Positions 1 through 64,000 of a DNA stretch of 64,000 nucleotides are shown here, one piece after another. The notes under the pieces are model-generated. The model searched no databases. It worked only from the letters and a program-made list of their open reading frames with translations, and was not told where the DNA came from. The first letter of the stretch is position 1. The number at the start of each line of letters is the position of its first letter. The stretch lies in the NCBI GenBank assembly GCA_009914755.4, contig CP086569.2:29760001-29824000 (forward strand), given 5' to 3'. The position numbers and the translations under genes are program-made. The stretch is from the human T2T-CHM13v2.0 reference genome, Homo sapiens.

Positions 1-3000
1 TGAAATGGAATGGAATAGAAAGGAATGGAATGAAATGGAATGGAAAGGATTCGAATGGAATGCAATCGAATGGAATGGAATCGAACGGAATGGAATAAAA
101 TGGAAGAAAACTGGCAAGAAATGGAATCGAAATGAATGGAGTGTTATGGAACGGACTCAAAAGGAATTGAATGTAATAGAATGGAGTGGAGTGGACTCGA
201 ATATAATGGACTGGAATGGAATGAAATCACATGGAATGGGAACGAATGGAATGGAATGGAAAGGAATGGAATCGAATGGAAAGGAATCGAATGGAAGGGA
301 ATGAAATTGAATCAACAGGAATGGAAGGGAATAGAATAGACGGTAATGGAATGGACTCGAATAGAATGGACACGAAAGCTCAAATTGAATGGACTCGAAT
401 GGAATGGAAACGAAAGGAATGTCATCGAATGGAATTGAATCGATTGGAATGAAATCGCATAGAATGGAGTGGAATCAAATGGAATTGAATCGAAAGGAAA
501 GGAAGCGAAGGGACTGAAATGAAATGGAATGGAATTGAATGGAAAGTAATGCAATGGAATAGAATGGAACGAAATTTCACGGAATGGAATCAAACTGAAT
601 GGAATCAAATCAATGGAATCAAATCAAATGGAATGGAAAGGAATTGAATGGAGTAGATTGGATTGGATGGGATTGGAATGAAATGTACTGGAAAGGACTC
701 GAATTTCATGAAACGGAATGGAATGAATTGGAACGGAATGGACTCGAATGGAATGGAATGTCATGGAATGGCATCAAATGGAATGGCATCAAATGGAATG
801 GAATCGAATGCAATGGAATGTTATGGAATGGAATGGAATGCATTGGAATGGAATGTCCTCTAACGGAATGGATTCGAGTGGAATGGAATCGAATATAATG
901 GAGTCGAATGAAATGGAATTGAAAGGAATGGGATCGAATACAATGGAATATACTGGAATGTAATGTAATGAACTCGAATGTAATTGACTGGAATGGAATG
1001 TATATGAATGGAATGTAATCGAATGTAAAGTAATCCAATGGAATAGAATCTAATGCAATAAAATCGACTCAGATAGAGTAGAATGTAATGGAATGGAGTG
1101 CAGTGCAATGGAATGGAATGGAATGGAATGCAATGGAATGGAATGGAATGGAATGGAATGGAATGGAATGGAATGGGATGGAATGGTATGGAATGGATAG
1201 TAATGGACTGGAGTGAAATGGACTGGAAAGGAATGGACTCAAATTGAAAGGGCTCGAAAGGAATGGAGTCAAATGGAATGGTCTGGAATGGAATGAACAC
1301 GAATGTAATGCAATCCAATAGAATGGAATCGAATGGCATGGAATATAAAGAAATGGAATCGAAGAGAATGGAAACAAATGGAATGGAATTGAAGGGAATG
1401 GAATTGAATGGAATGGGAACGAATGGAGTGAAATTGTATGCAGTAGAAGGGAATAGAATGGAATGCAAGCGAAAGGAAAGGAATGGATTGCAATGGAATG
1501 GAATTCATTGGAATGGAAGGGAATGTAGTGTAATGGACAGGCCTGGAATAAAGTGGAATGCTACGGTCTCGAATGGAATAAAAATATATGGAATGGAATG
1601 CAATGAAACGGAATCGAATGTCATAGAATGTAATGGAATGCAACAAAATGGAATCCAAAATCATTGACTGGAAAGGCTGGGTGTCGAAAGGAATTGACTC
1701 CAATGGAATGGAATCGAATGGAATGGAAGTGAATAGAATCGAACTAAATCGAATGGAATGGAATTGATAGGAACGGAATGGAAAGGAATGCAATGATTTG
1801 GCATGGAATGGAATCGATTGGCATCGAATGGAATGGAATGGAATGCAATGGAATGGAATGTATTAGAATGTAATGAACTTTAATGGAATGTACTCGAATG
1901 GATTCGACTGGAATGGAATGTTCTGGAAGTGAATGGACTCCAATGGAATGGATTCAAAAGGAATGGAATCGTACGGAATGGAATCTAATGGAATGGAATT
2001 AAATGGAAATGAATCAAATTGAGTAGCACGGAATTGAATTGAATGGAATCGAATGCAATGGAATCTAATTAAACGGAAAGGAAAGGAATGGAATGGAATG
2101 GAATGGGCTGGAATGGAAAGGAATCGAAACGAATGGAATGGAATCGAACTGAAGAGACTGGAATGGAATGCACTGGAATGGAAGGGAGTGTAATGGAAGG
2201 TTCTCGAAAATAATGGAATCGAATGGAATGGAATTGAATGGAACGGAATAGAGTCGAATGGAATTGAATGGAATGGAATGGACTAGAGTGAAATGGAATC
2301 GAACCACAAGGAATGGACATTAATAGAATGGTCTCGAATTGAATGGAATCGTATGGAATGGCATCAAACGGAATGGAATGGACAGCCACGGAATAGAATG
2401 CACTCGAATGCAATGGAGTCGAAACTAATGGACTGGAATAGAATGGACTCGACTGGTACGGACTCCAATGGAATGTAATCGAATGGAAGGGAATCGAACG
2501 GAATGGACTCGAAGGGAAAAGACTGCAATGGAAAGGTCTCAAATGGAATGGAAATTAATGGAATGGAATGGAATCGAATGAAATGGAGTCAAAAGGAATG
2601 GAATCGAATGGCAAGAAATCGAATGTAATGGAATCGCAAGGAATTGATGTGAACGGAACGGAATGGAATGGAATCCAAAGGAATGGAATAGAATGGAATG
2701 GAATCGAATGGAAAGGACTCGAATGGAAATCACTCGAATAGAATGCAATTTAATAAAATAGGATCAAATGGAATGGAATGGAATGGAAAGGAATCGAAAC
2801 GAAAGGAATGGAGACAGATGGAATGGAATGGAACAGAGAGCAATGGTATAGAATGGAATGGAATCATCTGGAATGGAATTGAATGGAATGGAATAATATG
2901 AAATGGAATGGAATGGAATGGAATGGAATGCCCTTGAATTAAATGGACTGGAATGGAATGGACTCGAACAGAGTGGAATGGAAAGTGTTGAGATAGAATG

Positions 3001-3564
3001 GAATGGACTCCTTTGGAATGGTGTAGTATGCAATGCAATCGACTGGCAGGGAATCAAAAAGAATGTAATCGAATGGATTGGACTGGAATGCAATGGACTC
3101 GAATATATTGGAAACGGAATGCAAAGGAATGGAATGGAATAGTATGGAATGGAATGGAAAGGAATGGATTGGAATAGACTAGAGTGGAATGGAATGGACT
3201 GGAAAGCAATGGACTGGAATGGAACTTTCTTGAATGGACTGGAATCAAACGGAATGGAATGCAATGCAATCAAATGGCATGGAATAAAATAGAATGAAAG
3301 AGAATCAAATGGAATTGAATCGAATGGAATCGAATGGATTGGAAAGGAATAGAATGGAATGGAATGGAATGGACTCAAATGGAATGGACTAGAATGGAAT
3401 GGATTCGAATGGAAGGCAAAGGAATGGAATCTATTGGAATGGACTGTAATGGAATGGAATGGAAGGGATTGGAATGGACTCGAATGGAATGGACTGCAAT
3501 AGAAAGGATTCGAATGGAATGAAAAAGAATTGAATGGAATAGAACAGAATGGAATCAAATCGAA
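1..3564 (+). repeat. HOR unit 1 (3564 bp; phase arbitrarily anchored at window position 1, motif tgaaatggaatggaatagaaagg)
   Basis: Anchor motif at 1 recurs at 3565; ORF 5..304 equals ORF 3569..3868. Confidence 0.9.
1101..1196 (+). repeat. Near-pure (GGAAT)n tract inside the HOR. Its copy number varies between units; equivalent tracts lie at ~4671–4765, 8241–8320, 11781–11860, 43811–43885 and elsewhere.
   Basis: ggaatggaatggaatggaatgcaatggaatggaatggaatggaatgg...gggatggaatggtatgg; the same tract is 5–15 bp longer or shorter in other units. Confidence 0.85.
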
Positions 3565-6500
3565 TGAAATGGAATGGAATAGAAAGGAATGGAATGAAAT
3601 GGAATGGAAAGGATTCGAATGGAATGCAATCGAATGGAATGGAATCGAACGGAATGTAATAAAATGGAAGAAAACTGGCAAGAAATGGAATCGAAATGAA
3701 TGGAGTGTTATGGAACAGACTCAAAAGGAATTGAATGTAATAGAATGGAGTGGAGTGGACTCGAATATAATGGACTGGAATGGAATGAAATCACATGGAA
3801 TGGGAACGAATGGAATGGAATGGAAAGGAATGGAATCGAATGGAAAGGAATCGAATGGAAGGGAATGAAATTGAATCAACAGGAATGGAAGGGAATAGAA
3901 TAGACGGTAATGGAATGGACTCGAATAGAATGGACACGAATGCTCAAATTGAATGGACTCGAATGGAATGGAAACGAAAGGAATGTCATCGAATGGAATT
4001 GAATCGATTGGAATGAAATCGCATAGAATGGAGTGGAATCAAATGGAATTGAATCGAAAGGAAAGGAAGCGAATGGACTGAAATGAAATGGAATGGAATT
4101 GAATGGAAAGTAATGCAATGGAATAGAATGGAACGAAATTTCACGGAATGGAATCAAACTGAATGGAATCAAATCAATGGAATCAAATCAAATGGAATGG
4201 AAAGGAATTGAATGGAGTAGATTGGATTGGATGGGATTGGAATGAAATGTACTGGAAAGGACTCGAATTTCATGAAACGGAATGGAATGAATTGGAACGG
4301 AATGGACTCGAATGGAATGGAATGTCATGGAATGGCATCAAATAGAATGGCATCAAATGGAATGGAATCGAATGCAATGGAATGCTATGGAATGGAATGG
4401 AATGCATTGGAATGGAATGTCCTCTAATGGAATGGATTCGAGTGGAATGGAATCGAATATAATGGAGTCGAATGAAATGGAATTGAAAGGAATGGGATCG
4501 AATACAATGGAATATACTGGAATGTAATGTAATGAACTCGAATGTAATTGACTGGAATGGAATGTACATGAATGGAATGTAATCGAATGGAAAGTAATCC
4601 AATGGAATAGAATCTAATGCAATAAAATCGACTCAGATAGAGTAGAATGTAATGGAATGGAGTGCAGTGCAATGGAATGGAATGGAATGGAATGCAATGG
4701 AATGGAATGGAATGGAATGGAATGGAATGGAATGGAATGGGATGGGATGGAATGGTATGGAATGGATAGTAATGGACTGGAGTGAAATGGACTGGAAAGG
4801 AATGGACTCAAATTGAAAGGGCTCGAAAGGAATGGAGTCAAATGGAATGGTCTGGAATGGAATGAACACGAATGTAATGCAATCCAATAGAATGGAATCG
4901 AATGGCATGGAATATAAAGAAATGGAATCGAAGAGAATGGAAACAAATGGAATGGAATTGAATGGAATGGAATTGAATCGAATGGGAACGAATGGAGTGA
5001 AATTGTATGCAGTAGAAGGGAATAGAATGGAATGCAAGCGAAAGGAAAGGAATGGATTGGAATGGAATGGAATTCATTGGAATGTAAGGGAATGTAGTGT
5101 AATGGACAGGCCTGGAATAAAGTGGAATGCTACGGTCTCGAATGGAATAAAAATGTATGGAATGGAATGCAATGAAACGGAATCGAATGTCATAGAATGT
5201 AATGGAATGCAAAAAAATGGAATCCAAAATCATTGACTGGAAAGGCTGGGTGTCGAAAGGAATTGACTCCAATGGAATGGAATCGAATGGAATGGAAGTG
5301 AATAGAATCGAACTAAATCGAATGGAATGGAATTGATAGGAACGGAATGGAAAGGAATGCAATGATTTGGCATGGAATGGAATCGAATGGCATCGAATGG
5401 AATGGAATGGAATGCAATGGAATGGAATGTACTAGAATGTAATGAACTTTAATGGAATGTACTCGAATGGATTCGACTGGAATGGAATGTTCTGGAAGTG
5501 AATGGACTCCAATGGAATGGATTCAAAAGGAATGGAATCGTACGGAATGGAATCTAATGGAATGGAATTAAATGGAAATGAATCAAATTGAATAGCACGG
5601 AATTGAATTGAATGGAATGGAATGCAATGGAATCTAATGAAACGGAAAGGAAAGGAATGGAATGGAATGGAATGGGCTGGAATGGAAAGGAATCGAAACG
5701 AATGGAATGGAATCGAACTGAACAGACTGGAATGGAATGCACTGGAATGGAAGGGAGTGTAATGGAAGGTTCTCGAAAAAAATGGAATCGAATGGAATGG
5801 AATTGAATGGAACGGAATAGAGTCGAATGGAATTGAATGGAATGGAATGGACTAGAGTGAAATGGAATCGAACCTCAAGGAATGGACAGGAATAGAATGG
5901 TCTCGAATTGAATGGAATCGTATGGAATGGTATCAAACGGAATGGAATGGACAGCCACGGAATGGAATGCACTCGAATGCAATGGAGTCGAAACTAATGG
6001 ACTGGAATAGAATGGACTCGACTGGTACGGACTCCAATGGAATTTAATCGAATGGAAGGGAATCGAACGGAATGGACTCGAAGGGAAAAGACTGCAATGG
6101 AAAGGTCTCGAATGGAATGGAAATTAATGGAATGGAATGGAATCGAATGAAATGGAGTCAAAAGGAATGGAATCGAATGGCAAGAAATCGAATGTAATGG
6201 AATCGCAAGGAATTGATGTGAACGGAACGGAATGGAATGGAATCCAAAGGAATGGAATAGAATGGAATGGAATCGAATGGAAAGGACTCGAATGGAAATC
6301 ACTCGAATAGAATGCAATTTAATAAAATAGGATCAAATGTAATGGAATAGAATGGAAAGGAATCGAAACGAAAGGAATGGAGACAGATGGAATGGAATGG
6401 AACAGAGAGCAATGGTATAGAATGGAATGGAATCATCTGGAATGGAATTGAATGGAATGGAATAATATGAAATGGAATGGAATGGAATGGAATGGAATGC

Positions 6501-7133
6501 CCTTGAATTAAATGGACTGGAATGGAATGGACTCGAACAGAGTGGAATGGAAAGTGTTGAGATAGAATGGAATGGACTCCTTTGGAATGGTGTAGTACGC
6601 AATGCAATCGACTGGCAGGGAATCAAAAGGAATGTAATCGAATGGATTGGACTGGAATGCAATGGACTCGAATAGATTGGAAACGGAATGCAAAGGAATG
6701 GAATGGAATAGTATGGAATGGAATGGAAAGGAATGGAGTGGAATAGACTAGAGTGGAATGGAATGGACTGGAAAGCAATGGACTGGAATGGAACTTTCTT
6801 GAATGGACTGGAATCAAACGGAATGGAATGCAATGCAATCAAATGGCATGGAATAAAATAGAATGAAAGAGAATCAAATGGAATTGAATCGAATGGAATC
6901 GAATGGATTGGAAAGGAATAGAATGGAATGGAATGGAATTGACTCAAATGGAATGGACTAGAATGGAATGGATTCGAATGGAAGGCAAAGGAATGGAATC
7001 TATTGGAATGGACTGTAATGGAATGGAATGGAAGGGATTGGAATGGACTCGAATGGAATGGACTGCAATAGAAAGGATTCGAATGGAATGAAAAAGAATT
7101 GAATGGAATAGAACAGAATGGAATCAAATCGAA
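3565..7133 (+). repeat. HOR unit 2 (3569 bp)
   Basis: Anchor motif at 3565 and 7134; ORF set of unit 1 is reproduced. Confidence 0.9.
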
Positions 7134-10100
7134 TGAAATGGAATGGAATAGAAAGGAATGGAATGAAATGGAATGGAAAGGATTCGAATGGAATGCAATC
7201 GAATGGAATGGAATCGAACGGAATGGAATAAAATGGAAGAAAACTGGCAAGAAATGGAATCGAAATGAATGGAGTGTTATGGAACGGACTCAAAAGGAAT
7301 TGAATGTAATAGAATGGAGTGGAGTGGACTCGAATATAATGGACTGGAAGAATGGAATGAAATCACATGGAATGGGAACGAATGGAATGGAATGGAAAGG
7401 AATGGAATCGAATGGAAAGGAATCGAATGGAAGGGAATGAAATTGAATCAACAGGAATGGAAGGGAATAGAATAGACGGTAATGGAATGGACTCGAATAG
7501 AATGGACACGAATGCTCAAATTGAATGGACTCGAATGGAATGGAAACGAAAGGAATGTCATCGAATGGAATTGAATCGATTGGAATGAAATCGCATAGAA
7601 TGGAGTGGAATCAAATGGAATTGAATCGAAAGGAAAGGAAGCGAATGGACTGAAATGAAATGGAATGGAATTGAATGGAAAGTAATGCAATGGAATAGAA
7701 TGGAACGAAATTTCACGGAATGGAATCAAACTGAATGGAATCAAATCAATGGAATCAAATCAAATGGAATGGAAAGGAATTGAATGGAGTAGATTGGATT
7801 GGATGGGATTGGAATGAAATGTACTGGAAAGGACTCGAATTTCATGAAACGGAATGGAATGAATTGGAACGGAATGGACTCGAATGGAATGGAATGTCAT
7901 GGAATGGCATCAAATGGAATGGCATCAAATGGAATGAAATCGAATGCAATGGAATGCTATGGAATGGAATGGAATGCATTGGAATGGAATGTCCTCTAAT
8001 GGAATGGATTCGAGTGGAATGGAATCGAATATAATGGAGTCGAATGAAATGGAATTGAAAGGAATGGGATCGAATATAATGGAATATACTGGAATGTAAT
8101 GTAATGAACTCGAATGCAATTGACTGGAATGGAATGTACATGAATGGAATGTAATCGAATGTAAAGTAATCCAATGGAATAGAATCTAATGCAATAAAAT
8201 CGACTCAGATAGAGTAGAATGTAATGGAATGGAGTGCAGTGCAATGGAATGGAATGGAATGGAATGCAATGGAATGGAATGGAATGGAATGGAATGGGAT
8301 GGAATGGTATGGAATGGATAGTAATGGACTGGAGTGAAATGGACTGGAAAGGAATGGACTCAAATTGAAAGGGCTCGAAAGGAATGGAGACAAATGGAAT
8401 GGTCTGGAATGGAATGAACACGAATGTAATGCAATCCAATAGAATGGAGTCGAATGGCATGGAATATAAAGAAATGGAATCGAAGAGAATGGAAACAAAT
8501 GGAATGGAATTGAATGGAATGGAATTGAATGGAATGGGAACGAATGGAGTGAAATTGTATGCAGTAGAAGAGAATAGAATGGAATGCAAGCGAAAGGAAA
8601 GGAATGGATTGGAATGGAATGGAATTCATTGGAATGGAAGGGAATGTAGTGTAATGGACAGGCCTGGAATAAAGTGGAATGCTACGGTCTCGAATGGAAT
8701 AAAAATGTATGGAATGGAATGCAATGAAACGGAATCGAATGTCATAGAATGTAATGGAATGCAAAAAAATGGAATCCAAAATCATTCACTGGAAAGGCTG
8801 GGTGTCGAAAGGAATTGACTCCAATGGAATGGAATCGAATGGAATGGAAGTGAATAGAATCGAACTAAATCGAATGGAATGGAATTGATAGGAACGGAAT
8901 GGAAAGGAATGCAATGATTTGGCATGGAATGGAATCGAATGGCATCGAATGGAATGGAATGGAATGCAATGGAATGGAATGTATTAGAATGTAATGAACT
9001 TTAATGGAATGTACTCGAATGGATTCGACTGGAATGGAATGTTCTGGAAGTGAATGGACTCCAATGGAATGGATTCAAAAGGAATGGAATCGTACGGAAT
9101 GGAATCTAATGGAATGGAATTAAATGGAAATGAAGCAAATTGAATAGCACGGAATTGAATTGAATGGAATGGAATGCAATGGAATCTAATGAAACGGAAA
9201 GGAAAGGAATGGAATGGAATGGAATGGGCTGGAATGGAAAGGAATCGAAACGAATGGAATGGAATCGAACTGAAGAGACTGGAATGGAATGCACTGTAAT
9301 GGAAGGGAGTGTAATGGAAGGTTCTCGAAAATAATGGAATCGAATGGAATGGAATTGAATGGAACGGAATAGAGTCGAATGGAATTGAATGGAATGGAAT
9401 GGACTAGAGTGAAATGGAATCGAACCACAAGGAATGGACAGGAATAGAATGGTCTCGAATTGAATGGAATCGTATGGAATGGCATCAAACGGAATGGAAT
9501 GGACAGCCACGGAATGGAATGCACTCGAATGCACTGCAGTCGAAACTTATGGACTGGAATAGAATGGACTCGACTGGTACGGACTCCAATGGAATGGAAT
9601 CGAATGGAAGGGATTCGAACGGAATGGACTCGAAGGGAAAAGACTGCAATGGAAAGGTCTCGAATGGAATGGAAATTAATGGAATGGAATGGAATCGAAT
9701 GAAATGGAGTCAAAAGGAATGGAATCGAATGGCAAGAAATCGAATGTAATGGAATCGCAAGGAATTGATGTGAACGGAACGGAATGGAATGGAATCCAAA
9801 GGAATGGAATAGAATGGAATGGAATCGAATGGAAAGGACTCGAATGGAAATCACTCGAATAGAATGCAATTTAATAAAATAGGATCAAATGTAATGGAAT
9901 GGAATGGAAAGGAATCGAAACGAAAGGAATGGAGACAGATGGAATGGAATGGAACAGAGAGCAATGGTATAGAATGGAATGGAATCATCTGGAATGGAAT
10001 TGAATGGAATGGAATAATATGAAATGGAATGGAATGGAATGGAATGGAATGGAATGCCCTTGAATTAAATGGACTGGAATGGAATGGACTCGAACAGAGT

Positions 10101-10690
10101 GGAATGGAAAGTGTTGAGATAGAATGCAATGGACTCCTTCGGAATGGTCTAGTATGCAATGCAATCGACTGGCAGGGAATCAAAAGGAATGTAATCGAAT
10201 GGATTGGACTGGAATGCAATGGACTCGAATAGATTGGAAACGGAATGCAAAGGAATGGAATGGAATAGTATGGAATGGAATGGAAAGGAATGGAGTGGAA
10301 TAGACTAGAGTGGAATGGAATGGACTGGAAAGCAATGGACTGGAATGGAACTTTCTTGAATGGACTGGAATCAAACGGAATGGAATGCAATGCAATCAAA
10401 TGGCATGGAATAAAATAGAATGAAAGAGAATCAAATGGAATTGAATCGAATGGAATCGAATGGATTGGAAAGGAATAGAATGGAATGGAATGGAATTGAC
10501 TCAAATGGAATGGACTAGAATGGAATGGATTCGAATGGAAGGCAAAGGAATGGAATCTATTGGAATGGACTGTAATGGAATGGAATGGAAGGGATTGGAA
10601 TGGACTCGAATGGAATGGACTGCAATAGAAAGGATTCGAATGGAATGAAAAAGAATTGAATGGAATAGAACAGAATGGAATCAAATCGAA
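7134..10690 (+). repeat. HOR unit 3 (3557 bp)
   Basis: Anchor motif at 7134 and 10691. Confidence 0.9.
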
Positions 10691-13600
10691 TGAAATGGAA
10701 TGGAATAGAAAGGAATGGAATGAAATGGAATGGAAAGGATTCGAATGGAATGCAATCGAATGGAATGGAATCGAACGGAATGGAATAAAATGGAAGAAAA
10801 CTGGCAAGAAATGGAATCGAAAGGAATGGAGTGTGATGATACGGACTCAAAAGGAATTGAATGTAATAGAATGGAGTGGAGTGGACTCGAATATAATGGA
10901 CTGGAATGGAATGAAATCACATGGAATGGGAACGAATGGAATGGAATGGAAAGGAATGGAAAGGAATCGAATGGAAGGGAATGAAATTGAATCAACAGGA
11001 ATGGAAGGGAATAGAATAGACGGTAATGGAATGGACTCGAATAGAATGGACACGAATGCTCAAATTGAATGGACTCGAATGGAATGGAAACGAAAGGAAT
11101 GTCATCGAATGGAATTGAATCGATTGGAATGAAATCGCATAGAATGGAGTGGAATCAAATGGAATTGAATCGAAAGGAAAGGAAGCGAATGGACTGAAAT
11201 GAAATGGAATGGAATTGAATGGAAAGTAATGCAATGGAATAGAATGGAACGAAATTTCACGGAATGGAATCAAACTGAATGGAATCAAATCAATGGAATC
11301 AAATCAAATGGAATGGAAAGGAATTGAATGGAGTAGATTGGATTGGATGGGATTGGAATGAAATGTACTGGAAAGGACTCGAATTTCATGAAACGGAATG
11401 GAATGAATTGGAACGGAATGGACTCGAATGGAATGGAATGTCATGGAATGGCATCAAATGGAATGGCATCAAATGGAATGAAATCGAATGCAATGGAATG
11501 CTATGGAATGGAATGGAATGCATTGGAATGGAATGTCCTCTAATGGAATGGATTCGAGTGGAATGGAATCGAATATAATGGAGTCGAATGAAATGGAATT
11601 GAAAGGAATGGGATCGAATATAATGGAATATACTGGAATGTAATGTAATGAACTCGAATGTAATTGACTGGAATGGAATGTACATGAATGGAATGTAATC
11701 GAATGTAAAGTAATCCAATGGAATAGAATCTAATGCAATAAAATCGACTCAGATAGAGTAGAATGTAATGGAATGGAGTGCAGTGCAATGGAATGGAATG
11801 GAATGGAATGCAATGGAATGGAATGGAATGGAATGGGATGGAATGGGATGGAATGGTATGGAATGGATAGTAATGGACTGGAGTGAAATGGACTGGAAAG
11901 GAATGGACTCAAATTGAAAGGGCTCGAAAGGAATGGAGACAAATGGAATGGTCTGGAATGGAATGAACACGAATGTAATGCAATCCAATAGAATGGAGTC
12001 GAATGGCATGGAATATAAAGAAATGGAATCGAAGAGAATGGAAACAAATGGAATGGAATTGAATGGAATGGAATTGAATGGAATGGGAACGAATGGAGTG
12101 AAATTGTATGCAGTAGAAGAGAATAGAATGGAATGCAAGCGAAAGGAAAGGAATGGATTGGAATGGAATGGAATTCATTGGAATGGAAGGGAATGTAGTG
12201 TAATGGACAGTCCTGGAATAAAGTGGAATGCTACGGTCTCGAATGGAATAAAAATGTATGGAATGGAATGCAATGAAACGGAATCGAATGTCATAGAATG
12301 TAATGGAATGCAAAAAAATGGAATCCAAAATCATTGACTGGAAAGGCTGGGTGTCGAAAGGAATTGACTCCAATGGAATGGAATCGAATGGAATGGAAGT
12401 GAATAGAATCGAACTAAATCGAATGGAATGGAATTGATAGGAACGGAATGGAAAGGAATGCAATGATTTGGCATGGAATGGAATCGAATGGCATCGAATG
12501 GAATGGAATGGAATGCAATGGAATGGAATGTATTAGAATGTAATGAACTTTAATGGAATGTACTCGAATGGATTCGACTGGAATGGAATATTCTGGAAGT
12601 GAATGGACTCCAATGGAATGGATTCAAAAGGAATGGAATCGTACGGAATGGAATCTAACGGAATGGAATTAAATGGAAATGAAGCAAATTGAATAGCACG
12701 GAATTGAATTGAATGGAATGGAATGCAATGGAATCTAATGAAACGGAAAGGAAAGGAATGGAATGGAATGGAATGGGCTGGAATGGAAAGGAATCGAAAC
12801 GAATGGAATGGAATCGAACTGAAGAGACTGGAATGGAATGCACTGGAATGGAAGGGAGTGTAATGGAAGGTTCTCGAAAATAATGGAATCGAATGGAATG
12901 GAATTGAATGGAACGGAATAGAGTCGAATGGAATTGAATGGAATGGAATGGACTAGAGTGAAATGGAATCGAACCACAAGGAATGGACAGGAATAGAATG
13001 CTCTCGAATTGAATGGAATCGTATGGAATGGCATCAAACGGAATGGAATGGACAGCCACGGAATGGAATGCACTCGAATGCACTGGAGTCGAAACTTATG
13101 GACTGGAATAGAATGGACTCGACTGGTACGGACTCCAATGGAATGGAATCGAATGGAAGGGATTCGAACGGAATGGACTCGAAGGGAAAAGACTGCAATG
13201 GAAAGGTCTCGAATGGAATGGAAATTAATGGAATGGAATGGAATCGAATGAAATGGAGTCAAAAGGAATGGAATCGAATGGCAAGAAATCGAATGTAATG
13301 GAATCGCAAGGAATTGATGTGAACGGAACGGAATGGAATGGAATCCAAAGGAATGGAATAGAATGGAATGGAATCGAATGGAAAGGACTCGAATGGAAAT
13401 CACTCGAATAGAATGCAATTTAATAAAATAGGATCAAATGTAATGGAATGGAATGGAAAGGAATCGAAACGAAAGGAATGGAGACAGATGGAATGGAATG
13501 GAACAGAGAGCAATGGTATAGAATGGAATGGAATCATCTGGAATGGAATTGAATGGAATGGAATAATATGAAATGGAATGGAATGGAATGGAATGCCCTT

Positions 13601-14229
13601 GAATTAAATGGACTGGAATGGAATGGACTCGAACAGAGTGGAATGGAAAGTGTTGAGATAGAATGGAATGGACTCCTTTGGAATGGTGTAGTATGCAATG
13701 CAATAGACTGGCAGGGAATCAAAAGGAATGTAATCGAATGGATTGCACTGGAATGCAATGGACTCGAATAGATTGGAAACGGAATGCAAAGGAATGGAAT
13801 GGAATAGTATGGAATGGAATGGAAAGGAATGGAGTGGAATAGACTAGAGTGGAAAGGAATGGACTGGAAAGCAATGGACTGGAATGGAACTTTCTTGAAT
13901 GGACTGGAATCAAACGGAATGGAATGCAATGCAATCAAATGGCATGGAATAAAATAGAATGAAAGAGAATCAAATGGAATTGAATCGAATGGAATCGAAT
14001 GGATTGGAAAGGAATAGAATGGAATGGAATGGAATTGACTCAAATGGAATGGACTAGAATGGAATGGATTCGAATGGAAGGCAAAGGAATGGAATCTATT
14101 GGAATGGACTGTAATGGAATGGAATGGAAGGGATTGGAATGGACTCGAATGGAATGGACTGCAATAGAAAGGATTCGAATGGAATGAAAAAGAATTGAAT
14201 GGAATAGAACAGAATGGAATCAAATCGAA
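10691..14229 (+). repeat. HOR unit 4 (3539 bp). It carries a 10-bp deletion near 10955–10960, fewer GGAAT copies near 13561–13600, and a G>T change at 12211 that destroys the unit's HaeIII site.
   Basis: Anchor motif at 10691 and 14230. Fused ORF 10656..11132 arises from the 10-bp deletion. At 12205–12216 the sequence reads ggacagtcctgg instead of ggacaggcctgg. Confidence 0.9.
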
Positions 14230-17200
14230 TGAAATGGAATGGAATAGAAAGGAATGGAATGAAATGGAATGGAAAGGATTCGAATGGAATGCAATCGAAT
14301 GGAATGGAATCGAACGGAATGGAATAAAATGGAAGAAAACTGGCAAGAAATGGAATCGAAATGCATGGAGTGTTATGGAACGGACTCAAAAGGAATTGAA
14401 TGTAATAGAATGGAGTGGAGTGGACTCGAATATAATGGACTGGAATGGAATGAAATCACATGGAATGGGAACGAATGGAATGGAATGGAAAGGAATGGAA
14501 TCGAATGGAAAGGAATCGAATGGAAGGGAATGAAATTGAATCAACAGGAATGGAAGGGAATAGAATAGACGGTAATGGAATGGACTCGAATAGAATGGAC
14601 ACGAATGCTCAAATTGAATGGACTCGAATGGAATGGAAACGAAAGGAATGTCATTGAATGGAATTGAATCGATTGGAATGAAATCGCATAGAATGGAGTG
14701 GAATCAAATGGAATTGAATCGAAAGGAAAGGAAGCCAATGGACTGAAATGAAATGGAATGGAATTGAATGGAAAGTAATGCAATGGAATAGAATGGAACG
14801 AAATTTCACGGAATGGAATCAAACTGAATGGAATCAAATCAATGGAATCAAATCAAATGGAATGGAAAGGAATTGAATGGAGTAGATTGGATTGGATGGG
14901 ATTGGAATGAAATGTACTGGAAAGGACTCGAATTTCATGAAACGGAATGGAATGAATTGGAACGGAATGGACTCGAATGGAATGGAATGTCATGGAATGG
15001 CATCAAATGGAATGGCATCAAATGGAATGGAATCGAATGCAATGGAATGCTATGGAATGGAATGGAATGCATTGGAATGGAATGTCCTCTAATGGAATGG
15101 ATTCGAGTGGAATGGAATCGAATATAATGGAGTCGAATGAAATGGAATTGAAAGGAATGGGATCGAATACAATGGAATATACTGGAATGTAATGTAATGA
15201 ACTCGAATGTAATTGACTGGAATGGAATGTACATGAATGGAATGTAATCGAATGGAAAGTAATCCAATGGAATAGAATCTAATGCAATAAAATCGACTCA
15301 GATAGAGTAGAATGTAATGGAATGGAGTGCAGTGCAATGGAATGGATTGGAATGGAATGCAATGGAATGGAATGGAATGGAATGGAATGGAATGGAATGG
15401 GATGGAATGGGATGGAATGGTATGGAATGGATAGTAATGGACTGGAGTGAAATGGACTGGAAAGGAATGGACTCAAATTGAAAGGGCTCGAAAGGAATGG
15501 AGTCAAATGTAATGGTCTGGAATGGAATGAACACGAATGTAATGCAATCCAATAGAATGGAATCGAATGGCATGGAATATAAAGAAATGGAATCGAAGAG
15601 AATGGAAACAAATGGAATGGAATTGAATGGAATGGAATTGAATGGAATGGGAACGAATGGAGTGAAATTGTATGCAGTAGAAGGGAATAGAATGGAATGC
15701 AAGCGAAAGGAAAGGAATGGATTGGAATGGAATGGAACTCATTGGAATGGAAGGGAATGTAGTGTAATGGACAGGCCTGGAATAAAGTGGAAAGCTACGG
15801 TCTCGAATGGAATAAAAATGTATGGAATGGAATGCAATGAAACGGAATCGAATGTCATAGAATGTAATGGAATGCAAAAACATGGAATCCAAAATCATTG
15901 ACTGGAAAGGCTGGGTGTCGAAAGGAATTGACTCCAATGGAATGGAATCGAATGGAATGGAAGTGAATAGAATCGAACTAAATCGAATGGAATGGAATTG
16001 ATAGGAACGGAATGGAAAGGAATGCAATGATTTGGCATGGAATGGAATCGAATGGCATCGAATGGAATGGAATGGAATGCAATGGAATGGAATGTATTAG
16101 AATGTAATGAACTTTAATGGAATGTACTCGAATGGATTCGACTGGAATGGAATGTTCTGGAAGTGAATGGACTTCAGCGGAATGGATTCAAAAGGAATGG
16201 AATCGTACGGATTGGAATCTAATGGAATGCAATTAAATGGAAATGAATCAAATTGAATAGCACGGAATTGAATTGAATGGAATGGAATGCAATGGAATCT
16301 AATGAAACGGAAAGGAAAGGAATGGAATGGAATGGAATGGGCTGGAATGGAAAGGAATCGAAACGAATGGAATGGAATCGAACTGAAGAGACTGGAATGG
16401 AATGCACTGGAATGGAAGGGAGTGTAATGGAAGGTTCTCGAAAAAAATGGAATCGAATGGAATGGAATTGAATGGAACGGAATAGAGTCGAATGGAATTG
16501 AATGGAATGGAATGGACTAGAGTGAAATGGAATCGAACCATAAGGAATGGACAGGAATAGAATGGTCTCGAATTGAATGGAATCGTATGGAATGGCATCA
16601 AACGGAATGGAATGGACAGCCACGGAATGGAATGCACTCGAATGCAATGGAGTCGAAACTAATGGACTGGAATAGAATGGACTCGACTGGTACGGACTCC
16701 AATGGAATGGAATCGAATGGAAGGGAATCGAACGGAATGGACTCGAAGGGAAAAGACTGCAATGGAAATGTCTCGAATGGAATGGAAATTAATGGAATGG
16801 AATGGAATCGAATGAAATGGAGTCAAAAGGAATGGAATCGAATGGCAAGAAATCGAATGTAATGGAATCGCAAGGAATTGATGTGAACGGAACGGAATGG
16901 AATGGAATCCAAAGGAATGGAATAGAATGGAATGGAATCGAATGGAAAGGACTCGAATGGAAATCACTCGAATAGAATGCAATTTAATAAAATAGGATCA
17001 AATGTAATGGAATGGAATGGAAAGGAATCGAAACGAAAGGAATGGAGACAGATGGAATGGAATGGAACAGAGAGCAATGGTATAGAATGGAATGGAATCA
17101 TCTGGAATGGAATTGAATGGAATGGAATAATATGAAATGGAATGGAATGGAATGGAATGGAATGCCCTTGAATTAAATGGACTGGAATGGAATGGACTCG

Positions 17201-17798
17201 AACAGAGTGGAATGGAAAGTGTTGAGATAGAATGGAATGGACTCCTTTGGAATGGTGTAGTATGCAATGCAATCGACTGGCAGGGAATCAAAAGGAATGT
17301 AATCGAATGGATTGGACTGGAATGCAATGGACTCGAATAGATTGGAAACGGAATGCAAAGGAATGGAATGGAATAGTATGGAATGGAATGGAAAGGAATG
17401 GAGTGGAATAGACTAGAGTGGAATGGAATGGACTGGAAAGCAATGGACTGGAATGGAACTTTCTTGAATGGAATGGAATCAAACGGAATGGAATGCAATG
17501 CAATCAAATGGCATGGTATAAAATAGAATGAAAGAGAATCAAATGGAATTGAATCGAATGGAATCGAATGGATTGGAAAGGAATAGAATGGAATGGAATG
17601 GAATTGACTCAAATGGAATGGACTAGAATGGAATGGATTCGAATGGAAGGCAAAGGAATGGAATCTATTGGAATGGACTGTAATGGAATGGAATGGAAGG
17701 GATTGGAATGGACTCGAATGGAATGGACTGCAATAGAAAGGATTCGAATGGAATGAAAAAGAATTGAATGGAATAGAACAGAATGGAATCAAATCGAA
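14230..17798 (+). repeat. HOR unit 5 (3569 bp)
   Basis: Anchor motif at 14230 and 17799. Confidence 0.9.
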
Positions 17799-20700
17799 TG
17801 AAATGGAATGGAATAGAAAGGAATGGAATGAAATGGAATGGAAAGGATTCGAATGGAATGCAATCGAATGGAATGGAATCGAACGGAATGGAATAAAATG
17901 GAAGAAAACTGGCAAGAAATGGAATCGAAATGAATGGAGTGTTATGGAACGGACTCAAAAGGAATTGAATGTAATAGAATGGAGTGGAGTGGACTCGAAT
18001 ATAATGGACTGGAATGGAATGAAATCACATGGAATGGGAACGAATGGAATGGAATGGAAAGGAATGGAATCGAATGGAAAGGAATCGAATGGAAGGGAAT
18101 GAAATTGAATCAACAGGAATGGAAGGGAATAGAATAGACGGTAATGGAATGGACTCGAATAGAATGGACACGAATGCTCAAATTGAATGGACTCGAATGG
18201 AATGGAAACGAAAGGAATGTCATCGAATGGAATTGAATCGATTGGAATGAAATCGCATAGAATGGAGTGGAATCAAATGGAATTGAATCGAAAGGAAAGG
18301 AAGCGAATGGACTGAAATGAAATGGAATGGAATTGAATGGAAAGTAATGCAATGGAATAGAATGGAACGAAATTTCACGGAATGGAATCAAACTGAATGG
18401 AATCAAATCAATGGAATCAAATCAAATGGAATGGAAAGGAATTGAATGGAGTAGATTGGATTGGATGGGATTGGAATGAAATGTACTGGAAAGCACTCGA
18501 ATTCCATGAAACGGAATGGAATGAATTGGAACGGAATGGACTCGAATGGAATGGAATGTCATGGAATGGCATCAAATGGAATGGCATCAAATGGAATGGA
18601 ATCGAATGCAATGGAATGCTATGGAATGGAATGGAATGCATTGGACTGGAATGTCCTCTAATGGAATGGATTCGAGTGGAATGGAATCGAATATAATGGA
18701 GTCGAATGAAATGGAATTGAAAGGAATGGGATCGAATACAATGGAATATACTGGAATGTAATGTAATGAACTCGAATATAATTGACTGGAATGGAATGTA
18801 CATGAATGGAATGTAATCGAATGGAAAGTAATCCAATGGAATAGAATCTAATGCAATAAAATCGACTCAGATAGAGTAGAATGTAATGGAATGGAGTGCA
18901 GTGGAATGGAATGGAATGGAATGGAATGCAATGGAATGGAATGGAATGGAATGGAATGGAATGGAATGGGATGGAATGGGATGGAATGGTATGGAATGGA
19001 TAGTAATGGACTGGAGTGAAATGGACTGGAAAGGAATGGACTCAAATTGAAAGGGCTCGAAAGGAATGGAGTCAAATGGAATGATCTGGAATGGAATGAA
19101 CACGAATGTAATGCAATCCAATAGAATGGAATCGAATGGCATGGAATATAAAGAAATGGAATCGAAGAGAATGGAAACAAATGGAATGGAATTGAATGGA
19201 ATGGAATTGAATGGAATGGGAACGAATGGAGTGAAATTGTATGCAGTAGAAGGGAATAGAATGGAATGCAAGCGAAAGGAAAGGAATGGATTGGAATGGA
19301 ATGGAATTCATTGGAATGGAAGGGAATGTAGTGTAATGGACAGGCCTGGAATAAAGTGGAATGCTACGGTCTCGAATGGAATAAAAATGTATGGAATGGA
19401 ATGCAATGAAACGGAATCGAATGTCATAGAATGTAATGGAATGCAAAAAAATGGAATCCAAAATCATTGACTGGAAAGGCTGGGTGTCGAAAGGAATTGA
19501 CTCCAATGGAATGGAATCGAATGGAATGGAAGTGAACAGAATCGAACTAAATCGAATGGAATGGAATTGATAGGAACGGAATGGAAAGGAATGCAATGAT
19601 TTGGCATGGAATGGAATCGAATGGCATCGAATGGAATGGAATGGAATGCAATGGAATGGAATGTATTAGAATGTAATGAACTTTAATGGAATGTACTCGA
19701 ATGGATTCGACTGGAATGGAATGTTCTGGAAGTGAATGGACTCCAATGGAATGGATTCAAAAGGAATGGAATCGTACGGAATGGAATCTAATGGAATGGA
19801 ATTAAATGGAAATGAATCAAATTGAATAGCACGGAATTGAATTGAATGGAATGGAATACAATGGAATCTAATGAAACGGAAAGGAAAGGAATGGAATGGA
19901 ATGGAATGGGCTGGAATGGAAAGGAATCGAAACGAATGGAATGGAATCGAACTGAAGAGACTGGAATGGAATGCACTGGAATGGAAGGGAGTGTAATGGA
20001 AGGTTCTCGAAAAAAATGGAATCGAATGGAATGGAATTGAATGGAACGGAATAGAGTCGAATGGAATTGAATGGAATGGAATGGACTAGAGTGAAATGGA
20101 ATCGAACCACAAGGAATGGGCAGGAATAGAATGGTCTCGAATTGAATGGAATCGTATGGAATGGCATCAAACGGAATGGAATGGACAGCCACGGAATGGA
20201 ATGCACTCGAATGCAATGGAGTCGAAACTAATGGACTGGAATAGAATGGACTCGACTGGTACGGACTCCAATGGAATGGAATCGAATGGAAGGGAATCGA
20301 ACGGAATGGACTCGAAGGGAAAAGACTGCAATGGAAAGGTCTCGAATGGAATGGAAATTAATGGGATGGAATGGAATCGAATGAAATGGAGTCAAAAGGA
20401 ATGGAATTGAATGGCAAGAAATCGAATGTAATGGAATCGCAAGGAATTGATGTGAACGGAACGGAATGGAATGGAATCCAAAGGAATAGAATAGAATGGA
20501 ATGGAATCGAATGGAAAGGACTCGAATGGAAATCACTCGAATAGAATGCAATTTAATAAAATAGGATCAAATGTAATGGAATGGAATGGAAAGGAATCGA
20601 AACGAAAGGAATGGAGACAGATGGAATGGAATGGAACAGAGAGCAATGGTATAGAATGGAATGGAATCATCTGGAATGGAATTGAATGGAATGGAATAAT

Positions 20701-21367
20701 ATGAAATGGAATGGAATGGAATGGAATGGAATGCCCTTGAATTAAATGGACTGGAATGGAATGGACTCGAACAGAGTGGAATGGAAAGTGTTGAGGTAGA
20801 ATGGAATGGACTCCTTTGGAATGGTGTAGTATGCAATGCAATCGACTGGCAGGGAATCAAAAGGAATGTAATCGAATGGATTGGACTGGAATGCAATGGA
20901 CTCGAATAGATTGGAAACGGAATGCAAAGGAATGGAATGGAATAGTATGGAATGGAATGGAAAGGAATGGAGTGGAATAGACTAGAGTGGAAAGGAATGG
21001 ACTGGAAAGCAATGGACTGGAATGGAACTTTCTTGAATGGACTGGAATCAAACGGAATGGAATGCAATGCAATCAAATGGCATGGAATAAAATAGAATGA
21101 AAGAGAATCAAATGGAATTGAATCGAATGGAATCGAATGGATTGGAAAGGAATAGAATGGAATGGAATGGAATTGACTCAAATGGAATGGACTAGAATGG
21201 AATGGATTCGAATGGAAGGCAAAGGAATGGAATCTATTGGAATGGACTGTAATGGAATGGAATGGAAGGGATTGGAATGGACCCGAATGTAATGGACTGC
21301 AATAGAAAGGATTCGAATGGAATGAAAAAGAATTGAATGGAATAGAACAGAATGGAATCAAATCGAA
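17799..21367 (+). repeat. HOR unit 6 (3569 bp), subtype A (aagcactcgaattccatg variant at ~18491)
   Basis: Anchor motif at 17799 and 21368; diagnostic variants are shared with units 8 and 10. Confidence 0.9.
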
Positions 21368-24300
21368 TGAAATGGAATGGAATAGAAAGGAATGGAATGA
21401 AATGGAATGGAAAGGATTCGAATGGAATGCAATCGAATGGAATGGAATCGAACGGAATGGAATAAAATGGAAGAAAACTGGCAAGAAATGGAATCGAAAT
21501 GAATGGAGTGTTATGGAACGGACTCAAAAGGAATTGAATGTAATAGAATGGAGTGGAGTGGACTCGAATATAATGGACTGGAATGGAATGAAATCACATG
21601 GAATGGGAACGAATGGAATGGAATGGAAAGGAATGGAATCGAATGGAAAGGAATCGAATGGAAGGGAATGAAATTGAATCAACAGGAATGGAAGGGAATA
21701 GAATAGACGGTAATGGAATGGACTCGAATAGAATGGACACGAATGCTCAAATTGAATGGACTCGAATGGAATGGAAACGAAAGGAATGTCATCGAACGGA
21801 ATTGAATCGATTGGAATGAAATCGCATAGAATGGAGTGGAATCAAATGGAATTGAATCGAAAGGAAAGGAAGCGAATGGACTGAAATGAAATGGAATGGA
21901 ATTGAATGGAAAGTATTGCAATGGAATAGAATGGAACGAAATTTCACGGAATGGAATCAAACTGAATGGAATCAAGTCAATGGAATCAAATCAAATGGAA
22001 TGGAAAGGAATTGAATGGAGTAGATGGGATTGGATGGGATTGGAATGAAATGTACTGGAAAGGACTCGAATTTCATGAAACGGAATGGAATGAATTGGAA
22101 CGGAATGGACTCGAATGGAATGGAATGTCATGGAATGGCATCAAAGGGAATGGCATCAAATGGAATGGAATCGAATGCAATGGAATGCTATGGAATGGAA
22201 TGGAATGCATTGGAATGGAATGTCCTCTAATGGAATGGATTCGAGTGGAATGGAATCGAATATAATGGAGTCGAATGAAATGGAATTGAAAGGAATGGGA
22301 TCGAATAGAATGGAATATACTGGAATGTAATGTAATGAACTCGAATGTAATTGACTGCAATGGAATGTACATGAATGGAATGTAATCGAATGGAAAGTAA
22401 TCTAATGGAATAGAATCTAATGCAATAAAATCGACTCAGATAGAGTAGAATGTAATGGAATGGAGTGCAGTGCAATGGAATGGAATGGAATGGAATACAA
22501 TGGAATGGAATGGAATGGAATGGAATGGAATGGGATGGAATGGTATGGAATGGATAGTAATGGACTGGAGTGAAATGGACTGGAAAGGAATGGACTCAAA
22601 TTGAAAGGGCTCGAAAGCAATGGAGTCAAATGGAATGGTCTGGAATGGAATGAACACGAATGTAATGCAATCCAATAGAATGGAATCGAATGGCATGGAA
22701 TATAAAGAAATGGAATCGAAGAGAATGGAAACAAATGGAATGGAATTGAATGGAATGGAATTGAATGGAATGGGAACGAATGGAGTGAAATTGTATGCAG
22801 TAGAAGGGAATAGAATGGAATGCAAGCGAAAGGAAAGGAATGGATTGGAATGGAATGGAATTCATTGGAATGGAAGGGAATGTAGTGTAATGGACAGGCC
22901 TGGAATAAAGTGGAATGCTACGGTCTCGAATGGAATAAAAATGTATGGAATGGAATGCAATGAAACGGAATCGAATGTCATAGAATGTAATGGAATGCAA
23001 CAAAATGGAATCCAAAATCATTGACTGGAAAGGCTGGGTGTCGAAAGGAATTGACTCCAATGGAATGGAATCGAATGGAATGGAAGTGAATAGAATCGAA
23101 CTAAATCGAATGGAATGGAATTGATAGGAACGGAATGGAAAGGAATGCAATGATTTGGCATGGAATGGAATCGAATGGCATCGAATGGAATGGAATGGAA
23201 TGCAATGGAATGGAATGTATTAGAATGTAATGAACTTTAATGGAATGTACTCGAATGGATTCGACTGGAATGGAATGTTCTGGAAGTGAATGGACTCCAA
23301 TGGAATGGATTCAAAAGGAATGGAATCGTACGGAATGGAATCTAATGGAATGGAATTAAATGGAAATGAATCAAATTGAATAGCACGGAATTGAATTGAA
23401 TGGAATGGAATGCAATGGAATCTAATGAAACGGAAAGGAAAGGAATGGAATGGAATGGAATGGGCTGGAATGGAAAGGAATCGAAACGAATGGAATGGAA
23501 TCGAACTGAAGAGACTGGAATGGAATGCACTGGAATGGAAGGGAGTGTAATGGAAGGTTCTCGAAAAAAATGGAATCGAATGGAATGGAATTGAATGGAA
23601 CGGAATAGAGTCGAATGGAATTGAATGGAATGGAATGGACTAGAGTGAAATGGAATCGAACCACAAGGAATGGACAGGAATAGAATGGTCTCGAATTGAA
23701 ATGAATCGTATGGAATGGCATCAAACGGAATGGAATGGACAGCCACGGAATGGAATGCACTCGAATGCAATGGAGTCGAAACTAATGGACTGGAATAGAA
23801 TGGACTCGACTGGTACGGACTCCAATGGAATGGAATGGAATGGAAGGGAATCGAACGGAATGGACTCGAAGGGAAAAGACTGCAATGGAAAGGTCTCGAA
23901 TGGAATGGAAATTAATGGAATGGAATGGAATCGAATGAAATGGAGTCAAAAGGAATGGAATCGAATGGCAAGAAATCGAATGTAATGGAATCGCAAGGAA
24001 TTGATGTGAACGGAACGGAATGGAATGGAATCCAAAGGAATGGAATAGAATGGAATGGAATCGAATGGAAAGGACTCGAATGGAAATCACTCGAATAGAA
24101 TGCAATTTAATAAAATAGGATCAAATGTAATGGAATGGAATGGAAAGGAATCGAAACGAAAGGAATGGAGACAGATGGAATGGAATGGAACAGAGAGCAA
24201 TGGTATAGAATGGAATGGAATCATCTGGAATGGAATTGAATGGAATGGAATAATATGAAATGGAATGGAATGGAATGGAATGGAATGCCCTTGAATTAAA

Positions 24301-24921
24301 TGGACTGGAATGGAATGCACTCGAACAGAGTGGAAAGGAAAGTGTTGAGATAGAATGGAATGGACTCCTTTGGAATGGTGTAGTATGCAATGCAATCGAC
24401 TGGCAGGGAATCAAAAGGAATGTAATCGAATGGATTGGACTGGAATGCAATGGACTCGAATAGATTGGAAACGGAATGCAAAGGAATGGAATGGAATAGT
24501 ATGGAATGGAATGGAAAGGAATGGAGTGGAATAGACTAGAGTGGAATGGAATGGACTGGAAAGCAATGGACTGGAATGGAAGTTTCTTGAATGGACTGGA
24601 ATCAAACGGAATGGAATGCAATGCAATCAAATGGCATGGAATAAAATAGAATGAAAGAGAATCAAATGGAATTGAATCGAATGGAATCGAATGGATTGGA
24701 AAGGAATAGAATGGAATGGAATGGAATTGACTCAAATGGAATGGACTAGAATGGAATGGATTCGAATGGAAGGCAAAGGAATGGAATCTATTGGAATGGA
24801 CTGTAATGGAATGGAATGGAAGGGATTGGAATGGACTCGAATGGAATGGACTGCAATAGAAAGGATTCGAATGGAATGAAAAAGAATTGAATGGAATAGA
24901 ACAGAATGGAATCAAATCGAA
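21368..24921 (+). repeat. HOR unit 7 (3554 bp), subtype B (atcaagtcaatgg and gtagatgggattgg variants)
   Basis: Anchor motif at 21368 and 24922; variants at ~21973 and ~22020 are shared with units 9, 11 and 12. Confidence 0.9.
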
Positions 24922-27900
24922 TGAAATGGAATGGAATAGAAAGGAATGGAATGAAATGGAATGGAAAGGATTCGAATGGAATGCAATCGAATGGAATGGA
25001 ATCGAACGGAATGGAATAAAATGGAAGAAAACTGGCAAGAAATGGAATCGAAATGAATGGAGTGTTATGGAACGGACTCAAAAGGAATTGAATGTAATAG
25101 AATGGAGTGGAGTGGACTCGAATATAATGGACTGGAATGGAATGAAATCACATGGAATGGGAACGAATGGAATGGAATGGAAAGGAATGGAATCGAATGG
25201 AAAGGAATCGAATGGAAGGGAATGAAATTGAATCAACAGGAATGGAAGGGAATAGAATAGACGGTAATGGAATGGACTCGAATAGAATGGACACGAATGC
25301 TCAAATTGAATGGACTCGAATGGAATGGAAACGAAAGGAATGTCATCGAATGGAATTGAATCGATTGGAATGAAATCGCATAGAATGGAGTGGAATCAAA
25401 TGGAATTGAATCGAAAGGAAAGGAAGCGAATGGACTGAAATGAAATGGAATGGAATTGAATGGAAAGTAATGCAATGGAATAGAATGGAACGAAATTTCA
25501 CGGAATGGAATCAAACTGAATGGAATCAAATCAATGGAATCAAATCAAATGGAATGGAAAGGAATTGAATGGAGTAGATTGGATTGGATGGGATTGGAAT
25601 GAAATGTACTGGAAAGCACTCGAATTCCATGAAACGGAATGGAATGAATTGGAACGGAATGGACTCGAATGGAATGGAATGTCATGGAATGGCATCAAAT
25701 GGAATGGCATCAAATGGAATGGAATCGAATGCAATGGAATGCTATGGAATGGAATGGAATGCATTGGAATGGAATGGAATGCATTGGAATGGAATGTCCT
25801 CTAATGGAATGGATTCGAGTGGAATGGAATCGAATATAATGGAGTCGAATGAAATGGAATTGAAAGGAATGTGATCGAATACAATGGAATATACTGGAAT
25901 GTAATGTAATGAACTCGAATATAATTGACTGGAATGGAATGTACATGAATGGAATGTAATCGAATGGAAAGTAATCCAATGGAATAGAATCTAATGCAAT
26001 AAAATCGACTCAGATAGAGTAGAATGTAATGGAATGGAGTGCAGTGCAATGGAGTGGAATGGAATGGAATGCAATGGAATGGAATGGAATGGAATGGAAT
26101 GGAATGGAATGGGATGGAATGGGATGGAATGGTATGGAATGGATAGTAATGGACTGGAGTGAAATGGACTGGAAAGGAATGGACTCAAATTGAAAGGGCT
26201 CGAAAGGAATGGAGTCAAATGGAATGATCTGGAATGCAATGAACACGAATGTAATGCAATCCAATAGAATGGAATCGAATGGCATGGAATATAAAGAAAT
26301 GGAATCGAAGAGAATGGAAACAAATGGAATGGAATTGAATGGAATGGAATTGAATGGAATGGGAACGAATGGAGTGAAATTGTATGCAGTAGAAGAGAAT
26401 AGAATGGAATGCAAGCGAAAGGAAAGGAATGGATTGGAATGGAATGGAATTCATTGGAATGGAAGGGAATGTAGTGTAATGGACAGGCCTGGAATAAAGT
26501 GGAATGCTACGGTCTCGAATGGAATAAAAATGTATGGAATGGAATGCAATGAAACGGAATCGAATGTCATAGAATGTAACGGAATGCAAAAAAATGGAAT
26601 CCAAAATCATTGACTGGAAAGGCTGGGTGTCGAAAGGAATTGACTCCAATGGAATGGAATCGAATGGAATGGAAGTGAACAGAATCGAACTAAATCGAAT
26701 GGAATGGAATTGATAGGAACGGAATGGAAAGGAATGCAATGATTTGGCATGGAATGGAATCGAATGGAATGGAATGGAATGCAATGGAATGGAATGTATT
26801 AGAATGTAATGAACTTTAATGGAATGTACTCGAATGGATTCGACTGGAATGGAATGTTCTGGAAGTGAATGGACTCCAATGGAATGGATTCAAAAGGAAT
26901 GGAATCGTACGGAATGGAATCTAATGGAATGGAATTAAATGGAAATGAATCAAATTGAATAGCACGGAATTGAATTGAATGGAATGGAATGCAATGGAAT
27001 CTAATGAAACGGAAAGGAAAGGAATGGAATGGAATGGAATGGGCTGGAATGGAAAGGAATCGAAACGAATGGAATGGAATCAAACTGAAGAGACTGGAAT
27101 GGAATGCACTGGAATGGAAGGGAGTGTAATGGAAGGTTCTCGAAAATAATGGAATCGAATGGAATGGAATTGAATGGAACGGAATAGAGTCGAATGGAAT
27201 TGAATGGAATGGAATGGACTAGAGTGAAATGGAATCGAACCACAAGGAATGGACAGGAATAGAATGGTCTCGAATTGAATGGAATCGTATGGAATGGCAT
27301 CAAACGGAATGGAATGGACAGCCACGGAATGGAATGCACTCGAATGCAATGGAGTCGAAACTAATGGACTGGAATAGAATGGACTCGACTGGTACGGACT
27401 CCAATGGAATGGAATCGAATGGAAGGGAATCGAACGGAATGGACTCGAAGGGAAAAGACTGCAATGGAAAGGTCTCGAATGGAATGGAAATTAATGGAAT
27501 GGAATGGAATCGAATGAAATGGAGTCAAAAGGAATGGAATCGAATGGCAAGAAATCGAATGTAATGGAATCGCAAGGAATTGATGTGAACGGAACGGAAT
27601 GGAATGGAATCCAAAGGAATGGAATAGAATGGAATGGAATCGAATGGAAAGGACTCGAATGGAAATCACTCGAATAGAATGCAATTTAATAAAATAGGAT
27701 CAAATGTAATGGAATGGAATGGAAAGGAATCGAAACGAAAGGAATGGAGACAGATGGAATGGAATGGAACAGAGAGCAATGGTATAGAATGGAATGGAAT
27801 CATCTGGAATGGAATTGAATGGAATGGAATAATATGAAATGGAATGGAATGGAATGGAATGGAATGCCCTTGAATTAAATGGACTGGAATGGAATGGACT

Positions 27901-28500
27901 CGAACAGAGTGGAATGGAAAGTGTTGAGATAGAATGGAATGGACTCCTTTGGAATGGTGTAGTATGAAATGCAATCGACTGGCAGGGAATCAAAAGGAAT
28001 GTAATCGAATGGATTGGACTGGAATGCAATGGACTCGAATAGATTGGGAACGGAATGCAAAGGAATGGAATGGAATAGTATGGAATGGAATGGAAAGGAA
28101 TGGAGTGGAATAGACTAGAGTGGAATGGAATGGACTGGAAAGCAATGGACTGGAATGGAACTTTCTTGAATGGACTGGAATCAAACGGAATGGAATGCAA
28201 TGCAATCAAATGGCATGGAATAAAATAGAATGAAAGAGAATCAAATGGAATTGAATCGAATGGAATCGAATGGATTGGAAAGGAATAGAATGGAATGGAA
28301 TGGAATTGACTCAAATGGAATGGACTAGAATGGAATGGATTCGAATGGAAGGCAAAGGAATGGAATCTATTGGAATGGACTGTAATGGAATGGAATGGAA
28401 GGGATTGGAATGGACTCGAATGGAATGGACTGCAATAGAAAGGATTCGAATGGAATGAAAAAGAATTGAATGGAATAGAACAGAATGGAATCAAATCGAA
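24922..28500 (+). repeat. HOR unit 8 (3579 bp), subtype A. It has a private 20-bp tandem duplication at ~25750–25790 and a 10-bp deletion at ~26765 that is shared with unit 10.
   Basis: Anchor motif at 24922 and 28501. The motif ggaatggaatgcattggaat is duplicated. cgaatggaatggaatggaatgcaatgg lacks the catcgaatgg segment. Confidence 0.9.
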
Positions 28501-31500
28501 TGAAATGGAATGGAATAGAAAGGAATGGAATGAAATGGAATGGAAAGGATTCGAATGGAATGCAATCGAATGGAATGGAATCGAACGGAATGGAATAAAA
28601 TGGAAGAAAACTGGCAAGAAATGGAATCGAAATGAATGGAGTGTTATGGAACGGACTCAAAAGGAATTGAATGTAATAGAATGGAGTGGAGTGGACTCGA
28701 ATATAATGGACTGGAATGGAATGAAATCACATGGAATGGGAACGAATGGAATGGAATGGAAAGGAATGGAATCGAATGGAAAGGAATCGAATGGAAGGGA
28801 ATGAAATTGAATCAACAGGAATGGAAGGGAATAGAATAGACGGTAATGGAATGGACTCGAATAGAATGGACACGAATGCTCAAATTGAATGGACTCGAAT
28901 GGAATGGAAACGAAAGGAATGTCATCGAATGGAATTGAATCGATTGGAATGAAATCGCATAGAATGGAGTGGAATCAAATGGAATTGAATCGAAAGGAAA
29001 GGAAGCGAATGGACTGAAATGAAATGGAATGGAATTGAATGGAAAGTAATGCAATGGAATAGAATGGAACGAAATTTCACGGAATGGAATCAAACTGAAT
29101 GGAATCAAGTCAATGGAATCAAATCAAATGGAATGGAAAGGAATTGAATGGAGTAGATGGGATTGGATGGGATTGGAATGAAATGTACTGGAAAGGACTC
29201 GAATTTCATGAAACGGAATGGAATGAATTGGAACGGAATGGACTCGAATGGAATGGAATGTCATGGAATGGCATCAAATGGAATGGCATCAAATGGAATG
29301 GAATCGAATGCAATGATATGCTATGGAATGGAATGGAATGCATTGGAATGGAATGTCCTCTAATGGAATGGATTCGAGTGGAATGGAATCGAATATAATG
29401 GAGTCGAATGAAATGGAATTGAAAGGAATGGGATCGAATAGAATGGAATATACTGGAATGTAATGTAATGAACTCGAATGTAATTTACTGGAATGGAATG
29501 TACATGAATGGAATGTAATCGAATGGAAAGTAATCTAATGGAATAGAATCTAATGCAATAAAATCGACTCAGAGTAGAATGTAATGGAATGGAGTGCAGT
29601 GCAATGGAATGGAATGGAATGGAATACAATGGAATGGAATGGAATGGAATGGAATGGAATGGGATGGAATGGTATGGAATGGATAGTAATGGACTGGAGT
29701 GAAATGGACTGGAAAGGAATGGACTCAAATTGAAAGGGCTCGAAAGCAATGGAGTCAAATGGAATGGTCTGGAATGGAATGAACACGAATGTAATGCAAT
29801 CCAATAGAATGGAATCGAATGGCATGGAATATAAAGAAATGGAATCGAAGAGAATGGAAACAAATGGAATGGAATTGAATGGAATGGAATTGAATGGAAT
29901 GGGAACGAATGGAGTGAAATTGTATGCAGTAGAAGGGAATAGAATGGAATGCAAGCGAAAGGAAAGGAATGGATTGGAATGGAATGGAATTCATTGGAAT
30001 GGAAGGGAATGTAGTGTAATGGACAGGCCTGGAATAAAGTGGAATGCTACGGTCTCGAATGGAATAAAAATGTATGGAATGGAATGCAATGAAACGGAAT
30101 CGAATGTCATAGAATGTAATGGAATGCAAAAAAATGGAATCCAAAATCATTGACTGGAAAGGCTGGGTGTCGAAAGGAATTGACTCCAATGGAATGGAAT
30201 CGAATGGAATGGAAGTGAATAGAATCGAACTAAATCGAATGGAATGGAATTGATAGGAACGGAATGGAAAGGAATGCAATGATTTGGCATGGAATGGAAT
30301 CGAATGGCATCGAATGGAATGGAATGGAATGCAATGGAATGGAATGTATTAGAATGTAATGAACTTTAATGGAATGTACTCGAATGGATTCGACTGGAAT
30401 GGAATGTTCTGGAAGTGAATGGACTCCAATGGAATGGATTCAAAAGGAATGGAATCGTACGGAATGGAATCTAATGGAATGGAATTAAATGGAAATGAAT
30501 CAAATTGAATAGCACGGAATTGAATTGAATGGAATGGAATGCAATGGAATCTAATGAAACGGAAAGGAAAGGAATGGAATGGAATGGAATGGGCTGGAAT
30601 GGAAAGGAATCGAAACGAATGGAATGGAATCGAACTGAAGAGACTGGAATGGAATGCACTGGAATGGAAGGGAGTGTAATGGAAGGTTCTCGAAAAAAAT
30701 GAAATCGAATGGAATGGAATTGAATGGAATGGAATAGAGTCGAATGGAATTGAATGGAATGGAATGGACTAGAGTGAAATGGAATCGAACCACAAGGAAT
30801 GGACAGGAATAGAATGGTCTCGAATTGAATGGAATCGTATGGAATGGCATCAAACGGAATGGAATGGACAGCCACGGAATGGAATGCACTCGAATGCAAT
30901 GGAGTCGAAACTAATGGACTGGAATAGAATGGACTCGACTGGTACGGACTCCAATGGAATGGAATCGAATGGAAGGGAATCGAACGGAATGGACTCGAAG
31001 GGAAAAGACTGCAATGGAAAGGTCTCGAATGGAATGGAAATTAATGGAATGGAATGGAATCGAATGAAATGGAGTCAAAAGGAATGGAATCGAATGGCAA
31101 GAAATCGAATGTAATGGAATCGCAAGGAATTGATGTGAACGGAACGGAATGGAATGGAATCCAAAGGAATGGAATAGAATGGAATGGAATCGAATGGAAA
31201 GGACTCGAATGGAAATCACTCGAATAGAATGCAATTTAATAAAATAGGATCAAATGTAATGGAATGGAATGGAAAGGAATCGAAACGAAAGGAATGGAGA
31301 CAGATGGAATGGAATGGAACAGAGAGCAATGGTATAGAATGGAATGGAATCATCTGGAATGGAATTGAATGGAATGGAATAATATGAAATGGAATGGAAT
31401 GGAATGGAATGCCCTTGAATTAAATGGACTGGAATGGAATGGACTCGAACAGAGTGGAATGGAAAGTGTTGAGATAGAATGGAATGGACTCCTTTGGAAT

Positions 31501-32045
31501 GGTGTAGTATGCAATGCAATCGACTGGCAGGGAATCAAAAGGAATGTAATCGAATGGATTGGACTGGAATGCAATGGACTCGAATAGATTGGAAACGGAA
31601 TGCAAAGGAATGGAATGGAATAGTATGGAATGGAATGGAAAGGAATGGAGTGGAATAGACTAGAGTGGAAAGGAATGGACTGGAAAGCAATGGACTGGAA
31701 TGGAAGTTTCTTGAATGGACTGGAATCAAACGGAATGGAATGCAATGCAATCAAATGGCATGGAATAAAATAGAATGAAAGAGAATCAAATGGAATTGAA
31801 TCGAATGGAATCGAATGGATTGGAAAGGAATAGAATGGAATGGAATGGAATTGACTCAAATGGAATGGACTAGAATGGAATGGATTCGAATGGAAGGCAA
31901 AGGAATGGAATCTATTGGAATGGACTGTAATGGAATGGAATGGAAGGGATTGGAATGGACTCGAATGGAATGGACTGCAATAGAAAGGATTCGAATGGAA
32001 TGAAAAAGAATTGAATGGAATAGAACAGAATGGAATCAAATCGAA
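28501..32045 (+). repeat. HOR unit 9 (3545 bp), subtype B. It has a private 4-bp deletion (atag) at ~29571 and a reduced GGAAT count near 31381–31414.
   Basis: Anchor motif at 28501 and 32046; gcaatgatatgctatgg variant at ~29311 is shared with unit 11. Confidence 0.9.
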
Positions 32046-35000
32046 TGAAATGGAATGGAATAGAAAGGAATGGAATGAAATGGAATGGAAAGGATTCGAA
32101 TGGAATGCAATCGAATGGAATGGAATCGAACGGAATGGAATAAAATGGAAGAAAACTGGCAAGAAATGGAATCGAAATGAATGGAGTGTTATGGAACGGA
32201 CTCAAAAGGAATTGAATGTAATAGAATGGAGTGGAGTGGACTCGAATATAATGGACTGGAATGGAATGAAATCACATGGAATGGGAACGAATGGAATGGA
32301 ATGGAAAGGAATGGAATCGAATGGAAAGGAATCGAATGGAAGGGAATGAAATTGAATCAACAGGAATGGAAGGGAATAGAATAGACGGTAATGGAATGGA
32401 CTCGAATAGAATGGACACGAATGCTCAAATTGAATGGACTCGAATGGAATGGAAACGAAAGGAATGTCATCGAATGGAATTGAATCGATTGGAATGAAAT
32501 CGCATAGAATGGAGTGGAATCAAATGGAATTGAATCGAAAGGAAAGGAAGCGAATGGACTGAAATGAAATGGAATGGAATTGAATGGAAAGTAATGCAAT
32601 GGAATAGAATGGAACGAAATTTCACGGAATGGAATCAAACTGAATGGAATCAAATCAATGGAATCAAATCAAATGGAATGGAAAGGAATTGAATGGAGTA
32701 GATTGGATTGGATGGGATTGGAATGAAATGTACTGGAAAGCACTCGAATTCCATGAAACGGAATGGAATGAATTGGAACGGAATGGACTCGAATGGAATG
32801 GAATGTCATGGAATGGCATCAAATGGAATGGCATCAAATGGAATGGAATCGAATGCAATGGAATGCTATGGAATGGAATGGAATGCATTGGAATGGAATG
32901 TCCTCTAATGGAATGGATTCGAGTGGAATGGAATCGAATATAATGGAGTCGAATGAAATGGAATTGAAAGGAATGTGATCGAATACAATGGAATATACTG
33001 GAATGTAATGTAATGAACTCGAATATAATTGACTGGAATGGAATGTACATGAATGGAATGTAATCGAATGGAAAGTAATCCAATGGAATAGAATCTAATG
33101 CAATAAAATCGACTCAGATAGAGTAGAATGTAATGGAATGGAGTGCAGTGCAATGGAGTGGAATGGAATGGAATGCAATGGAATGGAATGGAATGGAATG
33201 GAATGGAATGGAATGGAATGGGATGGAATGGGATGGAATGGTATGGAATGGATAGTAATGGACTGGAGTGAAATGGACTGGAAAGGAATGGACTCAAATT
33301 GAAAGGGCTCGAAAGGAATGGAGTCAAATGGAATGATCTGGAATGCAATGAACACGAATGTAATGCAATCCAATAGAATGGAATCGAATGGCATGGAATA
33401 TAAAGAAATGGAATCGAAGAGAATGGAAACAAATGGAATGGAATTGAATGGAATGGAATTGAATGGAATGGGAACGAATGGAGTGAAATTGTATGCAGTA
33501 GAAGAGAATAGAATGGAATGCAAGCGAAAGGAAAGGAATGGATTGGAATGGAATGGAATTCATTGGAATGGAAGGGAATGTAGTGTAATGGACAGGCCTG
33601 GAATAAAGTGGAATGCTACGGTCTCGAATGGAATAAAAATGTATGGAATGGAATGCAATGAAACGGAATCGAATGTCATAGAATGTAATGGAATGCAAAA
33701 AAATGGAATCCAAAATCATTGACTGGAAAGGCTGGGTGTCGAAAGGAATTGACTCCAATGGAATGGAATCGAATGGAATGGAAGTGAACAGAATCGAACT
33801 AAATCGAATGGAATGGAATTGATAGGAACGGAATGGAAAGGAATGCAATGATTTGGCATGGAATGGAATCGAATGGAATGGAATGGAATGCAATGGAATG
33901 GAATGTATTAGAATGTAATGAACTTTAATGGAATGTACTCGAATGGATTCGACTGGAATGGAATGTTCTGGAAGTGAATGGACTCCAATGGAATGGATTC
34001 AAAAGGAATGGAATCGTACGGAATGGAATCTAATGGAATGGAATTAAATGGAAATGAATCAAATTGAATAGCACGGAATTGAATTGAATGGAATGGAATG
34101 CAATGGAATCTAATGAAACGGAAAGGAATGGAATGGAATGGAATGGAATGGGCTGGAATGGAAAGGAATCGAAACGAATGGAATGGAATCGAACTGAAGA
34201 GACTGGAATGGAATGCACTGGAATGGAAGGGAGTGTAATGGAAGGTTCTCGAAAAAAATGGAATCGAATGGAATGGAATTGAATGGAACGGAATAGAGTC
34301 GAATGGAATTGAATGGAATGGAATGGACTAGAGTGAAATGGAATCGAACCACAAGGAATGGACAGGAATAGAATGGTCTCGAATTGAATGGAATCGTATG
34401 GAATGGCATCAAACGGAATGGAATGGACAGCCACGGAATGGAATGCACTCGAATGCAATGGAGTCGAAACTAATGGACTGGAATAGAATGGACTCGACTG
34501 GTACGGACTCCAATGGAATGGAATCGAATGGAAGGGAATCGAACGGAATGGACTCGAAGGGAAAAGACTGCAATGGAAAGGTCTCGAATGGAATGGAAAT
34601 TAATGGAATGGAATGGAATCGAATGAAATGGAGTCAAAAGGAATGGAATCGAATGGCAAGAAATCGAATGTAATGGAATCGCAAGGAATTGATGTGAACG
34701 GAACGGAATGGAATGGAATCCAAAGGAATGGAATAGAATGGAATGGAATCGAATGGAAAGGACTCGAATGGAAATCACTCGAATAGAATGCAATTTAATA
34801 AAATAGGATCAAATGTAATGGAATGGAATGGAAAGGAATCGAAACGAAAGGAATGGAGACAGATGGAATGGAATGGAACAGAGAGCAATGGTATAGAATG
34901 GAATGGAATCATCTGGAATGGAATTGAATGGAATGGAATAATATGAAATGGAATGGAATGGAATGGAATGGAATGCCCTTGAATTAAATGGACTGGAATG

Positions 35001-35609
35001 GAATGGACTCGAACAGAGTGGAATGGAAAGTGTTGAGATAGAATGGAATGGACTCCTTTGGAATGGTGTAGTATGCAATGCAATCGACTGGCAGGGAATC
35101 AAAAGGAATGTAATCGAATGGATTGGACTGGAATGCAATGGACTCGAATAGATTGGGAACGGAATGCAAAGGAATGGAATGGAATAGTATGGAATGGAAT
35201 GGAAAGGAATGGAGTGGAATAGACTAGAGTGGAATGGAATGGACTGGAAAGCAATGGACTGGAATGGAACTTTCTTGAATGGACTGGAATCAAACGGAAT
35301 GGAATGCAATGCAATCAAATGGCATGGAATAAAATAGAATGAAAGAGAATCAAATGGAATTGAATCGAATGGAATCGAATGGATTGGAAAGGAATAGAAT
35401 GGAATGGAATGGAATTGACTCAAATGGAATGGACTAGAATGGAATGGATTCGAATGGAAGGCAAAGGAATGGAATCTATTGGAATGGACTGTAATGGAAT
35501 GGAATGGAAGGGATTGGAATGGACTCGAATGGAATGGACTGCAATAGAAAGGATTCGAATGGAATGAAAAAGAATTGAATGGAATAGAACAGAATGGAAT
35601 CAAATCGAA
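32046..35609 (+). repeat. HOR unit 10 (3564 bp), subtype A, near-identical to unit 8
   Basis: Anchor motif at 32046 and 35610. It shares aagcactcgaattccatg (~32741), ggaatgtgatcgaatac (~32975) and the 10-bp deletion (~33870) with unit 8. Confidence 0.9.
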
Positions 35610-38600
35610 TGAAATGGAATGGAATAGAAAGGAATGGAATGAAATGGAATGGAAAGGATTCGAATGGAATGCAATCGAATGGAATGGAATCGAACGGAAT
35701 GGAATAAAATGGAAGAAAACTGGCAAGAAATGGAATCGAAATGAATGGAGTGTTATGGAACGGACTCAAAAGGAATTGAATGTAATAGAATGGAGTGGAG
35801 TGGACTCGAATATAATGGACTGGAATGGAATGAAATCACATGGAATGGGAACGAATGGAATGGAATGGAAAGGAATGGAATCGAATGGAAAGGAATCGAA
35901 TGGAAGGGAATGAAATTGAATCAACAGGAATGGAAGGGAATAGAATAGACGGTAATGGAATGGACTCGAATAGAATGGACACGAATGCTCAAATTGAATG
36001 GACTCGAATGGAATGGAAACGAAAGGAATGTCATCGAATGGAATTGAATCGATTGGAATGAAATCGCATAGAATGGAGTGGAATCAAATGGAATTGAATC
36101 GAAAGGAAAGGAAGCGAATGGACTGAAATGAAATGGAATGGAATTGAATGGAAAGTAATGCAATGGAATAGAATGGAACGAAATTTCACGGAATGGAATC
36201 AAACTGAATGGAATCAAGTCAATGGAATCAAATCAAATGGAATGGAAAGGAATTGAATGGAGTAGATGGGATTGGATGGGATTGGAATGAAATGTACTGG
36301 AAAGGACTCGAATTTCATGAAACGGAATGGAATGAATTGGAACGGAATGGACTCGAATGGAATGGAATGTCATGGAATGGCATCAAATGGAATGGCATCA
36401 AATGGAATGGAATCGAATGCAATGATATGCTATGGAATGGAATGGAATGCATTGGAATGGAATGTCCTCTAATGGAATGGATTCGAGTGGAATGGAATCG
36501 AATATAATGGAGTCGAATGAAATGGAATTGAAAGGAATGGGATCGAATAGAATGGAATATACTGGAATGTAATGTAATGAACTCGAATGTAATTGACTGG
36601 AATGGAATGTACATGAATGGAATGTAATCGAATGGAAAGTAATCTAATGGAATAGAATCTAATGCAATAAAATCGACTCAGATAGAGTAGAATGTAATGG
36701 AATGGAGTGCAGTGCAATGGAATGGAATGGAATGGAATACAATGGAATGGAATGGAATGGAATGGAATGGAATGGGATGGAATGGTATGGAATGGATAGT
36801 AATGGACTGGAGTGAAATGGACTGGAAAGGAATGGACTCAAATTGAAAGGGCTCGAAAGCAATGGAGTCAAATGGAATGGTCTGGAATGGAATGAACACG
36901 AATGTAATGCAATCCAATAGAATGGAATCGAATGGCATGGAATATAAAGAAATGGAATCGAAGAGAATGGAAACAAATGGAATGGAATTGAATGGAATGG
37001 AATTGAATGGAATGGGAACGAATGGAGTGAAATTGTATGCAGTAGAAGGGAATAGAATGGAATGCAAGCGAAAGGAAAGGAATGGATTGGAATGGAATGG
37101 AATTCATTGGAATGGAAGGGAATGTAGTGTAATGGACAGGCCTGGAATAAAGTGGAATGCTACGGTCTCGAATGGAATAAAAATGTATGGAATGGAATGC
37201 AATGAAACGGAATCGAATGTCATAGAATGTAATGGAATGCAAAAAAATGGAATCCAAAATCATTGACTGGAAAGGCTGGGTGTCGAAAGGAATTGACTCC
37301 AATGGAATGGAATCGAATGGAATGGAAGTGAATAGAATCGAACTAAATCGAATGGAATGGAATTGATAGGAACGGAATGGAAAGGAATGCAATGATTTGG
37401 CATGGAATGGAATCGAATGGCATCGAATGGAATGGAATGGAATGCAATGGAATGGAATGTATTAGAATGTAATGAACTTTAATGGAATGTACTCGAATGG
37501 ATTCGACTGGAATGGAATGTTCTGGAAGTGAATGGACTCCAATGGAATGGATTCAAAAGGAATGGAATCGTACGGAATGGAATCTAATGGAATGGAATTA
37601 AATGGAAATGAATCAAATTGAATAGCACGGAATTGAATTGAATGGAATGGAATGCAATGGAATCTAATGAAACGGAAAGGAAAGGAATGGAATGGAATGG
37701 AATGGGCTGGAATGGAAAGGAATCGAAACGAATGGAATGGAATCGAACTGAAGAGACTGGAATGGAATGCACTGGAATGGAAGGGAGTGTAATGGAAGGT
37801 TCTCGAAAGAAATGGAATCGAATGGAATGGAATTGAATGGAACGGAATAGAGTCGAATGGAATTGAATGGAATGGAATGGACTAGAGTGAAATGGAATCG
37901 AACCACAAGGAATGGACAGGAATAGAATGGTCTCGAATTGAATGGAATCGTATGGAATGGCATCAAACGGAATGGAATGGACAGCCACGGAATGGAATGC
38001 ACTCGAATGCAATGGAGTGGAAACTAATGGACTGGAATAGAATGGACTCGACTGGTACGGACTCCAATGGAATGGAATCGAATGGAAGGGAATCGAACGG
38101 AATGGACTCGAAGGGAAAAGACTGCAATGGAAAGGTCTCGAATGGAATGGAAATTAATGGAATGGAATGGAATCGAATGAAATGGAGTCAAAAGGAATGG
38201 AATCGAATGGCAAGAAATCGAATGTAATGGAATCGCAAGGAATTGATGTGAACGGAACGGAATGGAATGGAATCCAAAGGAATGGAATAGAATGGAATGG
38301 AATCGAATGGAAAGGACTCGAATGGAAATCACTCGAATAGAATGCAATTTAATAAAATAGGATCAAATGTAATGGAATGGAATGGAAACGGATCGAAACG
38401 AAAGGAATGGAGACAGATGGAATGGAATGGAACAGAGAGCAATGGTATAGAATGGAATGGAATCATCTGGAATGGAATTGAATGGAATGGAATAATATGA
38501 AATGGAATGGAATGGAATGGAATGGAATGCCCTTGAATTAAATGGACTGGAATGGAATGGACTCGAAGAGAGTGGAATGGAAAGTGTTGAGATAGAATGG

Positions 38601-39163
38601 AATGGACTCCTTTGGAATGGTGTAGTATGCAATGCAATCGACTGGCAGGGAATCAAAAGGAATGTAATCGAATGGATTGGACTGGAATGCAATGGACTCG
38701 AATAGATTGGAAACGGAATGCAAAGGAATGGAATGGAATAGTATGGAATGGAATTGAAAGGAATGGAGTGGAATAGACTAGAGTGGAATGGAATGGACTG
38801 GAAAGCAATGGACTGGAATGGAACTTTCTTGAATGGACTGGAATCAAACGGAATGGAATGCAATGCAATCAAATGGCATGGAATAAAATAGAATGAAAGA
38901 GAATCAAATGGAATTGAATCGAATGGAATCGAATGGATTGGAAAGGAATAGAATGGAATGGAATGGAATTGACTCAAATGGAATGGACTAGAATGGAATG
39001 GATTCGAATGGAAGGCAAAGGAATGGAATCTATTGGAATGGACTGTAATGGAATGGAATGGAAGGGATTGGAATGGACTCGAATGGAATGGACTGCAATA
39101 GAAAGGATTCGAATGGAATGAAAAAGAATTGAATGGAATAGAACAGAATGGAATCAAATCGAA
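35610..39163 (+). repeat. HOR unit 11 (3554 bp), subtype B, near-identical to unit 9
   Basis: Anchor motif at 35610 and 39164; shares atcaagtcaatgg, gtagatgggattgg and gcaatgatatgctatgg (~36421) with unit 9. Confidence 0.9.
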
Positions 39164-42100
39164 TGAAATGGAATGGAATAGAAAGGAATGGAATGAAATG
39201 GAATGGAAAGGATTCGAATGGAATGCAATCGAATGGAATGGAATCGAACGGAATGGAATAAAATGGAAGAAAACTGGCAAGAAATGGAATCGAAATGAAT
39301 GGAGTGTTACGGAACGGACTCAAAAGGAATTGAATGTAATAGAATGGAGTGGAGTGGACTCGAATATAATGGACTGGAATGGAATGAAATCACATGGAAT
39401 GGGAACGAATGGAATGGAATGGAAAGGAATGGAATCGAATGGAAAGGAATCGAATGGAAGGGAATGAAATTGAATCAACAAGAATGGAAGGGAATAGAAT
39501 AGACGGTAATGGAATGGACTCGAATAGAATGGACACGAATGCTCAAATTGAATGGACTCGAATGGAATGGAAACGAAAGGAATGTCATCGAATGGAATTG
39601 AATCGATTGGAATGAAATCGCATAGAATGGAGTGGAATCAAATGGAATTGAATCGAAAGGAAAGGAAGCGAATGGACTGAAATGAAATGGAATGGAATTG
39701 AATGGAAAGTAATGCAATGGAATAGAATGGAACGAAATTTCACGGAATGGAATCAAACTGAATGGAATCAAGTCAATGGAATCAAATCAAATGGAATGGA
39801 AAGGAATTGAATGGAGTAGATGGGATTGGATGGGATTGGAATGAAATGTACTGGAAAGGACTCGAATTTCATGAAACGGAATGGAATGAATTGGAACGGA
39901 ATGGACTCGAATGGAATGGAATGTCATGGAATGGCATCAAATGGAATGGCATCAAATGGAATGGAATCGAATGCAATGGAATGCTATGGAATGGAATGGA
40001 ATGCATTGGAATGGAATGTCCTCTAATGGAATGGATTCGAGTGGAATGGAATCGAATATAATGGAGTCGAATGAAATGGAATTGAAAGGAATGGGATCGA
40101 ATAGAATGGAATATACTGGAATGTAATGTAATGAACTCGAATGTAATTGACTGGAATGGAATGTACATGAATGGAATGTAATAGAATGGAAAGTAATCTA
40201 ATGGAATAGAATCTAATGCAATAAAATCGACTCAGATAGAGTAGAATGTAATGGAATGGAGTGCAGTGCAATGGAATGGAATGGAATGGAATACAATGGA
40301 ATGGAATGGAATGGAATGGAATGGGATGGAATGGTATGGAATGGATAGTAATGGACTGGAGTGAAATGGACTGGAAAGGAATGGACTCAAATTGAAAGGG
40401 CTCGAAAGCAATGGAGTCAAATGGAATGGTCTGGAATGGAATGAACACGAATGTAATGCAATCCAATAGAATGGAATCGAATGGCATGGAATATAAAGAA
40501 ATGGAATCGAAGAGAATGGAAACAAATGGAATGGAATTGAATGGAATGGAATTGAATGGAATGGGAACGAATGGAGTGAAATTGTATGCAGTAGAAGGGA
40601 ATAGAATGGAATGCAAGCGAAAGGAAAGGAATGGATTGGAATGGAATGGAATTCATTGGAATGGAAGGGAATGTAGTGTAATGGACAGGCCTGGAATAAA
40701 GTGGAATGCTACGGTCTCGAATGGAATAAAAATGTATGGAATGGAATGCAATGAAACGGAATCGAATGTCATAGAATGTAATGGAATGCAACAAAATGGA
40801 ATCCAAAATCATTGACTGGAAAGGCTGGGTGTCGAAAGGAATTGACTCCAATGGAATGGAATCGAATGGAATGGAAGTGAATAGAATCGAACTAAATCGA
40901 ATGGAATGGAATTGATAGGAACGGAATGGAAAGGAATGCAATGATTTGGCATGGAATGGAATCGAATGGCATCGAATGGAATGGAATGGAATGCAATGGA
41001 ATGGAATGTATTAGAATGTAATGAACTTTAATGGAATGTACTCGAATGGATTCGACTGGAATGGAATGTTCTGGAAGTGAATGGACTCCAATGGAATGGA
41101 TTCAAAAGGAATGGAATCGTACGGAATGGAATCTAATGGAATGGAATTAAATGGAAATGAATCAAATTGAATAGCACGGAATTGAATTGAATGGAATGGA
41201 ATGCAATGGAATCTAATGAAACGGAAAGGAAAGGAATGGAATGGAATGGAATGGGCTGGAATGGAAAGGAATCGAAACGAATGGAATGGAATCGAACTGA
41301 AGAGACTGGAATGGAATGCACTGGAATGGAAGGGAGTGTAATGGAAGGTTCTCGAAAAAAATGGAATCGAATGGAATGGAATTGAATGGAACGGAATAGA
41401 GTCGAATGGAATTGAATGGAATGGAATGGACTAGAGTGAAATGGAATCGAACCACAAGGAATGGACAGGAATAGAATGGTCTCGAATTGAATGGAATCGT
41501 ATGGAATGGCATCAAACGGAATGGAATGGACAGCCACGGAATGGAATGCACTCGAATGCAATGGAGTCGAAACTAATGGACTGGAATAGAATGGACTCGA
41601 CTGGTACGGACTCCAATGGAATGGAATCGAATGGAAGGGAATCGAACGGAATGGACTCGAAGGGAAAAGACTGCAATGGAAAGGTCTCGAATGGAATGGA
41701 AATTAATGGAATGGAATGGAATCGAATGAAATGGAGTCAAAAGGAATGGAATCGAATGGCAAGAAATCGAATGTAATGGAATCGCAAGGAATTGATGTGA
41801 ACGGAACGGAATGGAATGGAATCCAAAGGAATGGAATAGAATGGAATGGAATCGAATGGAAAGGACTCGAATGGAAATCACTCGAATAGAATGCAATTTA
41901 ATAAAATAGGATCAAATGTAATGGAATGGAATGGAAAGGGATCGAAACGAAAGGAATGGAGACAGATGGAATGGAATGGAACAGAGAGCAATGGTATAGA
42001 ATGGAATGGAATCATCTGGAAGGGAATTGAATGGAATGGAATAATATGAAATGGAATGGAATGGAATGGAATGGAATGGAATGCCCTTGAATTAAATGGA

Positions 42101-42717
42101 CTGGAATGGAATGGACTCGAACAGAGTGGAATGGAAAGTGTTGAGATAGAATGGAATGGACTCCTTTGGAATGGTGTAGTATGCAATGCAATCGACTGGC
42201 AGGGAATCAAAAGGAATGTAATCGAATGGATTGGACTGGAATGCGATGGACTCGAATAGATTGGAAACGGAATGCAAAGGAATGGAATGGAATAGTATGG
42301 AATGGAATGGAAAGGAATGGAGTGGAATAGACTAGAGTGGAATGGAATGGACTGGAAAGCAATGGACTGGAATGGAACTTTCTTGAATGGACTGGAATCA
42401 AACGGAATGGAATGCAATGCAATCAAATGGCATGGAATAAAATAGAATGAAAGAGAATCAAATGGAATTGAATCGAATGGAATCGAATGGATTGGAAAGG
42501 AATAGAATGGAATGGAATGGAATTGACTGAAATGGAATGGACTAGAATGGAATGGATTCGAATGGAAGGCAAAGGAATGGAATCTATTGGAATGGACTGT
42601 AATGGAATGGAATGGAAGGGATTGGAATGGACTCGAATGGAATGGACTGCAATAGAAAGGATTCGAATGGAATGAAAAAGAATTGAATGGAATAGAACAG
42701 AATGGAATCAAATCGAA
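39164..42717 (+). repeat. HOR unit 12 (3554 bp), B-like
   Basis: Anchor motif at 39164 and 42718; carries atcaagtcaatgg and gtagatgggattgg. Confidence 0.9.
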
Positions 42718-45700
42718 TGAAATGGAATGGAATAGAAAGGAATGGAATGAAATGGAATGGAAAGGATTCGAATGGAATACAATCGAATGGAATGGAATCG
42801 AACGGAATGGAATAAAATGGAAGAAAAGTGGCAAGAAATGGAATCGAAATGAATGGAGTGTTATGGAACGGACTCAAAAGGAATTGAATGTAATAGAATG
42901 GAGTGGAGTGCACTCGAATATAATGGACTGGAATGGAATGAAATCACATGGAATGGGAACGAATGGAATGGAATGGAAAGGAATGGAATCGAATGGAAAG
43001 GAATCGAATGGAAGGGAATGAAATTGAATCAACAGGAATGGAAGGGAATAGAATAGACGGTAATGGAATGGACTCGAATAGAATGGACACGAATGCTCAA
43101 ATTGAATGGACTCGAATGGAATGGAAACGAAAGGAATGTCATCGAATGGAATTGAATCGATTGGAATGAAATCGCATAGAATGGAGTGGAATCAAATGGA
43201 ATTGAATCGAAAGGAAAGGAAGCAAATGGACTGAAATGAAATGGAATGGAATTGAATGGAAAGTAATGCAATGGAATAGAATGGAACGAAATTTCACGGA
43301 ATGGAATCAAACTGAATGGAATCAAATCAATGGAATCAAATCAAATGGAATGGAAAGGAATTGAATGGAGTAGATGGGATTGGATGGGATTGGAATGAAA
43401 TGTACTGGAAAGGACTCGAATTTCATGAAACGGAATGGAATGAATTGGAACGGAATGGACTCGAATGGAATGGAATGTCATGGAATGGCATCAAATGGAA
43501 TGGCATCAAATGGAATGGAATCGAATGCAATGGAATGCTATGGAATGGAATGGAATGCATTGGAATGGAATGTCCTCTAATGGAATGGATTCGAGTGGAA
43601 TGGAATCGAATATAATGGAGACGAATGAAATGGAATTGAAAGGAATGGGATCGAATACAATGGAATATACTGGAATGTAATGTAATGAACTCGAATGTAA
43701 TTGACTGGAATGGAATGTACATGAATGGAATGTAATCGAATGGAAAGTAATCCAATGGAATAGAATCTAATGCAATAAAATCGACTCAGATAGAGTAGAA
43801 TGTAATGGAATGGAGTGCAGTGCAATGGAATGGAATGGAATGGAATGGAATGGAATGGAATGGAACGGGATGGAATGGGATGGAATGGTATGGAATGGAT
43901 AGTAATGGACTGGAATGAAATGGACTGGAAAGGAATGGACTCAAATTGAAAGGGCTCGAAAGCAATGGAGTCAAATGGAATGGTCTGGAATGGAATGAAC
44001 ACGAATGTAATGCAATCCAATAGAATGGAATCGAATGGCATGGAATATAAAGAAATGGAATCGAAGAGAATGGAAACAAATGGAATGGAATTGAATGGAA
44101 TGGAATTGAATGGAATGGGAACGAATGGAGTGAAATTGTATGCAGTAGAAGGGAATAGAATGGAATGCAAGCGAAAGGAAAGGAATGGATTGGAATGGAA
44201 TGGAATTCATTGGAATGGAAGGGAATGTAGTGTAATGGACAGGCCTGGAATAAAGTGGAATGCTACGGTCTCGAATGGAATAAAAATGTATGGAATGGAA
44301 TGCAATGAAACGGAATCGAATGTCATAGAATGTAATGGAATGCAAAAAAACGGAATCCAAAATCATTGACTGGAAAGGCTGGGTGTTGAAAGGAATTGAC
44401 TCCAATGGAATGGAATCGAATGGAATGGAAGTGAATAGAATCGAACTAAATCGAATGGAATGGAATTGATAGGAACGGAATGGAAAGGAATGCAATGATT
44501 TGGCATGGAATGGAATCGAATGGCATCGAATGGAATGGAATGGAATGCAATGGAATGGAATGTATTAGAATGTAATGAACTTTAATGGAATGTACTCGAA
44601 TGGATTCGACTGGAATGGAATGTTCTGGAAGTGAATGGACTCCAATGGAATGGATTCAAAAGGAATGGAATCGTACGGAATGGAATCTAATGGAATGGAA
44701 TTAAATGGAAATGAATCAAATTGAATAGCACGGAATTGAATTGAATGGAATGGAATGCAATGGAATCTAATGAAACGGAAAGGAAAGGAATGGAATGGAA
44801 TGGAATGGGCTGGAATGGAAAGGAATCGAAACGAATGGAATGGAATCGAACTGAAGAGACTGGAATGGAATGCACTGGAATGGAAGGGAGTGTAATGGAG
44901 GTTCTCGAAAAAAATGGAATCGAATGGAATGCAATTGAATGGAACGGAATAGAGTCGAATGGAATTGAATGGAATGGAATGGACTAGAGTGAAATGGAAT
45001 CGAACCACAAGGAATGGACAGGAATAGAATGGTCTCGAATTGAATGGAATCGTATGGAATGGCATCAAACGGAATGGAATGGACAGCCACGGAATGGAAT
45101 GCACTCGAATGCAATGGAGTCGAAACTAACGGACTGGAATAGAATGGACTCGACTGGTACGGACTCCAATGGAATGGAATCGAATGGAAGGGAATCGAAC
45201 GGAAGGGAATCGAACGGAATGGACTCGAAGGGAAAAGACTGCAATGGAAAGGTCTCGAATGGAATGGAAATTAATGGAATGGAATGGAATCGAATGAAAT
45301 GGAGTCGAAAGGAATGGAATCGAATGGCAAGAAATCGAATGTAATGGAATCGCAAGGAATTGATGTGAACGGAACGGAATGGAATGGAATCCAAAGGAAT
45401 GGAATAGAATGGAATGGAATCGAATGGAAAGGACTCAAATGGAAATCACTCGAATAGAATGCAATTTAATAAAATAGGATCAAATGTAATGGAATGGAAT
45501 GGAAAGGAATCAAAACGAAAGGAATGGAGACAGATGGAATGGAATGGAACAGAGAGCAATGGTATAGAATGGAATGGAATCATCTAGAATGGAATTGAAT
45601 GGAATGGAATAATATGAAATGGAATGGAATGGAATGGAATGGAATGGAATGGAATGCCCTTGAATTAAATGGACTGGAATGGAATGGACTCGAAGAGAGT

Positions 45701-46290
45701 GGAATGGAAAGTGTTGAGATAGAATGGAATGGACTCCTTTGGAATGGTGTAGTATGCAATGCAATCGACTGGCAGGGAATCAAAAGGAATGTAATCGAAT
45801 GGATTGGACTGGAATGCGATGGACTCGAATAGATTGGAAACGGAATGCAAAGGAATGGAATGGAATAGTATGGAATGGAATGGAAAGGAATGGAGTGGAA
45901 TAGACTAGAGTGGAATGGAATGGACTGGAAAGCAATGGACTGGAATGGAACTTTCTTGAATGGACTGGAATCAAACGGAATGGAATGCAATGCAATCAAA
46001 TGGCATGGAATAAAATAGAATGAAAGAGAATCAAATGGAATTGAATCGAATGGAATCGAATGGATTGGAAAGGAATAGAATGGAATGGAATGGAATTGAC
46101 TCAAATGGAATGGACTAGAATGGAATGGATTCGAATGGAAGGCAAAGGAATGGAATCTATTGGAATGGACTGTAATGGAATGGAATGGAAGGGATTGGAA
46201 TGGACTCGAATGGAATGGACTGCAATAGAAAGGATTCGAATGGAATGAAAAAGAATTGAATGGAATAGAACAGAATGGAATCAAATCGAA
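42718..46290 (+). repeat. HOR unit 13 (3573 bp); member of the unit 13/14/17 sub-family (15-bp tandem duplication, taacggactgg variant)
   Basis: Anchor motif at 42718 and 46291; the duplication ggaagggaatcgaac x2 lies at 45186–45215. Confidence 0.9.
45186..45215 (+). repeat. 15-bp tandem duplication (ggaagggaatcgaac x2), specific to units 13, 14 and 17; the other copies are at 48760–48789 and 59467–59496
   Basis: The artefactual ORF is lengthened from 111 to 116 aa (NGRESNGRESNGMDSKG) in exactly these three units. Confidence 0.85.
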
Positions 46291-49200
46291 TGAAATGGAA
46301 TGGAATAGAAAGGAATGGAATGAAATGGAATGGAAAGGATTCGAATGGAATGCAATCGAATGGAATGGAATCGAACGGAATGGAATAAAATGGAAGAAAA
46401 CTGGCAAGAAATGGAATCGAAATGAATGGAGTGTTATGGAACGGACTCAAAAGGAATTGAATGTAATAGAATGGAGTGGAGTGGACTCGAATATAATGGA
46501 CTGGAATGGAATGAAATCACATGGAATGGGAACGAATGGAATGGAATGGAAAGGAATGGAATCGAATGGAAAGGAATCGAATGGAAGGGAATGAAATTGA
46601 ATCAACAGGAATGGAAGGGAATAGAATAGACGGTAATGGAATGGACTCGAATAGAATGGACACGAATGCTCAAATTGAATGGACTCGAATGGAATGGAAA
46701 CGAAAGGAATGTCATCGAATGGAATTGAATCGATTGGAATGAAATCGCATAGAATGGAGTGGAATCAAATGGAATTGAATCGAAAGGAAAGGAAGCGAAT
46801 GGACTGAAATGAAATGGAATGGAATTGAATGGAAAGTAATGCAATGGAATAGAATGGAACGAAATTTCACGGAATGGAATCAAACTGAATGGAATCAAAT
46901 CAATGGAATCAAATCAAATGGAATGGAAAGGAATTGAATGGAGTAGATTGGATTGGATGGGATTGGAATGAAATGTACTGGAAAGGACTCGAATTTCATG
47001 AAACGGAATGGAATGAATTGGAACGGAATGGACTCGAATGGAATGGAATGTCATGGAATGGCATCAAATGGAATGGCATCAAATGGAATGGAATCGAATG
47101 CAATGGAATGCTATGGAATGGAATGGAATGCATTGGAATGGAATGTCCTCTAATGGAATGGATTCGAGTGGAATGGAATCGAATATAATGGAGTCGAATG
47201 AAATGGAATTGAAAGGAATGGGATCGAATACAATGGAATATACTGGAATGTAATGTAATGAACTCGAATGTAATTGACTGGAATGGAATGTACATGAATG
47301 GAATGTAATCGAATGGAAAGTAATCCAATGGAATAGAATGTAATGCAATAAAATCGACTCAGATAGAGTAGAATGTAATGGAATGGAGTGCAGTGCAATG
47401 GAATGGAATGGAATGGAATGGAATGGAATGGAATGGAATGGGATGGAATGGGATGGAATGGTATGGAATGGATAGTAATGGACTGGAATGAAATGGACTG
47501 GAAAGGAATGGACTCAAATTGAAAGGGCTCGAAAGCAATGGAGTCAAATGGAATGGTCTGGAATGGAATGAACACGAATGTAATGCAATCCAATAGAATG
47601 GAATCGAATGGCATGGAATATAAAGAAATGGAATCGAAGAGAATGGAAACAAATGGAATGGAATTGAATGGAATGGAATTGAATGGAATGGGAACGAATG
47701 GAGTGAAATTGTATGCAGTAGAAGGGAATAGAATGGAATGCAAGCGAAAGGAAAGGAATGGATTGGAATGGAATGGAATTCATTGGAATGGAAGGGAATG
47801 TAGTGTAATGGACAGGCCTGGAATAAAGTGGAATGCTACGGTCTCGAATGGAATAAAAATGTATGGAATGGAATGCAATGAAACGGAATCGAATGTCATA
47901 GAATGTAATGGAATGCAAAAAAACGGAATCCAAAATCATTGACTGGAAAGGCTGGGTGTTGAAAGGAATTGACTCCAATGGAATGGAATCGAATGGAATG
48001 GAAGTGAATAGAATCGAACTAAATCGAATGGAATGGAATTGATAGGAACGGAATGGAAAGGAATGCAATGATTTGGCATGGAATGGAATCGAATGGCATC
48101 GAATGGAATGGAATGGAATGCAATGGAATGGAATGTATTAGAATGTAATGAACTTTAATGGAATGTACTCGAATGGATTCGACTGGAATGGAATGTTCTG
48201 GAAGTGAATGGACTCCAATGGAATGGATTCAAAAGGAATGGAATCGTACGGAATGGAATCTAATGGAATGGAATTAAATGGAAATGAATCAAATTGAATA
48301 GCACGGAATTGAATTGAATGGAATGGAATGCAATGGAATCTAATGAAACGGAAAGGAAAGGAATGGAATGGAATGGAATGGGCTGGAATGGAAAGGAATC
48401 GAAACGAATGGAATGGAATCGAACTGAAGAGACTGGAATGCAATGCACTGGAATGGAAGGGAGTGTAATGGAAGGTTCTCGAAAAAAATGGAATCGAATG
48501 GAATGCAATTGAATGGAACGGAATAGAGTCGAATGGAATTGAATGGAATGGAATGGACTAGAGTGAAATGGAATCGAACCACAAGGAATGGACAGGAATA
48601 GAATGGTCTCGAATTGAATGGAATCGTATGGAATGGCATCAAACGGAATGGAATGGACAGCCACGGAATGGAATGCACTCGAATGCAATGGAGTCGAAAC
48701 TAACGGACTGGAATAGAATGGACTCGACTGGTACGGACTCCAATGGAATGGAATCGAATGGAAGGGAATCGAACGGAAGGGAATCGAACGGAATGGACTC
48801 GAAGGGAAAAGACTGCAATGGAAAGGTCTCGAATGGAATGGAAATTAATGGAATGGAATGGAATCGAATGAAATGGAGTCAAAAGGAATGGAATCGAATG
48901 GCAAGAAATCGAATGTAATGGAATCGCAAGGAATTGATGTGAACGGAACGGAATGGAATGGAATCCAAAGGAATGGAATAGAATGGAATGGAATCGAATG
49001 GAAAGGACTCAAATGGAAATCACTCGAATAGAATGCAATTTAATAAAATAGGATCAAATGTAATGGAATGGAATGGAAAGGAATCAAAACGAAAGGAATG
49101 GAGACAGATGGAATGGAATGGAACAGAGAGCAATGGTATAGAATGGAATGGAATCATCTAGAATGGAATTGAATGGAATGGAATAATATGAAATGGAATG

Positions 49201-49859
49201 GAATGGAATGGAATGGAATGGAATGCCCTTGAATTAAATGGACTGGAATGGAATGGACTCGAAGAGAGTGGAATGGAAAGTGTTGAGATAGAATGGAATG
49301 GACTCCTTTGGAATGGTGTAGTATGCAATGCAATCGACTGGCAGGGAATCAAAAGGAATGTAATCGAATGGATTGGACTGGAATGCGATGGACTCGAATA
49401 GATTGGAAACGGAATGCAAAGGAATGGAATGGAATAGTATGGAATGGAATGGAAAGGAATGGAGTGGAATAGACTAGAGTGGAATGGAATGGACTGGAAA
49501 GCAATGGACTGGAGTGGAACTTTCTTGAATGGACTGGAATCAAACGGAATGGAATGCAATGCAATCAAATGGCATGGAATAAAATAGAATGAAAGAGAAT
49601 CAAATGGAATTGAATCGAATGGAATCGAATGGATTGGAAAGGAATAGAATGGAATGGAATGGAATTGACTCAAATGGAATGGACTAGAATGGAATGGATT
49701 CGAATGGAAGGCAAAGGAATGGAATCTATTGGAATGGACTGTAATGGAATGGAATGGAAGGGATTGGAATGGACTCGAATGGAATGGACTGCAATAGAAA
49801 GGATTCGAATGGAATGAAAAAGAATTGAATGGAATAGAACAGAATGGAATCAAATCGAA
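46291..49859 (+). repeat. HOR unit 14 (3569 bp); unit 13/14/17 sub-family
   Basis: Anchor motif at 46291 and 49860; the 15-bp duplication lies at 48760–48789. Confidence 0.9.
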
Positions 49860-52800
49860 TGAAATGGAATGGAATAGAAAGGAATGGAATGAAATGGAAT
49901 GGAAAGGATTCGAATGGAATGCAATCGAATGGAATGGAATCGAACGGAATGGAATAAAATGGAAGAAAACTGGCAAGAAATGGAATCGAAATGAATGGAG
50001 TGTTATGGAACGGACTCAAAAGGAATTGAATGTAATAGAATGGAGTGGAGTGGACTCGAATATAATGGACTGGAATGGAATGAAATCACATGGAATGGGA
50101 ACGAATGGAATGGAATGGAAAGGAATGGAATCGAATAGAAAGGAATCGAATGGAAGGGAATGAAATTGAATCAACAGGAATGGAAGGGAATAGAATAGAC
50201 GGTAATGGAATGGACTCGAATAGAATGGACACGAATGCTCAAATTGAATGGACTCGAATGGAATGGAAACGAAAGGAATGTCATCGAATGGAATTGAATC
50301 GATTGGAATGAAGTCGCATAGAATGGAGTGGAATCAAATGGAATTGAATCGAAAAGAAAGGAAGCAAATGGACTGAAATGAAATGGAATGGAATTGAATG
50401 GAAAGTAATGCAATGGAATAGAATGGAACGAAATTTCACGGAATGGAATCAAACTGAATGGAATCAAATCAATGGAATCAAATCAAATGGAATGGAAAGG
50501 AATTGAATGGAGTAGATTGGATTGGATGGGATTGGAATGAAATGTACTGGAAAGGACTCGAATTTCATGAAACGGAATGGAATGAATTGGAACGGAATGG
50601 ACTCGAATGGAATGGAATGTCATGGAATGGCATCAAATGGAATGGCATCAAATGGAATGGAATCGAATGCAATGGAATGCTATGGAATGGAATGGAATGC
50701 ATTGGAATGGAATGTCCTCTAATGGAATGGATTCGAGTGGAATGGAATCGAATATAATGGAGTCGAATGAAATGGAATTGAAAGGAATGGGATCGAATAC
50801 AATGGAATATACTGGAATGTAATGTAATGAACTCGAATGTAATTGACTGGAATGGAATGTACATGAATGGAATGTAATCGAATGGAAAGTAATCCAATGG
50901 AATAGAATCTAATGCAATAAAATCGACTCAGATAGAGTAGAATGTAATGGAATGGAGTGCAGTGCAATGGAATGGAATGGAATGGAATGCAATGGAATGG
51001 AATGGAATGGAATGGAATGGAATGGGATGGAATGGGATGGAATGGTATGGAATGGATAGTAATGGACTGGAGTGAAATGGACTGGAAAGGAATGGACTCA
51101 AATTGAAAGGGCTCGAAAGGAATGGAGTCAAATGGAATGGTCTGGAATGGAATGAACACGAATGTAATGCAATCCAATAGAATGGAATCGAATGGCATGG
51201 AATATAAAGAAATGGAATCGAAGAGAATGGAAACAAATGGAATGGAATTGAATGGAATGGAATTGAATGGAATGGGAACGAATGGAGTGAAATTGTATGC
51301 AGTAGAAGGGAATAGAATGGAATGCAAGCGAAAGGAAAGGAATGGATTGGAATGGAATGGAATTCATTGGAATGGAAGGGAATGTAGTGTAATGGACAGG
51401 CCTGGAATAAAGTGGAATGCTACGGTCTCGAATGGAATAAAAATGTATGGAATGGAATGCAATGAAACGGAATCGAATGTCATAGAATGTAATGGAATGC
51501 AAAAAAATGGAATCCAAAATCATTGACTGGAAAGGCTGGGTGTCGAAAGGAATTGACTCCAATGGAATGGAATTGAATGGAATGGAAGTGAATAGAATCG
51601 AACTAAATCGAATGGAATGGAATTGATAGGAACGGAATGGAAAGGAATGCAATGATTTGGCATGGAATGGAATCGAATGGCATCGAATGGAATGGAATGC
51701 AATGCAATGGAATGGAATGTATTAGAATGTAATGAACTTTAATGGAATGTACTCGAATGGATTCGACTGGAATGGAATGTTCTGGAAGTGAATGGACTCC
51801 AATGGAATGGATTCAAAAGGAATGGAATCGTACGGAATGGAATCTAATGGAATGGAATTAAATGGAAATGAATCAAATTGAATAGCACGGAATTGAATGG
51901 AATGGAATGGAATGCAATGGAATCTAATGATACGGAAAGGAAAGGAATGGAATGGAATGGAATGGGCTGGAATGGAAAGGAATCGAAACGAATGGAATGG
52001 AATCGAACTGAAGAGACTGGAATGGAATGCACTGGAATGGAAGGGAGTGTAATGGAAGGTTCTCGAAAAAAATGGAATCGAATGGAATGGAATGGAATGG
52101 AACGGAATAGAGTCGAATGGAATTGAATGGAATGGAATGGACTAGAGTGAAATGGAATCGAACCACAAGGAATGGACAGGAATAGAATGGTCTCGAATTG
52201 AATGGAATCGTATGGAATGGCATCAAACGGAATGGAATGGACAGCCACGGAATGGAATGCACTCGAATGCAATGGAGTCGAAACTAATGGACTGGAATAG
52301 AATGGACTCGACTGGTACGGACTCCAATGGAATGGAATCGAATGGAAGGGAATCGAACGGAATGGACTCGAAGGGAAAAGACTGCAATGGAAAGGTCTCG
52401 AATGGAATGGAAATTAATGGAATGGAATGGAATCGAATGAAATGGAGGCAAAAGGAATGGAATCGAATGGCAAGAAATCGAATGTAATGGAATCGCAAGG
52501 AATTGATGTGAACGGAACGGAATGGAATGGAATCCAAAGGAATGGAATAGAATGGAATGGAATCGAATGGAAAGGACTCAAATGGAAATCACTCGAATAG
52601 AATGCAATTTAATAAAATAGGATCAAATGTAATGGAATGGAATGGAAAGGAATCGAAACGAAAGGAATGGAGACAGATGGAATGGAATGGAACAGAGAGC
52701 AATGGTATAGAATGGAATGGAATCATCTAGAATGGAATTGAATGGAATGGAATAATATGAAATGGAATGGAATGGAATGGAATGGAATGGAATGGAATGC

Positions 52801-53433
52801 CCTTGAATTAAATGGACTGGAATGGAATGGACTCGAAGAGAGTGGAATGGAAAGTGTTGAGATAGAATGGAATGGACTCCTTTGGAATGGTGTAGTATGC
52901 AATGCAATCGACTGGCAGGGAATCAAAAGGAATGTAATCGAATGGATTGGACTGGAATGCGATGGACTCGAATAGATTGGAAACGGAATGCAAAGGAATG
53001 GAATGGAATAGTATGGAATGGAATGGAAAGGAATGGAGTGGAATAGACTAGAGTGGAATGGAATGGACTGGAAAGCAATGGACTGGAATGGAACTTTCTT
53101 GAATGGACTGGAATCAAACGGAATGGAATGCAATGCAATCAAATGGCATGGAATAAAATAGAATGAAAGAGAATCAAATGGAATTGAATCGAATGGAATC
53201 GAATGGATTGGAAAGGAATAGAATGGAATGGAATGGAATTGACTCAAATGGAATGGACTAGAATGGAATGGATTCGAATGGAAGGCAAATGAATGGAATC
53301 TATTGGAATGGACTGTAATGGAATGGAATGGAAGGGATTGGAATGGACTCGAATGGAATGGACTGCAATAGAAAGGATTGGAATGGAATGAAAAAGAATT
53401 GAATGGAATAGAACAGAATGGAATCAAATCGAA
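49860..53433 (+). repeat. HOR unit 15 (3574 bp)
   Basis: Anchor motif at 49860 and 53434. Confidence 0.9.
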
Positions 53434-56400
53434 TGAAATGGAATGGAATAGAAAGGAATGGAATGAAATGGAATGGAAAGGATTCGAATGGAATGCAATC
53501 GAATGGAATGGAATCGAACGGAATGGAATAAAATGGAAGAAAACTGGCAAGAAATGGAATCGAAATGAATAGAGTGTTATGGAACGGACTCAAAAGGAAT
53601 TGAATGTAATAGAATGGAGTGGAGTGGACTCGAATATAATGGACTGGAATGGAATGAAATCACATGGAATGGGAACGAATGGAATGGAATGGAAAGGAAT
53701 GGAATCGAATGGAAAGGAATCGAATGGAAGGGAATGAAATTGAATCAACAGGAATGGAAGGGAATAGAATAGACGGTAATGGAATGGACTCGAATAGAAT
53801 GGACACGAATGCTCAAATTGAATGGACTCGAATGGAATGGAAACGAAAGGAATGTCATCGAATGGAATTGAATCGATTGGAATGAAATCGCATAGAATGG
53901 AGTGGAATCAAATGGAATTGAATCGAAAGGAAAGGAAGCGAATGGACTGAAATGAAATGGAATGGAATTGAATGGAAAGTAATGCAATGGAATAGAATGG
54001 AACGAAATTTCACGGAATGGAATCAAACTGAATGGAATCAAATCAATGGAATCAAATCAAATGGAATGGAAAGGAATTGAATGGAGTAGATTGGATTGGA
54101 TGGGATTGGAATGAAATGTACTGGAAAGGACTCGAATTTCATAAAACGGAATGGAATGAATTGGAACGGAATGGACTCGAATGGAATGGAATGTCATGGA
54201 ATGGCATCAAATGGAATGGCATCAAATGGAATGGAATCGAATGCAATGGAATGCTATGGAATGGAATGGAATGCATTGGAATGGAATGTCCTCTAATGGA
54301 ATGGATTCGAGTGGAATGGAATCGAATATAATGGAGTCGAATGAAATGGAATTGAAAGGAATGGGATCGAATACAATGGAATATACTGGAATGTAATGTA
54401 ATGAACTCGAATGTAATTGACTGGAATGGAATGTACATGAATGGAATGTAATCGAATGGAAAGTAATCCAATGGAATAGAATCTAATGCAATAAAATCGA
54501 CTCAGATAGAGTAGAATGTAATGGAATGGAGTGCAGTGCAATGGAATGGAATGGAATGGAATGCAATGGAATGGAATGGAATGGAATGGAATGGAATGGA
54601 ATGGGATGGAATGGGATGGAATGGTATGGAATGGATAGTAATGGACTGGAGTGAAATGGACTGGAAAGGAATGGACTCAAATTGAAAGGGCTCGAAAGCA
54701 ATGGAGTCAAATGGAATGGTCTGGAATGGAATGAACACGAATGTAATGCAATCCGATAGAATGGAATCGAATGGCATGGAATATAAAGAAATGGAATCGA
54801 AGAGAATGGAAACAAATGGAATGGAATTGAATGGAATGGAATTGAATGGAATGGGAACGAATGGAGTGAAATTGTATGCAGTAGAAGGGAATAGAATGGA
54901 ATGCAAGCGAAAGGAAAGGAATGGATTGGAATGGAATGGAATTCATTGGAATGGAAGGGAATGTAGTGTAATGGACAGGCCTGGAATAAAGTGGAATGCT
55001 ACGGTCTCGAATGGAATAAAAATGTATGGAATGGAATGCAATGAAACGGAATCGAATGTCATAGAATGTAATGGAATGCAAAAAAATGGAATCCAAAATC
55101 ATTGACTGGAAAGGCTGGGTGTCGAAAGGAATTGACCCCAATGGAATGGAATCGAATGGAATGGAAGTGAATAGAATCGAACTAAATCGAATGGAATGGA
55201 ATTGATAGGAACGGAATGGAAAGGAATGCAATGATTTGGCATGGAATGGAATCGAATGGCATCGAATGGAATGGAATGGAATGCAATGGAATGGAATGTA
55301 TTAGAATGTAATGAACTTTAATGGAATGTACTCGAATGGATTCGACTGGAATGGAATGTTCTGGAAGTGAATGGACTCCAATGGAATGGATTCCAAAGGA
55401 ATGGAATCGTACGGAATGGAATCTAATGGAATGGAATTAAATGGAAATGAATCAAATTGAATAGCACGGAATTGAATTGAATGGAATGGAATGCAATGGA
55501 ATCTAATGAAACGGAAAGGAAAGGAATGGAATGGAATGGAATGGGCTGGAATGGAAAGGAATCGAAACGAATGGAATGGAATCGAACTGAAGAGACTGGA
55601 ATGGAATGCACTGGAATGGAAGGGAGTGTAATGGAAGGTTCTCGAAAAAAATGGAATCGAATGGAATGGAATTGAATGGAACGGAATAGAGTCGAATGGA
55701 ATTGAATGGAATGGAATGGACTAGAGTGAAATGGAATCGAACCAAAAGGAATGGACAGGAATAGAATGGTCTCGAATTGAATGGAATCGTATGGAATGGC
55801 ATCAAACGGAATGGAATGGACAGCCACGGAATGGAATGCACTCGAATGCAATGGAGTCGAAACTAATGGACTGGAATAGAATGGACTCGACTGGTACGGA
55901 CTCCAATGGAATGGAATCGAATGGAAGGGAATCGAACGGAATGGACTCGAAGGGAAAAGACTGCAATGGAAAGGTCTCGAATGGAATGGAAATTAATGGA
56001 ATGGAATGGAATCGAATGAAATGGAGTCAAAAGGAATGGAATCGAATGGCAAGAAATCGAATGTAATGGAATCGCAAGGAATTGATGTGAACGGAACGGA
56101 ATGGAATGGAATCCAAAGGAATGGAATAGAATGGAATGGAATCGAATGGAAAGGACTCAAATGGAAATCACTCGAATAGAATGCAATTTAATAAAATAGG
56201 ATCAAATGTAATGGAATGGAATGGAAAGGAATCGAAACGAAAGGAATGGAGACAGATGGAATGGAATGGAACAGAGAGCAATGGTATAGAATGGAATGGA
56301 ATCATCTAGAATGGAATTGAATGGAATGGAATAATATGAAATGGAATGGAATGGAATGGAATGCCCTTGAATTAAATGGACTGGAATGGAATGGACTCGA

Positions 56401-56997
56401 AGAGAGTGGAATGGAAAGTGTTGAGATAGAATGGAATGGACTCCTTTGGAATGGTGTAGTATGCAATGCAATCGACTGGCAGGGAATCAAAAGGAATGTA
56501 ATCGAATGGATTGGACTGGAATGCGATGGACTCGAATAGTTTGGAAACGGAATGCAAAGGAATGGAATGGAATAGTATGGAATGGAATGGAAAGGAATGG
56601 AGTGGAATAGACTAGAGTGGAATGGAATGGACTGGAAAGCAATGGACTGGAATGGAACTTTCTTGAATGGACTGGAATCAAACGGAATGGAATGCAATGC
56701 AATCAAATGGCATGGAATAAAATAGAATGAAAGAGAATCAAATGGAATTGAATCGAATGGAATCGAATGGATTGGAAAGGAATAGAATGGAATGGAATGG
56801 AATTGACTCAAATGGAATGGACTAGAATGGAATGGATTCGAATGGAAGGCAAAGGAATGGAATCTATTGGAATGGACTGTAATGGAATGGAATGGAAGGG
56901 ATTGGAATGGACTCGAATGGAATGGACTGCAATAGAAAGGATTCGAATGGAATGAAAAAGAATTGAATGGAATAGAACAGAATGGAATCAAATCGAA
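53434..56997 (+). repeat. HOR unit 16 (3564 bp)
   Basis: Anchor motif at 53434 and 56998. Confidence 0.9.
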
Positions 56998-59900
56998 TGA
57001 AATGGAATGGAATAGAAAGGAATGGAATGAAATGAAATGGAAAGGATTCGAATGGAATGCAATCGAATGGAATGGAATCGAAAGGAATGGAATAAAATGG
57101 AAGAAAACTGGCAAGAAATGGAATCGAAATGAATGGAGTGTTATGGAACGGACTCAAAATGAATTGAATGTAATAGAATGGAGTGGAGTGGACTCGAATA
57201 TAATGGACTGGAATGGAATGAAATCACATGGAATGGGAACGAATGGAATGGAATGGAAAGGAATGGAATCGAATGGAAAGGAATCGAATGGAAGGGAATG
57301 AAATTGAATCAACAGGAATGGAAGGGAATAGAATAGACGGTAATGGAATGGACTCGAATAGAATGGACACGAATGCTCAAATTGAATGGACTCGAATGGA
57401 ATGGAAACGAAAGGAATGTCATCGAATGGAATTGAATCGATTGGAATGAAATCGCATAGAATGGAGTGGAATCAAATGGAATTGAATCGAAAGGAAAGGA
57501 AGCGAATGGACTGAAATGAAATGGAATGGAATTGAATGGAAAGTAATGCAATGGAATAGAATGGAACGAAATTTCACGGAATGGAATCAAACTGAATGGA
57601 ATCAAATCAATGGAATCAAATCAAATGGAATGGAAAGGAATTGAATGGAGTAGATGGGATTGGATGGGATTGGAATGAAATGTACTGGAAAGGACTCGAA
57701 TTTCATGAAACGGAATGGAATGAATTGGAACGGAATGGACTCGAATGGAATGGAATGTCATGGAATGGCATCAAATGGAATGGCATCAAATGGAATGGAA
57801 TCGAATGCAATGGAAAGCTATGGAATGGAATGGAATGCATTGGAATGGAATGTCCTCTAATGGAATGGATTTGAGTGGAATGGAATCGAATATAATGGAG
57901 TCGAATGAAATGGAATTGAAAGGAATGGGATCGAATACAATGGAATATACTGGAATGTAATGTAATGAACTCGAATGTAATTGACTGGAATGGAATGTAC
58001 ATGAATGGAATGTAATCGAATGGAAAGTAATCCAATGGAATAGAATCTAATGCAATAAAATCGACTCAGATAGAGTAGAATGTAATGGAATGGAGTGCAG
58101 TGCAATGGAATGGAATGGAATGGAATGGAATGGAATGGAATGGAATGGGATGGAATGGGATGGAATGGTATGGAATGGATAGTAATGGACTGGAATGAAA
58201 TGGACTGGAAAGGAATGGACTCAAATTGAAAGGGCTCGAAAGCAATGGAGTCAAATGGAATGGTCTGGAATGGAATGAACACGAATGTAATGCAATCCAA
58301 TAGAATGGAATCGAATGGCATGGAATATAAAGAAATGGAATCGAAGAGAATGGAAACAAATGGAATGGAATTGAATGGAATGGAATTGAATGGAATGGGA
58401 ACGAATGGAGTGAAATTGTATGCAGTAGAAGGGAATAGAATGGAATGCAAGCGAAAGGAAAGGAATGGATTGGAATGGAATGGAATTCATTGGAATGGAA
58501 GGGAATGTAGTGTAATGGACAGGCCTGGAATAAAGTGGAATGCTACGGTCTCGAATGGAATAAAAATGTATGGAATGGAATGCAATGAAACGGAATCGAA
58601 TGTCATAGAATGTAATGGAATGCAAAAAAACGGAATCCAAAATCATTGACTGGAAAGGCTGGGTGTTGAAAGGAATTGACTCCAATGGAATGGAATCGAA
58701 TGGAATGGAAGTGAATAGAATCGAACTAAATCGAATGAAATGGAATTGATAGGAACGGAATGGAAAGGAATGCAATGATTTGGCATGGAATGGAATCGAA
58801 TGGCATCGAATGGAATGGAATGGAATGCAATGGAATGGAATGTATTAGAATGTAATGAACTTTAATGGAATGTACTCGAATGTATTCGACTGGAATGGAA
58901 TGTTCTGGAAGTGAATGGACTCCAATGGAATGGATTCAAAAGGAATGGAATCGTACGGAATGGAATCTAATGGAATGGAATTAAATGGAAATGAATCAAA
59001 TTGAATAGCACGGAATTGAATTGAATGGAATGGAATGCAATGGAATCTAATGAAACGGAAAGGAAAGGAATGGAATGGAATGGAATGGGCTGGAATGGAA
59101 AGGAATCGAAACGAATGGAATGGAATCGAACTGAAGAGACTGGAATGGAATGCACTGGAATGGAAGGGAGTGTAATGGAAGGTTCTCGAAAAAAATGGAA
59201 TCGAATGGAATGGAATTGAATGGAACGGAATAGAGTCGAATGGAATTGAATGGAATGGAATGGACTAGAGTGAAATGGAATCGAACCACAAGGAATGGAC
59301 AGGAATAGAATGGTCTCGAATTGAATGGAATCGTATGGAATGGCATCAAACGGAATGGAATGGACAGCCACGGAATGGAATGCACTCGAATGCAATGGAG
59401 TCGAAACTAACGGACTGGAATAGAATGGACTCGACTGGTACGGACTCCAATGGAATGGAATCGAATGGAAGGGAATCGAACGGAAGGGAATCGAACGGAA
59501 TGGACTCGAAGGGAAAAGACTGCAATGGAAAGGTCTCGAATGGAATGGAAATTAATGGAATGGAATGGAATCGAATGAAATGGAGTCAAAAGGAATGGAA
59601 TCGAATGGCAAGAAATCGAATGTAATGGAATCGCAAGGAATTGATGTGAACGGAACGGAATGGAATGGAATCCAAAGTAATGGAATAGAATGGAATGGAA
59701 TCGAATGGAAAGGACTCAAATGGAAATCACTCGAATAGAATGCAATTTAATAAAATAGGATCAAATGTAATGGAATGGAATGGAAAGGAATCGAAACGAA
59801 AGGAATGGAGACAGATGGAATGGAATGGAACAGAGAGCAATGGTATAGAATGGAATGGAATCATCTAGAATGGAATTGAATGGAATGGAATAATATGAAA

Positions 59901-60566
59901 TGGAATGGAATGGAATGGAATGGAATGGAATGCCCTTGAATTAAATGGACTGGAAACGAATGGACTCGAAGAGAGTGGAATGGAAAGTGTTGAGATAGAA
60001 TGGAATGGACTCCTTTGGAATGGTGTAGTATGCAATTCAATCGACTGGCAGGGAATCAAAAGGAATGTAATCGAATGGATTGTACTGGAATGCGATGGAC
60101 TCGAATAGATTGGAAACGGAATGCAAAGGAATGGAATGGAATAGTATGGAATGGAATGGAAAGGAATGGAGTGGAATAGACTAGAGTGGAATGGAATGGA
60201 CTGGAACGCAATGGACTGGAATGGAACTTTCTTGAATGGACTGGAATCAAACGGAATGGAATGCAATGCAATCAAATGGCATGGAATAACATAGAATGAA
60301 AGAGAATCAAATGGAATTGAATCGAATGGAATCGAATGGATTGGAAAGGAATAGAATGGAATGGAATGGAATTGACTCAAATGGAGTGGACTAGAATGGA
60401 ATGGATTCGAATGGAAGGCAAAGGAATGGAATCTATTGGAATGGACTGTAATGGAATGGAATGGAAGGGATTGCAATGGACTCGAATGGAATGGACTGCA
60501 ATAGAAAGGATTCGAATGGAATGAAAAAGAATTGAATGGAATAGAACAGAATGGAATCAAATCGAA
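56998..60566 (+). repeat. HOR unit 17 (3569 bp); unit 13/14/17 sub-family
   Basis: Anchor motif at 56998 and 60567; the 15-bp duplication lies at 59467–59496. Confidence 0.9.
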
Positions 60567-62970
60567 TGAAATGGAATGGAATAGAAAGGAATGGAATGAA
60601 ATGGAATGGAAAGGATTCGAATGGAATGCAATCGAATGGAATGGAATCGAACGGAATGGAATAAAATGGAAGAAAACTGGCAAGAAATGGAATCGAAAGG
60701 AATGGAGTGTTATGGAACGGACTCAAAAGGAATTGAATGTAATAGAATGGAGTGGAGTGGACTCGAATATAATGGACTGGAATGGAATGAAATCACATGG
60801 AATGGGAACGAATGGAATGGAATGGAAAGGAATGGAATCGAATGGAAAGGAATCGAATGGAAGGGAATGAAATTGAATCAACAGGAATGGAAGGGAATAG
60901 AATAGACGGTAATGGAATGGACTCGAATAGAATGGACACGAATGCTCAAATTGAATGGACTCGAATGGAATGGAAACGAAAGGAATGTCATCGAATGGAA
61001 TTGAATCGATTGGAATGAAATCGCATAGAATGGAGTGGAATCAAATGGAATTGAATCGAAAGGAAAGGAAGCAAATGGACTGAAATGAAATGGAATGGAA
61101 TTGAATGGAAAGTAATGCAATGGAATAGAATGGAACGAAATTTCACGGAATGGAATCAAACTGAATGGAATCAAATCAATGGAATCAAATCAAATGGAAT
61201 GGAAAGGAATTGAATGGAGTAGATTGGATTGGATGGGATTGGAATGAAATGTACTGGAAAGGACTCGAATTTCATGAAACGGAATGGAATGAATTGGAAC
61301 GGAATGGACTCGAATGGATTCGACTGGAATGGAATGTTCTGGAAGTGAATGGACTCCAATGGAATGGATTCAAAAGGAATGGAATCGTACGGAATGGAAT
61401 CTAATGGAATGGAATTAAATGGAAATGAATCAAATTGAATAGCACGGAATTGAATTGAATGGAATGGAATGCAATGGAATCTAATGAAACGGAAAGGAAA
61501 GGAATGGAATGGAATGGAATGGGCTGGAATGGAAAGGAATCGAAACGAATGGAATGGAATCGAACTGAAGAGACTGGAATGGAATGCACTGGAATGGAAG
61601 GGAGTGTAATGGAAGGTTCTCGAAAAAAATGGAATCGAATGGAATGGAATTGAATGGAACGGAATAGAGTCGAATGGAATTGAATGGAATGGAATGGACT
61701 AGAGTGAAATGGAATCGAACCACAAGGAATGGACAGGAATAGAATGGTCTCGAATTGAATGGAATCGTATGGAATGGCATCAAACGGAATGGAATGGACA
61801 GCCACAGAATGGAATGCACTCGAATGCAATGGAGTCGAAACTAATGGACTGGAATAGAATGGACTCGACTGGTACGGACTCCAATGGAATGGAATCGAAT
61901 GGAAGGGAATCGAACGGAATGGACTCGAAGGGAAAAGACTGCAATGGAAAGGTCTCGAATGGAATGGAAATAAATGGAATGGAATGGAATCGAATGCAAT
62001 GGAGTCAAAAGGAATGGAATCGAATGGCAAGAAATCGAATGTAATGGAATCGCAAGGAATTGATGTGAACGGAACGGAATGGAATGGAATCCAAAGGAAT
62101 GGAATAGAATGGAATGGAATCGAATGGAAAGGACTCGAATGGAAATCACTCGAATAGAATGCAATTTAATAAAATAGGATCAAATGTAATGGAATGGAAT
62201 GGAAAGGAATCGAAACGAAAGGAATGGAGACAGATGGAATGGAATGGAACAGAGAGCAATGGTATAGAATGGAATGGAATCATCTGGAATGGAATTGAAT
62301 GGAATGGAATAATATGAAATGGAATGGAATGGAATGGAATGGAATGCCCTTGAATTAAATGGACTGGACTCGAACAGAGTGGAATGGAAAGTGTTGAGAT
62401 AGAATGGAATGGACTCCTTTGGAATGGTCTAGTATGCAATGCAATCGACTGGCAGGGAATCAAAAGGAATGTAATGGAATGGATTAGACTGGAATGCAAT
62501 GGACTCGAATAGATTGGAAACGGAATGCAAAGGAATGGAATGGAATAGTATGGAATGCAATGGAAGGGAATGGAGTGGAATAGACTAGAGTGGAATGGAA
62601 TGGACTGGAAAGCAATGGACTGGAATGGAAATTTCTTGGATGGACTGTAATCAAACGGAATGGAATGCAATGCAATCAAATGGCATGGAATAAAATAGAA
62701 TGAAAGAGAATCAAATGGAATTGAATCGAATGTAATCGAATGGATTGGAAAGGAATAGAATGGAATGGAATGGAATTGACTCAAATGGAATGGACTAGAA
62801 TGGAATGGATTCGAATGGAAGGCAAAGGAATGGAATCTATTGGAATGGACTGTAATGGAATGGAATGGAAGGGATTGGAATGGACTCGAATGGAATGGAC
62901 TGCAATAGAAAGGATTCGAATGGAATGAAAAAGAATTGAATGGAATAGAACAGAATGGAATCAAATCGAA
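60567..62970 (+). repeat. HOR unit 18, truncated to 2404 bp by an internal ~1.1–1.2-kb deletion (junction at ~61309–61320), plus smaller deletions (e.g. 10 bp at ~62365)
   Basis: Anchor motif at 60567 and 62971. The sequence jumps from ...ggaacggaatggactcgaatgga straight to ttcgactggaatggaatgttctggaagtg. In full units these two segments are ~1135 bp apart (e.g. 57739 and 58874 in unit 17). Confidence 0.85.
61309..61320 (+). other. Deletion junction with 11–12 bp of microhomology (actcgaatgga[t]) that removed ~1.1–1.2 kb of unit 18
   Basis: The same motif actcgaatgga occurs at both the left and right breakpoints in intact units (e.g. 57739–57749 and 58874–58882 in unit 17). Confidence 0.75.
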
Positions 62971-64000
62971 TGAAATGGAATGGAATAGAAAGGAATGGAA
63001 TGAAATGGAATGGAAAGGATTCGAATGGAATGCAATCGAATGGAATGGAATCGAACGGAATGGAATAAAATGGAAGAAAACTGGCAAGAAATGGAATCGA
63101 AATGAATGGAGTGTTATGGAACGGAATCAAAAGGAATTGAATGTAATAGAATGGAGTGGAGTGGACTCGAATATAATGGACTGGAATGGAATGAAATCAC
63201 ATGGAATGGGAACGAATGGAATGGAATGGAAAGGAATGGAATCGAATGGAAAGGAATCGAATGGAAGGGAATGAAATTGAATCAACAGGAATGGAAGGGA
63301 ATAGAATAGACTGTAATGGAATGGACTCGGATAGAATGGACACGAATGCTCAAATTAAATGGACTCGAATGGAATGGAAACGAAAGGAATGTCATCGAAT
63401 GGAATTGAATCGATTGGAATGAAATCGCATAGAATGGAGTGGAATCAAATGGAATTGAATCGAAAGGAAAGGAAGCGAATGGACTGAAATGAAATGGAAT
63501 GGAATTGAATGGAAAGTAATTCAATGGAATAGAATGGAACGAAATTTCACGGAATGGAATCAAACTGAATGGAATCAAATCAATGGAATCAAATCAAATG
63601 GAATGGAAAGGAATTGAATGGAGTAGATTGGATTGGATGGGATTGGAATGAAATGTACTGGAAAGGACTCGAATTTCATGAAAAGGAATGGAATGAATTG
63701 GAACGGAATGGACTCGAATGGAATGGAATGTCATGGGATGGCATCAAAGGGAATGGCATCAAATGGAAGGGAATCGAATGCAATGGAATGCTATGGAATG
63801 GAATGGAAAGCATTGGAATGGAATGTCCTCTAATGGAATGGATTCGAGTGGAATGGAATTGAATATAATGGAGTCGAATGAAATGGAATTGAAAGGAATG
63901 GGATCGAATACAATGGAATATACTGGAATGTAACGTAATGAACTCGAATGTAATTGACTGGAATGGAATGTACATGAATGGAATGTAATCGAATGGAAAG
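62971..64000 (+). repeat. HOR unit 19, partial (first ~1030 bp; the window ends inside the unit)
   Basis: Anchor motif at 62971; the ORF set matches the start of the other units. Confidence 0.9.

What the first reader, a model, noticed from the sequence alone, without database searches (positions are those of the whole stretch)
42718..60566. Locally homogenised variant block in units 13–17, with a sub-family of units 13/14/17 carrying a 15-bp tandem duplication
- **Block-wide changes (units 13–17):** all share ggactcAaatggaaatcactc (45431, 49011, 52571, 56158, 59711) versus ggactcGaatgg in units 1–12 (a CpG to CpA change). All also share catctAgaatgg versus catctGgaatgg (45581, 49151, 52725, 56301, 59865).
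- **Unit 13/14/17 sub-family:** within the block these three units additionally share:
  - the 15-bp duplication ggaagggaatcgaac x2 (45186–45215, 48760–48789, 59467–59496);
  - cgaaactaaCggactgg (45121 / 48701 / 59401);
  - SIPFNTQPF / LDSVFLHS-type changes (ORFs 43971..44495, 47544..48068, 58251..58775);
  - the 197-aa artefact ORF.
- **Units 15 and 16:** they lack these sub-family changes.
- **Interpretation:** this shows stepwise homogenisation (gene conversion / unequal exchange) acting on blocks of a few HOR copies. The CpG>CpA change is the expected signature of deamination at a methylated CpG that was subsequently spread through the block.
Basis: seen in the sequence. Interest (0 to 1): 0.5.

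Follow-up and report, generated by a model that had tools for sequence, protein, structure and literature searches.

The report
Local variant block in Y-satellite DYZ1
Five neighbouring copies of a 3.57-kb human Y-chromosome-type satellite repeat (DYZ1/HSat3) share a few private mutations, three of them a few more; this is the ordinary footprint of repeat copies being duplicated and patched from each other, not a new feature.

Summary
The window is a DYZ1/HSat3-type array: 17 full units of about 3.57 kb, one truncated unit and one partial unit. A full alignment shows two substitutions exclusive to units 13–17, at 45437 and 45586 in unit 13. Two more cover units 13–17 plus unit 11 or unit 12. 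Units 13/14/17 also share five substitutions and the 15-bp duplication. Neighbour-joining (NJ) bootstrap is 89% for {13–17}, 99% for {13,14,17} and 81% for {13,14}.

- "Homogenised" overstates it: divergence is 0.65% within the block and 0.95% to units 1–12. Other clades in the window are tighter, e.g. units 8 and 10 differ at 5 sites.
- All four block-wide markers lie within 382 bp of the unit. Four-gamete failures and a PHI-type test (p ≤ 0.004) show a mosaic history rather than a clean tree.
- The 15-bp duplication is not private. Two independent contaminant contigs carry it with none of the block markers, and one of them lacks the marker 56 bp upstream of the duplication.
- Only one of the four block markers is a CpG transition. 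CpG transitions are 2.8-fold enriched overall.

Unequal exchange and intra-array gene conversion in Yq12 are already documented. Low interest.

The parts
42718..60566 (+). Units 13–17 of the 3.57-kb higher-order repeat. Unit limits are 42718–46290, 46291–49859, 49860–53433, 53434–56997 and 56998–60566. This is the variant block.
   Evidence: Anchor k-mer spacing, segmentation, NJ bootstrap 893/1000.
45437..45437 (+). Block-wide G>A at alignment column 2768 (a CpG>CpA change within ggactcGaatgg). Homologous sites are 49011, 52580, 56159 and 59718. Exclusive to units 13–17.
   Evidence: External contigs: 48/48 have G. Metagenome scans found 0 contigs with A and 47 stretches with G.
45586..45586 (+). 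Block-wide G>A at column 2917 (catctGgaatgg; not a CpG). Homologous sites are 49160, 52729, 56308 and 59867. Exclusive to units 13–17. It creates a TAG stop on the minus strand that truncates the artefact ORF from 318 aa to 270–275 aa.
   Evidence: External contigs: 49/49 have G.
45695..45695 (+). C>G at column 3026 in units 13–17 (also 49264, 52838, 56402, 59971) and in unit 11 (38568).
   Evidence: Four-gamete incompatible with column 3149.
45818..45818 (+). A>G at column 3149 in units 13–17 (also 49387, 52961, 56525, 60094) and in unit 12 (42245).
45186..45215 (+). 15-bp tandem duplication (GGAAGGGAATCGAAC x2) in unit 13. The same duplication lies at 48760–48789 (unit 14) and 59467–59496 (unit 17). 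It adds one copy to a pre-existing imperfect 15-bp (three-pentamer) sub-repeat.
   Evidence: The same duplication is found in L001 and L017 on a non-block background.
43848..45130 (+). The five substitutions shared only by units 13/14/17. In unit 13 they are at 43848 (C>G), 43915 (G>A), 44351 (T>C), 44387 (C>T, at a CpG) and 45130 (T>C). In unit 14 they are at 47421, 47488, 47924, 47960 and 48704. In unit 17 they are at 58128, 58195, 58631, 58667 and 59411.
   Evidence: NJ bootstrap 990/1000.
44932..45512 (+). Two substitutions shared only by units 13 and 14: 44932 and 48506 (G>C); 45512 and 49086 (G>A, at a CpG).
   Evidence: NJ bootstrap 814/1000.
60567..62970 (+). Truncated unit 18 (2,404 bp), immediately 3' of the block. 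Alignment columns 754–1933 are deleted between two copies of ACTCGAATGG, with the junction at 61317/61318. The 3' part of this unit has consensus alleles at all block markers, so the block ends here.

Best explanation
The region is non-coding DYZ1-type satellite: HSat3, a roughly 3.57-kb higher-order unit built from GGAAT pentamers. Units 13–17 are a small local lineage of repeat copies produced by neutral array turnover.

The inferred sequence of events is as follows.
1. A progenitor unit acquired a few point mutations, one of them a CpG transition. Unequal sister-chromatid exchange then amplified it in tandem.
2. One descendant lineage carried the 15-bp copy-number variant, which already existed elsewhere among DYZ1 units or arose again here. 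That lineage picked up five more substitutions and gave rise to units 13, 14 and 17. Units 13 and 14 are the most recent duplicates.
3. The interleaved order (13, 14 | 15, 16 | 17) and the mosaic of marker tracts need at least one further event. This could be a multi-unit exchange, an out-of-register exchange or a sub-unit gene-conversion event.

Shown: the nesting, the contiguity, the mosaicism, and the occurrence of the duplication outside the block. Inferred: the order of events and the relative weight of crossover versus conversion. No function is implied, and the ORFs are artefacts of (CATTC)3 = HSIPF periodicity.
For: Identity of the repeat:
- Unit lengths are 3,539–3,579 bp, and five units are exactly 3,569 bp.
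- The pentamer consensus is AATGG.
- There is one HaeIII site per unit.
- GC is 38.8% with 101 CpG per 3,554 bp, about 1 per 35 bp. This matches the published DYZ1 description (10.1101/2022.12.01.518658).

Nested clades:
- Bootstrap is 89%, 99% and 81% for {13–17}, {13,14,17} and {13,14}.
- All marker alleles are derived relative to external DYZ1 contigs.
- Private-substitution load is lowest in units 13 and 14 (1.7 and 0.8 per kb) and higher in unit 17 (4.5 per kb), so the 13/14 duplication is the youngest.

The same kind of structure occurs elsewhere in the window:
- units 3 and 4 form a pair;
- units 6/8/10 alternate with units 7/9/11, a 2-unit exchange register.

Reticulation:
- There are 98 four-gamete-incompatible marker pairs out of 946.
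- A PHI-type test gives p = 0.0002–0.004.
- The four block markers lie within 382 bp (p about 0.005).

Duplication outside the block:
- The duplication occurs in L001 and L017 with ancestral alleles at columns 2768, 2917, 3026 and 3149.
- L001 also has the ancestral allele at column 2461.

Literature:
- Yq12 evolves by unequal exchange, with frequent sister-chromatid exchange (10.1101/2022.12.01.518724).
- 6 of 35 de novo Yq12 events in father–son pairs fit intra-array gene conversion (10.64898/2026.06.03.729890).
Against: - Within-block similarity is only marginally higher than between blocks (0.65% versus 0.95%). The clade rests on very few sites, two of them exclusive.
- Units 15 and 16 share no exclusive variant, so their position in the history is unresolved.
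- No identical tracts longer than about 1.5 kb exist. No single recent event can therefore be pinpointed.
- The external contigs are short-read assemblies of contaminant DNA. They may be chimeric between DYZ1 copies, so linkage beyond about 150 bp in them is uncertain.
- Chromosomal origin (Yq12) and methylation were not testable.
Confidence: 0.8

Rival explanations
1. Pure gene-conversion homogenisation. The five units already existed, and short non-reciprocal conversion tracts copied the variants from unit to unit without any change in copy number.
For: - All four block-wide markers lie within 382 bp, and the sub-family markers lie in a separate 1.38-kb stretch.
- There are four-gamete failures at column 661, at column 1293, and between columns 3026 and 3149.
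- The PHI-type test is significant.
- Pedigree data show gene conversion in Yq12.
Against: - Whole-unit distances also group 13/14/17 and 13/14.
- The window shows clear 2-unit-register duplications in units 6–11, which conversion alone does not produce.
- Unit lengths and pentamer copy numbers co-vary with the clades.
- Conversion and crossover cannot be separated from a single haplotype.
Confidence: 0.3
2. Sorting of old, array-wide DYZ1 polymorphisms. The variants are ancient alleles present in many DYZ1 units across Yq12, and their co-occurrence in units 13–17 reflects ancestry from another array region rather than in-situ mutation and spread.
For: - The 15-bp duplication occurs in two unrelated external contigs, and column 661 G occurs in two others, L006 and L028.
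- Markers 3026G and 3149G also occur singly in units 11 and 12.
Against: - The two exclusive block markers are absent from every external DYZ1 contig that covers them: 0 of 48 and 0 of 49.
- Sub-family markers 1245, 1681 and 1717 are absent from all 22–25 external contigs that cover them.
- Those contigs are consensus-like collapses, however, and would miss alleles at low frequency.
Confidence: 0.2
3. Assembly or sequencing artefact, such as mis-polishing or collapse of a repeat.
For: - The transition/transversion ratio of all variant events is unusually low at 82:110.
- Private-substitution density is uneven between units.
Against: - Errors do not generate nested sets of 2–6 linked variants repeated at homologous positions in 3–5 units.
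- The duplication is seen independently in other data sets.
Confidence: 0.03

Closest known systems
DYZ1 (HSat3A6) arrays of human Yq12
   Same: - About 3.57-kb unit with a 3,569-bp length class.
- GGAAT/CATTC pentamer base.
- One HaeIII and one EcoRI site per unit.
- 38.8% GC and 1 CpG per 35 bp.
- More than 98% identity between units.
- 97–99.9% identity to many of the DYZ1-like contaminant contigs from metagenomes, some labelled human gut (range over all contigs 87–99.9%).
   Different: Nothing found that differs. Chromosomal position and alternation with DYZ2 could not be checked, because the window contains only the DYZ1-type repeat.
Local homogenisation and layered expansion of satellite arrays (alpha-satellite HOR haplotypes, DYZ19 'rounds of mutation/expansion', the mid-array similarity of DYZ1/DYZ2 described by Hallast et al.)
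   Same: - Neighbouring units share private variants and form nested clades.
- Similarity decays with physical distance (Mantel r = 0.44).
- Units with few private changes lie in the middle of the window (units 8–14), and more diverged units lie at its edges.
   Different: The scale here is tiny: 5 units, 18 kb and 2–4 markers. The published examples span hundreds of kb. The homogenisation is weak (0.65% versus 0.95%).
Intra-array gene conversion in Yq12 (father–son de novo events; 10.64898/2026.06.03.729890)
   Same: Marker tracts at sub-unit scale have discordant genealogies, as shown by four-gamete failures and the PHI-type test.
   Different: Here conversion is inferred from a single haplotype. 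It is not observed across a transmission, and it cannot be separated from hybrid units made by unequal crossover.

Membership tests
DYZ1 / HSat3A6 satellite | Higher-order unit of about 3.56–3.57 kb (modal 3,569 bp) in head-to-tail array | tested here: met
   17 full units of 3,539–3,579 bp; units 2, 5, 6, 14 and 17 are 3,569 bp.
DYZ1 / HSat3A6 satellite | Derived from the pentamer GGAAT/CATTC | tested here: met
   TRF finds one array over 4–63998 with consensus AATGGAATGGAATGG.
DYZ1 / HSat3A6 satellite | One HaeIII (GGCC) site per unit, giving the classical 3.56-kb fragment | tested here: met
   16 GGCC sites spaced 3,540–3,589 bp; absent only in unit 4 and truncated unit 18.
DYZ1 / HSat3A6 satellite | About 38% GC and about 1 CpG per 35 bp (Hallast et al.) | tested here: met
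   The consensus has 38.8% GC and 101 CpG in 3,554 bp; published values quoted.
DYZ1 / HSat3A6 satellite | Located in Yq12, alternating with DYZ2 (HSat1B) arrays | not testable with these tools
   No human genome is in the searchable collections, and the window holds no DYZ2.
DYZ1 / HSat3A6 satellite | High identity to an independent DYZ1 reference sequence | tested here: inconclusive
   No published consensus was available. Contaminant contigs from human-associated metagenomes match the window consensus at up to 99.9%, which is a proxy only.
Locally amplified or homogenised sub-family block | Members are monophyletic and physically contiguous | tested here: met
   {13–17} has bootstrap 893/1000 and is contiguous. 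{13,14,17} has 990/1000 but is interrupted by units 15/16.
Locally amplified or homogenised sub-family block | Within-block divergence clearly below between-block divergence | tested here: inconclusive
   0.65% within the block, 0.95% between blocks and 0.85% within units 1–12. The direction is right but the effect is small.
Locally amplified or homogenised sub-family block | Defining variants are private to the block | tested here: not met
   This holds for columns 2768 and 2917. Column 3026 is also derived in unit 11 and column 3149 in unit 12. The 15-bp duplication is also present in external contigs L001 and L017 without the block markers.
Methyl-CpG deamination signature | Transition at a CpG dinucleotide | tested here: met
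   Column 2768 is TCGAA>TCAAA. The same applies to columns 1717 and 2843. The other three block markers are not CpG transitions.
Methyl-CpG deamination signature | CpG transitions over-represented among array variants | tested here: met
   12 events at 202 CpG positions versus 70 at 3,352 others: a 2.8-fold excess, Fisher p = 0.002.
Methyl-CpG deamination signature | The site is methylated in the germ line | not testable with these tools
   Literature only: DYZ1 is reported as constitutively hypermethylated.

The most novel reading that the evidence does not exclude
The block-wide markers lie in a 382-bp stretch. The sub-family markers lie in a separate 1.4-kb stretch. B-type alleles reappear at isolated sites. 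Together these could be a direct record of short-tract (under 0.4–1.4 kb) gene conversion between neighbouring DYZ1 units. If so, tract lengths in Y heterochromatin could be read from single-haplotype data.
Probability: 0.3. Interest if true: 0.3.

Novelty: already known. Interest (0 to 1): 0.12.

Why it matters
It matters little on its own. It is a clean, small-scale example of how satellite arrays on the non-recombining Y turn over. Nested paralogous sequence variants such as these are useful as markers for validating assemblies. They can also help trace unequal exchange or conversion in Yq12 across Y haplogroups. The finding raises no new biological question.

Tried and rejected
1. Protein-database probe with the 174-aa artefact ORF carrying two sub-family markers. 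It gave only two partial hits. The collection holds almost no DYZ1 ORFs, so it gave no information on variant frequency.
2. Scans of viral contigs for the block marker (either allele) and for the duplication. Both gave 0 hits, so no DYZ1 is present there.
3. Metagenome scan for the derived block allele. It gave 0 hits, against 47 stretches with the ancestral allele. This is consistent with a rare, local allele. It is weak evidence, because those contigs are consensus-like collapses of thousands of copies.
4. Search for long identical tracts at lags of 1–4 units, to identify a single recent multi-unit duplication. The longest was about 1.5 kb, and none explains the 13,14|15,16|17 order.
5. Coding potential was rejected. 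The ORFs give only sub-threshold pentapeptide-type Pfam matches and translate the (CATTC)3 period.
6. Recurrent mutation as the sole cause of the shared variants was rejected. Most markers are non-CpG, several are transversions, and they are linked.
Full report
**What the window is.** The 64-kb window is one uninterrupted pentamer-derived satellite. Tandem Repeats Finder reports a single array over 4–63998 with consensus AATGGAATGGAATGG. Base composition is A 25,902, G 19,474, T 13,279 and C 5,345.

Anchor 24-mers recur every 3,539–3,579 bp.
- 17 full units, of which units 2, 5, 6, 14 and 17 are exactly 3,569 bp;
- a truncated unit 18 (60567–62970, 2,404 bp);
- a partial unit 19.

The consensus unit has 38.8% GC and 101 CpG in 3,554 bp, about 1 per 35 bp. 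Each unit has one HaeIII and one EcoRI site. These values match the published description of DYZ1/HSat3A6: about 3.5 kb, a modal 3,569-bp HaeIII fragment, 38% GC and 1 CpG per 35 bp (10.1101/2022.12.01.518658). Chromosomal location could not be tested. External contigs that are evidently human contamination in metagenomes match the window consensus at up to 99.9%.

**Checking the observation.** Every item is present.
- The string ggactcAaatggaaatcactc occurs five times, at 45431, 49005, 52574, 56153 and 59712.
- The string catctAgaatgg occurs five times, at 45581, 49155, 52724, 56303 and 59862.
- The 30-bp double 15-mer occurs at 45186, 48760 and 59467.
- The string cgaaactaaC occurs at 45121, 48695 and 59402.

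The ORF observations are exact.

The MAFFT alignment of all units (3,622 columns) gives the following patterns.
- Units 13–17 exclusively: columns 2768 and 2917.
- Units 13–17 plus unit 11: column 3026.
- Units 13–17 plus unit 12: column 3149.
- Units 13/14/17 exclusively: columns 1153, 1245, 1681, 1717 and 2461, and the 15-bp insertion.
- Units 13/14 exclusively: columns 2263 and 2843.
- Units 15/16: no exclusive variant.

**Is it more than chance?** Yes.
- NJ bootstrap (substitutions only) supports {13–17} at 893/1000, {13,14,17} at 990 and {13,14} at 814.
- A random 5-of-17 split is contiguous with probability 13/6188.
- Sequence distance correlates with physical distance (Mantel r = 0.44, p = 2e-4).
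- Derived alleles form fewer runs along the array than under permutation (p = 0.012).
- External DYZ1 contigs carry the majority allele at nearly every covered marker site, so the block and sub-family alleles are derived. The exceptions are one contig with C at column 2461 (L041, whose marker-to-15-mer spacing is anomalous) and two contigs with A or T at column 3026.

**How special is the block?** Not very.
- Mean pairwise substitution divergence is 0.65% within units 13–17, 0.85% within units 1–12 and 0.95% between the two groups.
- Other local clades in the window are as strong or stronger:
  - units 3 and 4 share 7 substitutions (bootstrap 1000);
  - units 8 and 10 differ at only 5 sites;
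  - units 6/8/10 alternate with units 7/9/11(/12), which indicates duplication in a 2-unit (7.1-kb) register.
- Private-substitution density is lowest in units 8–14 (0.3–1.7 per kb). It is higher in units 1, 5, 17, 18 and 19 (4.5–10.7 per kb).

**Mosaic structure.** All four block-wide markers lie in columns 2768–3149, which is 382 bp of a circular 3,554-bp unit (p about 0.005 for four random points). The six sub-family markers lie in columns 1153–2531.

Several marker pairs fail the four-gamete test.
- Column 661 G is shared by units 7/9/11/12 with units 13 and 17 only.
- Column 1293 C is shared by units 7/9/11/12 with units 13/14/16/17.
- Column 3026 (unit 11 plus the block) conflicts with column 3149 (unit 12 plus the block).

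A PHI-type permutation test shows that neighbouring informative sites are more compatible than distant ones (p = 0.0002–0.004 for the 17 units). The units are therefore recombinant mosaics.

No identical tract longer than about 1.5 kb exists at lags of 1–4 units. The events are therefore not very recent, and no single multi-unit duplication can be identified.

**The 15-bp duplication.** The local sequence GGAATCGAAT-GGAAG | GGAATCGAAC-GGAAT is already an imperfect 15-bp doublet. The "duplication" is a plus-one copy-number step of it.

A scan of 185,579 prokaryotic genomes found the same 30-mer in a 1,074-bp contaminant contig, L001 (CALPCJ010000057.1). A metagenome contig, L017, also has it. 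Both carry it in the identical context.

L001 has T rather than C at column 2461, 56 bp upstream of the duplication. L001 and L017 both have the ancestral alleles at columns 2768, 2843, 2917, 3026 and 3149.

Inside the window the duplication is perfectly linked to the sub-family markers. Outside it is not. It therefore either predates the block or arises recurrently by slippage. As a caveat, these are short-read contigs of a multi-copy contaminant, so linkage beyond read length is uncertain.

**CpG claim.** Column 2768 is indeed a CpG transition (TCGAA>TCAAA). Across the alignment there are 192 substitution events. Of these, 12 are CpG transitions, a 2.8-fold per-site excess over non-CpG transitions (Fisher p = 0.002).

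The other three block-wide markers are not CpG transitions. Among the 11 nested marker substitutions, three are (columns 2768, 1717 and 2843). The literature reports DYZ1 as hypermethylated, but methylation cannot be tested here. Overall transitions:transversions are 82:110, which is unusually transversion-rich and remains unexplained.

**Right-hand boundary.** The block ends at unit 18. That unit lacks alignment columns 754–1933, with the junction at 61317/61318 between two copies of ACTCGAATGG. Its 3' part has consensus alleles at every block marker. As an inference only, this junction could be the scar of a larger deletion that also removed further block-type units. That would help to explain the 13,14|15,16|17 order.

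**Mechanism.** The best-supported account is neutral satellite turnover. Point mutations arise in a progenitor unit. Tandem amplification by unequal sister-chromatid exchange follows, then further mutation and re-amplification in a sub-lineage. At least one out-of-register or multi-unit exchange, or a sub-unit gene conversion, then produces the mosaic.

This agrees with published conclusions for Yq12:
- unequal exchange, with sister-chromatid exchange seen in about 15% of Strand-seq libraries (10.1101/2022.12.01.518724);
- higher similarity between units in the middle of an array;
- 6 of 35 de novo Yq12 events consistent with intra-array gene conversion (10.64898/2026.06.03.729890).

The minus-strand ORFs are artefacts, since (CATTC)3 translates to HSIPF. 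They give only sub-threshold pentapeptide-like Pfam matches.

**Dead ends.**
- The protein-database probe with the artefact ORF gave nothing useful.
- The two viral-contig scans found nothing.
- The metagenome scan for the derived block allele found nothing. The ancestral allele gave 47 stretches.

**Verdict.** This is a known kind of feature in a known satellite, of low interest.

Noticed in passing
window 17799–42717 (units 6–12): Units 6/8/10 and units 7/9/11 alternate as two sub-types, so the array has a 2-unit (about 7.1-kb) super-repeat here. Unit 12 is a further copy of the second type. {6,8,10} share 5 substitutions and {7,9,11,12} share 3. Units 8 and 10 differ at only 5 sites. The 6/8/10 type carries an extra EcoRI site at 18499, 25622 and 32746.
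   Followed up: partly
window 7134–14229 (units 3–4): Units 3 and 4 form a tight pair with 7 exclusive shared substitutions (bootstrap 1000/1000). Unit 4 has lost the HaeIII site and has a 10-bp deletion at columns 271–280.
   Followed up: partly
window 60567–62970, junction 61317/61318: Unit 18 is only 2,404 bp. About 1.17 kb (alignment columns 754–1933) is deleted between two copies of the intra-unit direct repeat ACTCGAATGG. The deletion coincides with the 3' end of the variant block.
   Followed up: partly
window 62971–64000 (unit 19) and 1–3564 (unit 1): Private-substitution density rises towards the window edges: 10.7 per kb in unit 19 and 5.9 per kb in unit 1, against 0.3–1.7 per kb in units 8–14. 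This suggests a recently amplified core flanked by older copies.
   Followed up: no
whole window (alignment of 17 units): The substitution spectrum is transversion-rich (82 transitions versus 110 transversions), with many G>T and G>C changes. This is unusual for human germ-line variation and is not explained. It could reflect a satellite-specific mutation or repair bias, or residual assembly error.
   Followed up: no
L001 (CALPCJ010000057.1, Senimuribacter sp. DSM 106208 assembly) and L002–L048: A bacterial isolate assembly and 47 stretches from public metagenome contigs contain DYZ1-type satellite at up to 99.9% identity to the window consensus, which looks like human male DNA contamination in public assemblies. 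Many contigs are about 3.6 kb, the size expected if thousands of copies collapse into one unit.
   Followed up: partly
window 25750–25770 region (unit 8, alignment columns 826–845): Unit 8 alone has a 20-bp insertion of pentamers. Pentamer copy number also varies at columns 1154–1178 and 2949–2963, with states shared between non-sister units. These look like slippage-prone sites that are homoplasious.
   Followed up: no
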